Shown: positions 1 through 64,000 of the stretch, piece by piece | How positions within the stretch are numbered: position 1 is the first letter of the stretch | Layout: every line of letters begins with the position of its first letter | Origin: an uncultured Pseudomonadota bacterium | GTDB taxonomy: Bacteria; SAR324; NAC60-12 | NCBI GenBank assembly: GCA_964344035.1 | Contig: CAYFLK010000006.1 | Span: 26,162 to 90,161 of the forward strand | Direction of reading: 5' to 3' | DNA: 64,000 nt | The notes under the pieces: generated by a model | The model's database searches: none | Told to the model about the DNA's origin: nothing | Seen by the model: the letters and a program-made list of their open reading frames with translations, nothing else | Made by a program: the position numbers and the translations under genes

Positions 1-159
1 CGGAAACGCTTTTTCCTGCTGCTTTCCCCCCACCACCAACCCGCAGTTTGAGTCCGGGACAAATTTTCTCTCCAGGGAAAGTGAGCGGAGTTCCGCAAAC
101 GTCAAATAAACTGGTTTTTATTGTAATGTATTGTAGTATATACATGTTTTCCGTCAACC

Positions 160-477
160 TTGACGCGTTCAGTTTCATCCGCCATGTCTACCGTGCTGGA
201 AAAGAAGTCCACGGTTCAGGCCCGCCTGCTGGCTGGCTTTTACGCACTCGATCACCGGGGCAGATACCATTTTTGCAGGTTCACTGATGTTCCCTGTCAC
301 TTGATCAACGCGTTAAGCGCAAAGGAACCGGACTGCAGGATTTGTGTGAGAATTGCACTGGATCAACGGGAAGATTTGAACAGGGAAGATAAAATACTGA
401 TCTACGAACATTGCGAAAAAGACATGCTCGGAGAACCCGGACGAGCAAGCAACCAATTCCCCACCCTTTTTTCCTGA
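160..477 (+). CDS. hypothetical small Cys-containing protein (ATG likely at 184)
   Basis: The only sizeable ORF in the 540-nt stretch before hemN; no recognisable motif. Confidence 0.2.
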   Translation: MTRSVSSAMSTVLEKKSTVQARLLAGFYALDHRGRYHFCRFTDVPCHLINALSAKEPDCRICVRIALDQREDLNREDKILIYEHCEKDMLGEPGRASNQFPTLFS

Positions 478-541
478 CCGGTTCCCCTAATCGGAGTCGA
501 TACTTTCTTTCTCTACAGTTTTTGGGAATCCCGTTAAGAGT

Positions 542-1918
542 TCAAACCGTCTGCGAATATCGGGCTTTCTGTTCGGCATCCAGGTAACTGTCGAAGGGCA
601 TGGCGAGGTTGCGCATGAAGAGGCGGCCGATGGCGCTCAGTTCCACCCGGTCCTCATGCAGGAACACCAGCCCCTCCCCTGCATACTGCTCGAGCTTTTG
701 CCAGGCATCGGTGAAATACGAACGGAAGTTCATGCCGTGCTCCGCCTCGAGTTTGGCAACCGGGATTTCTCCGTGGCACATCAGCGTTTCGATGATCCCC
801 CTGCGGAGCTGATCATCCTGATCCAGCGACATCCCGCGAATCGGCGTCGGTTCCGCTGAATGTTCCAGGTATTCATGCAGGTCTTTCGAGTTCTGCCAGT
901 AACTGTCTCCAAAATCGGAAATCGCTGAAACTCCGAGTCCGATCTGCGCCATTCCGTGCAGCGTCGTGTATCCCATGAAGTTTCGGTGGAGCGTTCGGTT
1001 TTGCTGGGCGAGGGTCAGTTCATCATCCGGAAGCGCGTAATGATCCATGCCGATCATTATGTATCCGTCTCCGGTGAAGTGTCTGATGGTATCAAGGTAG
1101 AGGCCGATTTTTTCCTCGGGAGAAGGAAGGTCTTCCCTGCGCAGGGCGCGCTCGTGGGCCTTGAACATCCAGGGCAGGTGCGCGAAGCTGTACACCGCGA
1201 GACGGTCCGGCCGCAGCCGCGAAACTTCTTCAAGGGTCTTCCGGTAAAGCCCGCGGTTCTGAATCGGCAGACCGTAGACGAGGTCCAGGTTGATGCTTTC
1301 GTACCCCAGCCTGCGCGCAGTCTCAAATGTGCTCCGTGATTGCTCCGGCGTCTGGTTGCGATTGATCGCGCGTTGCACCTCCGGGTCCAGGTCCTGCACC
1401 CCGAAGCTGACCCTCCGGAAACCCAGTTCGTAAAGCCCTGCAAGTTGTTCATCGGTCGTCACTCGCGGGTTTGCCTCATACGCCCACTCTCCCCGCGGGT
1501 TGATGTCGAAATGCCCGCGGACCGCATCCGTCACCCGGTTGAGCTGCTTCATGTTCAGAAAGGTCGGGGTCCCTCCGCCGAGATGCAGTTGCGCAACCCT
1601 TTTGCGCACGGTCAACGCACGGGCTACAGCTTCGATTTCCTGCTCGAGCGCATGCAGATAACGCTCGACCAGCTGCTGGTCACGGGTGATGAACTTGTTG
1701 CACCCGCAAAATGTGCAGAGCTGACGGCAGAAGGGTATGTGAATGTAGAGCGAAAGGTCGCGTCTGCTTTTCCCTTCCGCACCCAGCGCAGCCGAATATT
1801 CATCCCGGAATTCACCCTGATTCCAGACAGGCACGGTGGGATAACTGGTATAGCGCGGACCAGGAAGGTTGTAGCGCTGTATCAGCTCTGTCGTGATCGC
1901 GATTTCGGTTGTCTTCAT
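542..1918 (-). CDS. hemN: oxygen-independent coproporphyrinogen III oxidase (radical SAM, HemN family)
   Basis: 458 aa; CxxxCxxC radical SAM motif in 'IHIPFCRQLCTFCGCNK'; full HemN length and N-terminal pattern. Confidence 0.9.
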   Translation of the reverse strand: MKTTEIAITTELIQRYNLPGPRYTSYPTVPVWNQGEFRDEYSAALGAEGKSRRDLSLYIHIPFCRQLCTFCGCNKFITRDQQLVERYLHALEQEIEAVARALTVRKRVAQLHLGGGTPTFLNMKQLNRVTDAVRGHFDINPRGEWAYEANPRVTTDEQLAGLYELGFRRVSFGVQDLDPEVQRAINRNQTPEQSRSTFETARRLGYESINLDLVYGLPIQNRGLYRKTLEEVSRLRPDRLAVYSFAHLPWMFKAHERALRREDLPSPEEKIGLYLDTIRHFTGDGYIMIGMDHYALPDDELTLAQQNRTLHRNFMGYTTLHGMAQIGLGVSAISDFGDSYWQNSKDLHEYLEHSAEPTPIRGMSLDQDDQLRRGIIETLMCHGEIPVAKLEAEHGMNFRSYFTDAWQKLEQYAGEGLVFLHEDRVELSAIGRLFMRNLAMPFDSYLDAEQKARYSQTV

Positions 1919-2086
1919 CCTGCCAGCATGTTGGAGTGAATTTATTTGCTGATAATCCTAACCAATGGATTGGCTAATGCCAACTAATTTACCCGAAATT
2001 ACAAGCACTATCCGTAGGTTTACGAATAGCATGCGAAAGGCACTATGGTATCATCATATAGCAAATTTCATGAACAGGAAAACAAC

Positions 2087-2542
2087 ATGTCTGAACACAA
2101 AGCAGAGGTCTTCTGGGAAAGGGACACGGAGGACTTTGAAATCAAGACTTTCAACCGAGACCACCTGGTCCGTTTTGAAAACGGCATCACCCTGCCGGGA
2201 TCTTCAACCCCTGATTTTTCAGGAAACCCGGAGCGAGTCAACCCGGAAGACCAGTTTGTCGCGGCATTATCAAGCTGCCACATGCTTACCTTTCTCGCGG
2301 TGTCGGCGCTCAAGGGTTTAAAGGTTGAAAGCTACACGGATCACGCAGTAGGATTTCTGGGAAAAAACCCCTCCGGTCGGCTTTCCATGAACAGGGTTAT
2401 CCTGCGCCCGCGAGTACATTTTTCCAGGGAGCATGCTCCGAGCAGGGAAGTACAGGATGAAATGCACCAGAAAGCGCACCGCGGATGTTTCATTGCCAAT
2501 TCAGTACACAGCGAAGTGCTCGTCGAACCGCTGTGGCAATAG
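2087..2542 (+). CDS. OsmC/Ohr family peroxiredoxin-like protein
   Basis: About 150 aa; OsmC-like segment 'FVAALSSCHMLTFL'; ATG at 2087 follows an AGGA-like RBS; the annotated ORF start at 2045 lies upstream. Confidence 0.8.
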   Translation: MSEHKAEVFWERDTEDFEIKTFNRDHLVRFENGITLPGSSTPDFSGNPERVNPEDQFVAALSSCHMLTFLAVSALKGLKVESYTDHAVGFLGKNPSGRLSMNRVILRPRVHFSREHAPSREVQDEMHQKAHRGCFIANSVHSEVLVEPLWQ

Positions 2543-2734
2543 TCGCCGCAGCTATCCCCGTAGGCACAAATCGGGAAAACGAAAAGCGGCGTGAAAAGCG
2601 GCGTTACAAGGAAGGCGTCCGGAAGTTTACCTAACGCCGGCTTCACAGTAAGGATCATACTCGGACCCAATACAATCGGGATCTCTACCTGCCTGCGCCA
2701 AGCCTAGCGCGGCAAGCAGGTCAGGTTCGGCCCA

Positions 2735-3400
2735 TTAACTATGAGCGTGGGACCGACCACGCCACCACCAGTGCAGTTTCCTGCAATTAAACCATAACAG
2801 GGCGCCTTCCATCATTTTCGGCCATTGCACGGCCGAAATCCTCTCCTGTCCCATCAAGTGATAAATCAGGGTCGCGAGGATGGTGTCATGGGTCACCTCG
2901 ATGTGAACCTTCCCTGGAGCAGGCGGGTCTGAAAAAAACGATTCAAGCAGGATTCGCGATCCATCGGACGTTTCAGTGTGTCCCCTGAGCGACTCCAAGC
3001 TGAGCATGCGGTTGACCAGATCGAGCGGATCATGATCCTTGAATTCACGCAACGCGGTTTCCACATTGCTGATATATGCGCCTGGTTCCCCCAGTGCGGG
3101 GTTGTGCAGGACCGATAAATCCATGCCAGCACCATCGATCATGGCTTGTGCTGTCTGCATGCAGCGGATCGAGGAACTGGATGAAACCCGCGCAATCCGT
3201 CTTCCCCAGTACCTGCCGACTTGCCGGGCATATTCGATCCCTTCAGCATTGAGTTCAATCCCGGAACCAAACTTGCCTGCAAGCATGGGTGGACGTATCG
3301 AATGGCGAGTGAACAGCACCACTCCGGAACCACCGGGAAAGTCCTCATGACTGGGAAGAATTTCCGGTCTTGCCGGGTCATTGTAATACAGGGCTTTCAT
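2735..3400 (-). CDS. histidine phosphatase (phosphoglycerate mutase-like) family protein
   Basis: N-terminal 'LFTRHSIR' matches the RHG catalytic motif; about 220 aa. Confidence 0.55.
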   Translation of the reverse strand: MKALYYNDPARPEILPSHEDFPGGSGVVLFTRHSIRPPMLAGKFGSGIELNAEGIEYARQVGRYWGRRIARVSSSSSIRCMQTAQAMIDGAGMDLSVLHNPALGEPGAYISNVETALREFKDHDPLDLVNRMLSLESLRGHTETSDGSRILLESFFSDPPAPGKVHIEVTHDTILATLIYHLMGQERISAVQWPKMMEGALLWFNCRKLHWWWRGRSHAHS

Positions 3401-3428
3401 TTTTTCTGATGATTATAAAGCAGAAAGT

Positions 3429-4355
3429 TCACACTCGCAGTTTAAGTAATCCCGGCAGCACCTCGAATGCCGCGTTCAGACTCCCGGGCGATTCCCCGTC
3501 TATGTCCAACCACATAATTTCTTCAGATTCGAACTCCACCTTTCTGACCTGACAGTACTCTATTTCGGGAACATCAAGATGCGTGCCTTGGTAAACTTTG
3601 GGCAAATGCCGCAGAAACGTGCCCAGGGACATTTCATCCAGAAGCATCAAATCCAAGAGTCCGTCATTTAGTTCCGCGCGCGGGGCAACATGCATCCCGC
3701 CTCCAAAGAAACGTCCATTCGCCACCACCCCCAGCCGGGTCCTGATTTTCCTTTCAGGATGATCGTCAATCTTCAGCGTGACCTCTGTTTGAGGATGCGT
3801 GAAAACCTGATACAAGGTGGCCCAGAGAAACAGCGGTTTTCCCTTCAACCTTTTGATTCCTGAATGATCTCGCAGGTAGCGGTCCACGGCGCCACTCAAC
3901 CCGAAACTGGCGATATTCGCAAAATAACGAACGCTTCTGCCGCTTTTTTCATTTGTGAAGCTGACTTTTCCAATATCAAGATCAAGGATGGTTCCTTCAT
4001 TTGCAAGTGCGGAAATTCGTTCAAGCATGGATCCCCGAAAGCCGAAACTGCGTTCAAAATCACAACCTGATCCGGTCATCAGCATGCTGATTTCAACTTC
4101 GGGGTTCAACGGACGGTCTTCGACAATGGCGCCATTGAGAACTTCGTTCACCGTGCCGTCCCCGCCGACTGCGATAATCCATCGCGCGCCTTCCTCGACG
4201 GCCTCGCGTGTGAGGGTAATCCCGTCTCCGGCACACCGGGTAGTTCGCATTTCAAAGTCGCCCAATACCTCTTTCAGCCGCTTTTCCATCCGCGGCCAGA
4301 GTTTCCCGGTCCTGCCACAGCCGGCTTCCGGATTTACCAGCACATATGCTTTCAT
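3429..4355 (-). CDS. diacylglycerol kinase catalytic-domain lipid kinase (YegS/BmrU-like)
   Basis: 'AVGGDGTVNEV' GGDGT motif; 308 aa. Confidence 0.85.
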   Translation of the reverse strand: MKAYVLVNPEAGCGRTGKLWPRMEKRLKEVLGDFEMRTTRCAGDGITLTREAVEEGARWIIAVGGDGTVNEVLNGAIVEDRPLNPEVEISMLMTGSGCDFERSFGFRGSMLERISALANEGTILDLDIGKVSFTNEKSGRSVRYFANIASFGLSGAVDRYLRDHSGIKRLKGKPLFLWATLYQVFTHPQTEVTLKIDDHPERKIRTRLGVVANGRFFGGGMHVAPRAELNDGLLDLMLLDEMSLGTFLRHLPKVYQGTHLDVPEIEYCQVRKVEFESEEIMWLDIDGESPGSLNAAFEVLPGLLKLRV

Positions 4356-4777
4356 GACATGATGGGAAAACAGCGTTTACAAGATGAGCTTCGACAAATA
4401 ACTTGCTAAGCACGGGACATTTTTTTACTTTGTTGCATTCTTGGAAAAGAAGTGACCCCCCCTGGGAATGCACCGTTTTTCAATGTCTGCCTGATATGAT
4501 GCCATACGTAGTCTGTTTTTGTTTTTCATGATATTGTCCGCGGCTCTTGTTTTGACTGCCTGCGACTGGAACCGCAGCGCCAAAGCGCAGAGAAGGCAGT
4601 ATGCCTCCGGGGGTACTGATGTCCCTGCAGCGTCAAAAAACGCGCTGACCCGCGGTTTAGACTATCACAAGCTTTCCGCTGATACCCTCATCCGTTCGAT
4701 GCGCCGGCCATGAACAAACCCCGGGTCCTGTTTGATCAGTCCATTCAACCCGCGGGATATTTTAGCCGGCATTCCGT

Positions 4778-5710
4778 TCAATGCAGCTTGATTGCGCGGT
4801 AGAGCCGGATTTCCCTTTTCCCTTTGTAAACCTGCACAAATCCTTCAACCTGCACCCGGTCACCTTTGCGCAGGTTCCGCAAGCCCTGCAAGTTCCGTTG
4901 CTGACGGAATGTGATTACGGGTATCCCGTTTTTGCCCTGTTTGCTTCGCAGGTAAATTATCTTCGCCCCCTTCCGCAGATCCCGTGTTCGTTTGATGGTC
5001 CCGGCAACCCTTACGAAACGACCATGAAACCGTGATAAATCGAGTGTCATTGCCTCCCACTGCGCGCCAACAAACAGCGGATTGAGACGCGAATAAACCG
5101 TTTTGCCTTCTTTCTTTAGCCGTTTCAGGTACTTGTGGCGAGAAGCGCGCGTACTCCAAATGCCTCGCCGATTTTCGAAAGCCTCGGCTTCACTGCGCGC
5201 GAAGGTAATAAAATCCGCGGGCCAGGCAAACCGTGTATCAAAATAACTATGCCCGCGTGAAATCAGCATCAGGTTGAGATTGCCCCGTGCATTCTCGACA
5301 ACCGCAAGCAGACGTCCGTTGTTCCCACGCGGTTTTTCCGGATTGATCCACAGGGTTGCGGGTTGTTCGGAAAGCCCCCTGCGCAGAAATTCCCCGGCCG
5401 GTTTCCCGAAAACCACGTCCCGCCCTTTGTGCGATGAGGACAGTTCCGGAGTATCTACATACAAAAGCCGGATGCGCTCCCTTGATTTTGAAAAACGACC
5501 GTTTCCGTTCAGGTCGGCGTCGAACGTGTCCCCGTCGATCACCCTTACCGGGATATTGTTCAATGAAATACTTTCCCAGTTTCCCGGAATCTCCTGTCCA
5601 GTGGCAAACGAACTCCGGAGAAACGCCCCGAGAAAGAAAAGTAGAAACCTGACCTGCACTATTTTATCATGGGTAAAAAATCCTTTTTGACGATACAAGT
5701 AAAACTCCAA
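4778..5710 (-). CDS. secreted thermonuclease (SNase-like) with C-terminal OB-fold-like extension; true start probably internal
   Basis: 'VIDGDTF' SNase motif after a hydrophobic signal-like segment (FLLFFLGAFL); no clean ATG found before the signal peptide. Confidence 0.7.
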   Translation of the reverse strand: MEFYLYRQKGFFTHDKIVQVRFLLFFLGAFLRSSFATGQEIPGNWESISLNNIPVRVIDGDTFDADLNGNGRFSKSRERIRLLYVDTPELSSSHKGRDVVFGKPAGEFLRRGLSEQPATLWINPEKPRGNNGRLLAVVENARGNLNLMLISRGHSYFDTRFAWPADFITFARSEAEAFENRRGIWSTRASRHKYLKRLKKEGKTVYSRLNPLFVGAQWEAMTLDLSRFHGRFVRVAGTIKRTRDLRKGAKIIYLRSKQGKNGIPVITFRQQRNLQGLRNLRKGDRVQVEGFVQVYKGKREIRLYRAIKLH

Positions 5711-5826
5711 TTGCTACTGTCCATGCTCGGTGGTTTCACCCTGAGTATCACTGGTCTGCTCAGCAAGTCCGTTGACAGGGACCACATAGTTTTGTACTGC
5801 AGTTGGTCCCGAGAAACAAGAGTTCG

Positions 5827-6810
5827 ATGAAAAAAAATAAGCCGACCACAAGTCGATGGCCGAAAAAGATAAGGTCCCTGCTTGTCTGTGCTTTCTGTTT
5901 TCTCGCGGGCTGTAATTCCATGTTCTACTATCCCAGTGAAAAAATCTTCTTTACTCCCGAAATGCTGGGTATCAACCATGAAAACGTTCGTTTCAGCAAC
6001 CGCAGCGGAAACTTGCTGCATGGCTGGTTCGTACCCTCAAGCATAACGCCCGCCAAGGGGACCCTGCTTTTTCTTCATGGAAACGCCCACAACATCAGCC
6101 ATTATTTCCTTTCGGTGCAGGGATTTCAGCATGCGGGATATCACCTGTTCACCTTCGACTACCAGGGCTTCGGGTATTCCCAGGGAGAGCCGTATCCGGC
6201 AGGGACCCTGGACGACGCGGAAGCGGCGCTGAGTTACCTGCTTGGCAGGGAAGACATGGACCCGGACCGTATCATAGTCTTTGGACAAAGCCTGGGGGGT
6301 ACGATCGCCTTAAACTGGATCGGTTCAAAAAAACCCGGGCATATTGCCGCCGTCATTTCCGAATCGGCTTTTTCTTCCTACCGCAAGATTGCCAGGGAAA
6401 AGATGAACCCCATCGGAATCCTGCGCTGGTTTCGTGAACCAATCACACGCTGGTTTGTGGATGACGAATTTTCTCCGGAACCGGTGGTCGCCGAAATCTC
6501 CCCCGTGCCGCTGCTGATTATACACGGGACAAGGGACCCGGTAGTCCCCTATGAACATGGTATGCGCCTGTATGCCGCAGCCCGGGAGCCGAAGGAATTT
6601 TGGACCATCATCGGCGGTGGACACACTGAGATGCTGGGCAGGTTCCGGACGCATTACTGGGATCGCCTGCTGAGCTACCTCGACAATGTTTTGCGGGAGG
6701 CATCTCAAGAAAATGACTTGTGGGCCGTGTCCCCGCCGGCAGACCCGTATCTTTCTCAACCGCACACCGGGCATCCGCGGGAAACGGGATTCCCCGGCTT
6801 GGTGTTTTAA
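5827..6810 (+). CDS. alpha/beta-hydrolase lipoprotein (dienelactone hydrolase / BAAT-like)
   Basis: Lipobox 'FLAGC'; nucleophile elbow 'GQSLGG'; start taken at MKKNK at 5827. Confidence 0.85.
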   Translation: MKKNKPTTSRWPKKIRSLLVCAFCFLAGCNSMFYYPSEKIFFTPEMLGINHENVRFSNRSGNLLHGWFVPSSITPAKGTLLFLHGNAHNISHYFLSVQGFQHAGYHLFTFDYQGFGYSQGEPYPAGTLDDAEAALSYLLGREDMDPDRIIVFGQSLGGTIALNWIGSKKPGHIAAVISESAFSSYRKIAREKMNPIGILRWFREPITRWFVDDEFSPEPVVAEISPVPLLIIHGTRDPVVPYEHGMRLYAAAREPKEFWTIIGGGHTEMLGRFRTHYWDRLLSYLDNVLREASQENDLWAVSPPADPYLSQPHTGHPRETGFPGLVF

Positions 6811-6885
6811 CCCTTGTGCTTCATTAAAGGCTTGAAAAACCGGGGGCATTCTTTTAATTTATAGGCTCCAGAACATTGAGCTTGT

Positions 6886-6961
6886 TCCCCAATAGCTCAG
6901 TTGGTAGAGCAAGTGGCTGTTAACCACTGGGTCGCTGGTTCGAGTCCGGCTTGGGGAGCCA
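6886..6961 (+). tRNA. tRNA-Asn (anticodon GTT), CCA encoded
   Basis: Acceptor stem TCCCCAA/TTGGGGA; D-arm AGCTCAGTTGGTAGAGC; anticodon loop CTGTTAA; T-arm GGTTCGAGTCC; 76 nt. Confidence 0.92.
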
Positions 6962-7001
6962 GAATTCACCCCGCCAACACCGGCGGGAAAAGTGAACGCG
7001 A

Positions 7002-7040
7002 GACCCCGTTGAATGACATTCTTCGGGGTCTTGACGTTTA
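7002..7040 (+). terminator. possible intrinsic terminator after tRNA-Asn
   Basis: Hairpin GACCCCG...CGGGGTC (7-bp stem) followed by TTGACGTTT, a weak T-run. Confidence 0.3.
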
Positions 7041-7136
7041 CAGCCCGCTCACACCACAAAGACTGCGGCCTTCTATTCCCCTGAAGTTCTGCCGCAATTC
7101 TCTCGCATCGTTGTATAATTAAAACGGATTTGGAGA

Positions 7137-8684
7137 ATGTCTCCCCTTAACATCCCGAACCTGGAATTATCTGCGCTCACCCTTGAAGAAAAGGTATGGC
7201 TGACGCGGGTGATGGCGGAAATCGTGGCGGGTAATGATGCAGTGAAATCCCGTTCACGCAAGGGGTTTGAGCAGACACTCGGCAGTTTTCAAAACCGCGA
7301 GCAGGCAGCGCATTTACTGGAAGCGCTGAACCAACGCCCCATGCCTCCGTGGCCCGCGATAAAGACTGATCGTCAGCGGGCGTTGACCCTTCTGTATCGC
7401 CTGGCAACAGTGATGGCGGCGGATCATGTGGTATCGCGCAGGCAGGTGAAATTGTTTCGGAAAGCCCTATCGGCCTTGGGCTTCTCCAAACTCGATCACC
7501 CCCTTCTGCTGGGTCACGTACAAAACATCATCGTTGCCGGAAAACCAAACGCGGCAATCCTCACTACTACTGATTTTGTAAGGATCACACTGCAGGATTT
7601 CTCCGACACCCATTGTGTTTTCAGCTTCCACCGTCCGCTGGTGCCCGGTGTGTTCATTTTGGTGCAGGTGCGTGCCCTCGCACGTACTGAAACATATCAT
7701 GCTCCCATCCATGCTACAGTTCGCTCGATATCAAAAGGGCCTTTTGAAAACGGGAGCTACCTCATCCATGCGGAATTTCAACAGCGCCTGGGATCCCGTC
7801 ACGGGCTGCGGGAGTTTTGGAATCCTGCACTTTCGAAACAGGACAGCGCCAAGGGATACGGGATTGTAGAACCAGGAGATGGGTCCCTGATTGGCCGGTA
7901 CGTCGGATGTCCGGCCTGCACCGAGCCCGGGCTGACGTTCTGGCATCTGCGTACGAACACTATGCACCGCGGTGAAAACCTGTTTGGGGTCCCGCACTAC
8001 CATGCTTCTTTTCCGGGGTACGATTTTTGCGATTTCAATCTGCTTCGGGTAACGGTTTGTCCGCGGTGTTTTTTTGCTTCAGCGCGGGAAAAGGATTTTC
8101 TCCAGTCCCCCGGAGAGAATGCGCATTTTGATGTGCACAGATTCAACAGGCACTGGGAATCACAGTTTAAGCGGTTGAAACATGAACTGCATAACTTTCC
8201 GCAATCGTTTGGCAAGGTGCATCGAAAACCGGAACACGCTGTCCAGGCCTATGAGATTGCCGTCGGCACGATGCGTACACTCAATCGTTTGCATGAGAAT
8301 GAGGAATTTTTGTGGGAAATTGTTAGGCTGCGCCTGATCCAGGCGGAAATGTCGATGCAACTGAAGCGGCGTGATGAGGCCCAGAAGCAATTGAAAGATG
8401 CGCTTGAACTGCTGAAAGCCGGGAACTCGAAATTCAGCGATGAACGAGAAATCCAGGTCCTGTTGTCAAAGTTCCTGCTGCACAACTATTTCCGGGAATC
8501 CGATGCTGCCTTGTCCTGTTATAAGCAATTGCGGAACCTGAAACCCAAGGCGAATACGGGGACGTTGTATTCGGTGATGCTACAGGACTCCTTGAAAAAA
8601 GCGCACTGGGTTAATTCCCACGGGAAGGATTTGAATCATGCGACGATGTCTGATTTCCACATCTCCGGTTTCACGGGTGATTAG
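7137..8684 (+). CDS. multidomain hypothetical protein with TerB-like N-domain, possible degenerate PilZ-like barrel and C-terminal DUF2225-like zinc ribbon plus helical domain
   Basis: N-terminal paired-helix motif '...LATVMAADHVVSRRQVKLFRKALSALGF' is TerB-like; 'CPAC...(N35)...CPRCFFASAREKDF' matches the DUF2225 zinc-ribbon pattern; GGAG RBS before the ATG. Confidence 0.65.
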   Translation: MSPLNIPNLELSALTLEEKVWLTRVMAEIVAGNDAVKSRSRKGFEQTLGSFQNREQAAHLLEALNQRPMPPWPAIKTDRQRALTLLYRLATVMAADHVVSRRQVKLFRKALSALGFSKLDHPLLLGHVQNIIVAGKPNAAILTTTDFVRITLQDFSDTHCVFSFHRPLVPGVFILVQVRALARTETYHAPIHATVRSISKGPFENGSYLIHAEFQQRLGSRHGLREFWNPALSKQDSAKGYGIVEPGDGSLIGRYVGCPACTEPGLTFWHLRTNTMHRGENLFGVPHYHASFPGYDFCDFNLLRVTVCPRCFFASAREKDFLQSPGENAHFDVHRFNRHWESQFKRLKHELHNFPQSFGKVHRKPEHAVQAYEIAVGTMRTLNRLHENEEFLWEIVRLRLIQAEMSMQLKRRDEAQKQLKDALELLKAGNSKFSDEREIQVLLSKFLLHNYFRESDAALSCYKQLRNLKPKANTGTLYSVMLQDSLKKAHWVNSHGKDLNHATMSDFHISGFTGD

Positions 8685-8714
8685 TAAAGGGGGTGGGAAA
8701 AGAGAAAAAGTTAT

Positions 8715-9221
8715 TCACCCGTCCAAGGAACATTGCAGGCGCTCATCGTTCCGCACAAGGTTCTTCAGCTTCCCAAGCAGCATGGTTGCGTCTTTGCCGA
8801 CAGGCCCACTCAATGAATGTATGAAGAGTCCCGAGTATTTTTCGCGCACCAGCCGGATGAAGCGAGGATGCTGAGCGGTTTCGCATCCCATCATGCCGGC
8901 CAGTGCATGCAGATGCACTCCTTTTCCACGGGCAGCTTCTTCGTCAAGCACAGTCCACTGGGATTCGATGAAGTGCCTGTGGAGCTGCGCGGTGTAATCC
9001 CAGTTTTTGCAGCCGGAAGTCCCGGATGTGCTGGCAAAAGCGAAAGTCGGTGAAAAAGTGATGTCCACCGACATCATGCCCGGGTCCTTGTGCGCAAAAC
9101 CCATGGCCCCGCCCCGGTGGCAAGCAAACAGGGGAGATCGCGCCGCAAGCAATAGGGAGAAAACAATCATCATCAGCCTAATGACGCTAGGCGCAATTAC
9201 ACCCGGTCTGAAATGATTCAT
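8715..9221 (-). CDS. small secreted protein, paralog 1 (TSGTSGCKNWD-motif family)
   Basis: Signal peptide 'MNHFRPGVIAPSVIRLMMIVFSLLLAA'; conserved 'KDPGMMSVDITFSP...TSGTSGCKNWD'; start re-picked at the internal M (the annotated ORF runs to 9281). Confidence 0.6.
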   Translation of the reverse strand: MNHFRPGVIAPSVIRLMMIVFSLLLAARSPLFACHRGGAMGFAHKDPGMMSVDITFSPTFAFASTSGTSGCKNWDYTAQLHRHFIESQWTVLDEEAARGKGVHLHALAGMMGCETAQHPRFIRLVREKYSGLFIHSLSGPVGKDATMLLGKLKNLVRNDERLQCSLDG

Positions 9222-9778
9222 GACAATCCGCAGGAAATATTCAACACCGGATCTTGTCTTATCCACTGTTTCAGATGCCACAGAATGGCAGATGGATCTT
9301 CGGACATTTGGGCGTATGCGGAAATTTCATTGAAGTGTCTGCGCAGCATCGCGTTGAACTCATGCTGGTTGGGCGGACTGCACGTCATCAGCCCGGCAAG
9401 AGCTTCCAAGCGAGGGCCTGTACCGCGCGCTGTCTCCAAAATTATGTTTTCCTTCTCCCGCTCCACAAACCGCATTCTCTCCATTTCCAGTCCGCGGGCG
9501 AAATCCCAGTTCTTGCAGCCGGAAGTACCCGATGTCGTTGCGCCGGAATAAACCGGTGAGAAGCTGATATCAACCACCGACATCACCGGATCTTTAGGCG
9601 TTGCCCCCAAAAAACCCTTGCCTGTACATTCCGCAAACAGGGATTCGGAATGCGTCAAGAAGGTCCCCAGTATTACTGAAAACAAAAAGACACGGCGCAG
9701 TCTCTTCTTCGATTGAACGCATCCAGAACGTTCCAGGAAAAAACGGGGAACTCCGGCTGCAAAAAAAGGTTCCAACAC
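9218..9778 (-). CDS. small secreted protein, paralog 2 (TSGTSGCKNWD-motif family)
   Basis: 'KDPVMSVVDISFSP...TSGTSGCKNWD' aligns with paralog 1; hydrophobic signal-like segment 'VFLFSVILGTFL'; start uncertain. Confidence 0.55.
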   Translation of the reverse strand: MLEPFFAAGVPRFFLERSGCVQSKKRLRRVFLFSVILGTFLTHSESLFAECTGKGFLGATPKDPVMSVVDISFSPVYSGATTSGTSGCKNWDFARGLEMERMRFVEREKENIILETARGTGPRLEALAGLMTCSPPNQHEFNAMLRRHFNEISAYAQMSEDPSAILWHLKQWIRQDPVLNISCGLS

Positions 9779-9919
9779 AGGACGATATTAAGGGGCCCGG
9801 AAAACCGGGGTTTGCGGCACGGTGAATTATAAACCGGGAAGGCGGAGAAATACCACTTTCCCGATCAATTCGGTGTCAATCCCCGCACAAACAGGAACAG
9901 CCTTGGCTGCAGCGCTGAT

Positions 9920-10210
9920 TTAGGCGGATCGAAGTTTTTCCGATTTTCGCAGCACTTGGGTTTTGATTGAATCTATTCCTTTGTTGAGGGCCTTGTACAA
10001 ATTTTTGTCTTCGGTCCTGCTGATCATTTGTTTGTTGCGATAACTGCAATTGATTCCAACATGATACTGGTTGTCATTCACCTTGTTCAACTTGACATGA
10101 AACGCGTGTTTGTTCTCGGTGATTTTCAATAATTCCTCGAACATCTCATGAACATGATCCGTAACCGCATCCGATTTGCGGATGTTATTAAAGGTGAGGT
10201 GAATGGACAT
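9920..10210 (-). CDS. hpf: ribosome hibernation promoting factor / sigma-54 modulation protein (short HPF)
   Basis: 'MSIHLTFNNI...HVGINC...KNLYKALNKGIDSIKTQVLRK', about 97 aa; the upstream part of the 173-aa ORF is not HPF-like. Confidence 0.85.
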   Translation of the reverse strand: MSIHLTFNNIRKSDAVTDHVHEMFEELLKITENKHAFHVKLNKVNDNQYHVGINCSYRNKQMISRTEDKNLYKALNKGIDSIKTQVLRKSEKLRSA

Positions 10211-10763
10211 AGCTTCCTTTGCTGGGGTTGATGGATTTCCTGATGAAAATAGGACATTGAGGACATCCTCAGGTGTTTTCTTAAACCCTGGGTTCAAGAA
10301 TTCCCTGCTATTTGGGAGGCGGTTCCTGTCCCGGTTCCTCCAGCGGTGTTTCACTGACTGCGCTGGGGGGTTCCGGAGTTTCCTGCTCCCTCGGAACAAA
10401 GAGAAACCATCCGGGTATGACAATGATGCAGTAGGAAACAATGCCGATGAGAGCCAGAATCAGATTACGCATATACCTCTTGTTGGAAAATTGGGCAGGC
10501 CGACCGGGCCTGCGCGTGGCTCCTGTTTGTACATAACAACCCCACGCGATTTGGTCAAGCCGGCAATTCTACGGAAAGGGTTTTTTTGATATTTTCCGGA
10601 TAAAAAACCCGGTGATGCCAGAATTATTCCCCGGACAGGATTCGGCTGCAACTAGTTTTGCTTTCCCGCCGGTCCGGAAAATGTGGAAACAACTTCTCGG
10701 CGTTGACATTGTTGTTGCATCAATAAATGATTTCCGGGGCAAAAAAACAATCCCGGAATTCTC

Positions 10764-11663
10764 TTGCTGTACACCTGTTCACCGGCGACTGAAGTGCGAT
10801 CCCCGACCCGTTTGGATTTTTTAGTGCTTTTCACCTTGGGAGGATTGTGGGGTTCGTCCTTTGCGGCAATCAAATTCGCATTACTTGGTGTGACGCCGCT
10901 AACAGTAATGACCTGCCGGATCCTGCTTGCCGGGTCCGCGCTGCTGCTGCTCAAGCTGCTGAGGGGCAATTCCTTCCCAAGGAATTTAAACACATGGCAT
11001 GCTATTTTCTGGATGGCGGTGACGGGCATCAACCTCCCTTTTCTGCTGGTACCGTGGGCAGAGCAGCAGATCGCCAGCAGTCTCGCGGCCATCCTCATGG
11101 CCTTCAATCCGATCATCACACTCATCCTGGCGCATTTTTTCAGCGATCATGAACCCTTTACAGCCCGGCATGGAGTCACGGTGCTGTGAGGATTTGCCGG
11201 GGTCGCGCTGCTGATGGGAGTGGACTCCTACACTTCATTCGGGAACAACCTGTGGCCGCAGCTAGCGGTCATTGCAGCCGGGACCGGGTACACCGTATCC
11301 GGGATCATCACTGTCAGGACCCGAGGCGTGTCCGCGGACACCCTGAGCGCCGTCACATTTATGGTCGCGGCCGTCATCGCCGTACCGACATGGATCATCA
11401 TCGATCAGCCGTGGACGATCGATTGGCGCCGGGAATCGTTCTGGGCCTTGATCTACCTCGGCATGGTCACCACCGCGTTGGCTTTTCTGCTGCGCTACTA
11501 CCTGATTATGCGCACCGGGGCGGTTTTTCTTTCCTATGTCGCATACCTGATCCCGATGGTGGGCATTATCCTCGGCGCGCTGATGCTCGGGGAAATGCTG
11601 AAATGGACTGCCTTTGTCGCGATTTTCCTGATTCTGTTCGGGGTTTACCTGGGCAGGAACTGA
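10764..11663 (+). pseudogene. DMT-superfamily (EamA/RhaT-like) transporter interrupted by an in-frame TGA at 11187-11189
   Basis: ORFs 10764-11189 and 11214-11663 share a frame; the junction reads '...HGVTVL*GFAGVALLMGVD', the typical EamA interdomain linker where a Trp (TGG) is expected. Confidence 0.6.
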
Positions 11664-11707
11664 AAGCCTGCCGCATTGGTTTACTCGCCCTCCCCGGAAT
11701 GATTTTA

Positions 11708-12622
11708 TCAATCTATGTGCTGGACGATGTACTGCAAATGTTGACGATTTGTTCCGCAACAACCTCCCAGGATTTTGACGCCGTATTTCCTGTTCAACTC
11801 GATCATCCTGTCTCCCCAATCCGATATCGAATCGGCTTTAAGAGTCGCTGAACCGTCAAGTTGCGTGTGGTCGAGAGATGACCCGTTGGCTTGAAAGCCA
11901 ATTAGACGTGACAAGACATCACGGGGTTGCCTTTGCGCGTTGAGAAACGAAGGATAAGCGCAATTGACCATGAAACCCAGCGGAGGTCGGCGGCACAGCG
12001 AATCTATCTCTCCGAATGCGTCTTCAAGACTGTTCTCATCGAGTATCCTGCCTTCCCTGCCGATTACGAAACTGATGATATAAGGGATCTCTGTTTCCGC
12101 CAAGGCAAGGGCAATGCCTTTCGCTTCGGGGACTGCGGGCAGGGTTGCCGCTTGTACAAATTCCACACCGGCTTCGCAAAGCAGATCAATTTGCCGGGAG
12201 TGAAATGCTTTAGCTTCCTGTGTAGATAATCCTTCCTCGGGCTTGTAACAGTCATTTTTGCAGCCGATCACCCCCCCGATGAAGATGTTTGCGGCCCATG
12301 ACCCCCATCCCTCTCTGAGCTGTTTCACGAACTGCACGTCATCTCCGTTCACATCAGAGGAGATCCCGGCAAGTGAAAGGCGTTCCCGGTTTGCCCGCCA
12401 CGTCGGCGCACATACCGCTATGGGAACATCGGCATCACGGGCAACAGCTATATAATCCTCATAGAGCCCGGACAAAAGCCGTTTGCCGTTTTCATCATAT
12501 ATCAGGAGTGCGTGTTCCAGACGTGGGTGAAGGATAACCTCTCCGGACCTCCGTAGCGTTTCAGTGATGGACGCTTCCGTCAATACCAGGCTTTTGTTTT
12601 CGAGCACATCATGCAGGTTCAT
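11708..12622 (-). CDS. mmuM: homocysteine S-methyltransferase family protein
   Basis: Pfam S-methyl_trans-like; C-terminal 'ILGGCCGTNRQHL' zinc-binding motif; 304 aa. Confidence 0.85.
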   Translation of the reverse strand: MNLHDVLENKSLVLTEASITETLRRSGEVILHPRLEHALLIYDENGKRLLSGLYEDYIAVARDADVPIAVCAPTWRANRERLSLAGISSDVNGDDVQFVKQLREGWGSWAANIFIGGVIGCKNDCYKPEEGLSTQEAKAFHSRQIDLLCEAGVEFVQAATLPAVPEAKGIALALAETEIPYIISFVIGREGRILDENSLEDAFGEIDSLCRRPPLGFMVNCAYPSFLNAQRQPRDVLSRLIGFQANGSSLDHTQLDGSATLKADSISDWGDRMIELNRKYGVKILGGCCGTNRQHLQYIVQHID

Positions 12623-12824
12623 TTTTCCCGGACTTCCTGGTTTCCAACTCCTGTTTCAGCACTCGGCACATCATTTCCAGCACTGCCGGGATTTCACCCT
12701 TTTGCCGCTGAAAGAGGTGAATCAGTTTTTGGTTGGTTTCCAGACTTTCCTGCAACCGTTTTACGTGCAGGGTGCGTGTCAGGCCAATAAACTGTTCGTG
12801 TTCATCATCCAGGGAGGAAGGCAT
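12609..12824 (-). CDS. small hypothetical protein between amidase and mmuM (possibly coupled)
   Basis: 71-aa ORF overlapping the mmuM start by 14 nt; no motif. Confidence 0.3.
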   Translation of the reverse strand: MPSSLDDEHEQFIGLTRTLHVKRLQESLETNQKLIHLFQRQKGEIPAVLEMMCRVLKQELETRKSGKNEPA

Positions 12825-12838
12825 GAGGGATTCCTGTT

Positions 12839-14287
12839 TCAGGCGGATGCAGTACCATCAAGTTCAGGATAATTCCACCCGGATTCACGTTCATAGATAC
12901 TCGCGCATTGAAATAAACGCCCCTCATCAAAAGGATGTCCGACAAGTTGAAACCCCGTAGGCAGCCCGTTGGCGGTATGCCCCGCCGGAACCGTAAGGGC
13001 CGGCAGTCCCAGGTAGTCAAATGGTCTGGTGCAGTGTCCGAGCTGGTTTATGTATTCCAGGAATCCCGGATTCGCTTTCAGGTCAGATTCCGCTAGGGTC
13101 GGCACGGGCAGAAGCGAAACCGGCGCGTGGAGAATATCAGCTTTTCCCAGTACCTCCTGGAGGAACTCCTCCAACACCAATTTCCGCAGGTTGAGGGCTT
13201 CTAAGTAATCCGTCGCCGGATAGAGCAGTCCGGCCATGAATCTTTCCCGGGTTTGAGAACCGTACTCCTCCGACCGTTCGCGCAGCCAGTTACTGTGGAT
13301 GGCGGCGCCTTCAGCGCCGGTGATGAGGTTGACCATCGCGTTACTGATTGAAAAACTCTCCGGCATTTTAACTTCTACCAGTTCGGCCCCCGCCTGTTTG
13401 AACACATCCAGGCTATGTTCCATGCATACACGAACCTCGTCATGCAGGCCCTCCGTGAAGTAGGATGCGGGAACGCCCAGCCTGATGCCCTTGATGCTGT
13501 TTCGGATGTTTGAAGTATAATCCGTGACAGGTTTTGCGGCGCAGGTGGGGTCGTCAGGATCCGCGCCGCTTATTTCCCTGAGAATCAAGGCAGCGTCCGC
13601 CACTCCTCGAGTAAGGGGGCCGACGTGATCAAGGCTGGCCGCCAGCGGCATCACCCCGAAGCGGCTGACGCGGCCGTAGGTCGGTTTCATTCCCACCAAC
13701 CCGCAGCATGATGCGGGGAAACGGATAGAGCCGCCGGTGTCGGACCCCAACGCGCCGTAGATCAAGCGTCCACCAACCGCAGCAGCGGGGCCGCTGGACG
13801 AACCCCCGGGGATGTATTCCACATTCCAGGGATTGCGCGTGTTGCCGTGGACTTCGTTGTGTCCGGTCAACCCATACGCGAATTCCACCATTTGCAGCCT
13901 CGCAATGTCCAATGCGCCCGCGGCATCGAGCCTCCGCAGCGCGGTCGAGGTCACTTCAGGGACAAAACCAGCGCGTATTCTGGAACCGCATCCGCTGATG
14001 CGCCCCCGGCGATAAAACATGTCCTTGTGGGCAAGCGGAACCCCGTGCAGGGCCCCCCGCAAGCGTCCGGAGGCAAGCTCCGCGTCAGCTGCTTCCGCGT
14101 CTGATAATGCCTGCTCCGCATCCATTCCGGCGAGGCAGTTGAGTTTTGGATGTAGGTTTTCCAACCGTTCCAGACAGTTGCGCGTAAGTTCAACGGACGA
14201 TACCTTTTTGCCGGCAACGGCCTCGGCTGCTTCGGCAAGGGTCAGACTGGATAGCGCCTCATCCGCCATCGCTGATTCCGTTTTCAT
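12839..14287 (-). CDS. amidase-signature family amidase (GatA-like)
   Basis: 'GGSSSGPAAAV' and 'GSDTGGSIRFPAS' amidase-signature motifs. Confidence 0.85.
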   Translation of the reverse strand: MKTESAMADEALSSLTLAEAAEAVAGKKVSSVELTRNCLERLENLHPKLNCLAGMDAEQALSDAEAADAELASGRLRGALHGVPLAHKDMFYRRGRISGCGSRIRAGFVPEVTSTALRRLDAAGALDIARLQMVEFAYGLTGHNEVHGNTRNPWNVEYIPGGSSSGPAAAVGGRLIYGALGSDTGGSIRFPASCCGLVGMKPTYGRVSRFGVMPLAASLDHVGPLTRGVADAALILREISGADPDDPTCAAKPVTDYTSNIRNSIKGIRLGVPASYFTEGLHDEVRVCMEHSLDVFKQAGAELVEVKMPESFSISNAMVNLITGAEGAAIHSNWLRERSEEYGSQTRERFMAGLLYPATDYLEALNLRKLVLEEFLQEVLGKADILHAPVSLLPVPTLAESDLKANPGFLEYINQLGHCTRPFDYLGLPALTVPAGHTANGLPTGFQLVGHPFDEGRLFQCASIYERESGWNYPELDGTASA

Positions 14288-14492
14288 CCGCGGAACATGC
14301 ATTCCGGGAAAGCGAATGTGCGAACCCCGAAGGTTCAGATTCTAAGGGCAGGCGCCGCAGAAAAGGCTGTTTGACTGCCAGCAATCCGGATATAGTGCTG
14401 AGCACCCTGCGCAGGCGGAGGGAGTCTGGGTCCCAACCCCGTGCATGCGCCCAGTCCGTCAGGATGGATTCGATCGAGGCCTGCATGCCGAC

Positions 14493-17036
14493 TCAACGTT
14501 TCTGAAACTGCTTGACCTGGTCCAGTCCGCGCTGGATCTCGTTTTCTACCACCGATTCCGGAGAACCCATCGCCCTTCCCAGTTCTCTCAGCAGTGTCTG
14601 TTCCTGCGGATCAAAATCGCGGTCAACGGTGGCAATGTCGGTCAGTTCCCTGAGTATGCGGTTTTTGTCCTCGTCGGATAAACCGAATACATTTCCGGGC
14701 TCGATTTTGCTGCCTAACAGGATGGCTTCCTCAAGCTGCCGCACATGTTCAGGGTTTTCGAGAATGTGGATTGCGCCGTGAAGGTAGGTACGTTCATAAA
14801 GATCGATCCGTTCGTCTGCCATGATCATCTGGGTGATCGCTTTGGCATACCAGAATTTCTGATCCTCGTTTAAGTGGTCCATCAGCACCATGTTAAGTTG
14901 CTTGTCCGACTCACGGAACTGCGCTTCGCTTTCACGCAGGACTTTGATCGACTTCAGCGCCTTCTGTGCGCCGTCATTGCCGTCAACCGCCGCGGCACGG
15001 AACCAGTAGTAGGCCTCATCCACGTTTCTGGGCACGCCTTGGCCGTGGAAATTCATGATGCCAAGATTGTATTTCGCACGCGCGTTGCCCTTGATCGCCG
15101 ATTCAAGGAAAAGCCGGTAGGCTTCCATCGGTTCGCCTTTCTGTTTGGTAACCATCACCCCTTTGCGGAACAACTCGTCCGCATCGGTTTTTTCCATTTC
15201 CTCGAACTCCATCCCTTCTTTTAATCCGGCCGCCTCCGGTTTGCGCAGCACACCCAGAAAATGGGGCAGGTAGACATCATCCTCGATCGGCTGATCCGTG
15301 CGCGCCATAAACAGCAGCGTGTCTCCGGCAGCCACCAGGACATCGTTTCTCGGGTTGAGGAGCATCCTCCCGTTTTCCCCTCGGATCAAGGCAACGGGAA
15401 GATGTGATAGGGTTTTTTTCATGTGCACGATGGTATCAACCCATGGGCTGGCCTGCCATTTCGGACTGAGTTTCCGGGAAAACAGGCTTTCGCTGGACGG
15501 TTCTCCGGAGATCACACGTTCGATCAACACACCCGCGCCGGGGTGCACCGCGGTTTGTGACAGCACCGGTGCGGTCAGTTCATTGGCGCTGATGCTGAAG
15601 TCACAGCCGGCCCTTTCCAGCTGCTGGTCGAAGTCCGTTTCGCGGTAGCTGGCTATGGTAAAAATCGTTCCCCCGGTCGATTGCTCCATCTCCAGCACTG
15701 CCATCAGGGTCAGACCGTCGTGCAGGTGATCGACGAAGGCGACCTTCGCTTCAGTGGCCCGCGCGCGCGCGAACGATTCCGCGGAATATGAAACAGCCTG
15801 GATCCATTCAACGCGCAGGGATTCCGGAATCGAATCCAGCAGTTCAAGCTCGGAGACGACGACCACCTCTTCGTCATTTGAAAGGTAGGACAATTCGAGC
15901 AGCAGACGTTCGATGAAATACCGGTTGTCAGAGGAGATGACGATGTGTCCATGCGGGGCGATGTCTTCCGAGCCCGGAAATGCTATTGCGTCGTCAAGCC
16001 CGTCTCCTTCGGGACGGTCCGTGGCGGGCACCTGGATGAGGACCCTGTGTTTTTCAGTCAGCATCAGTTCCGATTCCGGATTGACCATCACCGAGGTGTC
16101 CTCCACCAGTCCCATCGGCAACAGGCCCTTGTGCCGTTTCATTTTTTCTATGTAATCAAGCCACGATTTGCCGATCACGTCTTCCGGGAGGGGATGGTTT
16201 TCCAGGGTCGGAGTGTCCGATTTCTGCACCCGCGAGCCATACTGGCTTTCTGACCCGCGCAGGATCAGTTGCAGGATCCACCACGGGGTGCCCTGTGATC
16301 GGTATGCGCTGACCATCATCGGCACATAAAGCGTGTATGGATCCATAGCGTGATCGCAGCCGACTTCTTCAAAATGCTGCCGTTTCTCCTGGCCGATGTA
16401 CTGCGCCATGGTGATCGCGTCTCCGATGGTGAGGCTTTCGATCTGCATCACCGTCATCAACGCCTGGCTGTCGTCTGAATATGAAACGTATGCGATGTAA
16501 GCGTGTTTCGCGGAAGCCTTGCGCAGGATATCGTTTCTGTAGCCGTTTCCGGAAACCCACGGTATTTTCTTGAACTGAGTATCGGTGAGCAGGGGATGTT
16601 CGGAAAACGGGCAGACCAGCGCAACACGGTTCTGCCGCACAAACTGACGGTTTTCCTCCAGGATTTCCCGGATGAATACCACGTCGTCTGAACAGATCAG
16701 CACGTGGTTCTGCATCTTCACTTCATCCAGCCCCCGCTCCTTCGTGCCGCGAAACGAGTAAAACAGATTGGAGACAAGGGAGATGATGATCGACATCTGT
16801 ACAATCCCGCCCGCCATCACCAGGAAGCTGAAGAGTTGGCCAGCCGGAGTGACCGGGGACATATCACCGTACCCTACAGTGGTAATCGTCACTACCGTCC
16901 ACCAGAGGCTACTGAACAGGTTGTTGAAAGCGCTTCCCTGGTCACCTGTGATCACGTATTCCAGGATCCAGATGCCCAGGGTTGAAACCAGCAGCAGCCC
17001 CGGCAGGGCGATCAGAAGAAGTAATCGGACCTTCAT
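14493..17036 (-). CDS. potassium channel fused to RCK/TrkA-like domains, Sel1 repeats and C-terminal TerB-like domain
   Basis: Pore helix and selectivity filter 'TITTVGYGD'; two transmembrane segments; about 500 aa of RCK-like region; Sel1-like 'YNLGIMNFHGQGVPRNVDEAYYWFRAAA'; C-terminal 'IMADERIDLYE...DIATVDRDFDPQEQTLLRELGRAMG' is TerB-like. Confidence 0.8.
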   Translation of the reverse strand: MKVRLLLLIALPGLLLVSTLGIWILEYVITGDQGSAFNNLFSSLWWTVVTITTVGYGDMSPVTPAGQLFSFLVMAGGIVQMSIIISLVSNLFYSFRGTKERGLDEVKMQNHVLICSDDVVFIREILEENRQFVRQNRVALVCPFSEHPLLTDTQFKKIPWVSGNGYRNDILRKASAKHAYIAYVSYSDDSQALMTVMQIESLTIGDAITMAQYIGQEKRQHFEEVGCDHAMDPYTLYVPMMVSAYRSQGTPWWILQLILRGSESQYGSRVQKSDTPTLENHPLPEDVIGKSWLDYIEKMKRHKGLLPMGLVEDTSVMVNPESELMLTEKHRVLIQVPATDRPEGDGLDDAIAFPGSEDIAPHGHIVISSDNRYFIERLLLELSYLSNDEEVVVVSELELLDSIPESLRVEWIQAVSYSAESFARARATEAKVAFVDHLHDGLTLMAVLEMEQSTGGTIFTIASYRETDFDQQLERAGCDFSISANELTAPVLSQTAVHPGAGVLIERVISGEPSSESLFSRKLSPKWQASPWVDTIVHMKKTLSHLPVALIRGENGRMLLNPRNDVLVAAGDTLLFMARTDQPIEDDVYLPHFLGVLRKPEAAGLKEGMEFEEMEKTDADELFRKGVMVTKQKGEPMEAYRLFLESAIKGNARAKYNLGIMNFHGQGVPRNVDEAYYWFRAAAVDGNDGAQKALKSIKVLRESEAQFRESDKQLNMVLMDHLNEDQKFWYAKAITQMIMADERIDLYERTYLHGAIHILENPEHVRQLEEAILLGSKIEPGNVFGLSDEDKNRILRELTDIATVDRDFDPQEQTLLRELGRAMGSPESVVENEIQRGLDQVKQFQKR

Positions 17037-17257
17037 CCTAAATTCCTTGAAACAGATGGGAGGAACTGCCTTACCTTCAACGGCACAGACAGTTTATGAT
17101 GTGGGTTTTCTTTGACGTTATCCATGAGGGGAACCTCGATTCACTAGGCCCGGCACAGTCACCGCAAACAGTTCGAAAGCTAGCGGAAGCCCGGGCGAAA
17201 AACAAGAGCAAAGTCCGTGCCGATAATGCATAAGAGCTGAATGCGGCCGATCCCCGT

Positions 17258-18718
17258 TCACTCCAAACGGGTCCGATTGACGGCGGGGCGTGTCATAAGG
17301 GAGGAGACCAGCGCGGCCGCGTAAAAGCCGATGATCACCAGGTATGAAACTTTCCAGGCGTGTATGAATGCTTCCATTGATCCAGAAACTTGACCTACCT
17401 GGGACAACTCCAGGTTGAATCCTGCTGAAGCCATAACCGCGGTGATCACTGCCGTCACGGTCGCCTGTCCGATGACGTTTCCCGTGTTCCGTGTCAGATT
17501 TACCAGCGCTCCGACTGGTCCCAGGCTTGATTTCGGCGTGGAATTCATTGTGGACACCAGGTTTGGGGTGGCCCACAGTCCCATTGAAACCCCGTTGACA
17601 AACAGGACACTGAGAATTAAGATCATCGAAGTCTTCTCATCAAAAAATGCCATTCCCAATCCGCTGATAATGGCGATCAGAAACCCGATGATCATGTAAC
17701 GGTCGGGGTCATGGCGGTCTGACAACCGCCCTCCCGCCTGGGCCCCGATGCCCATCCCGATAGCGGCGACCAGCATGATCATCCCGATCATGCCTGCATT
17801 GATTTGCTTGATGTTAAGCAAAAAAACCGGGAGTAGAAGAAAGGAAGCGGCGCGGCTCATGAAACCCAAAACACGCGTGATTGACGCGTAGCGGAAAACC
17901 GGATTGGCAAACAGTCTGATGTCAATAATTGGGGAGCGTGTTTTACTTTCAACCGCCGCAAACCAGATCAGCAACAGTAGACTGAGCAGCAGACCTCCGA
18001 ACATCATCAGCCGTGGGTTGTCCGGACGGAAGGGGTTGTTGATGGTGAGCACGAAAACCAGCATCAATGCCGCGGATAACACCGCCCCTGGCCAGTCGAA
18101 AATCCGGTCCCGCGCCTGGAATGAACCGATTTTATCGTCGTCAAGTATGAAATAACCCCAGAAAAACGCCGCCGCCGCCGGGATGGCCATCGCAATGAAC
18201 AGCGCCTGCCACGGAAAGAACTGCAACAATATTCCCGCTACCACCGGTCCACTCGCACCGCCGACGGCCACCGCGGTCGTGCTGGCCCCGATCCCTTTCC
18301 CACGTTCCTGTGGAGGAAAAATCGAAACCACGATTGCAGTGCCGACCCCCTGGCCCATTGCCGATCCGACTCCCATGATGACCCGCCCGCCAATCAGCAG
18401 CGCCAGACCTTTCGACAGGGCGCACAAGAGAGCACCCCCGGCAAACAACCCCAGCCCCCAAAGCAGGCACCTCCGACGTCCCACCAGGTCGGAAAAACGC
18501 CCAAGAGGCATTAGTAGAGCAGTCACCGTCAACGAAAAACCGATCACCACCCACGAAACTTCACGCAGAGTGACGTGAAAATCCCGCGCGATCACCGGCA
18601 GCGCGAGGATGTTGATGCTCATGCTCATCACCATCGTCACCAGCGATAACGCCACCGCGAAAAACGCTTTCCACTTGTAGGGGATCCTTCCTTCAGACAC
18701 GGCAGCAACTGTGGTCAT
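17258..18718 (-). CDS. MFS transporter, DHA2 (EmrB/QacA) drug:H+ antiporter family
   Basis: About 14 transmembrane segments; 'GRFSDLVGRRRCLLWGL' MFS motif A; 486 aa. Confidence 0.85.
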   Translation of the reverse strand: MTTVAAVSEGRIPYKWKAFFAVALSLVTMVMSMSINILALPVIARDFHVTLREVSWVVIGFSLTVTALLMPLGRFSDLVGRRRCLLWGLGLFAGGALLCALSKGLALLIGGRVIMGVGSAMGQGVGTAIVVSIFPPQERGKGIGASTTAVAVGGASGPVVAGILLQFFPWQALFIAMAIPAAAAFFWGYFILDDDKIGSFQARDRIFDWPGAVLSAALMLVFVLTINNPFRPDNPRLMMFGGLLLSLLLLIWFAAVESKTRSPIIDIRLFANPVFRYASITRVLGFMSRAASFLLLPVFLLNIKQINAGMIGMIMLVAAIGMGIGAQAGGRLSDRHDPDRYMIIGFLIAIISGLGMAFFDEKTSMILILSVLFVNGVSMGLWATPNLVSTMNSTPKSSLGPVGALVNLTRNTGNVIGQATVTAVITAVMASAGFNLELSQVGQVSGSMEAFIHAWKVSYLVIIGFYAAALVSSLMTRPAVNRTRLE

Positions 18719-18743
18719 GGGTCAATGCATAAATAGTTGACCC
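18719..18743. promoter_or_regulatory. palindrome GGGTCAA-N11-TTGACCC immediately upstream of the MFS start codon, overlapping the left inverted repeat of the insertion-sequence remnant
   Basis: Read directly from the sequence. Confidence 0.35.
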
Positions 18744-19447
18744 TTAATAATGCATTTTATTGTATAATATCATATCATTATGTGCTAGAATAGGTGTACA
18801 TAATTGCAATGTTTTCCCACATTCACCCGCAAAACCCTGCAAATTAATTGCATGAAAGGAAATCCGATGAAAGGGAATTCGCCGGATCCAAATCAAGCAA
18901 GCTTTCTCTTCAATGGACTGAGGGAGCAGCTGAACCCCAGGCATCCGATCTACCAGCCCAGTGAGCACATCGACTGGTCATCCCTGGAGGATGATTTTGC
19001 GAGGCTGTACTCTCGTAGAGGCCGCCCAGCCAAACCAGTGCGCCTGATGGTCTCCCTTCTTCTTTTAAAACAGCTTCATGACCCCAGTGACGATCAGGTT
19101 GTTGAACGCTGGATTGAAAATCCTTACCGGCAGTTTCCCAGTGGTGAGAAAGAACTCCAATGGTCCGCTCCGGTGGCCTCATCGGACCTGACCCACTTCA
19201 GGAAGAGGATCGGCAAGAAGGGCGCTGAGCGAGTACTGAAACTGACGGTGGAACTCTTTGATGAAAAGATCAAATCAGATCAATGTCACCCTGGCCGCTA
19301 CTGCCCACAACCTGAGAAAATGGATCCGGCTCAGGCTGGATCGTTTTTTTGGGCCTTTTTTTAGAACCCTCAAATACAACTATTTACTACACTTTAGTGA
19401 CTCCAGGTCTGCTTTTTATCCAGCTATGAATTTTTAAGGGTCAACTA
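18734..19447. mobile_element. IS5-family insertion-sequence remnant bounded by 14-bp perfect terminal inverted repeats TAGTTGACCCTTAA (18734-18747 and 19434-19447)
   Basis: Inverted repeats read directly from the sequence; interior encodes a truncated DDE transposase; AT-rich. Confidence 0.6.
18849..19364 (+). pseudogene. IS5-family transposase fragment with internal deletion (N-terminal DUF772-like region fused out of frame to the C-terminal tail)
   Basis: 'GRPAKPVRLMVSLLLLKQLHDPSDDQVVERWIENPYRQFF' is the IS5 N-terminal domain; the C-terminal tail '...INVTLAATAHNLRKWIRL' is in another frame at 19290-19350. Confidence 0.6.
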
Positions 19448-19847
19448 AATACTCGTCACTGATGGTTCGTTATAAAAATAGCATAGTGTCTGGTAGAAAA
19501 AGGCGATTTGATAAAAAATGCTTTTTAACACGGAAATAGGGTCAGGTCTTTAATTATATGATTCATGATGATTCCGGCTTTTATGGTGGCTTTTAAGTGT
19601 GAGAGCAAGAATGAAAGAGGATGGCAAGAAAACGAATAGTCCATTACACCGGAGACAATGTAGAGCCCGGGATGGAGTAACCCTGAGAAACGCCGGTCGT
19701 TTTCTGTTAGAACGTGCGAGGAAAGACGCGGAGTTGAAAAATAAAAAATGAGATGAAGGAAATACAAAACATTCTGATGCTCTTTTATTCAATGGAGTGG
19801 AGAATCGTATAATCAAAGGCCTGACCCCATCACAAGCTCCTTGTGCT

Positions 19848-19913
19848 TTGCCGTGGTTTTTCAGAAGCAAGTCCTTCGCCCACGGTTACCGGTATTCTGT
19901 TTCGTTTTGAGGT
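19848..19913 (+). repeat. repeat copy A (about 66 nt): TTTGCCGTGG-N-TCAGAAGCAAGTCCTTCGCCCACGGTTACC...CGTTTTGAGG
   Basis: Aligns with copy B at 20664-20836; contains the CCGTGG/CCACGG stem. Confidence 0.6.
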
Positions 19914-19964
19914 GGTGGGGGAAAGAGAGATTGAGAGGAATGTGTGTTCTGAAGTACCAAAGAG

Positions 19965-20363
19965 TCAGTAATGCAAAGGGAGTGACAAGCGATCCAGTCC
20001 TTCAATAGCTTCGTAATCTCGGTCCAGGGTAAACAGGGTTAGATTTCGATTCAGACAGACAGTAGCGATCAGAGCATCTGTAGCCGATAGGGTCCGGCCG
20101 TTTTGTCGCAAGTCGTTCATAAGATTTCCCGCGCATTGCCAGTCTTTTCGCTCAATGGTGACCCAGCGTAGGGCGCCGAGCAAGAGCATAAACTCATCAC
20201 GATCATGCTGGCGCACAACGCGCAATAGTTCCATTTCCACAACACCGCACAGTAACACCTGATCCGCGGCAATGAGAGAATCCAGTAACATTGCGTGTTT
20301 GCTCGTTCCTTGTCTGAAGTATTCTATCCAGACGGATGTATCCACCAACACTTCATCATTCAT
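19965..20363 (-). CDS. vapC: type II toxin VapC (PIN-domain ribonuclease)
   Basis: 'LVDTSVWIEYF...' PIN N-terminus with acidic residues; overlaps the upstream antitoxin by 8 nt. Confidence 0.8.
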   Translation of the reverse strand: MNDEVLVDTSVWIEYFRQGTSKHAMLLDSLIAADQVLLCGVVEMELLRVVRQHDRDEFMLLLGALRWVTIERKDWQCAGNLMNDLRQNGRTLSATDALIATVCLNRNLTLFTLDRDYEAIEGLDRLSLPLHY

Positions 20364-20571
20364 GAGAGGCTTCTTCGATCTCAAGACTTCTCAATTCCCG
20401 AAGATTCCCCTCCCATTCCAGTCTCCCCCGATATTCTCTCAATCTTTGCAGTTTTCGTAGCCTCACCCAATCCTTCAGGGCTTGATTGACTGCTTCTGTT
20501 TTGGTGTGAGAGGTGGTTGCATGCATGACTTCATGCATCACATTATCGCTAACATTAATTGTGATTCTCAT
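20356..20571 (-). CDS. vapB: type II antitoxin VapB-family (DUF2191 / ribbon-helix-helix-like)
   Basis: 'MRITINVSDNVMHEVMHATTSHTKTEAVNQALKDWVRLRK', a typical VapB antitoxin N-terminus. Confidence 0.75.
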   Translation of the reverse strand: MRITINVSDNVMHEVMHATTSHTKTEAVNQALKDWVRLRKLQRLREYRGRLEWEGNLRELRSLEIEEASHE

Positions 20572-20663
20572 AACATCAATAATCGCTAATTGTTGACATA
20601 CAAACGAAAGTTATTTGATGACAAAAAGATCTTACCTAAGGATATTTATGAGTACAAGCATAT

Positions 20664-20836
20664 TTTGCCGTGGGTCTCAGGAGCATTTCCTTCGCCCGCG
20701 GTTACCCACATACAATAACGGTAGAGCGGGGTTTCGTCCCCGCTTGGTGCGCTGTGCAGCGGGGCGAAACCCGCGGCTACCATTCAATGAGACAGGAGGA
20801 AACTTGCGGTTGCCGATTTTCTTTTCCGTTTTGAGG
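20664..20836 (+). repeat. repeat copy B: same core as copy A but carrying an internal ~110-nt GC-rich structured insertion (two hairpins closed by GGTAG/CTACC, flanked by CCGCGG(T/C)TACC direct repeats)
   Basis: Direct alignment of 19848-19913 against 20664-20836; hairpins GAGCGGGGTTTCGTCCCCGCTT and GCGGGGCGAAACCCGC. Confidence 0.6.
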
Positions 20837-20891
20837 GGAACGGAAATGTGCTAAACTTTCTAAAAGCAATTCCCCAACAACAAGGAACAAG

Positions 20892-21446
20892 ATGGAAGAG
20901 GAGATTCCCACCGGCGATGGTTTGACCTTTGAGAAGGTCTGGCTGATGTTTCAGGAGACGAGACAGCAGTTTCAGGAGACCGATGCCCGAATCGAGAAAT
21001 TGAATCAGGAGACCAATAAAATAATCAGCGTACTTGGCGACAAATGGGGACACTTCGTGGAAGGGGTGGTCGAGCCTTCAATGGTGCGCCTCTTCAACGA
21101 ACGAGGTATTCCCATCGAAGAAACCGCTCAACGACTCAAGAAACGGGTTGACGGCGAAAGCATGGAAGTGGATTTGCTGGGATTCAATGGGGATGAGGTC
21201 GTGGTTGTTGAGGTCAAAAGCACCTTGACCGTTGAAGACGTTCGAGACCATCTTTACAGGCTGGAAAATTTCAAACGTTTTTTCCCCCGATATGCTGGAA
21301 ACCGCTTGATCGGGGCAGTGGCCGGAATGGTGATCGTTGAGGAAGCGGATAAATTTGCTTATCGACAGGGTTTGTTCGTGATCTTACCTTCCGGAGACAC
21401 CGCGCAGCTGCTCAACGATAAGAACTTCCAACCAAAACACTGGTAA
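20892..21446 (+). CDS. hypothetical PD-(D/E)xK nuclease-fold protein with N-terminal coiled coil
   Basis: 'EVDLLGFNGDEVVVVEVKSTL' gives a D...E-V-K catalytic-like arrangement; 184 aa. Confidence 0.55.
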   Translation: MEEEIPTGDGLTFEKVWLMFQETRQQFQETDARIEKLNQETNKIISVLGDKWGHFVEGVVEPSMVRLFNERGIPIEETAQRLKKRVDGESMEVDLLGFNGDEVVVVEVKSTLTVEDVRDHLYRLENFKRFFPRYAGNRLIGAVAGMVIVEEADKFAYRQGLFVILPSGDTAQLLNDKNFQPKHW

Positions 21447-21601
21447 AACATCGAATAAGACCGCGGATTACAATTTTATATTGGGTCCGGGCATGACCCG
21501 GACGTCGAAGCCGGCGTTTGGGTTGTTTTTGGCTTTTATTGTATGCGTGGATTTGCCGCCGGGAAGGAATGCGGGGGATAAAGCGTCCCCCGCAATGATA
21601 T

Positions 21602-22660
21602 TTACTGGGTGGGAATCTTGGAGATCACGCCTTTGACGTAATAATTCATGGAGAGCATTTCCCCGTCATTCAAGGCTTGGCTGATTCGGGTCCCGTCCTG
21701 TTTGGTGACCCCGTTGCGGAACACATCCGAGGCCCCGCTGACGAGCTGCCCTTTCGCGCTGTTGACCTTGTCAATCAGAGATTGCGGGATGTCAGGATGG
21801 AACGAAGTCAACCCGACGATGCCCGAATCGATGCCCCACCAGTCGGCGGCGGGTTTCCACGATCCGGATTCCACTGCCTTCGCGGCGTGCAGATAATACA
21901 CGTCCCAGTTCCAGACTGCCGCGGTCAGGTGTGCTTCCTTGCCGTAGATTGACATGTCGGAGTCGTTCCCGATCGCGAACACACCGTTTTTCTTTGCGAC
22001 CTGCACCGGAGAAGCGGAGTCGGCGGTGGTGATGATGATGTCCGCGCCGTTGTCGATAAGTGCCTGGGCGGCATCGCCTTCCTTGGTCGGGTCAAACCAG
22101 CTGTTGATCCAGATGACTTCCACTTCAATTCCCGGATTGACCTGCTGCGCACCCATGGTCATCGCGTTGATGTGACGTATGATTTCCGGAATCGGCTGCG
22201 AACCGACGATGCCGATGCGGCCTTTTTTTGACATCCCCGCGCCAATCATCGCGGCCAGGTACTTGGCCTGATACATCCGACCGAAGTAATTGCCCATGTT
22301 GTCGGCCTGTTTGAAGCCGGAACAATGGAGAAACACTTTGTCAGGAAACTTTCCCGCGACTTTCAGCGTCGGGTCCATGTATCCGAAGCTGGTTGTGAAC
22401 ACGATGTCGTTTTTGCGCGCAAGTTTGCGGATCACGCGTTCAGAATCGCCTTCCGGAACACTCTCTACATATTCCGTCTTGTATCCCGCCGCTTCCAGGG
22501 CCTTGCGACCGAGATCATGCGCGTATGTCCAGCCTCCGTCCCCGATGGGGCCGACGTACACGAAAGCCGCGGTAGGCTTGCCCGCCCACGCGGCGCCTCC
22601 CAGAACAAGCAGCATTGCCGCCGCCAGCGCGGCGATTTTGGATGGAATGGTTTTCATACA
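21602..22660 (-). CDS. BMP-family ABC transporter substrate-binding lipoprotein (nucleoside-binding PnrA-like)
   Basis: Signal peptide 'MKTIPSKIAALAAAMLLVLGGAAWA'; BMP-family length and pattern. Confidence 0.85.
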   Translation of the reverse strand, partial: CMKTIPSKIAALAAAMLLVLGGAAWAGKPTAAFVYVGPIGDGGWTYAHDLGRKALEAAGYKTEYVESVPEGDSERVIRKLARKNDIVFTTSFGYMDPTLKVAGKFPDKVFLHCSGFKQADNMGNYFGRMYQAKYLAAMIGAGMSKKGRIGIVGSQPIPEIIRHINAMTMGAQQVNPGIEVEVIWINSWFDPTKEGDAAQALIDNGADIIITTADSASPVQVAKKNGVFAIGNDSDMSIYGKEAHLTAAVWNWDVYYLHAAKAVESGSWKPAADWWGIDSGIVGLTSFHPDIPQSLIDKVNSAKGQLVSGASDVFRNGVTKQDGTRISQALNDGEMLSMNYYVKGVISKIPTQ

Positions 22661-22972
22661 CATCTCCTGATGACAGTTAAGCACGGGCAACCCCGCCAGA
22701 AAAACGGCCTAAGCGATATCATTTTCGGCTTACTCAAACCGATCTACATTTGGATTGCCGGCTGAGCGGGAACCATGGTTCCCGGGTAAAGCCCCGGGGT
22801 TACCCCGAAGCAAACGGATAAACCGCCGGATTGCTTCCCGGCAGGCCCAAATAAGACATTCCCACGTGTGACCCATTCCCGGAACCAACCGGATTCGGGT
22901 GATGGCAGTACAGTTTTTGCACATTCATGAATGACCCGCTGGTGTCGAACCCATAACGGCATCCACAGGCAT

Positions 22973-23902
22973 TCAGTGTTTCTCCCCTCTGAAAAACACC
23001 TGTCCGAGCGCGGCGGGCATGACCTGGATATTGCGTTTTGCGTTCCTGATAGTCACGACAGTCAACACCCCGATGGTAAGCAGGTAGGGAAGCATTTTGA
23101 GCAAATAGGGCGACAGTTCAACCCCCAGCAATTGTAAGCGCAATTCCAGTGCAAGGGCCAGCCCGAAAAGATAAGCCCCGGCCACCGCCTTGAAAGGATG
23201 CCAGAGGGCGAAGATCACCAGCGCCACAGCAATCCATCCACGACCGGCGGTGATGAAATCGACCCAGAACGGGTTGAGCACAAGCGAAAAATAAGCGCCA
23301 CCGATGCCGATCAGCATGCCGCCGATGACCAGGCACCAGAAACGATATCCCAGCACGGAAAGCCCAAGGGAATCACAGACTTCCGGCGCCTCGCCCATCG
23401 AACGGATGTTCAGTCCGAGGCGGGTCTTGAAAAGCACCCACCATGAAAGCGCCGCGCATCCGTATGACAGGTAGACCAGAGCGTCCTGAGTGAAAAACAC
23501 CGGCCCTAAAAGCGGCAGTTTGTGAAGCAGTGGAACTGGCAGGTCCGCAAGCGGGGTGAAGGTTTTCCCCACCAGCGTGCTGCCGAACAAACCGCTCAAC
23601 CCCGTGCCGAAAAGCGTCAGCGCCAGGCCGGAGGCAATCTGGTTGGCACGCAGAAACAGGCAGACTAGTCCGTGAATCATCGTCACCATACCGCCCGCTA
23701 AAGCGGCCACGGCAACAGCCGCCAGTGCCGAACCGGAATAGAGCATCACCACAAAACCGGTCAGGGCGCCCACCAGCATCAACCCCTCCATTCCCAGGTT
23801 GATCACTCCCGCGCGTTCGCTGATTACTCCGCCGAGCGTTGCAAACAGCAGGGGGGTGCCCATCTCAACCGTGGCAATCAGAATTTGACTGAGAAACTCC
23901 AT
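22973..23902 (-). CDS. ABC transporter permease (BMP/nucleoside-type, YufQ-like)
   Basis: 309 aa, about 8 transmembrane segments, adjacent to the BMP binding protein. Confidence 0.85.
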   Translation of the reverse strand: MEFLSQILIATVEMGTPLLFATLGGVISERAGVINLGMEGLMLVGALTGFVVMLYSGSALAAVAVAALAGGMVTMIHGLVCLFLRANQIASGLALTLFGTGLSGLFGSTLVGKTFTPLADLPVPLLHKLPLLGPVFFTQDALVYLSYGCAALSWWVLFKTRLGLNIRSMGEAPEVCDSLGLSVLGYRFWCLVIGGMLIGIGGAYFSLVLNPFWVDFITAGRGWIAVALVIFALWHPFKAVAGAYLFGLALALELRLQLLGVELSPYLLKMLPYLLTIGVLTVVTIRNAKRNIQVMPAALGQVFFRGEKH

Positions 23903-23953
23903 TTCAAAATCCCAGCAGGCAAACCATCGTTCTGCTACTCAGAACCATCTTGA

Positions 23954-25021
23954 TCAGGAACCGAATGCATGCACGATCTTCAAGCGGTACTCGGTGAATA
24001 TTTCCGAACCAAGCACGGTGAAGAGGATGATTCCTTGATAGAGATAGACCATGGAAATCGGCAGCCCGTACTCGATCTGCAGAATTTCCGCGCTGACAAA
24101 GATCAACGCCATCAGCAGTCCGCTGAGCAAAACTCCAAGTGGATGATTCCGCGCCAGCCACGCGACAATAATGCCTGTATACCCGTAGCCGATGGAAATG
24201 TTCTGCTGCAGCCGGTAGTGAATCCCGGAGACCTCCCCGAATCCGGCCAAACCGGCAATAGCGCCGCTTGCGGCAAACACCAGCATTGTCAGCAAACGTA
24301 TGGGGACCCCGGAATAACGGGCGGCGTCGGGATTGTCTCCCGTCAGGCAGATAAGAAAACCAAGCCGGGTTTTCCAAAGCACAAGCGCCACGATCACGAT
24401 CATTGCCAGCGCGATCCACAATCCGGAATGCACGTCTGTGTTTCCAAGCAAAGGCAGGCGCGCGGAATCATGAAACTCCGGAGTTATCGGGAAATTATTG
24501 CTGCCCGGGTCCCGCCATGCGCCAAACAGGTGGTAATCGATCCAGGCGGCAGCAACGTAATTCAGCAGCAGGGAGGTGATGATTTCATTTACACCGAACC
24601 TAGCTTTCAGCACCCCCGGCAGACAACCCCACAGTCCTCCGCCGATCATTGCCAGCAGCCCCATTAACGGAAGCATGGTGACGGCGGGGAGTCCTTCGAG
24701 ATTCAGCGCCGCCCATGTTACCGCGAAAGTCCCCATGTGAAACTGTCCTTCAGCCCCGATGTTCCATTGTTTCATCTGCGCCGCCAAAGCCACCGCCGTT
24801 CCGGTCAAAAGAAGCGGGGTGAGTTTCACCATCAGGTCCTGCCAGCCATAGCGGCTGTACAACACTTCCTCCCCTACCAGCGCGTAAGCCTGAAGGGGGT
24901 TGACACCGACGGCAAGGAGAAAGAGGAAACTCATCAGAACAGCCAGCAGCAGCGCGGCCGACAGGACCGGAAGCCGTCCGAAAGCGGTAGCGGAGGTTCG
25001 TTTTTCAAGGAAAAAACGCAA
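23954..25021 (-). CDS. ABC transporter permease (BMP/nucleoside-type, YufP-like)
   Basis: 355 aa polytopic membrane protein, first gene of the permease-permease-binding-protein operon. Confidence 0.85.
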   Translation of the reverse strand: MRFFLEKRTSATAFGRLPVLSAALLLAVLMSFLFLLAVGVNPLQAYALVGEEVLYSRYGWQDLMVKLTPLLLTGTAVALAAQMKQWNIGAEGQFHMGTFAVTWAALNLEGLPAVTMLPLMGLLAMIGGGLWGCLPGVLKARFGVNEIITSLLLNYVAAAWIDYHLFGAWRDPGSNNFPITPEFHDSARLPLLGNTDVHSGLWIALAMIVIVALVLWKTRLGFLICLTGDNPDAARYSGVPIRLLTMLVFAASGAIAGLAGFGEVSGIHYRLQQNISIGYGYTGIIVAWLARNHPLGVLLSGLLMALIFVSAEILQIEYGLPISMVYLYQGIILFTVLGSEIFTEYRLKIVHAFGS

Positions 25022-25217
25022 GGAGGAAGCTCAGACTTTCAGGTTCAGAATTGACATGTTGTAGAAGTGGCAGGGGGGCGATCCTGTGTGTTTTGATTAA
25101 TCGATGCTTGTTCCTCCCGGTTTTTCATTTAACAGCACACTCAGTACATCAAACATATACAAGTTAGCGTAAAACTAAAAAAGCACAAGCCTGTTCCTAG
25201 TGTTTGCGCGCAGGAGA

Positions 25218-26348
25218 TTATTCCGCAAGTGCGGTTTGGATTTCCCTCAACACCTCTTCGTGGGTTTCCGACTCCTTCGCTTTTGCCAACGCAAAGCGGG
25301 CATCATTGTGCGGGATTCGTCCAAGGCCCCACGCGGAATGCGCCCGGACCAGCGGTTCAGTGTCCCGGAGTCCCAGTTTCAGCGCGGGAATGGCGTCCGT
25401 ATGGCCCCAGTTTCCCAGCGCAACCGCAACATTGCGTAATAGCCCTTTTCTTTTTGCACGCAACAGCGGGCTTTTTTTGAAACGCTTTTTGAATGTCTCC
25501 GGAGCGAGACGCATCAGTGCAGGCAGTTCCGGGACAACTTCACCGGGGCCGGGTTTGAATTTCGGATTTTCTGAAACCGGGGGGCGTTTGTTCCACGGGC
25601 AGACTTCCTGGCAGACATCGCAGCCGAAAATCCTGTTTCCCATTTTCTCCCGCAGTTCCGCGGGAATCGCACCCTTTAGTTCAATTGTTAAGTAGGAAAT
25701 ACAGCGGCGCGCGTCCAATTCCCGTTCAGCGATGATGGCATCTGTCGGGCAGGCATCGATACAACGCGTGCAGCTCCCGCAGTCCACGCGGGTGAAAGGT
25801 GAGGAAGGAACGAGGGGAAAATCTACCAGCAGTTCCGCGAGAAAAAACCAGGACCCTTTTTTCCAGTGGATCAGGTTTGTGTGTTTGCCAATCCAACCCA
25901 AGCCGGCGCGGTGCGCGTATTCCCGTTCCAGCAGCGGGCCTGAATCGACGTATGCGCGGCTTTTACTCCCGACGCCCAGTTCTTCGTGGAGAAATTGCCT
26001 GAGCGCTTCAAGTTTTTCATTGGCCACGTCATGGTAATCCTCCCCCCAAGCGTATCGGCTGACCCGTCCCCGTGAAGGTTCGGAGGATTCGGAATGAGGG
26101 GAATCAGCGGTGTAGTAATTAAGTCCGAGGCTGATCAAAAACTTGGTTTCGGGAAGAAGACCGCGAGGGTCTTTTTTCAGTGGCAGGTGACGTTCAAGAT
26201 ACGACATTTTCCCAGCATATCCTTTCACCAGCCATTCCCGGTATATCCCGTGCGTCAGGCTTGGTGAAACCGGAATCATCCCCACCAGGTCAAAGCCCAG
26301 TTCCCCGGCCCTGCCCCGGATCGCTTCCGTAATGGCCGCCCGGTCCAT
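25218..26348 (-). CDS. queG: tRNA epoxyqueuosine reductase QueG
   Basis: Two 4Fe-4S ferredoxin motifs (CGSCTRCIDACP, CDVCQEVCP) and C-terminal HEAT-like repeats; 376 aa. Confidence 0.9.
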   Translation of the reverse strand: MDRAAITEAIRGRAGELGFDLVGMIPVSPSLTHGIYREWLVKGYAGKMSYLERHLPLKKDPRGLLPETKFLISLGLNYYTADSPHSESSEPSRGRVSRYAWGEDYHDVANEKLEALRQFLHEELGVGSKSRAYVDSGPLLEREYAHRAGLGWIGKHTNLIHWKKGSWFFLAELLVDFPLVPSSPFTRVDCGSCTRCIDACPTDAIIAERELDARRCISYLTIELKGAIPAELREKMGNRIFGCDVCQEVCPWNKRPPVSENPKFKPGPGEVVPELPALMRLAPETFKKRFKKSPLLRAKRKGLLRNVAVALGNWGHTDAIPALKLGLRDTEPLVRAHSAWGLGRIPHNDARFALAKAKESETHEEVLREIQTALAE

Positions 26349-26365
26349 TGCTTTTTCCTGAAGCT

Positions 26366-26863
26366 TCAGGTTGTCTGCTGAACGAGTTCCTCGAACATCC
26401 GGTACGGAGTCTCATCCATGCCAAGCGAAAGGTAGGTCTGCTGGGCGGCGCTGTTTTCCCTCTCGACGTACAGCCGAAAACCGCATACTTCCCGCGACTC
26501 CTCTGCTTTGGATTTAACGAACAGGTACATCTCGCGGTAAATGCCGCGGCGTCGAAAGGACTTGGCGACATACACGCTCTGTATCCACCAGAACTGACCG
26601 TTTCGCCAGTCGCTCCACTCCACGGTGATCATCAGCGCAGCTACTACTTCTCCGCCAACTTCCGCGACCACATAAAACCCGTGAGGGGGATGGTCAAAAA
26701 GGGCCCGCACTCCTGCCCTGACAACTTGCTCATCCAGGTCCCTGCCCTCCGTTTCCACAGCCATCGCGCGGTTGAAGGCAACAATCCGTTCTGCGTCTAC
26801 TGGATTTGCAAGACGTACAACTACTTTCCCGGTTGGGAAGTCAGGACGACTCTGAGTTTCCAT
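26366..26863 (-). CDS. GNAT family N-acetyltransferase
   Basis: 'WIQSVYVAKSFRRRGIYREM' acetyl-CoA-binding motif A-like; start taken at METQS. Confidence 0.8.
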   Translation of the reverse strand: METQSRPDFPTGKVVVRLANPVDAERIVAFNRAMAVETEGRDLDEQVVRAGVRALFDHPPHGFYVVAEVGGEVVAALMITVEWSDWRNGQFWWIQSVYVAKSFRRRGIYREMYLFVKSKAEESREVCGFRLYVERENSAAQQTYLSLGMDETPYRMFEELVQQTT

Positions 26864-26879
26864 TTCTTTCACACCGGAA

Positions 26880-27401
26880 TCAGGTCTCTTCCTTTGGTTC
26901 TTCAAAGGGTTTGAGTTCTTTTTCTTCAGGAGAGGGGGTCACGGTCAAAAGTGCGGATGGTTTAAAAACCTTGCGTAAAAGTCCGCGGATTCCGGTCATG
27001 CTTTCTTCCACCTCCTTTTGCGCCTCAATCAGCACCCCTTCCCATACCGCGGCAAACCCAGGGGTGCGCTGGTTCATCAAGGCGATAGCGCGGTCGAAGG
27101 TGTAAAGCATCTTCAGTTCTGCGGCGCCGGGCTTGTTCTGCAGAGTCGCGAGTGAAATCCGTAGGTGCTCGTTCTGTTTCTTCAGCATTTCCACCTCCTC
27201 CTCGCGGGAGCGGTTGCCTTTTTCCGAAATGACCATCTGTGTGTGCAGGGAATTTTTCAGGTCTTCATGGGTTTTTTCGAGAGTCCTCAACTGGACCTTC
27301 AAGTGCCTGCGTCGGGCGATTTCACTGAAAAAGATATAAACGCTCAAAACGAGCCCTACGTAAAGCCCTAGAGCAAAGGGATGCATTACATAATCCAGCA
27401 T
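26880..27401 (-). CDS. hypothetical membrane-anchored coiled-coil protein
   Basis: N-terminal transmembrane segment 'FALGLYVGLVLSVYIFF' followed by a heptad-rich region. Confidence 0.45.
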   Translation of the reverse strand: MLDYVMHPFALGLYVGLVLSVYIFFSEIARRRHLKVQLRTLEKTHEDLKNSLHTQMVISEKGNRSREEEVEMLKKQNEHLRISLATLQNKPGAAELKMLYTFDRAIALMNQRTPGFAAVWEGVLIEAQKEVEESMTGIRGLLRKVFKPSALLTVTPSPEEKELKPFEEPKEET

Positions 27402-27484
27402 AAATTTTTCCTGAATTCAGTTGAATGTGTTGGTGTTATTGTTGAGGAACACGTACTGAATGTCCCTGGCCGCAAGTGAATTAG

Positions 27485-28006
27485 TTATCTTTGTGCCTGC
27501 GCCTTGAACCAGTTTATCAAGTCTTCCCCTTTGCGCATGACCCATCCCCCGCTGTTTGCAAAAGTCCCGGCCAAATCCCGGGTTGCCTGGCGGACCATGC
27601 TGTCTTCACAACGTCCCTGCTTTTCGATCCAGTGCAGCGTGTTTCCCGCAACTACAATGGACCCCGAGACAATCACAGATCCCATCGAAACCGTGATTGC
27701 GGGGGCAAGCAGGGCAATGCATTCCGGTTCCCTGCAATCGGACTGGGCCAGCCGGTTAAATTCCCTGTTCATCACACGCAGATTGAAAGTCGCCTGGTCT
27801 ATATCAAGGGTCAGGCTGCGTGTCCACAATTCGCATTCCGGGACCGGGTCCTGCTCAGTCTTGGGGAGCACCAGACATCCGCCAAGAACAAGCAGGAGCC
27901 CAATGCTCAAAAAAGTTGCCGCGCCGCGGCTGTCATGGCCAAACAACGGTGAGATCAAAGCTTTTGCAACGGAACGGTTACCATTGTTCCTTCTTTGATC
28001 ATCCAC
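27485..28006 (-). CDS. hypothetical lipoprotein
   Basis: 'LLVLGGC' lipobox-like; no known domain. Confidence 0.45.
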   Translation of the reverse strand: MDDQRRNNGNRSVAKALISPLFGHDSRGAATFLSIGLLLVLGGCLVLPKTEQDPVPECELWTRSLTLDIDQATFNLRVMNREFNRLAQSDCREPECIALLAPAITVSMGSVIVSGSIVVAGNTLHWIEKQGRCEDSMVRQATRDLAGTFANSGGWVMRKGEDLINWFKAQAQR

Positions 28007-28143
28007 GGACTCCGCTTACTTTTCAAGCCGGGACAACCATGAATGCACAAAGACTGAGCAAAACACGGATTAACCGGAAAGCATGTTGGAAATGCAATGA
28101 AAGGGATCCGGGAAAAAAAATATCCACACAGTAAATTAAACCA

Positions 28144-28632
28144 TTATGATGCGTGGACGGAACTGCCACGGCACAACAGAAAGTTGACCGCCTTCAGGCT
28201 CATCACTTTTTCACGATCCTGGTTTCTCACTTCAATCAGGCTGGTGATGATGCCTCTGTCATGCCTGGAACGCGAACGGCGCGCATCGATCACGGACACG
28301 TTCACAAAAAGGCGGTCTCCGGGACGGACCGGGAGATTCCAGCGCAGTTCATCGATTCCAGGAGAACCGAGGCTCGCGGTTGATGAGAGATAGTTATCCA
28401 CAAGCACGCGCATCATCATGCTCACCGTATGCCAGCCGCTGGCAATCAAACTTCCATAAATTGAACCCCGGGCAGCCGCGTGGTCGATGTGAAACGGCTG
28501 TGGATCGTATTTCCTGGCAAAAGCAATGACTTCCTCTTCCTCCACTACTACAGGTCCGAATTCAAAACTGCATCCCTGAGGATAGTCCTCGAAATACCGC
28601 TCGTTTATGTTTTTTTGAATATAATCGTTCAT
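28144..28632 (-). CDS. MaoC-like (R)-hydratase / hotdog-fold dehydratase
   Basis: Hotdog-fold pattern 'FARKYDPQPFHIDHAAARGSIYGSLIASGWHT'. Confidence 0.8.
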   Translation of the reverse strand: MNDYIQKNINERYFEDYPQGCSFEFGPVVVEEEEVIAFARKYDPQPFHIDHAAARGSIYGSLIASGWHTVSMMMRVLVDNYLSSTASLGSPGIDELRWNLPVRPGDRLFVNVSVIDARRSRSRHDRGIITSLIEVRNQDREKVMSLKAVNFLLCRGSSVHAS

Positions 28633-28763
28633 TGCAAAGCTTATCTTATTGTTCCGACCAATCAGGTTTATATGTATTCGACTAATGCAAATCGTTGATA
28701 AAATGAAATCTCAGCGCAGTTACATTATCAACTCCGTTTTGGTCCAAATTCTGTTCGAGCAAC

Positions 28764-30014
28764 TTACGTCACCGTATTTCGTCGCCGATATTCTACCTTG
28801 CCCCATTCTGCTGAGATCAGCACTTCCTTTAAGTGCGCTACTGCATTCCAGACATCCTGGAACCTGATATAAAGCGGGGCAAAACCAAAGCGCAGTATAT
28901 TCGGCATGCGGAAGTCGCCGATCACTTTGCGGGTAATCAGCGCCTGCATCACCGCGTATCCGTCCTCATGAGTCAATGCTGCCTGGCTGCCGCGTTCTTT
29001 TTTATCTCTCGGACCCCAAACTTCAACACCTAGGCAGCTGCATTCCGATTCGACCAGGCGGATGAACAAGTCGGTCAATACCATGCTTTTTTGACGTACC
29101 AGCTTCAGATCCACTTTACCATACAGTTCCAGTCCGGCTTCCAGAGCCCGCAAAGACAAAACAGGCTGGGTCCCGCAAAGGAAACGGCGGATGCCCCTGT
29201 CAGGTTCAAAACTGCGTTCGAAGGCAAACGGACGGGCGTGCCCGGACCAACCCGGCAAAGGCTGTGAAATACGGGAATGATGGCGCCTTGCGGCAAAAAT
29301 GTATGCCGGTGCGCCTGGACCTCCGTTGAGATATTTGTATGTGCAGCCGACCGCAAAATCAACTCCTGCGTCATTAAGAGCGACGGGGAACACGCCCGCG
29401 CTGTGGCTCAGGTCCCAAACAGCGATGGCGCCTGCATCGTGCGCCATTGCGGTGAGCCGTTTCATGTCCTTCACGGCCCCGGAACGATAGTCTATGTGAT
29501 TAACCAAAACCGCCGCTGTGGATTCGTCAACCAGGTTTTCAAGCGAATCTGCATCCACTCCTTCCAGCCGGATTTCAATATTTTCCCTCAACGACGCCAC
29601 ACCTTGCGCCGCATAAAGATCCGTTGGGAAACTGTCCCCTTCAGCGACAATCACCGTGCGACGTGGATTCAACGACAATGCAGCGTGCAGGGCTTTGTGC
29701 AGATTGATCGTGGTGCTGTCGCACACCACGACTTCACCCTCATCCGCCCCGATTAACAACGAGAGCATGTTCCCCAGTTTTTCATTGAGGTCCCACCAAC
29801 CAGCGGAGTTCCAGCTGGTAATCAGCCCTACGGCCCATTCCTGCCTGATGGTTTTTTCCAGCTCAGCGAATGCGGATTTTGGGGGCGGCCCAAGAGAATT
29901 ACCGTCCAGGTAAATCACTCCCCGCGGAATATGAAACTGATCCCGGAATTCACGCAAAGGATCTTCGCGGTCCATTTGTTGGATTTCCCGTTCAGAAATT
30001 CTATGTGCTTTCAT
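28764..30014 (-). CDS. kynU: kynureninase (PLP-dependent)
   Basis: 416 aa; 'IYLDGNSLGPPPK' N-terminus; aminotransferase class V-like core; the PLP lysine lies in 'CTYKYLNGGPGAPAY'. Confidence 0.9.
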   Translation of the reverse strand: MKAHRISEREIQQMDREDPLREFRDQFHIPRGVIYLDGNSLGPPPKSAFAELEKTIRQEWAVGLITSWNSAGWWDLNEKLGNMLSLLIGADEGEVVVCDSTTINLHKALHAALSLNPRRTVIVAEGDSFPTDLYAAQGVASLRENIEIRLEGVDADSLENLVDESTAAVLVNHIDYRSGAVKDMKRLTAMAHDAGAIAVWDLSHSAGVFPVALNDAGVDFAVGCTYKYLNGGPGAPAYIFAARRHHSRISQPLPGWSGHARPFAFERSFEPDRGIRRFLCGTQPVLSLRALEAGLELYGKVDLKLVRQKSMVLTDLFIRLVESECSCLGVEVWGPRDKKERGSQAALTHEDGYAVMQALITRKVIGDFRMPNILRFGFAPLYIRFQDVWNAVAHLKEVLISAEWGKVEYRRRNTVT

Positions 30015-30258
30015 TTCATTTATTTCCAGGCTGGAAAATTATTTGTAGAAAAAGACATATAAATCGGCCCCACTATGTTTAGTCTCTTAAAAATTTCATT
30101 CTTGCCTGCCTGTATCCCGCAGGCGGACAGGAACAATATGTCGAAAATTTCTTTTCAAATCGAAATCGCTCCGCCAATAAATGGACAGGCCCCGATTGCT
30201 TGGGGTCCGGGCTTGACCCTGAGGCCGAAGCAGTTGTTTGAAATGAATCATTCCGGAT

Positions 30259-31104
30259 TCACCTGAATCCTTGCAGCGGCATTTCCGGAGGGCGCCGAAG
30301 CCAGTTCCACGCGGGATAGGACGCGCTTCCTTCGATGAAGTGCAGGGTGTAGGCATGACGTGTGCGTGAAGAACGATTGGCCTCGCTCATGTGCGGCAAA
30401 AGCCCATGCAGCAGCACCATGGTCCCTTTTTCCACTTCAAGAGGGACCCGTTTTTCATTGTCCCAAGGGCTGTCGTCCCACACCTCGAATTCCGTGCCGT
30501 CTCCCGCATCATTGCGGTAGAAACGCGTTTTCAAGGGAGCGTGGTGTCCGCCGGGGATGGCCCATAGACCCCCGTTTCCCTGGTCAGCGTCTTCAAGCGC
30601 AAACCAGAATCCTGTCACCGTTACCGGATCGGTATACAAAAAAGTGGCGTCTTGGTGGCAGTTTACCTCTCCCCCGATGTACGGCTGTTTGAATATGTAC
30701 ATCGATTGCAACACGCGCGGGTCATGGTATCCAAGATCATCCGCAAGCTCGGCCAATGGTTCTGTGTGAGAAAAGCGCCTGAACACCGGGTCAAGATCGT
30801 GAAGGGCGTGACCAATCTTGTTCAACGATTTTGCCTTTTCCTGTTTCAGGACGCCGTTCTCGTCAAAGGCTTCTTCTTCAAAGAAAAACCGGATTTTGTC
30901 CCCGGATTCCAGAAAGTAGCGGTCAGAATGCCGGGTTTGTTCATTGGTGGTAAAGATGCTTTTCAGTCCGGCCGGTTCAAATTCCTCAACCAGTTCCGCT
31001 GCCCGTTTTCTTAACATATCGCATGAATCCGCGGATATAAAATTCCTGAGCACCAGATACCCGTTTTCTTCGTATTCCTGTAGCTGTTCCTGATTCAGTC
31101 TCAT
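30259..31104 (-). CDS. phytanoyl-CoA dioxygenase (PhyH) family Fe(II)/2OG oxygenase
   Basis: 'NCHQDATF' HxD motif and later 'LLHGLLPHMS' His; start taken at MRLNQ. Confidence 0.8.
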   Translation of the reverse strand: MRLNQEQLQEYEENGYLVLRNFISADSCDMLRKRAAELVEEFEPAGLKSIFTTNEQTRHSDRYFLESGDKIRFFFEEEAFDENGVLKQEKAKSLNKIGHALHDLDPVFRRFSHTEPLAELADDLGYHDPRVLQSMYIFKQPYIGGEVNCHQDATFLYTDPVTVTGFWFALEDADQGNGGLWAIPGGHHAPLKTRFYRNDAGDGTEFEVWDDSPWDNEKRVPLEVEKGTMVLLHGLLPHMSEANRSSRTRHAYTLHFIEGSASYPAWNWLRRPPEMPLQGFR

Positions 31105-31286
31105 TCTCCGGTCCTTTCCCGCTGGTTTGAAACAGACCAAAAAGTAGTCCATATTTATAACTGGAACAAGTAAAACCCGAATTTTTACCGGTCGGGACTC
31201 GATTGTATGTGGAGATTTACGTATTTTCAGACCTTGCGGAGTCTGATAAGCTAAGTTGTTCCCAATCACAACAACAAAGACAAAAC

Positions 31287-31547
31287 ATGTTTATTTCCGG
31301 ATTTAAACTGATGATCGTGGGCATGCTGATGGTGCTGGTCTTCCTGATGCTGATGATTTTTTGCATCCAGGTCATTGAAGCGCTGACCCGCGGTCATACA
31401 CGGCTGGAAGAAGAAACCATCCGGAAACAGCAAATGAAAGAACCTGAAAAAACCGAACCGGGGGGGGAACCGACTATTCCTGCCGCGGTTCTTGCTGCCG
31501 CGGTAGCTGCCTTCGAAGCGGACCGCGGCCGCGCTGCTATTCCCTGA
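31287..31547 (+). CDS. oadG: oxaloacetate decarboxylase gamma subunit-like small membrane protein
   Basis: Single N-terminal transmembrane segment, Ala/Pro-rich C-terminal tail, immediately upstream of oadA. Confidence 0.65.
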   Translation: MFISGFKLMIVGMLMVLVFLMLMIFCIQVIEALTRGHTRLEEETIRKQQMKEPEKTEPGGEPTIPAAVLAAAVAAFEADRGRAAIP

Positions 31548-31561
31548 AACCAGAGTTTCCC

Positions 31562-33391
31562 ATGGCAAAAAAACGGATCGAGTTTATGGACACGTCCTTC
31601 CGGGACGGATTTCAATCGGTGTTCGGAGCAAGAGTTGCAACCAAAGATTTCCTTCCTGCGCTGGAAGCGGCCGTTGATGCAGGGATCACTTATTTTGAGG
31701 CCGGTGGAGGGGCAAGGTTCCAAAGCCTGTTTTTCTATTGCAACGAATCCGCCTTTGACATGATGGACGCATTCCGCAAAACGGCGGGGCCGGATGCTGA
31801 TTTGCAGACCCTCGCACGCGGGATCAACGTGGTTGCGCTTAACCAGCAACCGCGGGACATGATCGATCTGCACGCGAAGATGTTCAAAAAACACGGCATC
31901 AGCGCCATCCGAAATTTTGACGCGCTCAACGATTTGCGAAACCTGAGCTATTCCGGGGAACGCATCGCGGCAAATGGACTGCATCACCAGATTGTGATCA
32001 CTATCATGGACCTCCCTCCAGGATGTGAAGGGGCCCATACCCCGGATCATTACATGCAGATGCTGAAGGACATCCTCGATTCCGACATCCCGTTTCATTC
32101 GATTTGCTTCAAGGATTCCAGCGGCACAACTCATCCGCGCAAAGTATATGAAACAATCAAGGCCGCGCGGAAGCTCGTGCCGGAGGACATGGTTCTGCAC
32201 CTGCACACTCACGACACCGCCGGTGTTGGGGTCAGCCAGTACATCGCCGCCATCGAGGCCGGAATCAACCGCATCGACCTGGCAATGAGCCCGGTCAGCG
32301 GGGGCACATCCCAGCCTGACACCCTCTCAATGTGGCACGCTCTGAGAGACAGCGATTACACACTCGATATTGATCCTGTGAAAATCATGCGCGTCGAGGA
32401 GGTTTTTGAAGACTGCATGGGCGATTATTTTGTCCCCCCGGAATCGAAAATGGTCTCTCCGGTGATACCTTTTTCTCCCATGCCCGGGGGAGCGCTCACT
32501 GCAAACACTATGATGATGCGTGATACCGGAACGATGCACCTCTACAATAAAGTTATCAAGGAGATGGAGGAAGTCATCCGCCTCGGTGGTTTCGGCACCT
32601 CGGTTACCCCTGTTTCACAGTTTTACTTCCAGCAGGCTTACCAGAATGTAACCGGGGGTCGCTGGCAGAAAATCACCCCTCAATACGGCAACATGGTGCT
32701 GGGCTACTTCGGCCGCACACCAGTCGAACCGGATCCGGAAATCGTCAAACTTGCATCGGAACAGCTTGATAAACCGGTCTTCAAAGAAGATCCACTGGAT
32801 ATCCTTGAAGATGGTAGGCCGAAGGCGGAAAAAGTCCTGCGGGAAAAGGGACTGGAAATAAATGACGAAAATGTCTTTATTGCCGCAAGTTGCGAAGGCA
32901 AGGGAATCGATTTCCTCCTCGGCAAGGGCCGGGACATGATCCGCAGGAAAAGCACGGAAGCGAAGAAAGCCGAAGCCGCGGCAAAACCGGCGCAGCCCTC
33001 TCCGGTTTCCGCGCCGGCCCCTGCAGCAGGGCCGCGCAACTACACAATCACAGTAAATGGTATGGCCTACCAGGTCAACGTGGCTGAAGGGGCCGGTGCG
33101 GTCGCAGCCACACCGGTTGCCGTCCCGGCAGCGTCGCCTGCTGCCGCACCCGTTGCCGCGCCTGCCGCAAACACGGCTGCTGAGACCGTCGATGCGCCGA
33201 CGCCGGGGAACATCATGCGCCTCGAAGTCGGCCTTGGAGAAGCAGTGGAAAAAGACCAGACGCTGCTGATCATGGAAGCAATGAAGATGGAATCGGAAGT
33301 TAAAGCCCCAAAGGCCGGGACGGTCCAGGAACTGTTCGTTGCCGCCGGCGACACCGTTCAGGCTGGTGACAAGCTGCTTTCACTAGCTTGA
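31562..33391 (+). CDS. oadA: oxaloacetate decarboxylase alpha subunit (carboxyltransferase 5S plus biotinyl domain)
   Basis: '[12 protein letters not shown]' HMGL-like carboxyltransferase motif; Ala/Pro linker; C-terminal biotinyl 'EAMKMESEV'. Confidence 0.9.
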
Positions 33392-33429
33392 CAAGAATCC
33401 CTTCCTTCATCTCAAATCGACTGGTTCGC

Positions 33430-34989
33430 ATGTCTGAAACAAAACGATCCTTCCCGTTCTGGGGGAACTGCCGGAGGCTGCGGCGGTTAATTCTCCTGGT
33501 CCTGGGAAGTTTCATGCTCGCAACCTCCGGCAGCGCGTTCGCTCAAACAATCCCGGACAAAATCACCATCACAGCAATGGGCGACCTGCTGGTGGAAGAA
33601 GTCCGTTTCCATGAAGGGGACCTGGTAGCGGCGGGAGACACGCTGGCAATCCTAAAACGGTCCGATGGGACAAAGCTGACCCTGCGCGCGGGGGATTCCG
33701 GACGGCTGCTGAAATGGGCGCTGAAACCCTATCAGCGCTTCCGCAACGGGGAAAAACTCGGCATCCTGCAGGTGATGCCGATCCTCGTACAAAAACCCGG
33801 TGTGTCCTCGCAAAAAGAACAGCCTTCCTTTCAGCAGATGATCTGGAACCTCGCCGGTTCGACCGGACTTGCCACCCTGGTCTCAGGGCAGGGGCTTTCC
33901 TGGACTGAAGGGTGGGGCCGCGTGGCTATGATGGGTGTTGGTCTGGCACTGCTTTTCCTGGGAATCAAAAAACGCTTTGAACCACTGCTGCTGGTACCGA
34001 TCGGGTTCGGCGCGTTTCTCGCAAACATCCCCGGGGCGGGGCTTTCGGAACCGGGAGGACTGCTTTTTTACGTCTATGAAATCGGCATCACCACCGGGAT
34101 CTTCCCCCTGCTCATCTTCATGGGGGTCGGTGCTTTGACGGATTTCGGTCCGATGCTGGCAAACCCCAAAACGGCGCTGCTGGGCGCTGCCGCGCAGTTC
34201 GGCATCTTCGCCACTCTGCTTGGCGCACTCGCGTTGAACTGGGTCCCGGGAATCGATTTCAGCTTGAGAGACGCGGCGTCAATCGGAATCATCGGAGGGG
34301 CCGACGGTCCGACCGCGATTTTTCTCTCCAGCCGCTTGTCGCCGAGGCTGCTGGGATCGATCGCGATTGCCGCGTATTCTTACATGGCCCTGGTGCCGAT
34401 CATCCAGCCGCCGATCATGCGGCTGCTCACTACTGAAGCCGAACGCCGTACCGAGATGCGCCAGATGCGTTATGTTTCGCGGCGCGAAAAAATTCTATTC
34501 CCGCTGTTGGCTGTCGGACTTTGCGCCTTGCTCCTGCCTACCGCCGCACCCCTGATTGGAATGTTCATGCTTGGCAACCTGGCCCGCGAATGCAGGGTGA
34601 TCGACCGACTTTCTGACACCATTCAGCACTCGCTGATCAACACCGTTACGATTTTTCTCGGTCTTGGAGTGGGCAGCAAACTGCTGGCCAGCCGCTTCCT
34701 CAACCTCGAAACGGTGGGGATCCTGCTGCTGGGGATGATCGCATTTGGCATCGGCACTGCTTCAGGCGTGCTGCTCGGGAAACTGATGAACCGCCTTTCG
34801 GAAGCGCCGATCAATCCGCTTATCGGCGCGGCTGGAGTTTCGGCGGTGCCAATGGCCGCTCGCGTGGTCAGCCAGGTGGGGCTGGAGGCGAATTCGCACA
34901 ACCATCTGATCATGCACGCGATGGGACCGAATGTTTCCGGAGTGATCGGTTCAGCGGTTGCCGCGGGGGTTCTGCTGGCGATGCTCTGA
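33430..34989 (+). CDS. oadB: oxaloacetate decarboxylase beta subunit (Na+-translocating) with an unusual ~140-aa N-terminal extension
   Basis: Canonical OadB core begins near 'MIWNLAG...[22 protein letters not shown]'; upstream in-frame signal-like peptide and lipoyl-like beta segment; ATG at 33430, TTG at 33388 overlapping the oadA stop. Confidence 0.85.
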
Positions 34990-37182
34990 CCCCTCTTCCC
35001 GTGAATTGATCAGGCAACCCGCACCCGCTTTCAGGGCTCTGCGTTTTGCGTGGAGAGTGGGTTCGGTATAGCCGTTAGCGACTTCCGCACCACTGAAGAT
35101 CAGCTCGCATGCGGCTGCAAAGGCGATCCCGTCAAATTCCGGGGCCATGTTGAAGTAGCCCGGGTCTCCAGCGTTTTGCCGGTCAACCACCTCCGCCATC
35201 CTTTTGAGGGACTTCATAACTTGTTCACGGGTTATGATCCCGTGCAGGAGCCAGTTGGCAATGTGCTGGCTGGAGATCCGCAATGTGGCCCGGTCCTCCA
35301 TGAGCCCAATGTCATTGATGTCCGGGACTTTTGAGCAGCCTACTCCCTGATCAACCCAGCGGACCACGTATCCGAGGATTCCCTGGCAGTTGTTATCAAG
35401 TTCCGCTTGAATCTCCTTTTCCGACCAGTCCGGGTCGGCTGCCAGGGGAATTGTGAGGATGTCGCCCAGTTGCGCGCATGGACTTCCTTGCAGTGATGCC
35501 TGCTTTTCCGCCACGTTAACCTTGTGGTAGTGCAGGGCATGCAGGGTCGCCGCGGTCGGAGAAGGCACCCACGCGCAGTTGGCGCCGGACCTAGGATGAC
35601 CGATCTTCGTTTTGACCATGGCAGACATTTCATCGGGCATCGCCCACATTCCCTTGCCTATCTGGGCCCGTCCCGGCAGCCCGCAGGCAAGTCCGACATT
35701 GACGTTCCATTCTTCGTAAGCGTTTATCCAGGGTTGGGCCTTCATGTCGTTCTTACGCACCATTGGTCCGGCATGCATGGAAGTGTGCATCTCGTCTCCG
35801 GTCCGGTCGAGGAATCCGGTGTTTATGAATATCACGCGTTCCCGCGCCTGCCGGATACACTCCTTGAGGTTGACCGTGGTGCGACGTTCCTCGTCCATTA
35901 TCCCCATCTTGATCGTGTTTTTTGCCATTCCCAATGCCTGCTCGATGCGTACGAAAAGGTCCGTCGTGAACGCCACTTCTTCCGGACCATGCATTTTCGG
36001 TTTTACGATATACATGCTCCCACATTTTGAGTTTTTGTACCGCCCTAACCCCTTCAAGTCATGCAGGCTGATCAGCGCGGTCATCATGCCGTCCAGGATC
36101 CCTTCCGGGACTTCGTCGCCGTTTCCCGTGAGCACTGCGTCACTTGTCATCAGGTGACCGACGTTCCGGACAAGCATCAGTGATCGCCCGGGCAGGGTCA
36201 GACCTTCACCCGCGGGAGTGGAATACACGCGATCGGTATTGAGGGTGCGGTGCAGGGAATCTCCTCCTTTCATGAAAGTAGCCGATAGGTCTCCCTTCAT
36301 CAGCCCGAGCCAGTTCCGGTAAACATGCACCTTGTCCTCCGCGTCCACGGCCGCCACTGCGTCTTCCAAATCCTGAATGGTGGTTACCGCTGATTCTACG
36401 ATCACGTCTTTGATTCCAGCGGGATGGTCCCTGCCGATTGGGTGGTTTCGGTCAATTTGAATGTCTATATGCAGACCGTTTTTTTTCAGCAGAACGGAAT
36501 CCGGGGTATTGCTCATTCCCTGCCAGCCTATGAACTGCTCCGGTTCGGCGAGCCGGGTCTGCGTACCGTCTTTCAGCAATACCGTCAAATCACCGTCCCT
36601 GACTGAAAATCCCGACGCTTCGGCAAAAGAACCCTGTGCTAGCGGAAATGAATCGTCCAGTACCCCGTGGGTGTAGTCAAATACTTTACGACCGCGTAGC
36701 GGGTTGTAACCTCCCTCCCGGGACGTTCCATCATCTTCGAAAATGACGTCCGTACCGTAAAGCGCATCAAGCAGGCTGCCCCAGCGTGCGTTGGCCGCGT
36801 TGAGCGCGAAACGTGCGTTGCTGACTGGGACCACCAGTTGCGGACCGGCAATTGCTGCGATCTCCGGGTCCACGTTATCGGTGCTGATCTGAAAATCTAC
36901 ACCCTCGGGTACAAGGTAGCCGATAGTTTCAAGAAAATCCCGGTAGGCTTCAGGATCGTGATGCATACCCTCACGGCTTCGGTGCCACTCGTCTATTTGC
37001 TGCTGCAGCCTGTCCCTTTTACCCAGCAGTTCCTCGTTTCGGGGCATAAAATCATGTACAATCCCTTTGAATGACTGCCAGAAACCATCAGGCTCGATTC
37101 CCGTACCGGGTGCAATCTCTTCCCGGACTAACGCGTAAAGGGGCTGCGCGACTTGTAAGCCGTCGATTTCTATCCGTTTCAT
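34951..37182 (-). CDS. glcB: malate synthase G
   Basis: 743 aa, full-length MSG pattern; 3' end overlaps the oadB 3' end by 39 nt. Confidence 0.9.
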
Positions 37183-37698
37183 GGCGGTTTCTGTGCTGTT
37201 TAAGTTGTGTGTTGAGCCTGCCGTTCAGCGGCCGGTTGCTGATAAAAAAGCCTGGTTCTGGTTAGGATTAAAGTGGTTTGTCCTTCTCATAAGCACGGTC
37301 AAAGAAGGCCTTGATCAGGAAAATATCTGTCCGCTTTCCGGAAGCTTTCAGCCTAATTTATTTCACCCAACGGAAACAATCCCTGTCCGGCTTCTAAGCA
37401 AAAAAATATTGAAACTCACATGGTTATCACGATTTCATGAATTTCAAAAATTTATGCAGTTTATCGAAAATTATTCTGAAATTCAACCATAAAACTGGCG
37501 GATTAACGAAGCAAAATTATGAACGATGCTTATCATATAAAAGTTATATGATTGCAGTGAATGCGGCAAGCGTTTAAAAATCAAATTTCATGACATGGAA
37601 TGGCGCTGCAAGAACCCCGGATGTTCCGGCACACATTATGCTGAATGCAGCAAGGCGAGCATGTGGAGGGGCTGTAATGCCGGACAGCGAGACGGTTT

Positions 37699-38742
37699 TC
37701 AGTGCAGGGTTCGGTGTGGCAGGTTTTCGATTTTAGCCGCGGAGGTGACCCGCACGTAATCCAGTTTTCGCTGAAGTTCCTGTATCGTCGCGGCGCCGGC
37801 GTAAGTCAGTCCGGAACGCAGTCCACCGATGATGTCCGCGAGGATCGCGTCTTCCGTTTCACGGTATTCCACTTCCACCGAAATACCTTCCGCGGTTTTC
37901 CAATCCGCAAGGCCCCCATGATATTCATCATGGACCTCATTGCTGGCCATGCCTCGATACATTTTGACCCGGGATTCCCGTCCGTCCTCCAGGGTTTTGC
38001 TGATCACTTCCCCGGGAGTGGGTCGCGTTCCGGCAAGAATGCTGCCGATCATCACGAAATCCGCCCCAAAGGCGAGGGCCTTGACAATGTCGCCCGGATT
38101 GCGGATGCCGCCGTCAGCCACCACCGAGCGGTCTACCCGGGAGCAGTCCTTGACGGCAGTGAGGTTCGGCACCCCGAACCCGGTTTTTATCCTGGTGGTG
38201 CAGACCGATCCTCCGCCGATGCCGACCTTGACGATGTCCGCCCCGCAGGAAGCAAGATAATCCGCGCCGGCGTAGGTGGCCACGTTTCCCGCCATCAGGC
38301 AGGTTTCCTTGCCGAGCAGGTCACGGATATTTTTCAAGGTCCTTCCGACGTATTTCGCGTGGGCATGGGCGACATCGACACAGAATTTATCCGCCTTCGC
38401 GTCCCGCAACGCCTCCGCTCTTTGCAGGTCTTCTTCCGTGCAGCCGAGGGAGACAAAAGTGTCATGGCTGCAGGCTTTGAACATGCGCACATTCTCTTCA
38501 ATCGGCATGAACCGGTGCATCACCCCGATCCCCCCCTTGGCGCCGATGTAATTGGCCATATTCGTTTCGGTGATGGTGTCCATGTTCGAGGTCATCACCG
38601 GCAGCGCGAGAGACAATTTCCCGGTTTTGTCGGTGATCGAGACATCAACGACTTTCCTCGATTCCCAGTGGTTGTAGGACGGCACAAGCAGCACGTCATC
38701 GTAGGTGATCGCATCAGTCATGAGGTCTCCCGTAATGTGCAT
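37699..38742 (-). CDS. guaC: GMP reductase (IMPDH/GMPR family without CBS domains)
   Basis: 347 aa; 'ADIVKVGIGGGSVCTTR' and 'DGGIRNPGDIVKALAFGADFVMIGSILAG' align with E. coli GuaC. Confidence 0.85.
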   Translation of the reverse strand: MHITGDLMTDAITYDDVLLVPSYNHWESRKVVDVSITDKTGKLSLALPVMTSNMDTITETNMANYIGAKGGIGVMHRFMPIEENVRMFKACSHDTFVSLGCTEEDLQRAEALRDAKADKFCVDVAHAHAKYVGRTLKNIRDLLGKETCLMAGNVATYAGADYLASCGADIVKVGIGGGSVCTTRIKTGFGVPNLTAVKDCSRVDRSVVADGGIRNPGDIVKALAFGADFVMIGSILAGTRPTPGEVISKTLEDGRESRVKMYRGMASNEVHDEYHGGLADWKTAEGISVEVEYRETEDAILADIIGGLRSGLTYAGAATIQELQRKLDYVRVTSAAKIENLPHRTLH

Positions 38743-38764
38743 GAATAAAGCCGGGGGACATGAT

Positions 38765-39253
38765 TTATTTTCCGTTCCGCCGGCAATACCCCAAAGGCAA
38801 TATGGTAGTACCTTTCAGTTCTTCTAGCAAGATGCTCGATTTGACGGAAACAACGCTTGGGAGGGAAAGCAGACGTTTCAGCACAAGGTCCGAAAAATCT
38901 TGAAGGTCAGGCGCCACCACCCGCATCAGATAGTCCGCGCCCCCGGTGATGGCCCAGCAGCCCAGCACCTCCTCCCAGTCCCGGATGGCTTCGGAAAATG
39001 AACGGGCGGGGTCCTTGCCGTGCTTTCCCAGTGTCACCTGAATGAAGGCCTGGATTCCGATTCCCACCGCCCCGGGTTCCAAAAGGGCCGCGTAGGAACG
39101 GATCACGCCTGACTGCTCCAGCCTGCGGACACGGCGCAGGCATTGTGAAGGCGAGAGGAAAACCCGCGCGGATAGTTCGCTGTTGGTCAGACGTCCCTGC
39201 CCTTGAAGCTCGGCGAGGATGTTGAGATCGTATTCATCGCATTTGTATGACAT
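38765..39253 (-). CDS. Lrp/AsnC family transcriptional regulator
   Basis: 'LDLNILAELQGQGRLTNSELSARVFLSPSQCLRRVRRLEQSGVI' helix-turn-helix plus RAM domain; start at MSYKC. Confidence 0.85.
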   Translation of the reverse strand: MSYKCDEYDLNILAELQGQGRLTNSELSARVFLSPSQCLRRVRRLEQSGVIRSYAALLEPGAVGIGIQAFIQVTLGKHGKDPARSFSEAIRDWEEVLGCWAITGGADYLMRVVAPDLQDFSDLVLKRLLSLPSVVSVKSSILLEELKGTTILPLGYCRRNGK

Positions 39254-39435
39254 GATTCTCCAATTACAACAACAATTATGAAAGATTCGTGCATATATTA
39301 TCCTGCACAAACAAAGAACACAATCTTCTGCCGTGGAATTTCTGTTATGCTTGAATGCAACACAAATACATATCGCATCGGCCTTCAGGGTTTGGAACAT
39401 TCTTTTCGTCAACAACACCGTTTAAGGAGAACAGC

Positions 39436-41013
39436 ATGATTCTGGATGGAAACACGTTAACGCTAAAGCAAGTCGTGCAAATGGCCCGAAATCCGGGAAT
39501 GCGGGTGGAAATATCCGCAGAGATCGAATCTCGGGTGCGGGCATCCCGGGAACTGCTCGACGGTTTTGTCGATTCAGGAAGGGTGATTTACGGGGTCACC
39601 ACCGGTGTCGGGGGGTTCGTCAACTGGCTCGTTCCGCCGAATCTTGCCGAACAGCTGCAGAACAACATCCTGCGTGGGGTCACCTCAAACGTGGGAGCAT
39701 ACCTCGGGGACGATTATGTGCGTGCGGCCATGCTGGCACGCCTGAACTCACTGGGACGCGGAGTTTCAGCGATTTCATTCAAAAACTTTCGCAAGTATGT
39801 TGACCTTTACAATGCAGGCATTCTTCCCTGCATCCCGGAAAAAGGATCGCTTGGGGCCAGCGGGGACCTGGGACCGCTTGCTTACATCGCCCTGGTCGGG
39901 ACCGGTAACTGGCTGGCCAAATACGATGGAGCAATACGCCCCGGCAAAGAAGCACTCGAGATGGCGGGACTCGAGCCGATGCGGTTGAGTTACAAGGAGG
40001 GGCTGGCGCTGATCAACGGAACTTCGGCTATGACCGGGGTCGCAGCGTGCGTCACCGAGGACGCGAAACAGCTAATCCGGAACTGCCTGCTGATTTCCAG
40101 CCTGAGCATAGAAACGCTGAAGGGCAAGATCATGCCGTTCCATCCGGCCGCACACGAAAACAAACCGCATCCGGGACAAATGAAAGTGGCAGAGATCATT
40201 TACGAGGTCCTTTCCGACAGCAAGATGGTGGTTCAAGACGCTGAGGTTGAACGCTGGCTGCAGCAGTTGAAACGGGATGAACCAACCGGGATGGAACAGC
40301 AGATTGAAGATCCTTACACTATCCGGGCCACTCCGCAGATACTTGGACCGGTGGTCGACACCGCGCTCTCAGTGCAAAATACGCTCGAGACCGAACTTAA
40401 TTCCACCAATGACAACCCTCTCGTGGTGGTCGAACGCGGAGAGGCTTACCACAACGCCAACTTTCACGGGCAGTATGTTGCCAACGCAATGGATCAGCTT
40501 TCGATTGTGCTGACGACCATGTGCAACCTCTCCGACCGCAGAACGGATCGTTTCCTCGATCCCGGTCATAATCATGGGCTGCCCCCGTTTCTGTGTAGGG
40601 AAAACCCTGGGCTGCGTCATGGCATGATGGGAGGTCAGTATGCTGCCACTTCACTGACCGCGGAAAACCGTTCGCTTTGCACGCCCGTTTCAATTCAGAC
40701 CCTGCCCTCCACTGGAGATTTTCAGGACCATGTTTCATTTGGACTGGTCGCGGCACGGCGTGCACGGGAAATCCTGCAGAATTCCTATTACGTGCTTGCC
40801 TATGAATTGCTGTGCGGATGCCAGGCCGCGGACTGCCGGAACCCCGGCGAACTTGGTTCCGTCACCTCCAAGGTGTACCGCAAGGTGCGCGAAGTAATCC
40901 CATACCTCGATCATGACGAGTCGCTCACAATCCATATCGAGAATGCGGCAAGGATACTGCGCGAAAGGATCCTCCTCAAGCAGTTTCCGGATGATTTGAT
41001 TGATATAGGATAG
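39436..41013 (+). CDS. MIO-dependent aromatic amino acid / histidine ammonia-lyase family enzyme
   Basis: 'GSLGASGDLGPL' Ala-Ser-Gly MIO motif; AAGGAGA RBS before the ATG at 39436. Confidence 0.85.
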   Translation: MILDGNTLTLKQVVQMARNPGMRVEISAEIESRVRASRELLDGFVDSGRVIYGVTTGVGGFVNWLVPPNLAEQLQNNILRGVTSNVGAYLGDDYVRAAMLARLNSLGRGVSAISFKNFRKYVDLYNAGILPCIPEKGSLGASGDLGPLAYIALVGTGNWLAKYDGAIRPGKEALEMAGLEPMRLSYKEGLALINGTSAMTGVAACVTEDAKQLIRNCLLISSLSIETLKGKIMPFHPAAHENKPHPGQMKVAEIIYEVLSDSKMVVQDAEVERWLQQLKRDEPTGMEQQIEDPYTIRATPQILGPVVDTALSVQNTLETELNSTNDNPLVVVERGEAYHNANFHGQYVANAMDQLSIVLTTMCNLSDRRTDRFLDPGHNHGLPPFLCRENPGLRHGMMGGQYAATSLTAENRSLCTPVSIQTLPSTGDFQDHVSFGLVAARRAREILQNSYYVLAYELLCGCQAADCRNPGELGSVTSKVYRKVREVIPYLDHDESLTIHIENAARILRERILLKQFPDDLIDIG

Positions 41014-41358
41014 GGATTCAAGCTACTGTTTTTTTGCAAATCAGGATTGTCAGTTAAATCCGGTCTTTGCCAGCGAATCGATTCATTTAGCATCGCATTC
41101 CTCATAATTGCGGTCGAAGGGTAGCAATCTATCCGCGAGTACGCACGTTCCCTAACCACGGACCTCTCCCGGGGGGCACCAACACAACAATAAAGGCAAC
41201 CGCAAGAACTTGTTTCCGGACACCAACGCAGATTCCACTGTACACGGCATACCTGTAATTCATACCAAATGCCACACCCTCTCCTTGGAGAGAGGGTTGG
41301 GGTGAGGGGCAAACCGCGCTTAAACGTGACCGTAGAATTTACTCCATGGCATTAAACT

Positions 41359-42246
41359 CTATCCACCTGGAAAGGTGGAATAATCCGGGACCACCGACAA
41401 ATCTTCAAAACCGTGGTTTAGAAAGTGCTCATGGATCCGGATCATTTGAGCAACCGGCATTTCAACGTATTCAAGTCCGCGTTCCCGGACCCCGTGTCTG
41501 CGGAAACCGATCAGTTTCAGCCGCGGGAGCGGATCCAGAGTACTCAACCACCGCGCGGTTCGGTTGAGCAGTTCCTCATCATCGTTGACCCCGGGAATCA
41601 GCAATAGTCGCACCTCGTGAAGTTTCCCCTGCTCATGCCAGAACCGGATCGCCCGCTGAACCATCTCGTTGTCGTCTCCGGTGAGCTGCCGGTGGATATC
41701 CCCATCCAGCGATTTAAGGTCTATCATCACCCCGTCGGTTAGCGGCTGAAGGGATTGCCAAACGGACAGCTCCGCGATGCCGTTGGTATCGATGAAGGTG
41801 GTCAAGCGCGAAAGGCGCGGTTCGTTGCGGAGGGCCTCGAACAACGCCCTGACAAATTGCGGCTGCCGCGCAGCTTCCCCGCCGGAAACGGTGATTCCGG
41901 ATAAAAACGGCGCCACCCGAATAATCCTCTTCAGCAGGGCTTCTACTTCCAGCCACTGGGCGTGTGGAGTACTGTCAATGGGGCAGACTTCAAGGCAGGT
42001 ATCGCAATACCGGCAGAGGGAGGGTTCCCAGTCGATCCCGCCGTTTTCGGGCGCCCAGCGCAGCGCCTTTGCCGGGCATTCATCAACGCAGATTCCGCAA
42101 AGGTTGCAGGTCCCGATAGTGTGCGGGTTGTGACAGGTTATGCAGTTCAGATTGCATCCCTGCATGAAAACCACGAAACGGTTGCCCGGTCCGTCAACCG
42201 CGCTAAACGGCAGGGTGCGGTTCACCAACCCGCGGATTGCGTTCAT
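41359..42246 (-). CDS. glycyl-radical enzyme activating protein, YjjW-like (radical SAM with ferredoxin insert)
   Basis: 'GPGNRFVVFMQGCNLNCITCHNP' radical SAM cluster plus 'CNLCGICVDECP...CRYCDTCLEVCP'; 295 aa. Confidence 0.85.
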   Translation of the reverse strand: MNAIRGLVNRTLPFSAVDGPGNRFVVFMQGCNLNCITCHNPHTIGTCNLCGICVDECPAKALRWAPENGGIDWEPSLCRYCDTCLEVCPIDSTPHAQWLEVEALLKRIIRVAPFLSGITVSGGEAARQPQFVRALFEALRNEPRLSRLTTFIDTNGIAELSVWQSLQPLTDGVMIDLKSLDGDIHRQLTGDDNEMVQRAIRFWHEQGKLHEVRLLLIPGVNDDEELLNRTARWLSTLDPLPRLKLIGFRRHGVRERGLEYVEMPVAQMIRIHEHFLNHGFEDLSVVPDYSTFPGG

Positions 42247-43768
42247 GATTGAGCACCCGTTTGACCCTGCGTTTTTCGACTCCCTGGTTTTTCACCGATC
42301 CCGCGCCAAGCACGGTGCTTTGGTAACGAGAACCCCGTTTTTCAAATTCCACCACGTCTGATTTTCGCACGAGATAGCCGGTGACGCGGATGAAATCATT
42401 GCTCGTCAGGTTGAAAGTAAAATCACGCATACCGAGGGTGAATGCTCCACGGAGGATGTCAAGTACGGCCTCCGGGTTGCGCTTCACCGTGTCGTCGAAG
42501 TGGAAAATATCACTGATTCCCGCATCAAAAAGGCGGTGATGCGGGGCCACCGCCAGCAGATGTTCATGCAGTTCCGGTTCAGTGCCGATCGGAACACGGG
42601 TTCCGGCGGTGACGTTTATGTCGAGGTCGATCCCGGACTGCGAATGCAGAAACGCGTGGTTCCCGTTTCCCGCGCAGTAGGGCAGTTCTGCGGATTGAAG
42701 CAGTTCCTTGACGCGTTCCGTGATGCGGTATGAAAGCCGGTTTGCTTCCTCGTCATGGCCGTATCTGCCGGGCCTGCCCCGCGAGGCCATCAGTTCCTCG
42801 ACCGCTTCCGCCAGTCCGTAAATGCCGAACATCGCGGAAAACCGGGAGAGGTGCAGCAGACCCTCCTGGACGAGAAAACTGTGTTCGAAAAAACGTGAAC
42901 CTTCCACCAGGCAAAGGATCCTCGCTTCCATTAGCTCCAGCGTCAGGCGGACGTACAGCGGCAGAGTTTCCGTCAGGAAGGCATCGAAATCACCGCTGTG
43001 TGAAAGCGCCGTTTCCTTCAGGTTCAGCCGGGAAAGCGTGTAGGAGCCGCCTCCGATTTTCAGCGAGTTATAACAGCTGACAACGCCATATTCCCGGCCC
43101 AGGTCCGCGACCATCATCGGGTGATTGACAAAATGCGGTTTACCCACCGCAAACACGGTATGGATGCCGTCCAGGATTAACTCATTGGGAGTGATTTCCG
43201 GATCGACTTTGAGGGTGATGTTTGGCGCCACCTGCCCGAGTTCTCGTTCAATCCGGAAAACAGCCCTTGCCGTGCTGCTGTCATGGGGACCGAGGTTCAC
43301 GTGTACAAACGCATCCGGCAGCAGCCGGTCAATCATGATCCAGAAACGCCTGAGCGTAGTATAAAGCTGCTCATCGGACACCTGATCTAGATAGGGCGCC
43401 AGCAGCACGTCCAGGTCACCAAGGTACACGGGGAAACCCGTGATCGAAGGAGTCTGTGTGTAAAGGATGAGGAGAAAATCGAGGGCTTCCTGCAAATCTT
43501 TCGGAGGTCCCAGCTCGAGAAACGGAGAGCCCTGACGAAGAGCCTTCGCGTAGTCCGGAAGCAGATATCGTGGACGATGCGGGGCGGGACCTTCATGCAT
43601 GTCGCAGATGATCCCCCGTGCCATGGCGTCTTTCAGTTCCGGGGACAGCTTGGGATAGTCAAGAAGACCCTCAGCCTGACATGCGAGCTGATGCATTCGC
43701 TGCTTGTAGCTCAAACTCGAATTGTTGACAATGCCGCGGGTTTGTTCCTTTATGGTCTGCAGTTGCAT
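42203..43768 (-). CDS. YjjI-family (DUF3029) putative glycyl radical enzyme
   Basis: 521 aa (E. coli YjjI is about 516 aa); C-terminal 'FIRVTGYLVRK' resembles the RVSGY glycyl-radical motif; directly upstream of the YjjW-type activase. Confidence 0.75.
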   Translation of the reverse strand: MQLQTIKEQTRGIVNNSSLSYKQRMHQLACQAEGLLDYPKLSPELKDAMARGIICDMHEGPAPHRPRYLLPDYAKALRQGSPFLELGPPKDLQEALDFLLILYTQTPSITGFPVYLGDLDVLLAPYLDQVSDEQLYTTLRRFWIMIDRLLPDAFVHVNLGPHDSSTARAVFRIERELGQVAPNITLKVDPEITPNELILDGIHTVFAVGKPHFVNHPMMVADLGREYGVVSCYNSLKIGGGSYTLSRLNLKETALSHSGDFDAFLTETLPLYVRLTLELMEARILCLVEGSRFFEHSFLVQEGLLHLSRFSAMFGIYGLAEAVEELMASRGRPGRYGHDEEANRLSYRITERVKELLQSAELPYCAGNGNHAFLHSQSGIDLDINVTAGTRVPIGTEPELHEHLLAVAPHHRLFDAGISDIFHFDDTVKRNPEAVLDILRGAFTLGMRDFTFNLTSNDFIRVTGYLVRKSDVVEFEKRGSRYQSTVLGAGSVKNQGVEKRRVKRVLNHERNPRVGEPHPAV

Positions 43769-44088
43769 GTTTTATCCCTGAAATATTCGGACCCTGTATA
43801 AAAGATTTACGTTTCAGTCATTCTGGTCCGCGATCACATCATTCTAAACCAACTTTCATCATGCGGCAATGCAGTATCGAGGTAAAGCTGATGCAAAACA
43901 GACGCTGTCCATTTTCAACCCTCGGATTTATTGTGAGCGACTTGCGATTTTTGCTGTTCCTCAACACTCTAACCGGAGAATGAACATCTTCATCTACTTG
44001 TGCCAGTCTATACTGATTTCATGTGTGTCGCACGCAGACACGTCAAAAAAGACAGACAGCACCAATCACTTTCAACATTAACATTATA

Positions 44089-45339
44089 ATGCATCAAAAC
44101 GTTGTAACCGCTCCGGAACAAGCCGCATCCGGCCTGATGAAAATCGAATGGGTAAAACGTAACATGCCGATCCTCCGTCAGCTGGAAAAAGAGTTCTGCG
44201 AAGAACAGCCGTTCGCGGGCAAACGGGCGCTGGTTTGTGTTCACCTCGAGGCCAAAACCGCCTTCCTGGCGCTGACGCTCAGGTCTGGAGGTGCGACGGT
44301 CGCTGTCACCGGCAGCAACCCTGAATCGACCAAGGATGATGTGGTCGCAGCCCTTGCGCAAGAAGGGCTGCACGTCTACGCCCGCCGCGGCGCATCCGCG
44401 GAGGAAATGCGCCGGTACATGGGGCTGGCCCTGGACATCGAACCGAACGTGGTGATAGACGACGGCGGAGACATCGCCGAACTGCTGCATGAAACGCGCC
44501 CCGAACTGCTACCGGAAGTTTATGGAGTGTGCGAGGAAACCACCTCCGGAGTGCTGCGCGCCAGGGCCCGGGCGGATGCGGGACTGCTCGCGTTCCCGGT
44601 AATGCTGGTCAACGAGGCGCGTTGCAAGTACCTCTTCGACAACGTGCACGGCACCGGACAATCGGTCTGGGACGGGGTGATGCGCGCGACAAACCTCGTG
44701 CTGGCCGGAAAAACTGTTGCGATTGTCGGTTATGGCTGGTGCGGAAAAGGATGCGCGATGCGTGTGCAGGGACTGGGCGCGCGGGTGATAGTGTGCGAGG
44801 TAGATCCGGTCAAGGCCGCGGATGCGCTGATGAACGGATGCCGGGTGATGCCTCTTCACGATGCATGCGCGCAGGCGGACGTCATCCTAACCGTCACCGG
44901 AATCCGACACACTATTCGCCGGGAACATTTCCGCTTGATGAAAGACCACGTCCTGTTGGCAAACGCAGGACATTTCTGGGACGAAATCGACATCGAATCC
45001 CTGCAAACGCTGGCAGTCGAATCATATGAAATGAGGACCAACGTTCATGGGTTCCGGATGCCCGACGGACGCTGGCTGCATCTGCTCGGAGGCGGAAACA
45101 TCGTCAACATTTCCTGCGCGGACGGACACCCCGCGGAGATCATGGACACCAGTTTCGCACTCCAGGCCTTGTGTGCCAGGCACATCGTACAAAACGCCGG
45201 AAAACTGGAAAACACGGTATACCCTGTCCCGGCGGAAATCGATGAACGCGTCGCCCACCTAAAGCTAGAAGCCGCGGGCGTTTCCATCGACTCCCTGACT
45301 GAGGACCAGCTGCAGTACCGCTCTGGCTGGCAGACATGA
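44089..45339 (+). CDS. ahcY: adenosylhomocysteinase
   Basis: NAD-binding 'VAIVGYGWCGKGCA' and overall SAHH pattern; about 416 aa from MHQNV. Confidence 0.9.
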   Translation: MHQNVVTAPEQAASGLMKIEWVKRNMPILRQLEKEFCEEQPFAGKRALVCVHLEAKTAFLALTLRSGGATVAVTGSNPESTKDDVVAALAQEGLHVYARRGASAEEMRRYMGLALDIEPNVVIDDGGDIAELLHETRPELLPEVYGVCEETTSGVLRARARADAGLLAFPVMLVNEARCKYLFDNVHGTGQSVWDGVMRATNLVLAGKTVAIVGYGWCGKGCAMRVQGLGARVIVCEVDPVKAADALMNGCRVMPLHDACAQADVILTVTGIRHTIRREHFRLMKDHVLLANAGHFWDEIDIESLQTLAVESYEMRTNVHGFRMPDGRWLHLLGGGNIVNISCADGHPAEIMDTSFALQALCARHIVQNAGKLENTVYPVPAEIDERVAHLKLEAAGVSIDSLTEDQLQYRSGWQT

Positions 45340-45431
45340 ATATCCCCAATTGTCGGGTTACACTACGCTAACCCGACCTACGATTCAACATTTGCGGTCA
45401 ACGCGTAGCGCGAGAACGATTATAACTCCCA

Positions 45432-46745
45432 ATGAACCTGCTGATTAAGAATGCGACCATCATCACCGTCAACGCGCGGGACGAAATTTTGGTCGGATCT
45501 GATCTTGCCGTATGCGGAAAGCGGATTGTCGGGGTGGGTAAGGCGCCGGATGATTTTCAGGCGGACCGTGTTATTGACGGGCGCGGACGCTTGGTCATGC
45601 CGGGGCTGATAAACGCGCATACGCATTTGGCGATGACGCTGATGCGAAACTACGCGGACGACCTGCCTTTCTGGTCATGGCTGATGGAAAAGGTGAAACC
45701 CCTGGAAGACCACCTCAGCGCAGAGGACGTCCACCACGGGGCAAAACTGGGGATTGCGGAAATGGTCCGCGGCGGGACTACCTGTTTTCATGACATGTAC
45801 TTCTTCATGGACGAGGTCGCGTGCGCGGTTTCCGAATCCGGCATCCGTGCCTGCCTGAGCGGGGCGCTGTTCGATGTGTCCGGGACTGGCGAGAGGCTTC
45901 TTGGCGATGCGTGTCAACTGCACAGGGAATGGCACGGAAGTGCTGATGGAAGAATCAGCGTGCGCCTTGGACCGCATTCCCCGTACCTCTGCAGTCCGGA
46001 ATACCTGCGCGAAATCAGAGAGGAGGCGCTGCGTCTGGAATGCGGACTTCACATGCATGTTTCCGAAAGCCGCAAGGAAGTCGTGGACAGCATCGAACAG
46101 CACGGGAAGAGCCCCGTCCGGCATCTTGCCGAACTGGAGATGTTCGACTGCCCGACCCTCGCCGCGCATGCGCTGCATGTGGACACGGAAGACCTTGCCC
46201 TGCTTTCCCGAAACAGTGTGCATGTTTCGCATAATCCCACGAGCAACCTCAAACTTGCCAACGGGTTTGCCCCGGTGACGAAAATGATGGAAGCCGGGAT
46301 CAACGTCGCCCTCGGCACTGACAGCGCAGCGAGCAACAACAACCTCAACCTGTTCGAGGAAATGCACCTCGCGGCGCTGCTCGCTAAGGCTGTCGATGAA
46401 GACGCGAGCGCCCTGCCCGCTGAGCAGGCGTTACGGATGGCGACCATCAACGGCGCACGCGCGCTTGGACTGTACGAGGAAATCGGGTCGCTTGAAGTCG
46501 GCAAGAAGGCCGACCTGATCATGCTTGACACGCGAAAACCCCACCTTGTTCCGCTACACAATCCGCTTGCTTTGATTGTGTACTCGGCTCAGGCAGCTGA
46601 TGTGGAAACGGTAATCATCGATGGACGGACGGTCATGGAAAACCGGGAACTGCTCACGCTTGACGAAACCGGCCTGCTTGGTGAAACATCAAGGCAAGCC
46701 GTGGATTTCGTGCGGCGGTCACGAAAACGAGACGGTCTTCGCTGA
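45432..46745 (+). CDS. mtaD: 5'-methylthioadenosine / S-adenosylhomocysteine deaminase (amidohydrolase)
   Basis: 'PGLINAHTHLAMT' metal-binding HxH; 437 aa; canonical MtaD N-terminus. Confidence 0.88.
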   Translation: MNLLIKNATIITVNARDEILVGSDLAVCGKRIVGVGKAPDDFQADRVIDGRGRLVMPGLINAHTHLAMTLMRNYADDLPFWSWLMEKVKPLEDHLSAEDVHHGAKLGIAEMVRGGTTCFHDMYFFMDEVACAVSESGIRACLSGALFDVSGTGERLLGDACQLHREWHGSADGRISVRLGPHSPYLCSPEYLREIREEALRLECGLHMHVSESRKEVVDSIEQHGKSPVRHLAELEMFDCPTLAAHALHVDTEDLALLSRNSVHVSHNPTSNLKLANGFAPVTKMMEAGINVALGTDSAASNNNLNLFEEMHLAALLAKAVDEDASALPAEQALRMATINGARALGLYEEIGSLEVGKKADLIMLDTRKPHLVPLHNPLALIVYSAQAADVETVIIDGRTVMENRELLTLDETGLLGETSRQAVDFVRRSRKRDGLR

Positions 46746-46889
46746 ACTCAACCCGCTTGACTGTTCCAGGCCGTATCCCTTAGCATCACTGTTCCCTGGA
46801 CCAGTTTTCATAACCATGCATGGTGCTTCCAGACCACGGGTATTTGGAGCTGGACCTGGATTGAATCAACTCTTATACGGAGAAATATC

Positions 46890-47918
46890 ATGTATTTCAT
46901 TAAAATATCGCGCTTTGTTGTCACGGCTTTGCTGGCTCTTCCCCTGCTTCTGTGCACTGCCTCGGCAGTACCGCTGAAGGTTGGCCTGGTGGCGGATTAC
47001 GCGGGATTGAATGACCGCAGTTTCAACCAGATAACTTACGAAGGCCTGGTGCAGGCGGAAAAGGAACTGAGCATCAAGGGCACCGCGGTGGTGGCAAAAA
47101 ACAACACGGATTACCTGCCAAACATGGTGCGCTTCGCACGCGGCGGCTATGACCTGGTGATCGGGGTCGGATTTTTCATGACTGATGCGATCAAGGAAGC
47201 TGCGCAGCAGTATCCGGAAACCAAGTTTCTCCTCATCGATATGCCTATTGACGGGATCCCGAACCTGAGCACCGCCATCTTTGCCTCGCAGGAAATTGCG
47301 TTTCTGGCCGGGGCTTTGTCCGCGCTGGTTGACCAGGACAAGAGCATCGACCTGCCTATACGTCACAACGGGGTCCTCAGCATCGTCGCCGGCGCGCAGA
47401 TTCCACCGGTGGATATCTATATGGCCGGGTATTTTCAGGGCGCGAAGCACATCAACCCTGAGATCAAGGTTCTGTACGGGTACACCGGCACTTTTGGCGA
47501 CCCTGCGGCAGGCAAGCAGTTTGCGCTTTCACAGCACAGCAAGGGTTCCGACATCGTCTATCAGCTCGCGGGAGGAACTGGTCTGGGCGTTATCCAGGCC
47601 TCGAAAGAAAGTAATTTTCTCTCTATCGGCGCGGATTCCGACCAGGCATACCTTGCACCGCAAAACGTGCTGACAAGCACCAGCAAACTCTGCAATGTCG
47701 CGGTGTATTCCACCATTGAACGCATGCTGAAAAACGATTTTCCTTCCGGGGTCGTGCTTTACGACCTGAAAAGCGGAGGGGTCGATATCAGCCCGGTCCA
47801 CAAAGCGGTGCCGGGCTACATTGTTGACCGCGTAGAGCAGATCAAGTCCGAGATCATTTCCGGGAAGATTCAGGTCGGCATTGAAATCCCTGCCTGGGCG
47901 AAGCAGCAGAACCAGTGA
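46890..47918 (+). CDS. BMP-family ABC transporter substrate-binding protein (second copy)
   Basis: Signal peptide; BMP pattern; homologous to 21602-22660. Confidence 0.85.
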   Translation: MYFIKISRFVVTALLALPLLLCTASAVPLKVGLVADYAGLNDRSFNQITYEGLVQAEKELSIKGTAVVAKNNTDYLPNMVRFARGGYDLVIGVGFFMTDAIKEAAQQYPETKFLLIDMPIDGIPNLSTAIFASQEIAFLAGALSALVDQDKSIDLPIRHNGVLSIVAGAQIPPVDIYMAGYFQGAKHINPEIKVLYGYTGTFGDPAAGKQFALSQHSKGSDIVYQLAGGTGLGVIQASKESNFLSIGADSDQAYLAPQNVLTSTSKLCNVAVYSTIERMLKNDFPSGVVLYDLKSGGVDISPVHKAVPGYIVDRVEQIKSEIISGKIQVGIEIPAWAKQQNQ

Positions 47919-49426
47919 ACCTCCCCCGACCGGTCCTGGAAACTTCAGGACTGGTGAAGTCATTCCAGGGGGTACGTGCTCTGGATGGTGTGGATTTCGA
48001 TCTCCTTCCTCGCGAAGTGCATGCCGTTCTTGGAGAAAACGGCGCGGGGAAATCCACGCTGATGAACCTGCTTTACGGGTTGCTGCGCCCCGATACAGGT
48101 AAAATGACACTGTGGGGCAGGCCCTACCACCCATCATCACCCCGGGAAGCCAGCGTTCTCGGGGTGGGGATGGTGCACCAGCATTTCATGCTGATCCCGG
48201 ACCTTAGCGTCGCTGAGAATATCTCCCTCGGAGTTGAATCCGGGAACGCCCTCATACTTGACCTGAAAACCACCGCTCGGCACATCCGCGAACTTTCCGA
48301 AAAATACGGGCTTCCGGTCGATCCATGGGCCAGGGTGGCGGACCTTGGGGTCGGAATGAGGCAGCGGGTGGAAATCATCAAGGCGTTTTACCGGCACGCA
48401 AAACTGCTGATCCTCGATGAACCGACGGCCCTGCTCACTCCACAGGAAAGCCGCGAACTGTTCAAGGGTTTGCAGTCCTTCGTGGAACAGGGAATGCCGG
48501 TGGTGTTGATCAGCCACAAACTGGAGGAAGTACGCGAAATCGCAGAACGCATCACCGTCTTGCGACAGGGTTGTAAAATCGGCACGGTAAGTGCGGAAGA
48601 TACCACCCCGAGGGAACTGGTGCGCATGATGGTCGGGCGGGAAATCTCGACCCGGCTGAAACGCGAAACAGAAGCGGGCAACGGTGAAATCCTGAAAGTT
48701 GAAGGACTTTCGCTGACAGGATTGCAGCCCCTGAGTTTCTCTCTAAAGCGGGGGGAAATCCTGGCCATTGCCGGAGTGGAGGGTAACGGACAGGAACCGC
48801 TTGTCAACGGACTCACCGGAAGCATGCCCGCCCGGGGAAAGGTGTCCCTGGACGGGAAGCCGATAGAAGGGGCATCCGTCCGCCGACGTCGAGAATCAGG
48901 TTTGAACTGGGTGCCGAGCGACCGTCAGCAAGAAGGACTGGTGCTTTCCATGTCCGTTGCTGAAAACCTTGCATTGAGGGAATATTACCAACCGCCGTTT
49001 TCCTACCGGGGATGGCTGAATTTGAAATCGATTGCAAGGATGGCCTTGAACGCGGTGCGCAGTTTCGACGTCCGTCCTCCGCTAGTGGGGGTACCTGTGC
49101 ACTCTCTGTCCGGAGGCAACCAGCAGAAAGTTGTGGCCGCCCGCGAACTGCTGGCTAATCCGAAAGTGCTGCTGGCAAGTCAGCCCACAAGGGGTCTGGA
49201 TATCGGCGCTGAGGAATTTGTACACCGGCAGCTGCTGCGGCTGCGTCATCAGGGATGCGGCATTCTGCTCGTTTCTTCTGATCTGGATGAGATCCTGGAA
49301 CTGTCAGACCGCATCGCGATTCTCCACCGAGGGAAATTAATGGGAGTTGTAGAGCGAAAAAATGCCGTGCGGGAAGAAATCGGGATGCTGATGATGGGCA
49401 GAAAACCTGAAAACCGGGGTTCATGA
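47915..49426 (+). CDS. ABC transporter ATP-binding protein with two ABC domains
   Basis: Walker A 'GENGAGKST' and a second 'GVEGNGQE'; 'LSGGNQQK' signature; 503 aa. Confidence 0.9.
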   Translation: MNLPRPVLETSGLVKSFQGVRALDGVDFDLLPREVHAVLGENGAGKSTLMNLLYGLLRPDTGKMTLWGRPYHPSSPREASVLGVGMVHQHFMLIPDLSVAENISLGVESGNALILDLKTTARHIRELSEKYGLPVDPWARVADLGVGMRQRVEIIKAFYRHAKLLILDEPTALLTPQESRELFKGLQSFVEQGMPVVLISHKLEEVREIAERITVLRQGCKIGTVSAEDTTPRELVRMMVGREISTRLKRETEAGNGEILKVEGLSLTGLQPLSFSLKRGEILAIAGVEGNGQEPLVNGLTGSMPARGKVSLDGKPIEGASVRRRRESGLNWVPSDRQQEGLVLSMSVAENLALREYYQPPFSYRGWLNLKSIARMALNAVRSFDVRPPLVGVPVHSLSGGNQQKVVAARELLANPKVLLASQPTRGLDIGAEEFVHRQLLRLRHQGCGILLVSSDLDEILELSDRIAILHRGKLMGVVERKNAVREEIGMLMMGRKPENRGS

Positions 49427-50451
49427 AACTAGCACGGGAACTGGCATGGGCCGCCGCGGCCATCCTGCTGGCGTTCCTAATCGGCGGCATCCTGACGGCA
49501 TTTTTCGGACATGACCCGGTTGAAGCATATCGTATGCTGCTGCTTGGGGCATTCGGAACCGGGTTTGACGTCGCCACAACTTTTGCCGCGGCGCTCCCGC
49601 TGGTGTTTACCGGACTGTCCGTTGCCGTGGCCTTTCAATGCGGTCTTTTCAATATCGGCGCCTCAGGGCAGTTCTGGCTGGGCGGAATCGCCGCGGCGTG
49701 GATCGGCTACTCGGTCCAGCTGCCGGCGTTTCTCCACTGCCTGCTCGCACTGTCCGGAGCCGCCGCCGCGGGCGCGCTGTGGGCGCTGGCGATCCCGGGA
49801 TTGACTAAAGCCTACCGTGGGGCGAACGAAGTGATCACCACTTTGATGATGACCTACATCGCCGTTGAACTGGGGCATTTTCTGCTGGAAAAAGGTCCGA
49901 TGCAGGGACCGGGATTTTCCCCGGAATCTCCGAAAATCCTTGCATCCGCGGTCCTGCCGAAGCTGGCGCCGGGGACCCAGCTTTCATGGGGAGTATGGTT
50001 CGCGCCACTGGCGGCGATTCTGGTCTGGTTGCTGCTATACCGGACTACGCTCGGATTCACGCTGCGGATGACGGGCGCCAATCTTTCAGCAGCCCGCTAC
50101 GCGGGAGCAAATCCCGCACTGGCGATTATCGCCGCTCTCGGGATCAGCGGGGCGGTCAGCGGGTTTGCCGGAGGCATGCAGATTCTCGGAGTGGACCACC
50201 GGCTATACGACAGTTTTGACCTCGGTTATGGTTTTACCGGGATCGTCGTCGCCCTTCTCGGCAGGAACCACCCATTCGGGGTGTTACCCGCCGCGCTGCT
50301 TTTCGGCGCCCTCGACAACGGCGCTAACTCCATGCAGATTTTCGCCGAAGTCCCCGCGAATCTGGCTGATGTGATCAAAGGAATCATCATCATCTTCATT
50401 GCTGCGGAAGGTCTGTCGCGTTATTTTCGGGTTCCCGGTTTTAGGGATTGA
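49423..50451 (+). CDS. ABC transporter permease (BMP/nucleoside-type)
   Basis: 342-aa polytopic membrane protein; ATGA overlap with the ATPase stop. Confidence 0.85.
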   Translation: MKLARELAWAAAAILLAFLIGGILTAFFGHDPVEAYRMLLLGAFGTGFDVATTFAAALPLVFTGLSVAVAFQCGLFNIGASGQFWLGGIAAAWIGYSVQLPAFLHCLLALSGAAAAGALWALAIPGLTKAYRGANEVITTLMMTYIAVELGHFLLEKGPMQGPGFSPESPKILASAVLPKLAPGTQLSWGVWFAPLAAILVWLLLYRTTLGFTLRMTGANLSAARYAGANPALAIIAALGISGAVSGFAGGMQILGVDHRLYDSFDLGYGFTGIVVALLGRNHPFGVLPAALLFGALDNGANSMQIFAEVPANLADVIKGIIIIFIAAEGLSRYFRVPGFRD

Positions 50452-50695
50452 CCGGCGGCGGATGAAGGGGCGAACACCTGTCTGCGTCGCGAAAGCCTGC
50501 CGCGTGCCACGCACAGGCAGGCGGCAGGCAGGCACAAGTCTGCTCCTCCGGGCTTTTCAATATTTCCTTAACGGCCTTTCCGGAATCATGATATATTCGT
50601 TTGATGCCCATGCCTTGAACACTTTGCGGCTTGAATAGTAAAAAAACCAAAAAACATCTGCGAAAAGTACAAAAAAACCTGACAGGGATGAAGGA

Positions 50696-51565
50696 ATGAC
50701 CAGGAACAACACGGACAAGATGGGGACCATCATCGGGCTTATTTCGGGGGCCGTCTTCATCCTTTTCGGTATCCTTTGGCCGATTGAATACTCCAACCTG
50801 GCGCTGATCCTTGGAGACGGGTATGAATCGGACAACCCACAACTGCAGATGATGTTGAAAGTCGCCCGCTTCTTTGACGTCAAATCCGTGTTTATCGTCA
50901 TCGGGGGGACGTTTTCGGCAACCTTCATCGCCTTTCCCTACAAAAAAACCCTGCGCAGTTTCCGCAGCATGGGCAAGGTCCTCTCCGCGGATCATTCCGA
51001 AATCGAGGCGGAAGACGTCTATGAACAGGCGCGAACGATAGGTGAAAAGCGTTTTCATGGCCGGCGTTTGACCAATGAGGACCTGAACAGCCTCACCAAC
51101 CCCTTCATGCGCCGCTGGATTGAAGGGCTGATCGTGCGGGAACAGGTCCCGGAAGAAATGCTCAATGAAATCATCCGCTCGGAAATCGAGATGTATGAAC
51201 ACCGCGCGGATGAAGAGATTGAAATAATAGAGTTCATGAGCACAGCCGCCCCGGCGTTCGGGATGATGGGGACAATCGTCGGGCTGGTGCTGATGCTGGC
51301 GGAAACAGGCAGCATCCGCGCCGTGATGCAGTCAATGTCGATTGCGATGCTCACCACGCTGTATGGAGTGATAATCGCTAATTTGATCCTGCAGCCGCTG
51401 GCCTCAAAGAGAAAACAACTGAAGGAATCGAACAGGGTGCTGATGGAAATGATCCGCGAAAGCGTCCAGTGCATTGCGCGACGCGACGCGCCTTACGCGA
51501 TGCTGCAGGAACTGTCACTGTTCCTGCCCGCAAAGCGGCTCGATTTCGACCAACAATACCAATAA
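50696..51565 (+). CDS. MotA/PomA-like proton-channel stator protein
   Basis: Four transmembrane segments with a cytoplasmic acidic loop; 'AAPAFGMMGTIVGLV' matches the MotA TM3 'LPAFGIVAAVMG'. Confidence 0.8.
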   Translation: MTRNNTDKMGTIIGLISGAVFILFGILWPIEYSNLALILGDGYESDNPQLQMMLKVARFFDVKSVFIVIGGTFSATFIAFPYKKTLRSFRSMGKVLSADHSEIEAEDVYEQARTIGEKRFHGRRLTNEDLNSLTNPFMRRWIEGLIVREQVPEEMLNEIIRSEIEMYEHRADEEIEIIEFMSTAAPAFGMMGTIVGLVLMLAETGSIRAVMQSMSIAMLTTLYGVIIANLILQPLASKRKQLKESNRVLMEMIRESVQCIARRDAPYAMLQELSLFLPAKRLDFDQQYQ

Positions 51566-51574
51566 TTCCGGCTG

Positions 51575-53143
51575 ATGCTGGGGCTGAAAAAAAAGAAGGC
51601 CAGGGAAGTACGCTGGTTGATCACGTTTGCCGATCTGATCACCCTGCTGTTCTGTTTTTTTGTTTACCTGTCGCTGTTCAGCAAACCAAGCGTCAGCCTG
51701 CAAACAAGGTTCAGGATCACCGAACAGGCCCTGCTGGTTTTGAAGGAAGCCCTGCCAGCATCCGTGATCTCCGGAATGCAGTCGCTGAGCGGCCTTATCT
51801 TTAACGGAGAGCAGGTTTTTTATGAGGGAGTTGAATCCTGGATCGGCAAGGACGACTCGGCAAAATTCCGCAGCCAAATCGTGCTGGAAAGCATCGCGGA
51901 TGATGTGGTGGATGAATCCGGGCGGGTGGCATGGGTGGAAGTCATCCTCAGCGAACCGGTGCAGGAAGACCTGAAGGTCCCCCTGTTTTTCAGCGGGATG
52001 GCGCGCAGGGGTCCGGATAACCAGGAATTGTGCACTGATGAGGGGTTGACCCGCGCTGACGAAAGCACACAGGGGTTCGATTATTTGCTTTCCCGGGAAT
52101 CGATTTCCATCGAAAGCGGTGAGACAACCGGTAGGATACCGATCTGCATCATTGACGATGAACTTTACGAGGGGACCGAATCCATCCGCGTCCAGATCGG
52201 AAACGTCCGCGGCAACGTCGAGCGCGGAACCATCATTTCGAAAAACGTACTCATTCATGACAATGAACCGCCGCCGAGGGCGAGTTTCAATATTGATCGC
52301 CGCGATATTTTCAAAGGGATCGTCAGCCTCACCGTCCAACTCGACCGCGTAAGCGGCACCACCACCGAGATCCCTGTTTCATTCAAAGGTACCGCATACG
52401 AGGGCGTTGATTTCCGCCTGATCGACCCCCCGGTGATCAGGATATTTCCCTACACGGAAAAAGGCTCGATCCAGCTTGAGATCATGCAGGATGAAGTGCC
52501 TCTCTACGCAACGCGCACCTTGCTTGTCGAAATGAACGAAAAGGTCATGCGCAACGTGCGGAGCGGGGGAGTTTCCCGCCAGGTGAACTCCATAATCGGC
52601 GCGCTAGAGATGAAAGACTGCAGCGGCATCCACCGTTTTTTAAAGGAAAACCACGGGGAATTTGCCGCGTTTGAACTGAATGCGAGCAAATCCCGCTGCA
52701 TCCTCATTCTGCCTTCCGAGTTCCTTTTCAAAAGCGGTTCCGCCGACCTCAAACCGGAAAACCTGCGGCGTTTGAAAAAATTCCTCGGAGAAATCCGGGA
52801 CCGTTACGAACTGGAAGGAGACGCGATCCGGGTGGAAGGTCACACCGATGACGTGCCGCTAGGGAAGCGCGCGGAATACCGGAACAACTGGGAACTTTCA
52901 GTCGCGCGGGCCACAAACATCGGGGTGTTCATGATGGAAAAAATCGGCTATGTTCCCGAACTCCTATCCATTTCCGGATATGCTGACACGCGCCCGCGTG
53001 TTTCGTACCGGGACTCGGAAGGACGCCGGAAAGACCGCAAGATGTTGCGGGAAGCACGCAGTGCGAACAGGCGCGTGGAGATTATTTTCACCCGACCCCC
53101 TCAGAAGGAGCGAACCCGCCGTTTTTTCCCTGACACGGAATGA
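51575..53143 (+). CDS. MotB-like protein with two Calx-beta-like periplasmic domains and C-terminal OmpA/MotB peptidoglycan-binding domain
   Basis: 'WLITFADLITLLFCFF' MotB plug/transmembrane segment with conserved Asp; 'IIDDELYEGTESIRVQIGNVRGNVERG' Calx-beta motif; OmpA-like C-terminus 'WELSVARATNI...ANRRVEI'. Confidence 0.75.
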   Translation: MLGLKKKKAREVRWLITFADLITLLFCFFVYLSLFSKPSVSLQTRFRITEQALLVLKEALPASVISGMQSLSGLIFNGEQVFYEGVESWIGKDDSAKFRSQIVLESIADDVVDESGRVAWVEVILSEPVQEDLKVPLFFSGMARRGPDNQELCTDEGLTRADESTQGFDYLLSRESISIESGETTGRIPICIIDDELYEGTESIRVQIGNVRGNVERGTIISKNVLIHDNEPPPRASFNIDRRDIFKGIVSLTVQLDRVSGTTTEIPVSFKGTAYEGVDFRLIDPPVIRIFPYTEKGSIQLEIMQDEVPLYATRTLLVEMNEKVMRNVRSGGVSRQVNSIIGALEMKDCSGIHRFLKENHGEFAAFELNASKSRCILILPSEFLFKSGSADLKPENLRRLKKFLGEIRDRYELEGDAIRVEGHTDDVPLGKRAEYRNNWELSVARATNIGVFMMEKIGYVPELLSISGYADTRPRVSYRDSEGRRKDRKMLREARSANRRVEIIFTRPPQKERTRRFFPDTE

Positions 53144-54561
53144 TGGATTTCGGATTTCGGATTTCGGATTTCGGATCAAAAGCAGGGATCAGAAATCAGG
53201 AAACATTGAGAGAAATCAGAAACCGGAACCCAGGAACAAGGAATAAGCCCGAACGCCCGCGGAGAGCGAGCTTTTTTGTTCTGTTCGCGCTTGCAGTGCA
53301 TGCGGCCGCGTTTGATGCTGGAAACACTATCCGCGCTCAGACACGCGAAGCAAAAAACACCCCGCCCCCAATAACCGATCTACCCCTGCGGCAGCAGCCT
53401 CCTCCTCCACGCCCGGGAGTGCTCCAGGAAATACTCGTGGTGCGCACTTCCCCCGGCATCGTCAGGCATGCCGAAGGAGTGCTGAGGTTTCAGGTCAGCG
53501 CTTTCAGCCCGATCATGGTAGTCAAAGTAAACGGGTTCGCGCAGATGATCCGTCCGGGAGTGGATTTCATGGAGTACGAGGTTCCCTACCAGCTTCAACC
53601 GGGAAAAAACCGGTTCCTCGTTTTTGTGCAGACTCGTGAAGGTGAAGACGAGCGGGAAATCCTGCTTACATACCAGCCTCCACCGCTGGGAAAGCCCCGG
53701 GAACCGCTGCCACTGGATTTGCTCGTAATCCTCGGACAGACCGAAAGCGACAACATGCTTCAGTCACCGGATGGTTCCTCCCGCGTAAATGCGTCAAGGA
53801 ACGACTTGCTGCTTTCGCTGGGATACTTCCTCAAGCTGGACGAGCAGGCGCGATTTACGCTGAAAGGTCTTTTCAAATTCGACCGACAGAAAAACCGCGC
53901 CCTGGCCTCGGAGGAAACCCTGATGCGTCAACTGAGCGTGGAATACAGGCGCCCGGATTTATGGGAGATGGAGATGAATTTCGGGCTGGGACAAACCGTA
54001 CTCAGCGACAAAAGCACCGCTGCGTCACCGGCGCGGGAAGGAGAGTTTGTCAAGAACAGCGAAAGCGTCTATATTTTCGCGTCCGCGGTACGCGGGCTGG
54101 GGAAAACGAAGGAACTCAATGCCCGGGTTCAACTTGATATGCAGAACAAAATCGCCTCCAATAATGAAGACGGCATGCTGAACCTGGTATCCGTGGGAGG
54201 CAAATGGCTCGTCTACGCCTTTAAACTGAGCGGAGAAATTCAGTCCCGCGGAACAGGGTTTGAGGATACAAGCAAGGATTACCAGACAGCCGTGCTAAGC
54301 CTGAGGGTGACCTATCCGTGGAACCCGTGGATCTTCGATCTTCGTTTCAGGAACAGCGATCAGAAATACCGGGAACCCGATCCTGGTTCACGGATCACCC
54401 TGCATAACAAAAAGGATCATTTTTCGGTGCAAAGCAAATATGCCTATTCGAAAAACATGATCGCAGATTTTTCCTTGAACAGCATCAAACAAGGGTCAAA
54501 CGATACGACCAGGGCATACCGTGAAAATCAGATGGTCTTCCAGTTTATCTGGAGTTATTGA
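53140..54561 (+). CDS. predicted outer-membrane beta-barrel protein (start uncertain)
   Basis: Signal-like 'RRASFFVLFALAVHAAAF' about 45 codons after the annotated start; alternating beta-strand pattern; aromatic C-terminus '...FIWSY'. Confidence 0.55.
   Translation: MMDFGFRISDFGSKAGIRNQETLREIRNRNPGTRNKPERPRRASFFVLFALAVHAAAFDAGNTIRAQTREAKNTPPPITDLPLRQQPPPPRPGVLQEILVVRTSPGIVRHAEGVLRFQVSAFSPIMVVKVNGFAQMIRPGVDFMEYEVPYQLQPGKNRFLVFVQTREGEDEREILLTYQPPPLGKPREPLPLDLLVILGQTESDNMLQSPDGSSRVNASRNDLLLSLGYFLKLDEQARFTLKGLFKFDRQKNRALASEETLMRQLSVEYRRPDLWEMEMNFGLGQTVLSDKSTAASPAREGEFVKNSESVYIFASAVRGLGKTKELNARVQLDMQNKIASNNEDGMLNLVSVGGKWLVYAFKLSGEIQSRGTGFEDTSKDYQTAVLSLRVTYPWNPWIFDLRFRNSDQKYREPDPGSRITLHNKKDHFSVQSKYAYSKNMIADFSLNSIKQGSNDTTRAYRENQMVFQFIWSY
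53145..53172 (+). repeat. heptanucleotide tandem repeat (GGATTTC)x4 at the 5' end of the downstream ORF
   Basis: Perfect 7-nt repeat read directly; followed by AGAAATCAG-rich low-complexity sequence. Confidence 0.85.
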
Positions 54562-54613
54562 ACAGCCGCTAGGGGAAAAACCAAAGCCTTGTCATACTCA
54601 GGCTTGTGAAAAT

Positions 54614-54920
54614 TCAAAGTTTGTAATGTTTCTTGTCCCCGCAGTATTCGAGGAAGAACGCAAACACCTTGTCCAGGTCATAAACCATTTCATATATTTC
54701 ACTGTCCTCTTCGGCAGGCAGCAGCGGTGCGGATTCATCGCTGTCCTCCTCCCGGTTTTGTTCCGCGTCCGCAAGGAGATCCAACCCCTCGCTGGTCACC
54801 ACCCTGATCTCCGCTTTCCCCACCGTGCCCCAACTGGTTTCCGGATCATCACGAAAACTAGCACCGTCTTTGAGGGTTACAATCGAGCGGGTCGTGACCT
54901 CGAATAAGTCCATTCTCATA
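54614..54920 (-). CDS. hypothetical acidic protein
   Basis: ORF from MRMDLF; no motif. Confidence 0.35.
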
Positions 54921-55144
54921 CATGCTCCTTTGTGATTCTGGCTGGTTCCGCAAAAGTGTAGCAGGTTTTCCCAGGGAATACTTGACAGTGACGCCGATTT
55001 TCCGCAGTTTTTTTGTTGAACAGTTTTCATCACCCGGTTCAGGAATCCTGCGCACAACAAATACGTGGGAGCGCCCGACAAGCCAATGTTTTCACAGTTG
55101 AAAGACACATGCTTAATGACCCGCCGGAACGGATTTGAGTAATC

Positions 55145-56344
55145 ATGAGCGTATCACAAACATCCGCGAACCGGTTCTCCACACCATCACTGCTGCGTCT
55201 GGGTTTCAGGCCTTTTTTTCTTGGGGCCGGAACAGTCGCGGTAGTGTTCATGGGAATTTGGATGGGAGTTTACGGGTATGGCTGGTCGGTTTCTTTTCCA
55301 AACATGTCCCCGATCCACTGGCACGCGCATGAAATGCTTTTTGGCTATACCCTCGCGGTGATTGCCGGGTTTCTGCTCACCGCGGCGGTAAACTGGACCG
55401 GTCATGACACCGCGAACGGATTTCCCCTATTTGTGATGTTTGTGTTCTGGCTGGCAGCCCGGGTTTCTTCAATCGGCATTGCACCGTATGCAGCGACAGT
55501 GATGATGATCGCGGACCTCGCGTTCTGGCTGCTTTTAACCGTCGCTGTCATGAGGCCTATCATCAAAGTGCGACAGTGGCGCCAAAGCGGAATCATGGCC
55601 AAGCTGGTTTTGCTCGGGTTAGCAAATTTCTCTTTTTATGCCGGGGTTTTCGGATGGGTTGAGGAAGGCATCCGCTGGGGATTGTACGGTGGTCTGTACC
55701 TGATAATCGGGCTGGTGCTGACCATGGGACGAAGAGTCATCCCTTTTTTCACCGAAAGGGGAGTGGGTCACGAGGTGCAGCTGAAAAACCGGGCCTGGTT
55801 GGATTGGACCGCGGCACCGCTCTTTTTGCTGTTTTTTGTTTTTGAACTGCTCAGTCCTGGTTCGGTTTTTTCCGCAAACCTCGCGCTGGCACTGTTCTTC
55901 CTGCATTCCATCCGACTCCAGGGCTGGTTCACCGATGGCATCCGGAAGAAGCCCCTGCTCTGGAGCCTCTACCTCGCCTACGCCTTCATCGTCTCCGGGT
56001 TTGCTCTGCTCGCGGGAGGTTATTATGTTAGCTGGAACCCCTTCCTCGCGGTACACGCCTTCGCGGTTGGAGGGATCGGGGTGTTGACGCTGAGTATGAT
56101 GTCCCGTGTTGCCCTCGGGCACACCGGGCGTAATGTCCACCAGGCCCCACGGGTGTTGACCCTCGCATTCGCCAGTATCAACGCGGGTTCGTTCTTCCGG
56201 GTGTTCGTCCCCCTGTTCATGCCCGCCGAATATGCGCTTTGGATCGGGGCATCCCAGGCGTTCTGGATCATCGCGTTCTCCCTGTTTGTTGTCACCTTTT
56301 ACCCGATCCTCACCCGGCCACGAATCGATGGACGCTACGGTTGA
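55145..56344 (+). CDS. nnrS: NnrS family heme-copper membrane protein (NO-response)
   Basis: 'LGFRPFFLGAG' NnrS N-terminal signature; about 12 transmembrane segments; 399 aa. Confidence 0.85.
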   Translation: MSVSQTSANRFSTPSLLRLGFRPFFLGAGTVAVVFMGIWMGVYGYGWSVSFPNMSPIHWHAHEMLFGYTLAVIAGFLLTAAVNWTGHDTANGFPLFVMFVFWLAARVSSIGIAPYAATVMMIADLAFWLLLTVAVMRPIIKVRQWRQSGIMAKLVLLGLANFSFYAGVFGWVEEGIRWGLYGGLYLIIGLVLTMGRRVIPFFTERGVGHEVQLKNRAWLDWTAAPLFLLFFVFELLSPGSVFSANLALALFFLHSIRLQGWFTDGIRKKPLLWSLYLAYAFIVSGFALLAGGYYVSWNPFLAVHAFAVGGIGVLTLSMMSRVALGHTGRNVHQAPRVLTLAFASINAGSFFRVFVPLFMPAEYALWIGASQAFWIIAFSLFVVTFYPILTRPRIDGRYG

Positions 56345-56359
56345 TCCCGGAAAGGCCTG

Positions 56360-56695
56360 TCAGGTTCCCTCCTGAACACCGTATTCCTTTAGGTCGTCAA
56401 GGTACGCGGTGATATGTTCGATTTTTTTCTCTCCTTCCGTCGGAATGTCACCGGACTTGATGATCATCCTGGATGTGTCACGCATCACCCGTCCGACCTC
56501 GAAGCGGATATTCCCGGGATTAAACATGACTTTTAAAAAACATGCCTCGACAACCTGGCCCTGGACGGCGGTCTGATCATAGATTGTCCACATGTCTTCG
56601 CGCTTGTCATAACTGACATTCGGAGAAATGCCCCTGTTGCAGATGTCCCTCAACACTTCCAGAAACGTCAGCAAATAATCCTTCTGGTTCTGCAT
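56360..56695 (-). CDS. hypothetical protein
   Basis: 111-aa ORF; no motif. Confidence 0.35.
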   Translation of the reverse strand: MQNQKDYLLTFLEVLRDICNRGISPNVSYDKREDMWTIYDQTAVQGQVVEACFLKVMFNPGNIRFEVGRVMRDTSRMIIKSGDIPTEGEKKIEHITAYLDDLKEYGVQEGT

Positions 56696-56749
56696 AGGCA
56701 GTTTAGCGAAAGGAGGAAAAGGAGAACGGGTTCATCGGAATGAAGCTCA

Positions 56750-57445
56750 TTAAAAAGTATATCCGCCCAGCAGGCTGAAAGAATATCCGCTGCCCATCAG
56801 CAACGTTGCTCCCGCTGAAAACGAGCTGAAGCGGGTGAACAACGGCATCCCTATGCGGAACCCGGAGCTTTGCCCCCAGCGAACCTGCGGAATGAATTCA
56901 GCAATGTCTTCTAATTGAAAACGATATCCGCCGAGGATGTAGAGATTTGATATGAAAGTCTGAAAATCCTGGTTTTTGGTCGACAATGCAGTGGGGGTAG
57001 CCATGATAAGGTCTTCCCCGCCGCCCCAGACAAGGTTGTCTTCAGCATAGTGAGTGTAGGACAGCGAAAGCGCTTTTGTCCCGGAACTCAAAATCCCCAG
57101 CGGTCCGTATTCCAGTGTAAATGTGTCACCCTCCAACCAATCAAACCAACCCCCATTAACTTCCGCACGGGGTATTTCCTTGATTTCCCGCTTTGATTCC
57201 GAGAGGTCGACCAGGGATTTCCCATCACAGATCCAGTCGAGATATTTTTTGGCAGCTTCCGTTGAAACCTGGTCCCTGATGGTTTCCACATCCCCGCGGC
57301 TGCAGCCGATTTTTGCTTTCTCGGCATGAACTACGGAAATGAAGGTCATTGAGTACAGCATGCATAACAGTAAAACCCTGCTAATCCTGCGTAATCGTGG
57401 ATGCCAAACAATTGCCGCAATTTTATTCCTACCTGTTTCCATCAC
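56750..57445 (-). CDS. hypothetical secreted / outer-membrane-like protein
   Basis: Signal peptide; C-terminus '...LLGGYTF' ends with an aromatic residue. Confidence 0.45.
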   Translation of the reverse strand: MMETGRNKIAAIVWHPRLRRISRVLLLCMLYSMTFISVVHAEKAKIGCSRGDVETIRDQVSTEAAKKYLDWICDGKSLVDLSESKREIKEIPRAEVNGGWFDWLEGDTFTLEYGPLGILSSGTKALSLSYTHYAEDNLVWGGGEDLIMATPTALSTKNQDFQTFISNLYILGGYRFQLEDIAEFIPQVRWGQSSGFRIGMPLFTRFSSFSAGATLLMGSGYSFSLLGGYTF

Positions 57446-57732
57446 CGGGTTTCCAATTTACAGTCTCTTTGGGCGGAATTCCTGTATATCCGGTTCCTCT
57501 TATCCTCATCAGGCCATGCGAGCATCAAGCCAAAGTAACGGGGAAATGACACCTTTTAAGAGTATGGACAGAGTGCGGGAAACACTGTCTGTCAACTGAA
57601 GAGGACATGCATGGCAGTGTTATTTTGGGGAACCCGGAATGGCTCCTGCTGGTGTCGCGGAGACTGCCGATTCACCGGAAAGCGGTTAAGACCCGCCACA
57701 CCAGACTTTATGCGGAGATTCAGTTCCCCCTG

Positions 57733-58392
57733 TCACTTGGCTGGATCCGCGACTTTCAAGGCTGCTTTGAGGAGGGGGAGGATGCAGCCGCTGTACTCGA
57801 CCCTGCCATCAGGCATAGTGGTGTTGCAGAGTAATGAACCGGTCATTTCCGCTTTGTCGAGGTTGGCGCCTTTCAGGGTTGCCGATTTCAGGTCCGCACC
57901 CTGCAGGTTGGCGCCGCGCAGGTTGCTGATGCCGAAATCCGCCACCGACAAATTGGCGTCTTCAAGATCGGCGCCCTGCAAGTCCGCTCCAAGCAGGACC
58001 GCTCCACGCAAATCGGCGGATTTGAGGTTTGCGACTCCCAGTTCCGCGACAGACATGTTCGCCCCTCCCAGCATCGCGCCTTTAAGGTCCGCCCCACGCA
58101 GGTCGGTCCCGCGCATGTTCGCGCCTTCCAGGTTTGCGCCGCGCAGGTTTGCTCCCTGCAGGTTCGCCCCGCGAAGGTTTGCCCCCTGCAGTTCAGCGGA
58201 AGCGAGATCGGCCCCGCTGAGGTTTACGTTCGGAAGATTCACCTGCCTAAGGTCTGACTTGGCCAGATCGCACTTGACGCATTCAAGCTTGCTCTGCAAC
58301 CGTTCCAGGTCTCCGGGCTCCACGGCTACTGCCCACGAACCCCATGCCAGTGTGAACGGGACCCACACCAGCAACAAAAACTGTTTCCTCAT
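57733..58392 (-). CDS. secreted pentapeptide-repeat protein
   Basis: About 30 consecutive A(D/N)LxG pentapeptides ('ANLRGANLQGANLRGANLEGANMRG...'); signal peptide. Confidence 0.85.
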   Translation of the reverse strand: MRKQFLLLVWVPFTLAWGSWAVAVEPGDLERLQSKLECVKCDLAKSDLRQVNLPNVNLSGADLASAELQGANLRGANLQGANLRGANLEGANMRGTDLRGADLKGAMLGGANMSVAELGVANLKSADLRGAVLLGADLQGADLEDANLSVADFGISNLRGANLQGADLKSATLKGANLDKAEMTGSLLCNTTMPDGRVEYSGCILPLLKAALKVADPAK

Positions 58393-58590
58393 CGTTAGTC
58401 TGTTTGAATGAAATAGCACAAATTTTACCACTTTATCGTTTTTACCGATAAAGTCCAGAAAGATGTAAGGAGTTGGATGAATTGATACTCAAATAATGTG
58501 TTTAAATCAGTGCGCTTTTTTTAATTGTGCCAAAATGTGATAGTTTTGGTTTTTGGAAAAGACAGATACCCAAAACCGGATATTCCGTCG

Positions 58591-59376
58591 ATGAACCAGC
58601 CTGCATCGCATAAAACCATCCACGAACCCGCCTGCTGGCTTGAGAAACATTATCACCAGGTCGATGCAGCACTCCGGGCGGTAGCCAGCCGCAAGGGGTT
58701 AAACCGGGAAGAAAGCGTGGAACTTACCTCGGATGTACACCTCCACCTGGTGGAACGTGATTATGCCGTGCCGCGCGCGTGGGACGGGAGCGCCGCCATC
58801 CAGACCTACCTCTATTCGGTAATCACCCGCAAGCTGGTGGATTTCATCCGTGGTAGAAAAGGCCGCCGGCGGCCCTCGCGCCGGGCGGAACGTTTAGGAG
58901 AAGTCGCGGTTCTTTTTGAAGAACTGTTCCTGCGTCAGGGCAAAAGCTTCGATGAGGCATGCCTGATCCTCACCGTCAATCATGGGTTCAAGGTGGATCG
59001 TGATGAACTGGCCCGCCTCGCCGTTCGTCTGCGGATGCCCGTCGGTCCGTCTCGTTCAGAGATTGATCCTGAAAACCTGGATAGCGGCAGGAATCCTGAA
59101 GACGAACTGGACCGCGCACGGGAACGCTCAATGCGGGAACGGGTGCTGTGCGTGCTCGAGCAAAGCGGAAGCGGATTAAACGATCAGGAAAGCCTGCTCA
59201 TCAAGCTTAAGTTTGAAGAGAACCTCCCCCTTTCCAAAGTCGCGCGGATGCTTGGACTTAGCCGCGCGCAGGCGGAACACAGGCTAATGAGCATCCTCAA
59301 CACACTCAGGCAGCGCATACTGGAATCGGGCGTAAGTGAAGAAGATCTTCGGGATTGGCTAAATAAAGATTTATGA
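58591..59376 (+). CDS. sigma-70 family (ECF-like) RNA polymerase sigma factor
   Basis: Region 2-like 'YLYSVITRKLVDFIRGR' and region 4 helix-turn-helix 'LPLSKVARMLGLSRAQAEHRL'. Confidence 0.7.
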   Translation: MNQPASHKTIHEPACWLEKHYHQVDAALRAVASRKGLNREESVELTSDVHLHLVERDYAVPRAWDGSAAIQTYLYSVITRKLVDFIRGRKGRRRPSRRAERLGEVAVLFEELFLRQGKSFDEACLILTVNHGFKVDRDELARLAVRLRMPVGPSRSEIDPENLDSGRNPEDELDRARERSMRERVLCVLEQSGSGLNDQESLLIKLKFEENLPLSKVARMLGLSRAQAEHRLMSILNTLRQRILESGVSEEDLRDWLNKDL

Positions 59377-60482
59377 AAAAAGAAAAAAATTTTATGAAAA
59401 ATGAGAATTTGTCCGTCTCATTAGATGAACGCCTGGGGCAGCTGCTGTCCCGGACCTTGAACGAGGAGACGGAAATGAATCCCGAAGACTGTCCCACCCC
59501 GCTGACGATGGCGGCTTTCATCGAAGGCGGTCTGGATGAGGAACCAAGACGTCAGGTGACGACTCATGTATCACGCTGCGGCCTTTGCCGTGAGTGGATC
59601 GGGGAATTGCACCTGGTTGGCGAAGAGCTTCCTGATCTCCTCGGGGCTTTCTCAGCCGGGGATGAGGAATCCGGCCCTCGTCAACACGTGGGTGAACAGG
59701 GAGCCGACCCGCATAAATCATCAGGCGGTTTGAGACTGGCGTTCAGTCGCAAGGACTCAAAGCGCCGGAAACCCGGCATTTCTGGTCTTACAATTCCGCA
59801 ATGGGCGGGACTGGCCGCATCGCTGCTGCTGGTGATCGGCGTTGCCTGGTTCATGTCCCGCCAGCCGGGATTTCATACCTCCCCCCTGGCACGCGAATCC
59901 TTGAACGCCCGCGTGATCGCGCAGCGGCTGCCTGTATCAGCTTTTGATGCCGGCGGGGACTTCCCCCGGGAATTCCTCGGTTTTTCTGCAACGGGACACC
60001 CGCGCAGTCTTCATTTTCAAAGCGGACGGTGGCTTGCGTCCCTTGCCGCGGCAAATCCTCCAGTGGATGCCGATCAACATCTTCACTTTGCCGCTCAGCT
60101 TGAATCCGCTCGTTTTGCGGACGTCAGCAGTGAACTGTTCGATGAACTGCCCCCGGCGTTGGCCGGTAAACCGTCTGAGAAAGCCCTGGCCGGATGGATT
60201 TCCCGTTTTGAAGAACAGCTCAGCCCGGAATCCTGGCCCTACGTCCTGCTCGGGGAATGGTGCTTCGGCGCGGAGCGGGCGGCCCAAACCGGAAACCTGA
60301 ATTACTTCCGTCCCGAGGAAATCCGTGCTTTCACGGAAATGTTCAGGGAACGCGTGGAACTGCCGGGCCTGCTGAGGTCCCTGGAACGCCTGAAAAGCCT
60401 GGCTCAGGCTGCTCCGGAGGTTCCCGGCCGTTTTGAAAAAATCACCGGCGAAATCGAAAATCTGAACCTGCTGTTTGAATAA
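59373..60482 (+). CDS. putative anti-sigma factor (zinc-finger, single transmembrane segment)
   Basis: 'HVSRCGLCREW' H..C..C ZAS-like motif; transmembrane segment 'WAGLAASLLLVIGVAWF'; ATGA overlap with the sigma factor stop. Confidence 0.55.
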   Translation: MKKEKNFMKNENLSVSLDERLGQLLSRTLNEETEMNPEDCPTPLTMAAFIEGGLDEEPRRQVTTHVSRCGLCREWIGELHLVGEELPDLLGAFSAGDEESGPRQHVGEQGADPHKSSGGLRLAFSRKDSKRRKPGISGLTIPQWAGLAASLLLVIGVAWFMSRQPGFHTSPLARESLNARVIAQRLPVSAFDAGGDFPREFLGFSATGHPRSLHFQSGRWLASLAAANPPVDADQHLHFAAQLESARFADVSSELFDELPPALAGKPSEKALAGWISRFEEQLSPESWPYVLLGEWCFGAERAAQTGNLNYFRPEEIRAFTEMFRERVELPGLLRSLERLKSLAQAAPEVPGRFEKITGEIENLNLLFE

Positions 60483-60615
60483 TCAGGGTGCGCATAACAG
60501 GCTGAAATGACGACTTGTATAAATCCCCTCCGACGGAAGGGGGATGCGAAGCAGACTGGTTGGGTTTCTTCCCCTGCGAGGAGATAAAATTCAAAATGTA
60601 CACACGAAAACCTAC

Positions 60616-62187
60616 ATGTCAAACATCCTCAGGCTGCTGATTCTGCTCCTCGGCTGCGCCCTCTATTTGGCGGGCAAGGCAGACGCGCAGGAAAGCCCGA
60701 AGGCCAAAGCCGCATGGTGGCTGGAGCAGCACGGCGCGCTGACGGAAGACCTGGAACCGCGCATCGCTTTGGTCCGCGGGGTCTGGGAACGTGTCGAAGC
60801 CGCCTCGGAACGCAGCCCAAAACGCCTGCCCCGGCTGGTACTGCTCCGTTCTCACCATGCGCCGATGGCGCATGCGCTTCCGGACGGCAGCGTCCTTCTC
60901 AACCGCGCGGCGATTCGGCTCTGTTATGACGGTGTGAAGCGTGAACTGGGCGACGCGCGCATGGCGTTTCTGCTCGGGCATGAACTGGCGCACCTCGCCA
61001 AAGACGATTTCTGGGCGGCGGAAGCGTTTTCACGGGTGGGCGCCGTCCCTGAAATCGCGGAAGCGCGCGTCCATCTTGAACAACTGCTGCGGCGCTCTGA
61101 ACCTGACGGCAAAAACCAGGCCGCCCGTCTCAGGGAGCTTCAGGCAGACGCCCACGGGCTGATTGCCATGACCGCCGCGGGTTACAATCCGAAGCGTGTG
61201 CTCGATGTCGACTCCACCTTCTTCCAGCTCTGGTCCGCCCGCGTCATCGAGCTTCAGGGTCAATCCCCGGCTCCAGCTCAATACCCCGCGGACGCGGAGC
61301 GCGCCGCGCTGCTGCGTTCCCAGCTGTCGGCGGTGCGGCGAGAACTGCTGGTCTTCGACGCGGGAACAAAACTGCAGCAGCTCGGGAGATATGATGACGC
61401 GCGGGTGCTGCTCGAACACTTCCGCGGCCGCTTTCCCGGACGCGAGATATTCAACAACCTCGGTTTAAGCGAATACCGGCTCGCCATGCGCGAACTTGCC
61501 GGCTACGACGCCCGCTGGGCTGCACGTTATTTTACCGCGCTGGTCGCGGACCTGGAAACCATGGGAACACTGACCCGCGGGCGCACGGGCGGTCCTGCTC
61601 GCGGACCCGGAAAACGCTGCGTCGCGCTCCTGGGGTTTCAAACCCATTTTCGGCGTGCGCTTAAGTATTTCGAAAAAGCGTCGCGGATGGACCCTGAATA
61701 CCTGCCCGCGCGCGTAAACCTCTCTTCGGCGCGTCTGACCGCCGGGGATTACGCTGGCGCGATGAGCGCCGCTGACCAGGTGTTGCGCGTCAACCCCGAA
61801 CAGCGCGAAGCGATGAACAACAAGGCCGTTGCCCTGCATGCGTTCGGACGCGAAATGGGGATGGACACCACCGACCGCGCCCTGAGCGTACTGGAAACCA
61901 TACTGCGTAAACACCCTGATTACGCGGCAGCGGCCTACAACCGCGCGGTCCTGCTGACCGAAAGGCAGCGACCCGGAAGCGCCGGGCAGGCGTGGGAGCG
62001 GCTGCTGCGATACCGCCTGCCGCCGTTGTACCGCGCGCGGGTCTACATGAACCTGGGACGTACCGAACCCCCCCCCGGTTCGTGCCCGAAAGGCGAGTGT
62101 TTCTCCCCCCATGTCCCTGGGCGCGTTGACCCGCCGGGGGAGGGAAAGGTTTGCCGGGATGACCTGCGTGCGGGTGCGCTCCGGTGA
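60616..62187 (+). CDS. M48 family zinc metalloprotease with TPR repeats (BepA-like), secreted
   Basis: Signal peptide; 'LLGHELAHLAKDD' HExxH; C-terminal TPR-like repeats. Confidence 0.75.
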   Translation: MSNILRLLILLLGCALYLAGKADAQESPKAKAAWWLEQHGALTEDLEPRIALVRGVWERVEAASERSPKRLPRLVLLRSHHAPMAHALPDGSVLLNRAAIRLCYDGVKRELGDARMAFLLGHELAHLAKDDFWAAEAFSRVGAVPEIAEARVHLEQLLRRSEPDGKNQAARLRELQADAHGLIAMTAAGYNPKRVLDVDSTFFQLWSARVIELQGQSPAPAQYPADAERAALLRSQLSAVRRELLVFDAGTKLQQLGRYDDARVLLEHFRGRFPGREIFNNLGLSEYRLAMRELAGYDARWAARYFTALVADLETMGTLTRGRTGGPARGPGKRCVALLGFQTHFRRALKYFEKASRMDPEYLPARVNLSSARLTAGDYAGAMSAADQVLRVNPEQREAMNNKAVALHAFGREMGMDTTDRALSVLETILRKHPDYAAAAYNRAVLLTERQRPGSAGQAWERLLRYRLPPLYRARVYMNLGRTEPPPGSCPKGECFSPHVPGRVDPPGEGKVCRDDLRAGALR

Positions 62188-62522
62188 TTTCCATGCACGC
62201 GCCTGTGAACAGGGTACGCTGCGGGTACTGGTCATTGACGAGGCAGTCGAACTCGTATCCGCCCCGGCGGAAGCGGACCTGAAATCCCGGCTACGGCGCA
62301 TGCCTCCGCCCGTAAAAATCATCCAAAGCGGAAACTGGACCACTCAAATCTATCCCGGTCGCCTCAGCGATGCTTACGAAAATAACGCCCGCCGTGTCTG
62401 GTGGTTTCTTCCGCGGCGTGGAACTGACTGGTTGTTTAAGCGTTGACGCTAATGCGGTCTTAAACGCTCCATTATTCCCGGTCTCCAACACTCTTTGCAC
62501 ATTTGGCGGTATCCCGCGGGAA

Positions 62523-62744
62523 TCAGGCTGCGTAACGCGTCACTTCTAATTCTGAACCTCGTCCTTGGGTGTCCAGCAGCGGTTCGATTTTCTCCATGAC
62601 CTGGTCATCGATGATAACCTCACCGCACTGTTTGCATTCAAGCACGGGCAGGTCCTTGATGATTCGGATGGCATGCTGATCCAGTTTGAAAGGCAGGTCC
62701 GTCACCTGTGCCTGCATGAGGCCTCCGCAAACATGACAGTTCAT
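62523..62744 (-). CDS. YgiT-type zinc-finger antitoxin (MqsA-like N-domain)
   Basis: 'MNCHVCGG...LECKQCGE' two CxxC pairs in the YgiT pattern. Confidence 0.7.
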   Translation of the reverse strand: MNCHVCGGLMQAQVTDLPFKLDQHAIRIIKDLPVLECKQCGEVIIDDQVMEKIEPLLDTQGRGSELEVTRYAA

Positions 62745-63085
62745 AGTTTTCTCCTTTGCTTGAAGTTGGACTCCCATTTATTTGGCTGCGGAAAATATGT
62801 CGTTATCACCCGCACGTTTTTCATCTTCACATCAACGGCAAACAAAACGTGGAAGATACGGTTTCCGTAACATCCCCATACCAGGTAGCTGGGATGATAT
62901 TTGTCATCAGGATAGGATTCAATTATTTCAAAGCTGTCGACGGCATCAGTGATCATTTGCCTGGAGATTTTACGCTGCAGCAATCGCATGTTTACATGAT
63001 AGGTCCAGAACACTCTGGATTCCCGAACTTGGTTTTGTATATATTCCAGGGGATTTTCCGGTACCTGTGGTGTGGGATTTTTCAC
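62741..63085 (-). CDS. DUF4258-domain toxin-like protein
   Basis: 'VFWTYHVNMRLLQRKIS...RVITTYFP' DUF4258 pattern; overlaps the downstream YgiT gene by 4 nt. Confidence 0.6.
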   Translation of the reverse strand: MKNPTPQVPENPLEYIQNQVRESRVFWTYHVNMRLLQRKISRQMITDAVDSFEIIESYPDDKYHPSYLVWGCYGNRIFHVLFAVDVKMKNVRVITTYFPQPNKWESNFKQRRKL

Positions 63086-64000
63086 TGCATGAGCCGATTC
63101 AAAATGCGGGTCATAACTGCCTGGACAGTAAAGCCTCTGAGGTGGATGTGTTTCAACATTTTCGCATTTAACTTACATTTCCTCCACACAAGATGGAAGG
63201 CAAATTGTTCCATGAATACCATGTACATTAACCCCTCCGGACATCACTCCGCGAACCTGCGGGCATCGTCCGACTAACCCATATCCCCCGAGGCATCTTG
63301 GTCTCAACAATCCTCGAAAACGCACGCCGCGACTGGTGGTTTCTTCCTGAAAACAGCCAGGGCCGTTAGCCTGTTTTTGCGGCTGTAGAAAACTTTTTTT
63401 CAAAAAACAGGGGAAATTCCCGGAAATCAGCATTTTTTCTTCACTATTTTCGCCTAAATCCACTCTCATTTTTTTTCCATTTTTTCTGCTGACAGACAAT
63501 TCTGTAAAAATCGATATAAATAAAAAGTTTGTAATATCAATAAATTACAGAAATATGGTAAAATTCAGAATTATTCATGCATGTAACTAACTGATATTAT
63601 TTATATAATAATTGCTCATCTATACAATTGCATTTCTTGACATTTGTGCTATTGATGAGATTCGGCATTTTTCCGAGGCCGGGCTTTGCAGAAAATGGGA
63701 CCACGGGTTTGTTTCCATTGAAGTGAAAACTGTCCATCGATTATTGCAAACACGACTCCATGATGAAGCCCTCATGGGCGCGTGTTCAACCAAACCCTTC
63801 CCGCAGATGAACCGCCAATGCCTCATTTTCCGGATCAACAGTCCCGTTCAATCATCCGCAGGGCCTGATACCGGATGCCCGGAACCAAGCTGAATTTTTA
63901 GATGCTGATATCATGTTGTTTTTTCAGAAACCGCACCCATGCATGAAATAATATGATGAAATTTCATTTTTTGTCCGTCCAAGCATAATAACAGAGGATG

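Follow-up and report, generated by a model that had tools for sequence, protein, structure and literature searches.

The open reading frame at positions 7137 to 8684 encodes a 515-aa protein that is a derived member of a recurrent, unstudied DUF2225 signalling family, in which a TerB-like domain, a degenerate PilZ-type barrel and a DUF2225 module follow one another. The separate domain families have already been known, and their combination is itself a recurrent architecture. With a probability slightly better than even (about 0.55), we consider the protein to be a soluble, cytoplasmic three-module signalling adaptor with TerB and a ligand-blind PilZ domain as inputs and DUF2225 as output, likely directed at a flagellar or chemotaxis partner and encoded by a resident gene. 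The features concerned, within the window (the whole analysed stretch of 64,000 nucleotides, 64 kb), are the following:

6886..6961, plus strand: tRNA-Asn(GTT), called by ARAGORN and matched by the Rfam tRNA family at 68 bits; the only tRNA in the 64 kb window
7137..8684, plus strand: open reading frame of 515 aa with ATG start (from the ORF list), coding for TerB-like domain, degenerate PilZ barrel and DUF2225 module
7164..7538, plus strand: TerB-like six-helix domain, residues ~10-134 (Pfam matches of relatives, structure profile matches, model)
7545..7835, plus strand: PilZ-type six-stranded beta barrel with short C-terminal helices, residues ~137-233 (hhalign, Foldseek, model)
7884..8636, plus strand: DUF2225 module, residues ~250-500, a predicted zinc ribbon in a small beta sheet against a TPR-like solenoid
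7908..7919, plus strand: first zinc knuckle, C258-P-A-C261, cysteines invariant in 24 of 24 members
8058..8069, plus strand: second zinc knuckle, C308-P-R-C311, cysteines invariant in 24 of 24 members

The reading frame is a real gene, since the identical 515-aa protein has been found on eight metagenomic contigs from several samples of one project and full-length homologues exist, such as P0002 with 34% identity (E 4e-94). The tRNA-Asn that the original prediction had placed 175 bp upstream is equally real (ARAGORN, Rfam), and the distance from its end to the start codon is exactly 175 nt. Matching genomes are nearly all MAGs of the SAR324 cluster, and the named relatives of the protein are all annotated as "hypothetical" or "DUF2225 domain-containing". 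Whereas a word-indexed homologue search has returned 4-6 proteins per run, the exhaustive profile search among 1.84 billion cluster representatives has recovered 367 representatives at E<=1e-3, 81 of them at E<=1e-30. A consensus scan has found no sigma-70-like promoter for the frame, and positions 6600-9000 contain no riboswitch or other Rfam family besides the tRNA. Taken alone, the protein scores below the Pfam cut-offs for TerB and DUF2225 and has no PilZ match; the evidence for the domains comes from homologues, from the comparison of profiles with one another and from that of folds. The full-length AlphaFold model (pLDDT 84.6, pTM 0.58), in which the relative orientation of the domains is uncertain, contains six helices between residues 16 and 133, then six strands (138-214) with short helices after them, a small beta region spanning 242-291 and, from 333 to 498, helical repeats.

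The N-terminal residues ~10-134 form a TerB-like helical domain, in agreement with what had been proposed from the sequence of the window. Against Pfam TerB (PF05099), the first 137 aa reach 14 bits (E 0.064) and fall short of the gathering cut-off of 24.4 bits; at the family level, HMM support is present, with matches at E<=0.01 in 22 of the 24 relatives of the same architecture (best E 4.4e-10). The family profile also matches the TerB-like structures 2h5n (E 1.6e-3) and 2ou3 (E 0.078), and the helical fold of the N-terminal domain is that of TerB-like proteins. The paired acidic motifs of TerB, which are proposed metal ligands, appear in the consensus of the three-domain family as D33-G34-x-x-D37-x-x-E40 and D96-x6-E103. 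In the protein studied here, N33, D34, K37 and S40 stand in place of D, G, D and E in the first motif, while the second has kept D96 and carries Q103 in place of the glutamate. Motif 1 is missing only in this protein among the 24 three-domain members, and the L021 ortholog from its own subclade has likewise lost it. A second TerB domain, with intact acidic motifs and attached to a K+ channel, is encoded elsewhere in the window.

A beta barrel of PilZ type occupies residues ~137-233. This part of the three-domain family has been aligned by hhalign to the PilZ domain of two-domain paralogues with a probability of 99.8% (E 1e-28), the best 15 matches of a Foldseek search of the PDB with this domain are all PilZ proteins, and the predicted structure, six strands of a barrel and then short helices at its C-terminal end, is that of the PilZ fold (PF07238). 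These lines of evidence agree on the degenerate PilZ-like barrel that had been suggested, and the RxxxR motif is indeed absent, in the protein and in all other three-domain members (0/24, counting the 40 residues ahead of the barrel). At the position of the (D/N)xSxxG motif, the protein reads D154-F-S-D-T-H159, with His replacing Gly, in columns that are not conserved in the family, and Pfam PilZ matches neither this protein nor any other of the 24 three-domain members. Within the subclade, the barrel is nevertheless the best-conserved domain, with 31-45% identity against ~35% for the DUF2225 module and 20-28% for the TerB domain, the least conserved part. As the most conserved domain yet one devoid of ligand motifs, it has probably been retained for something other than canonical c-di-GMP binding.

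Residues ~250-500 constitute the DUF2225 module, in which C258, C261, C308 and C311 are predicted to form a zinc ribbon against a TPR-like solenoid, and which is the part of the protein with the strongest motif conservation. The CPxC-N35-CPxC pattern given in the original prediction is correct in its knuckles (CPAC at 258-261, CPRC at 308-311) and wrong in its spacer, which is 46 residues rather than 35. Beyond the three-domain members, C308 has been found to be invariant, and C258, P309 and C311 nearly so, across 100 DUF2225-module sequences. The protein itself obtains 18.8 bits (E 0.0015, residues 295-429) from Pfam DUF2225 (PF09986) and remains below the gathering cut-off of 21 bits, but three of its first four homologues exceed it (P0002 with 29.2, P0004 with 26.2 and P0003 with 21.6 bits), and 14 of the 24 members of the same architecture match at E<=0.01, so that profile support is again found at the family level. 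The model of the C-terminal 270 aa is confident (pLDDT 94.9, pTM 0.92) and shows a small beta and zinc-ribbon unit joined to a helical solenoid; two CxxC knuckles followed by TPR-like repeats are thus present and homologous to those of bona fide members. The proposed assignment of ribbon and helical repeats to DUF2225 has been borne out by these homologues, by the invariant cysteines and by the model. No solved structural counterpart has been found for the C-terminal ribbon and solenoid, and the family profile shows a weak, non-significant match to the zinc ribbon of an RNA polymerase II subunit (1qyp, E 0.31).

In a census of the wider family, local HMMs for the three modules have been applied to the best 153 of the 367 cluster representatives, with the following distribution of architectures:

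TerB, PilZ-like barrel, DUF2225: 27 of the best 153 representatives
TerB, TerB, DUF2225: 27 of the best 153
PilZ, DUF2225: 18 of the best 153
TerB, DUF2225: 10 of the best 153
TerB, PilZ, without DUF2225: 4 of the best 153
DUF2225 as the only module detected: 65 of the best 153
Outside these classes: 2 of the best 153, one with a duplicated DUF2225 module and one with the barrel alone

The three-domain combination, which had been described as uncharacterised, has indeed no functional study that a literature search could find; with 27 of the best 153 representatives sharing the architecture, it is not a one-off. Among the 65 representatives with only DUF2225 detected, 38 carry leaders of 130-250 residues, in which Pfam has identified 27 REC, 4 cNMP-binding and 3 CheX domains, the CheX domain of the CheX-DUF2225 fusions reaching 75 bits. 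Further architectures have been seen once each, namely hemerythrin-REC-DUF2225, cNMP-DUF2225 and methyltransferase-TerB-PilZ. The TerB-PilZ pair is likewise found in proteins that lack DUF2225, and in fusions with methyltransferases. SAM methyltransferases stand next to family genes in L006 (PrmA), L017 (Methyltransf_23) and L043 (Methyltransf_3), and P0117 is a fusion with one; as in the case of MapZ and CheR1, they might interact with the TerB-PilZ cassette. In the two-domain paralogues of ~395 aa, the N-terminal domain passes Pfam PilZ (up to 41.9 bits) and possesses both RxxxR and DxSxxG. DUF2225 is the constant module of the family. Ahead of it stand, in exchange for one another, REC, canonical PilZ, cNMP-binding, CheX or hemerythrin-REC domains, or else TerB in one or two copies. 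As a constant C-terminal module stands behind exchangeable sensory or receiver domains, DUF2225 reads as an output module (effector or partner-binding) for which the N-terminal domains would be the inputs, and on the grounds of these architectures we consider this well-grounded.

The literature on DUF2225 holds a single phenotype, which concerns motility, and reports no binding partner or activity. Inactivation of the DUF2225-family gene LEPBIa0550 in Leptospira biflexa has diminished spreading in soft agar with normal growth and cell shape, and non-spiral spirochaetes are reported to lack the family (preprint, PMC12236494). LEPBIa0550 is a distant member and has been set beside the 515-aa protein by family assignment. 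Within the family, there are three CheX-DUF2225 fusions, one of which has a CheZ gene directly upstream, and a same-strand cluster of motA, motB, a methyltransferase gene and a TerB-TerB-DUF2225 gene with flaG nearby; one REC-DUF2225 gene is adjoined by a stand-alone PilZ gene and a GGDEF gene. The window itself contains motA and motB about 42 kb from the reading frame. Motility-type context accounts for 2 of about 12 independent neighbourhoods of family members, and most neighbourhoods, including that of the gene studied here, consist of unrelated housekeeping genes. Because of the CheX fusions, the CheZ and motAB neighbours and the Leptospira mutant, we tentatively link the DUF2225 family to motility, with a chance of roughly one in three. 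In the same way, it is conceivable, though we would sooner doubt it than assume it, that DUF2225 is a widespread, unrecognised output domain, a zinc-ribbon/TPR module through which phosphorelay signals (REC), second messengers (PilZ, cNMP) and inputs of CheX type would reach the flagellar motor or the chemotaxis apparatus, and that TerB with a degenerate PilZ domain constitutes a new ligand-independent or non-canonical input cassette.

For the individual protein, the adaptor reading may be put as follows. The state of the input domains would gate the access of a protein partner to the zinc-ribbon/TPR surface, and this partner would most likely come from the flagellar or chemotaxis machinery. 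Because RxxxR is missing throughout the three-domain family and the acidic motif of TerB has been lost, the protein most likely acts by protein-protein contacts and not by binding c-di-GMP or metal, although it may possess a non-canonical site for either. A different origin had been considered in the original prediction, which regarded the tRNA as a typical integration hotspot, and, with the window's only tRNA lying 175 nt ahead of the frame, one could indeed suspect that tRNA-Asn has been the entry site of a mobile element or defence island carrying the gene. This reading is effectively refuted. No integrase or recombinase has been called in the annotated 18 kb around the frame, consistent with the earlier remark that no integrase is present; the 64 kb window contains no second copy of the tRNA-Asn 3' end that could serve as an att repeat, and GC content shows no shift around the frame and remains flat at 0.51-0.55. 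A run of plus-strand genes ends with the frame, which faces two DUF3015 genes and the ribosome hibernation factor gene HPF in convergent orientation, and the same order has been found in two other lineages (L005/L020 and L021-23/29), whose orthologs are only ~34% identical. Comparison of synteny with relatives, as had been recommended, has thus revealed that the flank with both DUF3015 genes and HPF is kept and the frame intact wherever this flank is shared, while in none of the relatives' 20 scanned loci is there a tRNA upstream of the gene; these loci contain a single tRNA, a tRNA-Arg situated downstream of a stand-alone DUF2225 gene of 253 aa (L036). As integrase, att repeat and GC shift are lacking, and as relatives keep the gene beside DUF3015x2 and HPF without a tRNA, none of the marks of a tRNA-integrated island (integrase, 3'-end repeat, atypical composition, variable presence) applies. 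The gene belongs to the resident chromosome of what is probably a SAR324-like bacterium, and the tRNA-Asn is a neighbour without functional tie to it, the adjacency being coincidental. Beyond the lineage-specific DUF3015x2-HPF synteny, there is no neighbour conserved across the whole family; in L006 and L015, similarly sized proteins with a signal peptide are encoded downstream; these have been considered as a shared neighbour and have proved not to be homologous.

Other functions have to be weighed against the adaptor reading. Nucleic acids or polymerases are frequent ligands of zinc ribbons with four cysteines, and REC-X proteins are often transcription factors. The DUF2225 ribbon might accordingly bind nucleic acid or RNA polymerase and make the protein a regulator of transcription or translation rather than a motility adaptor, a reading with which the 1qyp match and the presence of HPF as a conserved, though convergently transcribed, neighbour in three lineages would agree. 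We consider it unlikely, as that match is not significant, no DNA-binding domain or helix-turn-helix has been detected, the TPR-like solenoid suggests protein binding, and the CheX, CheZ and motAB links point elsewhere. Quite improbable, in our view, is a genuine c-di-GMP receptor, in which the PilZ barrel, perhaps with the preceding TerB helix, would switch the DUF2225 output in the manner of YcgR or MotI: the PilZ fold of the middle domain, its conservation in the subclade and the canonical motifs of the two-domain paralogues, which pass Pfam PilZ, speak for it, but RxxxR is missing in 24 of 24 three-domain members, the second motif reads DFSDTH in this protein and lacks conservation across the family, none of these members is recognised by Pfam PilZ, and PilZ domains that do not bind the ligand have precedent, e.g., XAC1133 (bioRxiv 10.1101/814665). 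That the protein is a metal or tellurite-type stress protein, whose main role would be the chelation of a metal ion or the sensing of membrane stress by its TerB domain, seems to us highly improbable. Homology to TerB, the paired acidic motifs retained in the family consensus and the TerB domain with intact motifs on the K+ channel of the same window are consistent with such a role; against it, motif 1 of the protein is altered at all four conserved positions and motif 2 lacks its glutamate, the L021 ortholog also lacks motif 1, there are no ter operon genes near the frame, and the role of the TerB-like domain is itself undefined, that of DjlA included (PMC11709261).

What makes the adaptor reading worth pursuing lies mainly in the family, since the view that DUF2225 is an exchangeable output domain, with motility or chemotaxis as its possible target, is more interesting than the 515-aa protein itself. 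DUF2225 is broadly distributed with almost no literature, and input modules such as REC, PilZ, cNMP-binding, CheX and TerB ahead of it are the signature of an effector domain. If the motility link is true, the family would represent a new class of output for response regulators and c-di-GMP effectors, and a concrete hypothesis would be available for the Leptospira motility factor. The protein described here is not remarkable alone; as both of its sensor-like domains lack the canonical ligand residues, it offers a natural "ligand-blind" comparison.

Among known systems, the DUF2225 (PF09986) proteins, including LEPBIa0550, have in common with the C-terminal 250 residues of the protein the two CxxC knuckles and the helical repeats; they are typically stand-alone and of about 230 aa, whereas the 515-aa protein adds two N-terminal domains. 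The same C-terminal module is found in the REC-, cNMP- and CheX-DUF2225 proteins (P0089, P0127, P0148 and others), which the family profile matches at E 1e-15 to 1e-28 and whose inputs are of response-regulator, cyclic-nucleotide and chemotaxis-phosphatase type, unlike those of our protein. The PilZ-DUF2225 paralogues from SAR324 and other marine metagenomes (P0003, P0026, P0031, P0033) share the backbone of barrel and DUF2225, alignable over residues ~140-510. With RxxxR and DxSxxG retained and a Pfam PilZ score above the cut-off, they probably act as receptors of c-di-GMP, whereas the 515-aa protein lacks both motifs and has TerB added. YcgR, MotI/DgrA and PlzA/PlzD are PilZ-domain c-di-GMP receptors acting on the flagellar motor; the protein differs from them in having neither the c-di-GMP motifs nor PilZN/YcgR_N, and in its output, a zinc-ribbon/TPR module. 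A closer parallel for the barrel is provided by the PilZ proteins XAC1133 of Xanthomonas and PA2960 of Pseudomonas, which do not bind c-di-GMP and in which, as in our protein, a PilZ fold without binding motifs is presumed to act as a protein-protein adaptor (bioRxiv 10.1101/814665); these are small, stand-alone and linked to type IV pili, while the barrel described here is placed between TerB and DUF2225. Proteins of the TerB-like fold, namely KP-TerB, PG1108 (PDB 2h5n), COG3793 (PDB 2ou3) and the TerB-like domain of DjlA, share the helical TerB repeat with the N-terminus of the protein, which differs from them by the absence of a ter operon context and by the loss of the acidic motifs. In DjlA, as in the 515-aa signalling protein, the TerB-like domain is one module of a larger protein.

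Directly 3′ of tRNA-Asn, two GC-rich hairpins have been found on the + strand (window 6962..7040), with the arms CCCGCC-aaca-cc-GGCGGG and GACCCCG...CGGGGTC, and both lack a T-tract. Upstream of the target ORF, a consensus promoter scan has called no promoter, despite a TATAAT box at window 7114-7119. The gene for asparaginyl-tRNA synthetase precedes the target ortholog of the SAR324 JCVI-SC AAA005 group (contig locus L006, 4156..5547), which is the third gene downstream of it; the target itself stands beside tRNA-Asn, a correspondence that is probably a coincidence. Beyond the target, the following features of the window have been recorded:

8715..9281 and 9218..9778, − strand: two tandem DUF3015 genes, convergent to the target
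9920..10441, − strand: ribosome hibernation factor (Ribosomal_S30AE), convergent to the target
10764..11189 and 11214..11663, + strand: two adjoining ORFs of 141 and 149 aa, one EamA domain each
14493..17036, − strand: K+-channel-like protein of 847 aa (Pfam Ion_trans_2, TrkA_N/RCK, Castor_Poll_mid and Sel1), TerB at the C-terminus
~19965..20571, − strand (15778..16384 of locus L019): VapB antitoxin/PIN-domain toxin pair, among housekeeping genes
50696..51565 and 51575..53143, + strand: MotA/MotB stator-like pair

The convergent arrangement of both DUF3015 genes and the Ribosomal_S30AE gene with the target is common to three divergent lineages; the DUF3015 proteins of the window are Cys-rich and probably carry signal peptides. 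The two EamA ORFs could be the halves of one 10-TM EamA transporter gene that has been split or frameshifted; alternatively, they could be a true pair of half-size genes.

The channel-like protein contains a second TerB module within the window, there joined to an ion channel. Its TerB domain scores 25.6 bits with Pfam and is matched at residues 738-851 by the TerB profile built from the relatives of the target (E 3.9e-20), and its acidic motifs are intact.

At 522 aa the MotB of the window is unusually long, its plug being separated from the OmpA domain by a Calx-beta insert, and the 473-aa protein that follows the motA/motB pair is without a Pfam match. Around relatives of the target, motility, signaling and methyltransferase genes have been located as follows:

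L039, 5099..7342: CheZ, directly upstream of a CheX-DUF2225 gene
L040, 6480..8977: stand-alone PilZ gene and Fe-S protein gene, both directly upstream of a REC-DUF2225 gene
L043, 5770..9713 (L044 likewise), all on the same strand: motA, motB, O-methyltransferase (Methyltransf_3, 7459..7992) and, next to it, a TerB-TerB-DUF2225 gene
L006, 6991..7875: PrmA methyltransferase next to a family member
L017, 1464..2123: Methyltransf_23 next to a family member

In the L043 cluster, the TerB-TerB-DUF2225 gene is preceded by a gap of 8 nt, IleRS comes next after the cluster, and flaG is found upstream of it on the opposite strand. The GGDEF and Ser/Thr kinase genes at L040 are divergent from the PilZ, Fe-S and REC-DUF2225 genes.

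SAM-dependent methyltransferases of differing families adjoin family members in three independent contexts, and P0117 joins a methyltransferase to TerB-PilZ in a single protein. This association of methyltransferases with the family recalls the PilZ protein MapZ, which binds CheR1 (PDB 5xly).

Follow-up and report, generated by a model that had tools for sequence, protein, structure and literature searches.

The 64,000-nt stretch of DNA analyzed here (the window) encodes a two-transmembrane (2-TM) K+ channel in which a tandem RCK region is followed by a C-terminal cassette of Sel1 repeats and a TerB domain. Although RCK-gated channels are themselves known, a K+ channel with a Sel1–TerB tail is undescribed in the literature searched, where no description of the channel–Sel1–TerB architecture was found. 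The Sel1–TerB cassette is also portable between channel types, being carried in SAR324 by a bestrophin as well as by the K+ channel.

The channel gene and its domains

The 847-aa ORF that the initial annotation placed at 14493-17036 was recovered as described, on the minus strand, which had not been stated. It has an ATG start (ORF list and translation) and an AAGGA Shine-Dalgarno-like motif about 11 nt 5′ of that start, and its translation contains no stop codon or frameshift. A promoter scan returned 0 promoters, and terminator-like sites did not exceed the shuffle expectation. An exact copy of the window channel is present in public assemblies (P0001). The encoded protein comprises, in order, the 2-TM K+ pore, RCK1, RCK2, a linker, about 2.5 Sel1 repeats, and the C-terminal TerB domain. 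These features, and those of a second TerB-like protein in the window, are as follows:

14493..17036, minus strand: K+ channel–tandem RCK–Sel1–TerB gene, 847 aa plus stop (ORF list, translation)
16737..17036, minus strand: 2-TM pore, residues 1-100 (Pfam Ion_trans_2; KvAP, KcsA, and MthK matches; AF2 helices), with M1 at residues 2-28, the pore helix at 40-53, and M2 at 64-100 in the AF2 model
16863-16883, minus strand: selectivity filter TTVGYGD, residues 52-58
16002..16736, minus strand: RCK1, residues 101-345 (Pfam TrkA_N and Slo-like_RCK; Foldseek; DSSP of the model; column counts)
15252..16001, minus strand: RCK2, residues 346-595 (Pfam, model, Foldseek, column counts)
15204..15251, minus strand: flexible linker, residues 596-611 (pLDDT, family identity)
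14910..15203, minus strand: about 2.5 Sel1-like repeats, residues 612-709 (Pfam Sel1; solved Sel1 proteins), with helices at residues 608-631, 636-648, 652-664, 672-684, and 688-709
14496..14909, minus strand: TerB-fold domain, residues 710-847 (Pfam, fold, and column evidence)
7137..8684, plus strand: TerB–DUF2225 family protein, 515 aa (profile and homology searches)
7167-7487, plus strand: N-terminal TerB-like domain of the 515-aa protein, residues 11-117

The architecture is common to all of about 70 clusters of full-length homologues (827 to 850 aa, 40 to 60% identity) drawn from independent NCBI, ENA, JGI, and Logan assemblies, and the pore and RCK region lie directly upstream of the Sel1–TerB cassette in 76 of 79 metagenome loci. 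The 2-TM K+ pore with a TVGYGD filter that had been read from the sequence is confirmed by an Ion_trans_2 score of 55.2 bits against a Pfam cutoff of 22.5 and by the filter motif itself. The pores of KvAP, KcsA, and MthK match the window protein at E values of 1e-9 to 1e-15, and T53, G55, G57, and D58 are invariant in an alignment of 35 sequences.

The long RCK/TrkA-like region proposed earlier is likewise supported by Pfam, with TrkA_N matching in two stretches (37.6 bits) and Slo-like_RCK at 26.1 bits. It consists of RCK1 and RCK2 in tandem, as in GsuK and Slo channels, an arrangement that the initial annotation had not recognized. RCK1 consists of a Rossmann-like lobe and a C-lobe, with a variable insert at residues 263-285. 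In the full-length AF2 model, which is of the monomer (pLDDT 82.8), β-α-β lobes span residues 111-231 and 365-483, and a C-lobe follows each of them. The C-lobe of RCK2 (residues 548-585) gives weak Castor_Poll_mid and TrkA_C matches, and RCK2 keeps a conserved D436-H437-x2-D440. The closest structural matches in Foldseek were to GsuK (E = 4e-22) and then to the tandem-RCK channels Slo1 and Slo2.2, while RCK1 alone, compared with the PDB by sequence, had no meaningful match to a solved RCK. From fold homology, we infer a K+-selective tetramer with a gating ring of eight RCK domains, two per subunit. The NAD-binding GxGxxG loop was sought in both RCK domains, in the model and in the columns of the 35 sequences, and is absent. 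Because the nearly invariant β1-αA turns (C115-S116-D117 in RCK1, S369-D370-N371 in RCK2) contain no glycines, the name “NAD-binding protein” given to homologues in databases is probably wrong. In a manual, nonrigorous alignment, the positions of the MthK Ca2+ ligands, which we take to be D184, E210, and E212, appear not to be acidic in the window protein.

Model confidence drops to a pLDDT below 50 across residues 595-611, and mean pairwise identity within the family alignment is 15% in the linker compared to 57% in the pore, 55% in the Sel1 repeats, and 50% in TerB. Judged from these identities, the cassette is constrained as strongly as the pore. The Sel1 repeats named in the initial annotation score 33.7 bits (Pfam cutoff, 30.7) in the window protein, where residues 632-694 match the solved Sel1 proteins 8sxq and 6ok3 at an E value of 1e-20; remoter family members reach 68 to 72 bits over two repeats. 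The C-terminal TerB-like domain also stands, its helical fold agreeing with the profile evidence. TerB (PF05099) is a partial match at 25.6 bits in the full protein, against a cutoff of 24.4, and scores 30.7 bits in the isolated C terminus; it was matched by 19 of 19 family members tested, with a best E value of 5.9e-11. Two D-x6-E motifs, each spanning a helix-loop-helix turn, are found in the domain, D741...E748 (conserved in 34 and 35 of 35 sequences, respectively) and D805...E812 (33 and 35 of 35). Such a duplicated acidic motif is what we take to be the proposed metal site of TerB. Further conserved residues of the domain are R749, H753, E769, E770, R806, and F808. The same TerB subtype occurs in signaling-type architectures (STAS–TerB, cyclase–TerB–DUF2225, and TerB–DUF2225), and in published work TerB is considered both a candidate amphitropic or membrane-surveillance domain and an associate of membrane proteins (bioRxiv 10.1101/2025.09.30.679545; PMC12054061).

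A second TerB-like protein had been suggested 6 kb from the channel, at 7137-8684, and both the cassette profile and homology to TerB–DUF2225 proteins indirectly bear this out. Its Pfam TerB score of 13.9 bits is below threshold, but residues 11-117 match the profile of the channel cassette at 18.5 bits, and the 515-aa protein is homologous over its full length (E = 3e-41) to a TerB–DUF2225 family in which TerB scores above the Pfam cutoff. The domain is degenerate, having lost the acidic E of both D-x6-E motifs. TerB–DUF2225 proteins are also encoded in SAR324 metagenome-assembled genomes (MAGs) carrying a channel of the window family, and the window copy is a possible channel partner.

Distribution, gene neighborhood, and the bestrophin fusion

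The architecture is as unusual as first supposed. Every named full-length homologue comes from SAR324, a group of uncultivated marine bacteria. Two genomes each encode two full-length channel paralogues, and short paralogues of 563 to 585 aa without the cassette occur in other SAR324 MAGs. Because these cassette-less paralogues exist, the cassette can be regarded as an addition to a type of channel that functions without it.

Neighbors of the window channel encode an MFS transporter, an amidase, a methyltransferase, an ABC transporter, and QueG. Located 2 to 3 kb upstream are a gene with a PIN domain and a fragment of a transposase. All-against-all comparison of ORFs across 16 loci identified no conserved operon partner, and synteny was restricted to the clade level (an MFS gene with L008; two KefC-like genes with L002, L006, and L007). 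No conserved neighbor gene across the family loci points to a signal. TerD adjoins the channel gene in only 1 of the 16 loci, a linkage regarded as coincidental.

The cassette recurs in P0241, a 566-aa bestrophin–Sel1–TerB protein that is named as SAR324 and found on dozens of contigs (set P0241/P0242; e.g., MDE0907090.1). Its channel part matches Pfam Bestrophin_2 at an E value of 1e-60, and its cassette is 60% identical to that of the window over 230 residues and nests next to the window clade in the cassette tree. The bestrophin-fusion gene starts 9 nt after the gene for a CASTOR/POLLUX-like RCK protein. An origin of the bestrophin fusion by insertion into an orthologue of the window gene was considered and rejected, since this upstream 657-aa RCK protein in locus L087 is CASTOR/POLLUX-like and non-orthologous and the flanks of the bestrophin fusion share no synteny with L008 or L090. 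In a sister clade, a stand-alone bestrophin gene is arranged divergently, 246 to 458 bp upstream of the K+ channel gene, and this divergent pair is kept across sister-clade lineages whose channels are only 67% identical. The intergenic region that the two genes share contains conserved ATGCAT motifs. Because its linker is poorly conserved and it is present on a pentameric bestrophin, the cassette resembles a portable module carried by each subunit more than an integral part of the RCK ring.

Relation to known channels and TerB systems

Among known channels, the multi-ligand-gated GsuK of Geobacter sulfurreducens (PDB 4gx0, 4gx2, and 4gx5) likewise joins a bacterial 2-TM K+ pore to a tandem RCK in one chain. 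Sequence identity to the window channel is only 16 to 17%, however, and the GsuK chains of about 546 to 548 residues end after RCK2, without a Sel1–TerB cassette. GsuK was crystallized with NAD (entry title of 4gx2), whereas C-S-D and S-D-N replace the glycine-rich loop in the window family. Slo1/BK and Slo2.2 share the tandem RCK1-RCK2 gating ring, with a TM-score of about 0.5 over about 700 to 770 aligned columns. In contrast to the window protein, which has only two TM helices, Slo channels possess a voltage-sensor domain (S0-S4) and defined Ca2+ or Na+ sites; identity is 12 to 15%, and the Sel1–TerB tail belongs to the window protein. The pore and first RCK lobe of MthK, a Ca2+-gated archaeal channel, align to window residues 21-241 at an E value of 1e-13, but MthK has one RCK per subunit and neither Sel1 nor TerB.

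The window TerB domain has its helical fold and duplicated D-x6-E in common with TerB of Klebsiella pneumoniae (2jxu), a COG3793 protein (2ou3), and PG_1108 (2h5n). In its canonical form, TerB stands alone as a protein of about 150 aa encoded in terZABCDEF operons, whereas here it forms the C terminus of a channel whose gene has no ter genes near it. The Dionysus, Shango, and Bunzi systems combine a TerB module with a membrane-permeabilizing element (bioRxiv 10.1101/2025.09.30.679545), as does the window channel, but they are multigene systems of separate polypeptides in defense hotspots of Proteobacteria, whereas the channel is encoded by one gene among housekeeping genes. The bestrophin–Sel1–TerB protein shares both cassette and bacterial group with the window channel, while its channel part is unrelated to K+ channels and has no RCK domains.

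Proposed function, alternatives, and implications

With moderate confidence, we propose that the protein is a tandem-RCK K+ channel to which a per-subunit Sel1–TerB sensor or adaptor module has been added. The 2-TM channel would be tetrameric and K+ selective, with a ring of eight RCK domains as its cytoplasmic gate, as in GsuK and Slo/BK, and with the cassette hanging beneath the ring on a flexible linker of about 16 residues. TerB would bind a small ligand, most likely a divalent metal, through its two D-x6-E helix-loop-helix motifs, or could alternatively take its input from the inner-membrane state. The Sel1 repeats might then relay this event, whether they dock on the gating ring or recruit a partner, and thereby change the open probability of the channel. 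Within SAR324, the cassette would have been copied from the K+ channel lineage onto the bestrophin channel. Both the TerB ligand and the effect of the cassette on gating are what we infer from these features. “TerB-gated,” one of the terms used in the initial annotation, thus describes one possibility only: TerB is indeed attached to the channel, but the linker is modeled with low confidence and poorly conserved, and the cassette is also found on a bestrophin scaffold.

An alternative hypothesis, which we consider less likely, is that the cassette acts as a scaffold or tether only, localizing or clustering the channel or recruiting another protein, such as a TerC-like membrane protein or, by pairing of TerB with TerB, the TerB–DUF2225 protein encoded 6 kb away. 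The flexible, unconserved linker is consistent with such a role, and a cassette present on channels of two symmetries, tetrameric and pentameric, is explained by a tether or adaptor no less readily than by an allosteric gate. Sel1 repeats, as in the solved 8sxq and 6ok3, are typical protein-interaction modules; a TerB-like defense protein is predicted to homodimerize (bioRxiv 10.1101/2025.09.30.679545), and a TerC–TerB complex has been reported (PMC12054061). TerB–DUF2225 proteins, moreover, are encoded alongside the channel family in SAR324 MAGs as well as in the window. However, adjacency of the two genes is confined to the window and its duplicate contig and absent from the 14 other loci, the window copy of TerB–DUF2225 lacks the conserved acidic residues, and no partner gene is conserved beside the channel.

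It is far less probable that the channel is an anti-phage abortive-infection effector, in which TerB would sense membrane or envelope perturbation caused by a phage and the K+ channel would open, collapsing ion gradients. Shango, Bunzi, and Dionysus contain TerB domains, the partner of a TerB-like protein in Dionysus is a 4-TM pore-forming effector, and the PIN-domain gene and transposase fragment upstream of the channel could be read in the same way. Nevertheless, PADLOC gave no relevant match for the channel protein, no helicase, ATPase, or other defense genes adjoin it, and its neighbors are housekeeping genes; no channel relatives were found on viral contigs. Restriction to SAR324 wherever the organism is named, with full-length and short paralogues, is not the patchy distribution of defense genes, and the filter is a strict K+ selectivity filter rather than that of a toxin pore. 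The suggested association with islands for tellurite resistance, membrane stress, or phage resistance is similarly not upheld, with no terZ, terA, terC, terD, terE, or terF gene around the window channel and no conservation of its neighbors. Finally, the possibility that misassembly or miscalling joined a channel gene to a separate gene for a Sel1/TerB protein, which the initial annotation had named as a possible refutation, can be dismissed, as it is contradicted by the full-length clusters, the metagenome loci, and the uninterrupted window ORF, and the 233-aa Sel1–TerB protein P0393, apparently stand-alone in the protein database, is an artifact of a 100-N scaffold gap within a full channel gene.

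Returning to the reading of the cassette as a sensor or adaptor module, we speculate, as a doubtful but possible extension, that it is a transferable “plug-in” that gives the same TerB-sensed signal (a metal ion or the membrane state) to structurally unrelated channels, such that SAR324 would coregulate the flow of cations and anions. In that case, channel current would be a direct readout of the TerB-sensed signal, which has been in question since ter operons were described. TerB is widespread, occurring in tellurite-resistance operons, stress systems, and several recently found anti-phage systems. Here it is covalently attached to a K+ channel, of a class directly assayable by bilayer or patch recording, and to a second, unrelated channel type. 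Because TerB is attached to assayable channels, the action of a ligand or of the membrane on TerB could appear as a change in current. For the well-studied family of RCK-gated channels, Sel1–TerB represents a new accessory module. SAR324 is an abundant, uncultivated lineage of the deep ocean whose ion homeostasis is, to our knowledge, essentially unstudied. Together, the fusion to bestrophin and the pairing of bestrophin and K+ channel genes hint at coordinated regulation of K+ and anion channels in bacteria.

Domain architecture and possible role of the Sel1–TerB cassette

The initial annotation described one 847-aa gene joining a K+ channel to RCK, Sel1 and TerB domains, and this open reading frame is indeed present (window 14493-17036, reverse strand), with an ATG start preceded ~11 nt upstream by an AAGGA motif. 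P0001, in public NCBI and ENA assemblies, is identical to it. The domains below come from a Pfam scan (bits; cut-off in parentheses) and an AlphaFold2 model based on an alignment of 35 sequences (mean pLDDT, 82.8).

Features of the channel protein (residues)
2-28, M1 (model)
24-92, Ion_trans_2 (Pfam), 55.2 bits (22.5)
40-53, pore helix (model)
52-58, TTVGYGD selectivity filter of the K+-type pore
64-100, M2 (model)
107-202, Slo-like_RCK (Pfam), 26.1 bits (24)
111-231 and 365-483, two Rossmann-like lobes, each followed by a C-lobe (model)
156-232, TrkA_N (Pfam), the better of two stretches, 37.6 bits (23.8)
548-585, Castor_Poll_mid (Pfam), sub-threshold, 23.7 bits (26.7)
595-611, low-confidence segment (model)
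608-709, Sel1 helices (model)
652-683, Sel1 (Pfam), 33.7 bits (30.7)
716-846, TerB helices (model)
786-826, TerB (Pfam), 25.6 bits (24.4)

Since GsuK (4gx5; E = 4e-22) and Slo1/Slo2.2 were the top Foldseek matches in the PDB, the channel core belongs to the known kind of tandem-RCK, gating-ring K+ channels. In nucleotide-binding Rossmann folds, the glycine-rich dinucleotide loop GxGxxG sits at the β1-αA turn. This loop is absent from both RCK domains, where the almost invariant turns are C115-S116-D117 (RCK1) and S369-D370-N371 (RCK2); because these replace the glycine-rich loop, the public name "NAD-binding protein" is, judged from sequence, probably a misnomer. Other database names for the family are "ion channel," "SEL1-like repeat protein," and "voltage-gated potassium channel."

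The Sel1 and TerB domains belong to their Pfam families. Solved Sel1 proteins align to residues 632-694 (E = 1e-20). The assignment of the C-terminal 120 aa to TerB withstood profile searches, with 30.7 bits for the isolated channel C-terminus and matches to PF05099 in 19/19 family C-termini (best E = 5.9e-11), and a profile of the family C-terminus found only three PDB sequences (2h5n, 2ou3, and 2jxu), all of TerB fold, with the 2h5n match spanning profile positions 25-139 of 149. The D-x6-E motif, a metal site proposed from TerB comparative genomics, occurs twice (D741...E748 and D805...E812), each copy spanning a helix-loop-helix turn, and the motif residues are kept in 33 to 35 of 35 channel sequences. 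Across those 35 sequences, mean pairwise identity is 57% in the pore and in RCK1, 54% in RCK2, 55% in Sel1, and 50% in TerB, with 15% in the linker (residues 596-615); the Sel1–TerB cassette (residues 612-847) is constrained as much as the channel proper, to which it is attached by a free, flexible linker.

Judged from the folds that it shares with GsuK and Slo, the channel would be a tetramer with an eight-RCK ring, each subunit carrying its cassette as a putative sensor or adaptor. TerB might bind a divalent metal or respond to membrane state, and the Sel1 repeats could mediate docking, either on the ring or with a partner. Published proposals describe TerB proteins as amphitropic (bioRxiv 10.1101/2025.09.30.679545) and as forming a complex with membrane TerC (PMC12054061). 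We lean slightly toward a sensor or adaptor that modulates gating; that the conserved cassette serves purely as a tether or scaffold is conceivable and rather unlikely.

Genomic context and the second TerB-like protein

Genes near the channel (window coordinates)
6886-6961 (+), tRNA-Asn (GTT)
7137-8684 (+), TerB–DUF2225 protein, 515 aa
11708-12622 (-), homocysteine S-methyltransferase
12839-14302 (-), amidase
17258-18718 (-), MFS transporter
18804-19364 (+), DUF772 transposase fragment
19965-20384 (-), PIN-domain (VapC-like) gene
21602-22690 (-), Bmp-family ABC substrate-binding gene

EamA genes, a ribosome hibernation factor, and DUF3015 genes also surround the channel, with QueG farther upstream. 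Between the MFS gene and the Bmp/ABC transporter operon, 2 to 3 kb upstream of the channel, the DUF772 fragment and PIN gene make up a small remnant of mobile or toxin-antitoxin origin. The 64-kb window yielded a single RNA gene, the tRNA that immediately precedes the TerB–DUF2225 gene.

Neither a ter operon nor a defence system lies around the channel in the window, and PADLOC returned nothing relevant for it. Neighbours differ among family loci, and comparing all ORFs of 16 loci against one another revealed clade-level synteny only and no conserved partner gene. In one locus only, a co-directional TerD gene (191 aa; L004:5145-5720) immediately precedes the channel; the remaining 15 loci lack it, and no channel relatives were found in viral contigs. 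Because the context varies, the window channel has no ter or defence genes around it, TerD adjoins the channel in a single locus, and viral contigs gave no relatives, the implied association with tellurite or phage-resistance islands is unsupported; on these context features, the channel gene belongs neither to the ter (tellurite) system nor to known TerB defence systems. A role as a defence effector, by analogy with Dionysus, in which a TerB protein has a pore-forming partner (bioRxiv 10.1101/2025.09.30.679545), seems improbable.

In the 836-aa paralogue clade, the channel is followed directly by KefC-like genes in the opposite orientation (two in L002:8574-12400, Na_H_Exchanger plus TrkA_N; two in L006:8883-12277; one partial in L007:3302-4207), a K+-homeostasis neighbourhood limited to that clade. 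The window channel and that of the distantly related L002 locus each have an amidase and a Bmp-family gene nearby (12689-14116 and 14459-14511 in L002), which may be a remnant of older synteny.

The second TerB-like protein of the initial annotation (7137-8684) scores below the Pfam TerB cut-off (13.9 bits), and its identity is supported by a match of residues 11-117 to the channel-cassette profile (18.5 bits over the whole domain) and by full-length homology to P0172 (E = 3e-41). P0172 belongs to a TerB–DUF2225 family (~500 to 520 aa) found in SAR324, with a zinc-ribbon/TPR-like DUF2225 part and N-terminal domains that are among the high-ranking matches to the cassette profile; the family member P0163, from SAR324, exceeds the Pfam TerB cut-off (30.4 bits). 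Because R and Q replace the conserved E of both D-x6-E motifs, the TerB-like N-terminus may be non-binding or degenerate. Its adjacency to the channel gene is not conserved across family loci.

Distribution of the fusion and probable transfer of the cassette to bestrophins

A search of 5.8 billion proteins recovered 82 strong channel relatives, ~70 of them full length (827 to 850 aa, 40 to 60% identity) and with an identical precomputed set of Pfam domains, PF05099 among them; all named relatives are "SAR324 cluster bacterium," "Candidatus Lambdaproteobacteria," or "Deltaproteobacteria bacterium." Within a set of 185,579 species-representative genomes, seven loci in five MAGs hold full-length relatives. 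Genomes NYUB01 and JAYOTF01 have two channel paralogues apiece, and short paralogues (563 to 585 aa) end after RCK2. A metagenome scan that used the TerB motif as seed placed pore and RCK directly upstream of the cassette in 76 of 79 loci (the other three had too little upstream DNA to judge), and together with the full-length relatives this makes a mis-assembled fusion of two genes extremely improbable.

A TerB-domain profile search of 1.84 billion representatives returned 1,044 proteins at E ≤ 0.001, five of them channel-family representatives. Other architectures were tandem TerB, TerB(x1-2)–DUF2225, STAS–TerB (P0128, 385 aa), methyltransferase–TerB (P0215, 503 aa), and adenylate cyclase–TerB–DUF2225 (P0179, 1165 aa); several are of signalling type, suggesting that this TerB subtype acts generally as a sensor or adaptor. 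A candidate stand-alone Sel1–TerB protein (P0393, 233 aa, 60 member sequences) was rejected because a 100-N scaffold gap in a Tara assembly (L089:1594-1693) splits a normal channel gene.

The fourth-best match, P0091 (E = 2e-49), combines Bestrophin_2, Sel1, and TerB. Dozens of contigs carry full-length fusions (P0241, 566 aa; P0242, 567 aa), which databases name "bestrophin family ion channel [SAR324 cluster bacterium]." The cassette of these fusions shares 60% identity with residues 619-846 of the window channel (E = 6e-90), nearer than to any other channel clade, and in a neighbour-joining cassette tree (no bootstrap) it is sister to the clade of the window channel and P0002-P0004. This identity and nesting indicate a transfer from this K+ channel lineage to bestrophin; the cassette is portable to a channel of different symmetry.

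Bestrophin loci
L087:2415-3437, Ion_trans_2–pentapeptide-repeat gene
L087:4196-6169, CASTOR/POLLUX-like tandem-RCK gene, 9 nt before the fusion
L087:6179-7879 (also L088:5795-7495), bestrophin–Sel1–TerB fusion
L008:6888-7751 (-), stand-alone bestrophin
L008:8001-10532, K+ channel–Sel1–TerB gene

The three L087 genes form an apparent ion-channel gene cluster; the CASTOR/POLLUX-like protein and the window channel are not orthologues. In the sister-clade lineages of P0002, P0003, and P0004 (L008, L090-L094), a 288-aa stand-alone bestrophin, sharing 55 to 58% identity with the bestrophin portion of the fusion, lies divergently 246 to 458 bp upstream of the K+ channel gene. These channels are just 67% identical to one another, so this gene pairing has been kept across some divergence; the window has no bestrophin gene. 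Conserved motifs containing ATGCAT (e.g., GCAAAGCAAxTCCxATGCATTTT and CTGGTCCAxxTCATGCAT) in the shared intergenic region are a candidate operator for both genes. Gene neighbourhood and gene fusion are classic evidence of a functional link, and their occurrence in the sister clade and in SAR324 fusions, respectively, is evidence that the cassette-bearing K+ channel is functionally linked with bestrophin. The literature searched contained no link between TerB and K+ channels and no description of SAR324 K+ channels. The interest of the family lies in its portable cassette and in the chance of reading TerB function through channel current.

Follow-up and report, generated by a model that had tools for sequence, protein, structure and literature searches.

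What is a short repeat doing when two copies of it, in the same orientation, stand on either side of a toxin-antitoxin pair? The preliminary description of this locus proposed a structured repeat or RNA element that serves as an insertion target or as the boundary of a toxin-antitoxin cassette, and we re-examined that proposal in the whole stretch of DNA analysed here (64 kb, hereafter the window; positions count from its first letter, Table 1). Two same-orientation copies do bracket vapBC; they are real, but their limits had to be redrawn, with copy A shifted to 19847-19912 and copy B divided into two parts (20664-20706 and 20807-20836). Once the extra segment in B is removed from the alignment, the copies agree at 55 of 66 positions (83%) with no large gaps, and the 64 kb contain exactly two occurrences of the 19-nt core TCCTTCGCCCRCGGTTACC (0.04 expected even at up to three mismatches). 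Only vapC and vapB lie between the copies, as had been reported, separated from them by gaps of 52 and 92 nt; this pair is a type II VapBC operon (19965-20571, minus strand), in which a PIN toxin gene is preceded by a small antitoxin gene with an 8-nt overlap.

Table 1. Coordinates of the features around the repeat, in window positions.
Feature	Position	Strand	Details
IS5-like insertion sequence remnant	18737-19447	+	12-nt inverted ends; broken DUF772 transposase ORF
295-bp element	19536-19830		29-nt terminal inverted repeats; 17 nt left of copy A; mobile-DNA hotspot context
Copy A	19847-19912	+	66 nt; HP_A 19847-19890, 22-nt spacer, end in CGTTTTGAGG
vapC	19965-20363	-	PIN 4.4e-16; NCBIfam TA_toxin_VapC 1.9e-26, above cut-off
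vapB	20356-20571	-	VapB_antitoxin 1e-9
Copy B, first part (HP_B)	20664-20706	+	outer stem 7-9 bp, inner stem 4 bp; nhmmer 41.2 bits
First 8-nt direct repeat	20699-20706	+	CGGTTACC; left edge of extra segment
100-nt segment	20707-20806		in B; absent from A and from the L017 homologue; indel, direction of change either way
Long palindrome GGTAG...CTACC	20720-20781		two inverted ~25-nt GTAG-tagged units (20720-20744 and 20758-20781), 13 nt apart
Copy B, second part	20807-20836	+	8-nt repeat CGGTTGCC (20807-20814), spacer, CGTTTTGAGG; 83% over 30 nt
Putative extended -10 element	20849-20857	+	TGcTAAACT; 34 nt before the ATG of the DUF3782/DUF8196 gene
DUF3782/DUF8196 gene	20892-21446	+	184 aa; PD-(D/E)xK-like motif (ExD ... 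EVK); 1583 homologues

We read the 66-nt unit as a 43-nt imperfect palindrome (HP) followed by a 22-nt spacer that would reach the -35 region of the promoter of the nuclease-like gene to its right. The CCGTGG/CCRCGG stem that had been noted forms in both copies (CCGTGG/CCACGG in HP_A), the single A/G difference giving a U-A pair in A and a U-G pair in B. Homology between A and B begins at the 5' foot of HP and runs 22 nt past it into the putative promoter region, and copy B ends in TTGAGG (20831-20836), a -35-like hexamer. Copy A scores 45.9 bits against the nhmmer profile of the palindrome; neither a -10 element nor a gene lies downstream of it, and it is most likely an orphan relic.

The gene beside copy B belongs to the DUF3782/DUF8196 family, whose aligned homologues share invariant E92, D94, E107 and K109; its product also gave weak YraN-like and NERD matches. 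The candidate -10 motif, TGnTAnACT, recurs 33-39 nt before the start codon in four homologous loci (L017, L018, L020 and L024) and ~90 nt before the annotated start in a fifth (L040), and this conserved placement suggests that it is the promoter of the gene, in which case the 3' end of the repeat reaches the -35 region. A generic promoter scan did not call the TGnTAnACT site; the same scan marked a weak promoter-like site upstream of B (20618-20646), and if that site were active, copy B would be transcribed. Copy B had been said to form the 5' leader of the gene. Since the conserved -10 motif lies downstream of B, the copy would instead lie upstream of the probable transcription start and is probably not a leader.

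Homologous loci place the repeat beside this gene. For HP the comparison could draw on four independent sequences, and the other loci are all represented by short metagenome contigs. In L017, whose protein is 85% identical, one uninterrupted copy (HP, spacer and TTTTAGAGG) lies directly upstream of the gene and is colinear with B minus 108 nt. In L018 (protein 63% identical) the 43-nt HP stands alone and inverted, with 85% identity over 41 nt, whereas the coding sequences of that locus and the window are only 66% identical at the DNA level. A further locus, L044, is 98% identical to L018 and has no hairpin; the 317-nt segment that it lacks ends exactly at HP. HP is thus found inverted in L018 and absent from L044, with the predicted promoter and the gene intact in both. 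The repeat goes beyond a purely local duplication, related copies being present in other organisms (L017 and L018), and these sequence comparisons support the view that the repeat accompanies the DUF3782/DUF8196 gene. The divergence between A and B, moreover, is similar to that of either copy from L017 (79-82% identity, rough estimates from alignments), which argues against a recent local duplication.

No such repeat follows the vapC gene of L043, whose product is the nearest VapC homologue with flanking DNA (70% identity), and the copies of the repeat found elsewhere accompany DUF3782/DUF8196 homologues, not vapBC. The idea of an insertion target or cassette boundary is borne out in one respect, in that rearrangement junctions gather at the feet of HP: the 108-nt indel of B at the 3' foot, the 317-nt indel and the inversion of L018/L044, and the start of A/B homology at the 5' foot. 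These junctions fit a recombination-prone or insertion-prone site, as judged from the alignments. The explanation that we somewhat favour assigns the 66-nt repeat to the DUF3782/DUF8196 gene as its promoter-upstream segment, with copy A an orphan second copy, vapBC incidental and HP an extragenic palindrome. On that explanation the repeat is therefore not part of a toxin-antitoxin cassette, and vapBC lies between the copies through the assembly of the island in which they sit.

A different account would make HP a recombination site bounding mobile cassettes, attC-like or a circular-element crossover, such that vapBC entered as a circle by one crossover and left a hybrid copy on each side. Same-orientation direct repeats bracketing exactly one self-contained toxin-antitoxin operon with its own promoter region would also result from single-crossover integration of a circular cassette, chromosomal integron arrays commonly hold toxin-antitoxin cassettes with their own promoters, and the direct repeats here share with attC sites both hairpin potential and such an operon between them. 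The clustering of breakpoints at the HP feet would also suit this account, as would the order of elements on the minus strand, where the reverse complement of HP comes after vapBC, as it does after a small ORF in L018. An attC site, however, has R'' (RYYYAAC) and R' (GTTRRRY) ends, spans an imperfect palindrome of ~57-141 nt and comes with an integrase or a multi-cassette array. Neither core is present on either strand at copy A, at copy B or downstream of the nuclease gene (19820-19940, 20640-20860 and 21440-21610), and HP, at ~43 nt with one 7-9 bp stem, is shorter than attC; we rejected an attC identity on these grounds. An integron array was likewise rejected: no integrase, other recombinase or Y1_Tnp was found among the 61 window ORFs of at least 90 aa, and there are just two copies in the window, with no third HP after the nuclease gene. 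Unlike an attC site, the repeat is conserved together with the predicted promoter of the adjacent gene; the 70%-identical vapC of L043 stands without it, and 83% identity over 66 nt makes a poor substrate for homologous recombination. We regard a recombination site of this kind as improbable.

On the explanation that we prefer, the gene at 20892-21446 would have copy B as its own resident upstream region, and the 108-nt indel that interrupts this copy bears a GTAG palindrome dimer. An insertion of about 110 nt had been described in copy B; extra DNA is present and measures 108 nt, but its boundaries are not where they were first placed. It comprises 100 nt (20707-20806) plus the second copy of an 8-nt direct repeat (CGGTTGCC, 20807-20814), which is single-copy in A (19883-19890) and in L017. 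What had been taken for its second boundary, CCGCGGCTACC (20771-20781), is internal to the extra segment, being the 3' foot of the palindrome, and 25 nt more separate it from the point where homology to A resumes. Deleting 20707-20814 in silico restores the colinearity of B with both A and L017. The 8-nt flanking repeat could have arisen as a duplication on insertion, or it could be older microhomology at which a deletion took place. Upstream DNA of L018 is colinear with the right part of the 100-nt segment (score 41 vs. 20.7 ± 3.6 for shuffles).

Within this segment, and flanked there by 10 and 25 nt of non-palindromic DNA, lies the longest close-range inverted repeat of the 64-kb window, which is unique in it. 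It had been drawn as two strong hairpins closed by a GGTAG/CTACC helix; the minimum-energy fold is instead one long imperfect hairpin running from GGTAG to CTACC (20720-20781), with an RNA energy of -40 kcal/mol (z = -4.3 and -6.5 on the two strands; z = -5.0 with DNA parameters), and each arm is itself a small palindrome. In inverted orientation, the left GTAG unit matches at 23 of 25 positions a lone hairpin that immediately precedes the predicted L044 promoter. Single GTAG hairpins homologous to one palindrome arm occupy the same upstream-of-promoter place in L018 and L044, and another form is found in L024 and L025.

Repetitive extragenic palindromes (REPs) and their dimers, REPINs, typically number tens to hundreds of extragenic copies per genome, are served by a cognate RAYT (Y1 transposase) gene that is usually REP-flanked, and create no target-site duplication. 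The palindrome in copy B resembles two GTAG-tagged REP units joined head to head, and at the level of structure the definition of a GTAG REP/REPIN describes 20720-20781 (GGTAG with AGCGGGGTTTCGTCCCCGCT and the inverted partner ending in CTACC). GTAG REPs are short imperfect palindromes with GTAG at one end, dimers of inverted units fold into a long hairpin, and several REP dimer families are reported to sit in or beside other small palindromes (PMC3733652). The likeness to GTAG REP dimers and REPINs (Di Nocera et al. 2013, PMC3733652; Bertels and Rainey, PMC3337134) extends to the inverted ~25-nt units, outer tags, short spacer, long stem-loop and extragenic position, and, as in those dimer families, the palindrome sits at the foot of another small palindrome, here HP. 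Unlike such dimers, it is present in one copy in 64 kb with no RAYT gene seen in the window, it lies in an extra segment with 8-nt direct repeat flanks and non-palindromic sides, and related units in three lineages are all upstream of homologous genes rather than scattered.

The modules also recall the BIME mosaics of Escherichia coli, in that HP and the GTAG unit vary in order, orientation and number at one intergenic position across related loci. BIMEs occur in many copies throughout the genome and have defined REP subtypes and binding motifs for host factors, whereas the modules here are known only upstream of one gene family. A MITE has terminal inverted repeats at its very ends, a target-site duplication and multiple copies. 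The 100-nt segment does have the 8-nt flanking repeat, but its ends (CACATAC... and ...AACTTG) are not inverted repeats, its palindrome is internal and it is single-copy in the window, and we discarded this identity.

These likenesses bear on the possibility that HP and the GTAG units are dispersed miniature repeats (REP/REPIN- or MITE-like), numerous elsewhere in the genome and moved by a transposase outside the window. A and B would then have inserted independently, and their association with the nuclease gene would reflect a preferred insertion context. Several observations would be expected of such repeats: HP occurs in either orientation and within an indel between 98%-identical strains; distant loci keep it better than they keep their coding sequence; the palindrome carries GTAG/CTAC tags at its outer ends, as head-to-head GTAG REP dimers do; and the contigs of both L017 and L019 begin within HP, as can happen where repeats break assemblies. 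Copy number speaks against it. We found just two HP copies and one GTAG palindrome in the 64 kb, no extra HP in 9 kb of L018, and no GTAG palindrome elsewhere in L001, L018 or L044. An exact-pattern scan of the 185,579 species-representative genomes of GTDB with the 19-nt core gave nine hits, about the estimated chance number; an unrelated repeat of one Bacillota MAG accounts for three of the nine, and in no case are the flanks those of the window. A looser two-block pattern found six places in JGI metagenomes, all GC-rich coding DNA scoring at most 16 bits against the HP profile, a DNA pattern search of viral contigs returned only chance hits in coding sequence, and distant-mode blastn against a plasmid collection found no match for copy A, copy B or the 295-bp element. 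The small repeat family that had been suggested is thus not borne out in any of these collections. Moreover, the A/B homology that continues 22 nt beyond HP is unexpected for independent insertions, the sole sign of a Y1 or DDE transposase in the window is the IS5-like remnant, and an 8-nt flanking repeat is unexpected for RAYT-type movement (IS200/IS605-like mechanisms). Dispersed repeats are, on balance, an unlikely explanation.

Could the repeat act as RNA, as a structured cis-regulatory element or sRNA, be it a leader controlling the nuclease gene or, for vapBC, an antisense or 3'-end element? Pairing in the stem is retained in 91% of cells vs. 43-57% when the partners are slid; in the inner stem, purine transitions leave A-U or G-U pairs intact on the plus strand, an alternative register shows one double change (A-U to G-C), and the weak promoter-like site mentioned above lies upstream of B. 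The structure itself proved weak: a 71-nt RNA of copy A was no more stable than shuffled sequences (z = +0.5 and +0.1), and the 44-47-nt hairpin alone reached z = -1.0 in A, -2.3 in B and -2.2 in L018. With four sequences, every covariation measure stays within the shuffled controls, six of the nine outer pairs are invariant, and L017 has a C-A mismatch at the exact position that had been cited as a wobble. Searches against Rfam, of the whole window at the gathering threshold and of 19500-21000 at E ≤10, yielded only noise and a tRNA elsewhere, so that the 66-nt repeat has neither a covariation-supported structure nor a curated-family match and does not qualify as a structured cis-regulatory RNA or sRNA. 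Against an RNA role stand also the conserved -10 motif downstream of the repeat, the 108 nt that intervene in the window between HP and the remainder of the repeat, and the inverted and absent states of HP in L018 and L044. A terminator role was rejected as well, there being no T-run after HP on either strand and no call from the scan. We give the RNA reading very little credence.

What, then, of copy A? The locus lies in an island of low GC content (40-50% at 18.75-21.5 kb vs. 54-60% in the flanks), and contigs of the source metagenome break inside the IS5-like remnant. Comparison with a relative lacking vapBC, which had been proposed, could be made with the sole relative retrieved, L045 (same BMP operon, BMP protein 74% identical); it lacks the whole island, and as an empty site for vapBC it is uninformative. 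Under the promoter-upstream explanation, copy A would be an orphan, an old or paralogous second upstream region (83% identical to B) cut off just after the -35 hexamer, and its gene may have been lost or replaced as vapBC, the 295-bp element and the IS5-like element accumulated in the island; a tblastn search beside copy A found no remnant of a second nuclease gene. The arrangement is like that of relic duplicated promoter or upstream regions in islands, in that copy A repeats the upstream region of its neighbour to the -35 and then stops, amid the IS and inverted-repeat debris of a low-GC island. It is unlike them in that A and B differ as much as B and its counterpart in another organism do, and in that the shared segment holds a palindrome that moves independently in another lineage. 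HP itself would be a discrete, orientation-independent and dispensable extragenic palindrome, and its action is most likely on DNA, where a tendency to form hairpins or cruciforms would make it a site at which insertions, deletions and inversions end. In this it is like the small palindromes that REP dimers lie in or beside.

The repeat is a minor curiosity of this locus and shows none of the marks of a structured RNA or of a widespread repeat family. It holds a lesson for annotation: direct repeats around a toxin-antitoxin pair suggest a cassette boundary, but homologous loci place this repeat in the upstream region of a neighbouring gene. The locus also documents, for a GTAG-type dimer lying at the foot of a second palindrome, one occupied site along with empty ones. 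It is highly improbable, in our judgement, that HP and the GTAG hairpins are cis-acting sites of a small mobile cassette around the DUF3782/DUF8196 nuclease; if they were, the palindromes upstream of the nuclease gene would be substrates for the nuclease or for a partner recombinase, and the cassette would thereby pass from one genomic context to another and could pick up neighbouring modules, vapBC for instance, between duplicated sites. We found nothing relevant in the literature on DUF3782, and a protein-based search did not find the nuclease family in viral contigs. This PD-(D/E)xK-like family is very large (more than 1500 homologues, often multi-copy) and uncharacterised, and the palindromes that tend to precede its conserved promoter could be a lead to the regulation or movement of these genes.

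Two diverged copies of a 66-nt repeat lie in the same orientation on either side of vapC and vapB, the only genes between them (52 and 92 nt from the copies). Once 20707-20814 is taken out of copy B, 55/66 positions match in an alignment that needs just one gap, of one base, and the homology runs from TTTGCC to TTGAGG; the 64-kb window has exactly two occurrences of a 19-nt core, TCCTTCGCCCRCGGTTACC (chance expectation 0.04, even allowing three mismatches). The basic observation of the preliminary description, two direct copies bracketing vapC-vapB, is thus correct. We lean, with a little more confidence than doubt, towards reading the repeat as a module that lies upstream of, and belongs to, the nuclease-like gene right of copy B, and the repeat's hairpin part, a 43-nt imperfect palindrome, as a site where rearrangements end. 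The module would consist of palindrome, spacer and -35 region, with copy B as the working copy, split by a segment carrying a GTAG palindrome, and copy A as an orphan.

Coordinates of the repeat copies and neighbouring features, with the TGnTAnACT motif at homologous loci
Feature	Position	Strand	Description
IS5-like remnant	18737-19447		12-nt inverted ends GTTGACCCTTAA / TTAAGGGTCAAC; broken DUF772 transposase ORF
295-bp element	19536-19830		29-nt terminal inverted repeats, 86% complementary; ends 17 nt left of copy A
Copy A	19847-19912	+	66-nt direct copy
vapC	19965-20363	-	PIN domain 4.4e-16; NCBIfam VapC 1.9e-26
vapB	20356-20571	-	1e-9
Copy B	20664-20706 and 20807-20836 (split)	+	direct copy
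8-nt repeat in copy B	20699-20706; 20807-20814	+	CGGTTACC; CGGTTGCC; single-copy in copy A
GGTAG...CTACC palindrome	20720-20781		one long imperfect hairpin (folding)
TGnTAnACT, window	20849-20857		TGCTAAACT
TGnTAnACT, L017			TGCTAGACT
TGnTAnACT, L018			TGGTACACT
TGnTAnACT, L020			TGCTAAACT
TGnTAnACT, L024			TGCTAGACT
TGnTAnACT, L040			TGCTAAACT
Nuclease-like gene	20892-21446	+	184-aa DUF3782/DUF8196 protein; 1583 homologues at E <= 1e-5

Related copies were found upstream of homologues of this gene, whose product has an invariant PD-(D/E)xK-type motif (E92, D94, E107, K109). The metagenome locus L017 (protein 85% identical) carries an uninterrupted copy, CGCGGGTTCTCAGAAACATGTCCTTCACCCACGGCTGCCGATTTACTTTTCGTTTTAGAGG, with the gene directly after it; its contig begins within the hairpin, and the rest is colinear with copy B minus 108 nt. 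A second locus, L018 (63% identical), has only the 43-nt hairpin part, inverted, at 85% identity over 41 nt, compared with a mere 66% DNA identity between the coding sequences. L044 is the L018 locus at 98% identity minus a 317-nt segment that ends rightward exactly at the inverted hairpin, and its promoter and gene are intact. Besides the inverted hairpin, this indel (L018 4363-4679 vs. L044 1034/1035) takes in the last part of a 76-aa ORF, and its right junction falls exactly at the hairpin foot. Scored against a profile made from the four hairpins, those four reach 36-46 bits, and no other sequence compared, the rest of the window included, exceeds 16 bits.

Metagenome contigs of ENA project PRJEB17505 match the window at 99.9-100% identity, and none deviates at the locus. 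In 185,579 species-representative genomes the core had nine matches with unrelated flanks, about the estimated chance number; a two-block pattern search of JGI metagenomes gave six, every one in GC-rich coding DNA; and the viral contigs and plasmids searched held no related sequence. Three contigs of one Bacillota MAG, DULU01 (L011, L014, L015), carry at or near their ends an unrelated repeated element that contains the core 19-mer by coincidence and whose flanks share nothing with the window. Elsewhere in the window, eleven pentapeptide-repeat-like copies with 15-nt periodicity (57844-58194) lie inside an ORF (57611-58411) that has no Pfam match at 1e-4, a 29-nt direct repeat (62384-62412 and 63319-63347; 90% identity, 935 nt apart) lies near small ORFs without a Pfam match, and two paralogous DUF3015 genes stand side by side on the minus strand (8715-9778).

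The motif TGnTAnACT lies 33-39 nt 5' of the start codon in five loci (window, L017, L018, L020 and L024) and ~90 nt 5' of the annotated start in L040; it fits an extended -10 element, for which we put it forward as a candidate. It is strongly kept across homologues of 55-85% identity, one of them in an AT-rich genome. TTTTGAG(G), the last block of the repeat, precedes it by 15-17 nt and is a candidate for the -35 region. From this arrangement we infer that copy B lies upstream of the promoter and is probably not, as had been proposed, the gene's 5' leader, given where these putative, conservation-based elements place it. A generic promoter scan did not call the TGnTAnACT site and returned a weak one at 20618-20646, no better than chance. 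In copy A the -35-like block is present, but neither a recognisable -10 nor a gene comes after it, and a tblastn search for traces of a second nuclease gene was negative. In L042, a more distant homologue (gene at 4001), a long inverted repeat of another sequence, AACTACAAGGAT...ATCCTTGTAGTT (about 3750-3850), sits directly upstream of a TTGACA-17-TATTAT promoter, and palindromes ahead of the promoter may thus be a recurring trait of the gene family.

The surplus DNA of copy B comprises 100 nt (20707-20806) plus the second copy of an 8-nt repeat. The preliminary description was right that B holds an insertion-like extra segment but misplaced its boundaries, the proposed right end, CCGCGGCTACC, being the 3' foot of the palindrome inside it. 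This palindrome is the window's longest close-range inverted repeat and unique there; as RNA it folds at -40 kcal/mol (z -4.3 and -6.5 for the plus and minus strands) and with DNA parameters it gives z -5.0. In L044 a single hairpin, GAGCGGGGGCGAAATCCCGCTCTACC, stands immediately upstream of the promoter, and in inverted orientation it shares 23/25 positions with the left 25-nt unit of the window's palindrome, GGTAGAGCGGGGTTTCGTCCCCGCT. The same unit is found in L018, where the stretch from unit to gene aligns colinearly with the right-hand part of the extra segment (score 41 vs. 20.7 +/- 3.6 for shuffles), and L024 and L025 have GGTAGGGGCAGGTTTCAAACCnGCCCCTAC in the equivalent place upstream of the promoter. 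Related units at this place in L018, L044, L024 and L025 indicate that the GTAG-type hairpin is an old companion of the nuclease-like gene's promoter in several lineages. Copy A and L017 are both empty sites for the 108 nt, and their uninterrupted state could equally reflect deletion between the 8-nt repeats or insertion into B. Palindromes are known to promote deletion between short repeats.

In form the palindrome corresponds to two GTAG-tagged REP units joined head to head, and dimers of this sort are reported to lie frequently inside or beside other small palindromes (PMC3733652). As to two features that define REP elements, copy number and a RAYT gene, the window holds one copy, and no RAYT gene is found among its 61 ORFs that reach 90 aa or more; the window encodes no integrase either. 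As an alternative to the upstream-module reading, a dispersed REP- or MITE-like family with further copies outside the window is unlikely.

The locus lies in a stretch (18.75-21.5 kb) of 40-50% GC, vs. 54-60% on either side. This island (18750-21500) holds the IS remnant, the inverted-repeat element, vapBC and the nuclease-like gene. Source-metagenome contigs stop inside the IS5-like remnant, which suggests that further copies exist in the source genome. The end of the 295-bp element, AGGGTCA, resembles that of the neighbouring remnant, and the element has no second copy in the window and no similar sequence in the plasmid collection. The island is wholly absent from L045, a distant relative that shares the BMP-permease operon: after the BMP gene come a small ORF and then the amidase gene, which in the window lies ~7 kb further on. 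A recombination site bounding cassettes would be an improbable identity for the repeat, as neither strand carries attC core motifs at copy A, at copy B or 3' of the nuclease gene, and the sequence past the stop codon of the closest VapC homologue that comes with flanking DNA (70% identical, in L043) is unrelated. The repeat goes with the nuclease gene and not with vapBC, contrary to its proposed role as a toxin-antitoxin cassette boundary; of the suggested insertion-target family, a small family and a rearrangement-prone site survive, but not the vapBC link. The position of vapBC between the copies would instead result from how the acquired-DNA island was put together. A and B are 83% identical and each is roughly 79-82% identical to L017 (estimates from alignments); because the copies have diverged about as far from each other as either has from L017, copy A would be old or paralogous rather than the product of a recent duplication in place.

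The 66-nt repeat itself is weakly structured: an outer stem of 7-9 bp, CCGTGG(G)/(C)CCRCGG, and an inner stem of 4 bp are possible, so that calling it structured was fair as to the stems but overstated, copy A folding as a 71-nt RNA no better than shuffles (z +0.5 and +0.1). The hairpin alone (44-47 nt) gives z -1.0 (A), -2.3 (B) and -2.2 (L018). The A/G difference between the copies does keep its pair (U-A in A, U-G in B), as described, and 91% of the cells that make up the stem in the alignment of the four sequences are paired, vs. 43-57% in slid controls, as a structured RNA would have it. Such an RNA is nonetheless very improbable, and the evidence goes against the RNA-element reading: Rfam gives no match at the locus even with E up to 10, no covariation measure on the four hairpins exceeds shuffles, 6/9 outer-stem pairs are invariant, and L017 has a C-A mismatch at that same A/G position. 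The hairpin part is, on these alignments, a discrete unit, inverted in L018 or absent in L044 with gene and promoter retained, and three independent rearrangement junctions lie at the hairpin feet. Both observations favour a role at the DNA level, in which the hairpin part would act as a hairpin-prone site where rearrangements terminate.

Follow-up and report, generated by a model that had tools for sequence, protein, structure and literature searches.

Escherichia coli YjjI and its activase YjjW are among the few glycyl radical systems of this bacterium still without a substrate, and a genomic context that names one would be valuable. In the 64,000-nucleotide stretch of DNA analysed here (the window) a yjjI-yjjW pair lies next to an Lrp/AsnC-family regulator gene and a gene coding for an enzyme with the ASG motif of MIO ammonia-lyases. 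The preliminary description of this locus, made from the sequence alone, proposed that the radical enzyme acts anaerobically on the ammonia-lyase product or on an amino-acid-derived substrate, the genes forming one catabolic module. Does the neighbourhood reveal what YjjI acts on? Our analysis answers in the negative: the locus very probably represents two independent genetic units that abut, a self-contained yjjI-yjjW operon and an Lrp/AsnC-regulated unit with an AdmH-like MIO enzyme, whose juxtaposition carries no functional meaning.

Gene Organization of the Locus

The four genes are present as described, the MIO gene being convergent to yjjW and divergent from the regulator gene, with correction of two ORF boundaries (Table 1). 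For the MIO gene the most likely start is the ATG at 39436, preceded by AAGGAG, to yield a 525 aa protein. This length agrees with that of 526 aa relatives and with one gene call (P0241); other callers use a later start (510 aa). The regulator ORF (162 aa) starts at 39253. With these two starts, the overlapping ORFs of 552 and 217 aa are over-extended and a divergent intergenic region of 182 bp separates the two genes. Promoter and terminator scans of the region gave counts at chance level. Upstream of yjjI, the sigma-70-like scan returned one match (43869-43841, minus strand) that is no better than chance and the FNR-box search one weak box (43951-43964, two mismatches) that is indistinguishable from background. 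No riboswitch or other RNA was detected by an Rfam scan of the 38-45 kb segment.

Table 1. Features of the yjjI-yjjW and MIO gene region (window positions).
Feature	Position	Strand	Basis
Lrp/AsnC-family transcription regulator, 162 aa	38765..39253	(-)	PF13404, PF13412, PF01037
AT-rich control region flanked by the divergent Lrp/AsnC regulator and MIO genes	39254..39435	.	sequence
AdmH-like MIO aromatic amino-acid aminomutase/ammonia-lyase (MIO1 orthologue), 525 aa; ASG at 39856-39864	39436..41013	(+)	PF00221
Spacer of 345 bp separating the convergent MIO and yjjW genes	41014..41358	.	sequence
yjjW, YjjW-family radical-SAM activase, 295 aa	41359..42246	(-)	TIGR04041
YjjW ferredoxin-like insert, two CX2CX2CX3C motifs	41983..42108	(-)	PF12838, PF13237, PF13187
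YjjW radical-SAM cluster motif C31-x3-C35-x2-C38	42133..42156	(-)	sequence, PF04055
yjjI, YjjI-family glycyl radical enzyme, 521 aa	42203..43768	(-)	TIGR04040, PF11230
YjjI glycyl-radical loop R461-V-T-G464-Y-L-V-R468; G464 codon 42377-42379	42365..42388	(-)	alignment A1
YjjI Cys loop V230-S-C232-Y-N-S-L236, putative thiyl-radical cysteine; C232 codon 43073-43075	43061..43081	(-)	alignment A1
Intergenic segment from which yjjI and the ahcY-deaminase-Bmp ABC cluster diverge; presumed to hold the yjjI promoter	43769..44088	.	gene calls

YjjI, a Glycyl Radical Enzyme

The assignment of the 521 aa protein to the YjjI family, suggested earlier from its length and a C-terminal RVTGY motif, is borne out by profile searches. 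It matches TIGR04040 with 688.8 bits (cutoff 498.3) over profile positions 2-497 of 497 and PF11230 end to end with 658 bits. The RVTGY motif is genuine. In an alignment of 17 sequences (A1) residues R461, T463, G464, Y465, L466, V467 and R468 of the loop, in the context FIRVTG464YLVR, are invariant, V462 being the exception, and G464 pairs in an ungapped alignment with G465 of E. coli YjjI, which is labelled in vivo by a radical probe (bioRxiv 10.64898/2026.08.13.742689). The VSC232YNSL loop is likewise invariant in A1. In the predicted model G464 lies in the turn that joins strands 459-462 and 465-468, and C232 at a β-hairpin tip, where strand 227-230 turns into strand 234-237. In hhalign comparisons C232 falls opposite C384 of NrdD and C419 of PflB, both matches being weak. 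YjjI has five cysteines (positions 30, 55, 232, 286 and 365), none of them within residues 366-521. Several polar residues are also invariant, for example R67/Y68, D72/Y73, H156, H212/H216, N234, H375/S376/Q377, H410/H411 and R448, and would line the pocket. The model predicts a ten-stranded α/β barrel of GRE/RNR superfamily type. When the PDB sequences were searched with the YjjI profile no relative was detected, hence no YjjI structure for comparison. Searches of the literature on YjjI, YjjW and DUF3029 brought up no functional characterization, but only activation by FNR, co-expression with nar and labelling by a radical probe. Family membership, motifs, obligatory pairing with YjjW (see below) and, on the predicted model, fold are established.

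If YjjW works like the activases of other glycyl radical enzymes, it would cleave SAM reductively to generate a 5′-deoxyadenosyl radical, which would abstract a hydrogen from G464 to leave a stable glycyl radical. Homology and the predicted model suggest that this radical is passed on to C232, on the finger loop opposite, within the ten-stranded RNR/PFL-type barrel. The C232 thiyl radical would then attack a small substrate under anoxia.

The yjjI-yjjW Cassette

The gene immediately downstream codes for the YjjW-type activase with a ferredoxin insert that had been recognized in the preliminary description (TIGR04041, 319.7 bits, cutoff 250.2). It overlaps the 3′ end of yjjI by 44 nt (42203-42246). 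Its product matches the radical-SAM (PF04055) and 4Fe-4S dicluster (PF12838, PF13237, PF13187) Pfam models, and the two cysteine motifs of the insert are C47xxC50xxC53xxxC57 and C78xxC81xxC84xxxC88. The conservation of this arrangement was surveyed in 160 YjjI loci (80 from reference genomes and 80 from metagenomes), 102 of which extend at least 2 kb past yjjW. YjjW is found immediately downstream of YjjI, on the same strand, in all the loci that have any downstream sequence (152/152); yjjI-yjjW is thus an invariable two-gene cassette. Unbiased clustering of all ORFs of the 80 genome loci identified YjjW as the sole conserved partner. Two larger clusters are composed of antisense shadow ORFs, and the next real one, an FtsE-like ABC ATPase present in 16 loci, looks like actinobacterial synteny. 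Because the cassette travels across phyla with no other conserved gene, the substrate of YjjI is probably a common cellular metabolite rather than one supplied by the product of a gene nearby. That YjjI is so highly conserved across phyla also argues for a common substrate.

The best structural match of YjjI is class III RNR. One alternative reading is therefore a stripped-down radical enzyme of NrdD type whose substrate would be a nucleoside, a nucleotide or a SAM-by-product type of compound, with a loose tie to nucleoside salvage genes. Its divergent neighbours are consistent with this reading both here (ahcY, a MtaD/DadD-like deaminase and a Bmp nucleoside ABC transporter) and in E. coli (the nucleoside-related deoCABD), yet in neither case are they statistically conserved. 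None of the 160 YjjI loci has a homologue of AhcY or a full-length one of the deaminase, three short deaminase-like fragments being all that was detected, while Bmp occurs in four with no evident enrichment and homologues of the E. coli Deo and YjjU/V proteins in one or two, the theme as a whole not being enriched. Neither the ATP-cone of NrdD nor its four-Cys Zn site, C-terminal and ahead of the Gly loop, is present in YjjI. The protein is about 16% identical to NrdD, and PFL-type enzymes score nearly as high. We regard an NrdD-like role as very unlikely. The same survey found homologues of GuaC-like proteins, malate synthase and OadAB in none of the 160 loci, and Bmp/ABC genes sporadically.

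Co-expression with nar genes suggests a different role for YjjI in E. coli. The yjjI gene of E. coli is directly activated by FNR (PMC3688515) and, in E. coli and Salmonella, yjjI falls in the same bicluster as narGHJI (PMC3228777), as expected if YjjI served anaerobic nitrogen-oxide or nitrate-respiration physiology. This evidence is all of co-expression, and activation by FNR is to be expected for any oxygen-sensitive radical enzyme. No nar or nir function was found among the window proteins scanned around yjjI, nor a conserved neighbour of any sort in the 80 clustered YjjI loci, and the FNR-like box upstream of yjjI in the window is non-significant. Such a role appears even less probable than an NrdD-like one.

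The MIO Enzyme and Its Regulator

The MIO enzyme matches PF00221 with 549 bits over the complete profile (positions 1-466 of 466) and carries its ASG triad at residues 141-143, within GSLGASGDLGPLA. It had been described as a histidine or aromatic ammonia-lyase. The MIO assignment stands, while the histidine alternative does not: the HutH model TIGR01225 gives 469 bits, below its cutoff of 539.15, and AdmH scores far higher. The best NCBIfam model is TIGR04475 (phenylalanine aminomutase, D-beta-Phe forming, AdmH), whose 743.2 bits remain under the equivalog cutoff of 800. The best PDB sequence match is AdmH (3unv), with 562 bits compared to about 270 bits for HAL, and NCBI names one relative, from the cluster at 82% identity, phenylalanine aminomutase, D-beta-Phe forming. 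By sequence, the enzyme thus resembles AdmH most closely but below equivalog level, with mutase and lyase as alternative activities.

The regulator, correctly described as an Lrp/AsnC protein divergent from the MIO gene, has both the HTH_AsnC and the AsnC_trans_reg (RAM) domains. It was rejected as a true Lrp equivalog (118.7 bits, cutoff 233). The divergent layout is kept in 10/10 loci of close MIO relatives (67-82% identity). The Lrp-adjacent MIO1 of these relatives is 76-78% identical to the window enzyme and the regulators paired with it are 60-68% identical to the one found here. The regulator would control divergently the AdmH-like aromatic amino-acid aminomutase or lyase. The conserved module of the relatives is Lrp<->MIO1-class III aminotransferase-MIO2. 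A search of the window for their aminotransferase, MIO2, ligase and thiolase found none; the regulator-MIO unit is a reduced version of this module.

The Junction between the Two Units

Three assemblies, each of a different sample (L001, L002 and L177) and 99.96-100% identical in nucleotide sequence to the window, span the junction between the MIO gene and yjjW, which is therefore not an assembly artefact. In a fourth assembly (L003) coverage is limited to yjjI and a portion of yjjW. The spacer contains an 8-bp perfect inverted repeat (41276-41297), no predicted terminator-like site and no pseudogene remnants of the aminotransferase or of MIO2.

If YjjI acted anaerobically on a product of the MIO enzyme, such as urocanate, cinnamate, coumarate or a beta-amino acid, the radical enzyme, the MIO enzyme and the Lrp regulator would form one catabolic module. 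The genes do adjoin physically in this population, as the independent assemblies confirm, and the MIO gene is devoid of its usual downstream partners, so that another enzyme must take its product. However, the convergent orientation of the MIO and yjjW genes, 345 bp apart, makes their co-transcription impossible. The association is also not found elsewhere: MIO or Lrp homologues occur near YjjI in 0/160 loci, even at E ≤ 1, and YjjI or YjjW near close MIO relatives in 0/10. In the SAR324 MAG GCA_014382365.1 the yjjI-yjjW and MIO units are on different contigs. The adjacency was seen only in four near-identical assemblies of a single population, with no second lineage. Moreover, the high conservation of YjjI across phyla speaks for a substrate that is common. 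The yjjI-yjjW pair is found in E. coli K-12, a strain that to our knowledge has MIO enzymes of neither the hut nor the PAL type. The preliminary proposal of a shared module is not upheld by these observations, and we consider it extremely improbable.

The adjacency is specific to one, probably SAR324-like, population and is devoid of functional meaning in the interpretation that we favour, that of two independent units. Note that a single-lineage adjacency is still compatible with lineage-specific functional recruitment, and that the MIO gene lost its aminotransferase and MIO2 partners, its product needing another fate in this organism. YjjI could have been recruited in this SAR324-like lineage for the product of the orphaned AdmH-like enzyme, a reading that we hold to be less likely than an NrdD-like role. 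With two independent units that are otherwise unlinked, the MIO adjacency in one population gives no pointer to the YjjI substrate, and to assay the enzyme anaerobically on urocanate, cinnamate or coumarate would not be a well-founded experiment; this lead is closed. The 160-locus survey, in which the cassette has no other conserved partner, is what directs attention to a common cellular substrate.

Comparison with Known Systems

The closest known system is that of E. coli. Its YjjI (b4380; DUF3029/TIGR04040/PF11230) is 46% identical to the window protein over the full length, with identical Gly (RVTGY.VR) and Cys (VSCYNSL) loops; at its C-terminus the window protein is slightly extended. The order of the two genes and their stop/start overlap are the same, and YjjW (b4379, TIGR04041) has a common activase architecture with a ferredoxin insert. 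The neighbours differ, with deoCABD in E. coli and ahcY-deaminase-Bmp ABC plus the MIO unit in the window.

NrdD proteins (PDB 9d3x, 8p23, 4u3e), to which the ~16% identity refers, are 640-710 aa long compared to 521 aa for YjjI. An assignment of YjjI as a class III ribonucleotide reductase was rejected (no NrdD model at E ≤ 1e-3; hhalign probability of 18%). YjjW is PFL-AE-like with a ferredoxin insert, unlike NrdG. YjjI is in turn ~250-300 residues shorter than the PFL-type glycyl radical enzymes (PflB, PflD, HypD, IslA, CutC, HplG) and has a single Cys (SCYN) in place of the adjacent Cys-Cys pair of PFL. We also take the GCVE motif of eliminases to be absent from YjjI. Assignment as a PFL-like GRE was likewise rejected (no PF02901, no PF01228; E = 0.32 in hhalign to PflB).

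The MIO enzyme shares with the phenylalanine 2,3-aminomutase AdmH/PaPAM of Pantoea agglomerans (3unv) the VIYGV context of the catalytic Tyr. A small hydrophobic pair is G-V in the window enzyme and A-V in AdmH. These positions are presumably H-L in TAL and S-H in HAL. The AdmH gene belongs to the andrimid biosynthetic cluster. Unlike it, the MIO gene found here and in its relatives is paired with an Lrp/AsnC regulator, to which the relatives add a class III aminotransferase and another MIO paralogue, an organization that suggests catabolism. The conserved Lrp<->MIO-aminotransferase-MIO module of marine bacteria may be a beta-amino-acid route of aromatic amino-acid catabolism.

Gene organization at the yjjI locus

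Four genuine genes are found within positions 38765–43768 of the window (table). The preliminary description had recognized all of them, with over-extended boundaries for the MIO-family gene and the regulator. For the MIO gene the most likely start is ATG 39436, which is preceded by AAGGAG; the resulting length of 525 aa fits that of 526-aa relatives and gene call P0241; other gene callers place the start later (510 aa). An AT-rich control region of 182 bp separates the regulator from the MIO gene, while a 345-bp spacer lies between the convergent MIO gene and yjjW. The MIO-yjjW junction is spanned by three assemblies of separate PRJEB17505 samples (L001, L002, L177; 99.96–100% nucleotide identity to the window), and the gene order is therefore genuine. 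A fourth assembly (L003) includes no more than yjjI and a portion of yjjW.

Coordinates of features in the window and in fetched loci
Feature	Position	Strand	Characteristics
yjjI	43768..42203	-	521 aa; TIGR04040 and PF11230
yjjW	42246..41359	-	295 aa; TIGR04041; 44-nt overlap with yjjI 3′ end
MIO-family gene	39436–41013	+	525 aa; PF00221, 549 bits; ASG triad
Lrp/AsnC-type regulator gene	38765–39253	-	162 aa; divergent from MIO gene
Spacer element ACCCTCTCCTTGGAGAGAGGGTTGGGGTGAGGGG	41274–41310		G/C-rich; hairpin at 41276–41297
FNR-like box	43951–43964		2 mismatches
IMPDH/GMP-reductase-family gene	37699–38742	-	347 aa; start 22 nt downstream of Lrp/AsnC gene
Cluster divergent from yjjI	44023–50451	+	adenosylhomocysteinase, MtaD/DadD-like amidohydrolase, Bmp-family lipoprotein, ABC ATPase, permease
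Decarboxylase–malate synthase genes	31562–37182		oxaloacetate decarboxylase alpha (biotinyl domain) and beta subunits; malate synthase G
Neighbourhood at L004 (SAR324 MAG)	12592–17580		yjjI-yjjW
Neighbourhood at L094 (metagenomic twin of L004)	8685–13740		yjjI-yjjW
L178	206–730, 3911–4691		toxin-antitoxin pairs
Relatives' module, L084	7448–14052		Lrp<->MIO1-aminotransferase-MIO2
Relatives' module, L088	5645–11577		Lrp<->MIO1-aminotransferase-MIO2
Relatives' module, L091	4231–9584		Lrp<->MIO1-aminotransferase-MIO2

Promoter-like and terminator-like sites are about as frequent as expected by chance, the FNR-like box is indistinguishable from background, and an Rfam scan of 38–45 kb returned nothing. 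The convergent spacer carries one 8-bp perfect hairpin without T-tract, within the element ACCCTCTCCTTGGAGAGAGGGTTGGGGTGAGGGG, which may be REP-like or a terminator hairpin lacking a T-tract.

The IMPDH/GMP-reductase-family gene is probably co-transcribed with the Lrp/AsnC gene. Its product reaches neither the IMPDH nor the GMP reductase cutoff and has no CBS insert; this pairing is absent from the Lrp-MIO modules of relatives. Farther away, genes for a Na+-pump decarboxylase and for a glyoxylate-cycle enzyme adjoin.

Genomic neighbourhoods of yjjI

The survey comprised 160 YjjI loci: 80 in genomes of GTDB species representatives and 80 of metagenomic origin. Pairing with YjjW is obligatory: each of the 152 loci with any downstream sequence has yjjW directly after yjjI on the same strand, and the remaining 8 end at a contig edge. 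None of the 160 loci contained a homologue of the MIO protein or of the Lrp regulator, even at E ≤ 1; sequence reached at least 2 kb beyond yjjW in 102 and at least 2 kb upstream in 116. Unbiased ORF clustering of the 80 genome loci identified no conserved partner except YjjW. The cassette occurs without other partner in Actinomycetota, SAR324, Verrucomicrobiota, Deinococcota, Bacillota and Enterobacteria. As a by-product, the survey thus describes yjjI-yjjW in quantitative terms as a two-gene unit that stands alone.

The nearest YjjI relatives are flanked by unrelated genes. Around the closest (P0002, 66% identity; L178, L179) ParE/Phd and TacA/TacT-like toxin-antitoxin pairs bracket the cassette, which suggests that it can occupy a mobile or variable region. 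At L004 yjjI-yjjW is followed by genes for an FAD-linked oxidase, a Gate-domain membrane protein, a 2OG-Fe(II) oxygenase and an amidohydrolase (Pfam); in L094 the oxidase was confirmed and the later genes were judged by matching ORF sizes. This neighbourhood is lineage-specific.

The cluster divergent from yjjI in the window looks, from its gene content, like nucleoside or SAM-by-product salvage and uptake, and is not conserved across YjjI loci. The best models for its amidohydrolase are N-ethylammeline chlorohydrolase and TRZ/ATZ hydrolase; 5′-deoxyadenosine and MTA/SAH deaminase models also match, all below cutoff.

The MIO enzyme and its conserved module

The MIO protein had been described as a histidine or aromatic ammonia-lyase. 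Its family and ASG triad stand; the histidine type was rejected, as the HutH model scores below cutoff (469 bits, cutoff 539) and lower than the AdmH-type phenylalanine aminomutase model, the best match (743 bits, cutoff 800). The best PDB match is likewise AdmH (3unv; 562 bits versus about 270 for true HAL), making the protein AdmH-like.

Ten genomic places holding close relatives (82%, 77% and 67% identity) were inspected. All ten show an AsnC/Lrp regulator divergent from MIO1, followed by a class III, beta-amino-acid-type aminotransferase and by a second MIO paralogue (MIO2), often near an AMP-binding CoA (acyl-CoA) ligase, a thiolase or an HbpS-like protein. This conserved module, a by-product of the analysis whose description was not found in a literature search, possibly encodes an aminomutase-to-beta-transaminase route of aromatic amino-acid catabolism. 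Within the module, the orthologue of the window protein is the Lrp-adjacent MIO1, to which it is closer (76–78% identity) than to MIO2 copies (66–73%). Its regulator is 60–68% identical to those of the relatives' modules. Only these two genes of the module are retained: aminotransferase, MIO2 and ligase are absent throughout the 64-kb window, and the spacer has no remnants of them.

No support for a link between YjjI and the MIO enzyme

Non-conservation of the ammonia-lyase neighbourhood had been named beforehand as the refuting result, so conservation was looked for from both sides. YjjI or YjjW within 8 kb of MIO relatives was found at 0/10 places, and MIO or Lrp homologues at 0/160 YjjI loci. 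The most telling evidence against linkage is the SAR324 MAG GCA_014382365.1, in which contig JACNJW010000033 carries YjjI-YjjW and another, JACNJW010000028, the MIO module. Furthermore, the two units are convergent in the window, so that a shared transcript is impossible, and their adjacency is seen in one population only. Taken together, these observations leave unsupported the idea that the radical enzyme acts on the ammonia-lyase product in one anaerobic catabolic module. The window locus adds no new handle on the YjjI-family substrate.

YjjI as a glycyl radical enzyme

The assignments of the 521-aa protein to the YjjI family of glycyl radical enzymes (GREs), with its RVTGY loop, and of its neighbour to YjjW-type activases with a ferredoxin insert were confirmed. 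YjjI matches TIGR04040 (688.8 bits, cutoff 498.3) and PF11230 (658 bits) end to end. In an alignment with 16 homologues from several phyla (58–66% identity), the loop F-I-R461-V-T463-G464-Y465-L-V-R468 and the segment V-S-C232-Y-N-S-L are essentially invariant, and mean column identity (74%) is unusually high. YjjW scores 319.7 bits against TIGR04041 (cutoff 250.2) and carries the radical-SAM motif CX3CX2C (C31/C35/C38) and two ferredoxin-type CX2CX2CX3C motifs (C47–C57, C78–C88).

The pair would form a self-sufficient radical enzyme system. YjjW would reductively cleave SAM and install a radical on G464, which would pass it to C232, whose thiyl radical would abstract hydrogen from the substrate. 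Family membership, the motifs, the predicted fold and the obligatory pairing are shown by the analysis, and we infer the radical chemistry from homology; it is supported by in vivo labelling of E. coli YjjI G465 by a radical probe (bioRxiv 10.64898/2026.08.13.742689), the residue matching G464 in an ungapped alignment (46% identity, full length). Direct activation of E. coli yjjI by FNR (PMC3688515) and its co-expression with nar genes (PMC3228777) fit an oxygen-sensitive anaerobic function.

Occurrence of the cassette alone across phyla and its unusual conservation point to a common cellular metabolite as the substrate and away from a neighbouring-pathway product. A nucleoside-type substrate has low probability: NrdD is the best structural match of YjjI, E. 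coli has deoCABD divergent from yjjI, echoed in the window by divergent ahcY, MtaD/DadD-like deaminase and Bmp nucleoside ABC transporter genes, but such neighbours occur at only about 4% of YjjI loci.

In weak profile alignments, C232 falls opposite NrdD C384 (E 0.0013) and PflB C419 (E 0.32). Unlike NrdD, the window protein has neither an ATP-cone nor a four-Cys zinc site, the latter being ruled out by the lack of any cysteine after residue 365, and PFL features (PF02901, PF01228, the Cys-Cys pair) are likewise missing. It is an ordinary member of the known, still orphan YjjI family, which forms a compact branch of its own within the GRE superfamily, matching the family definition.
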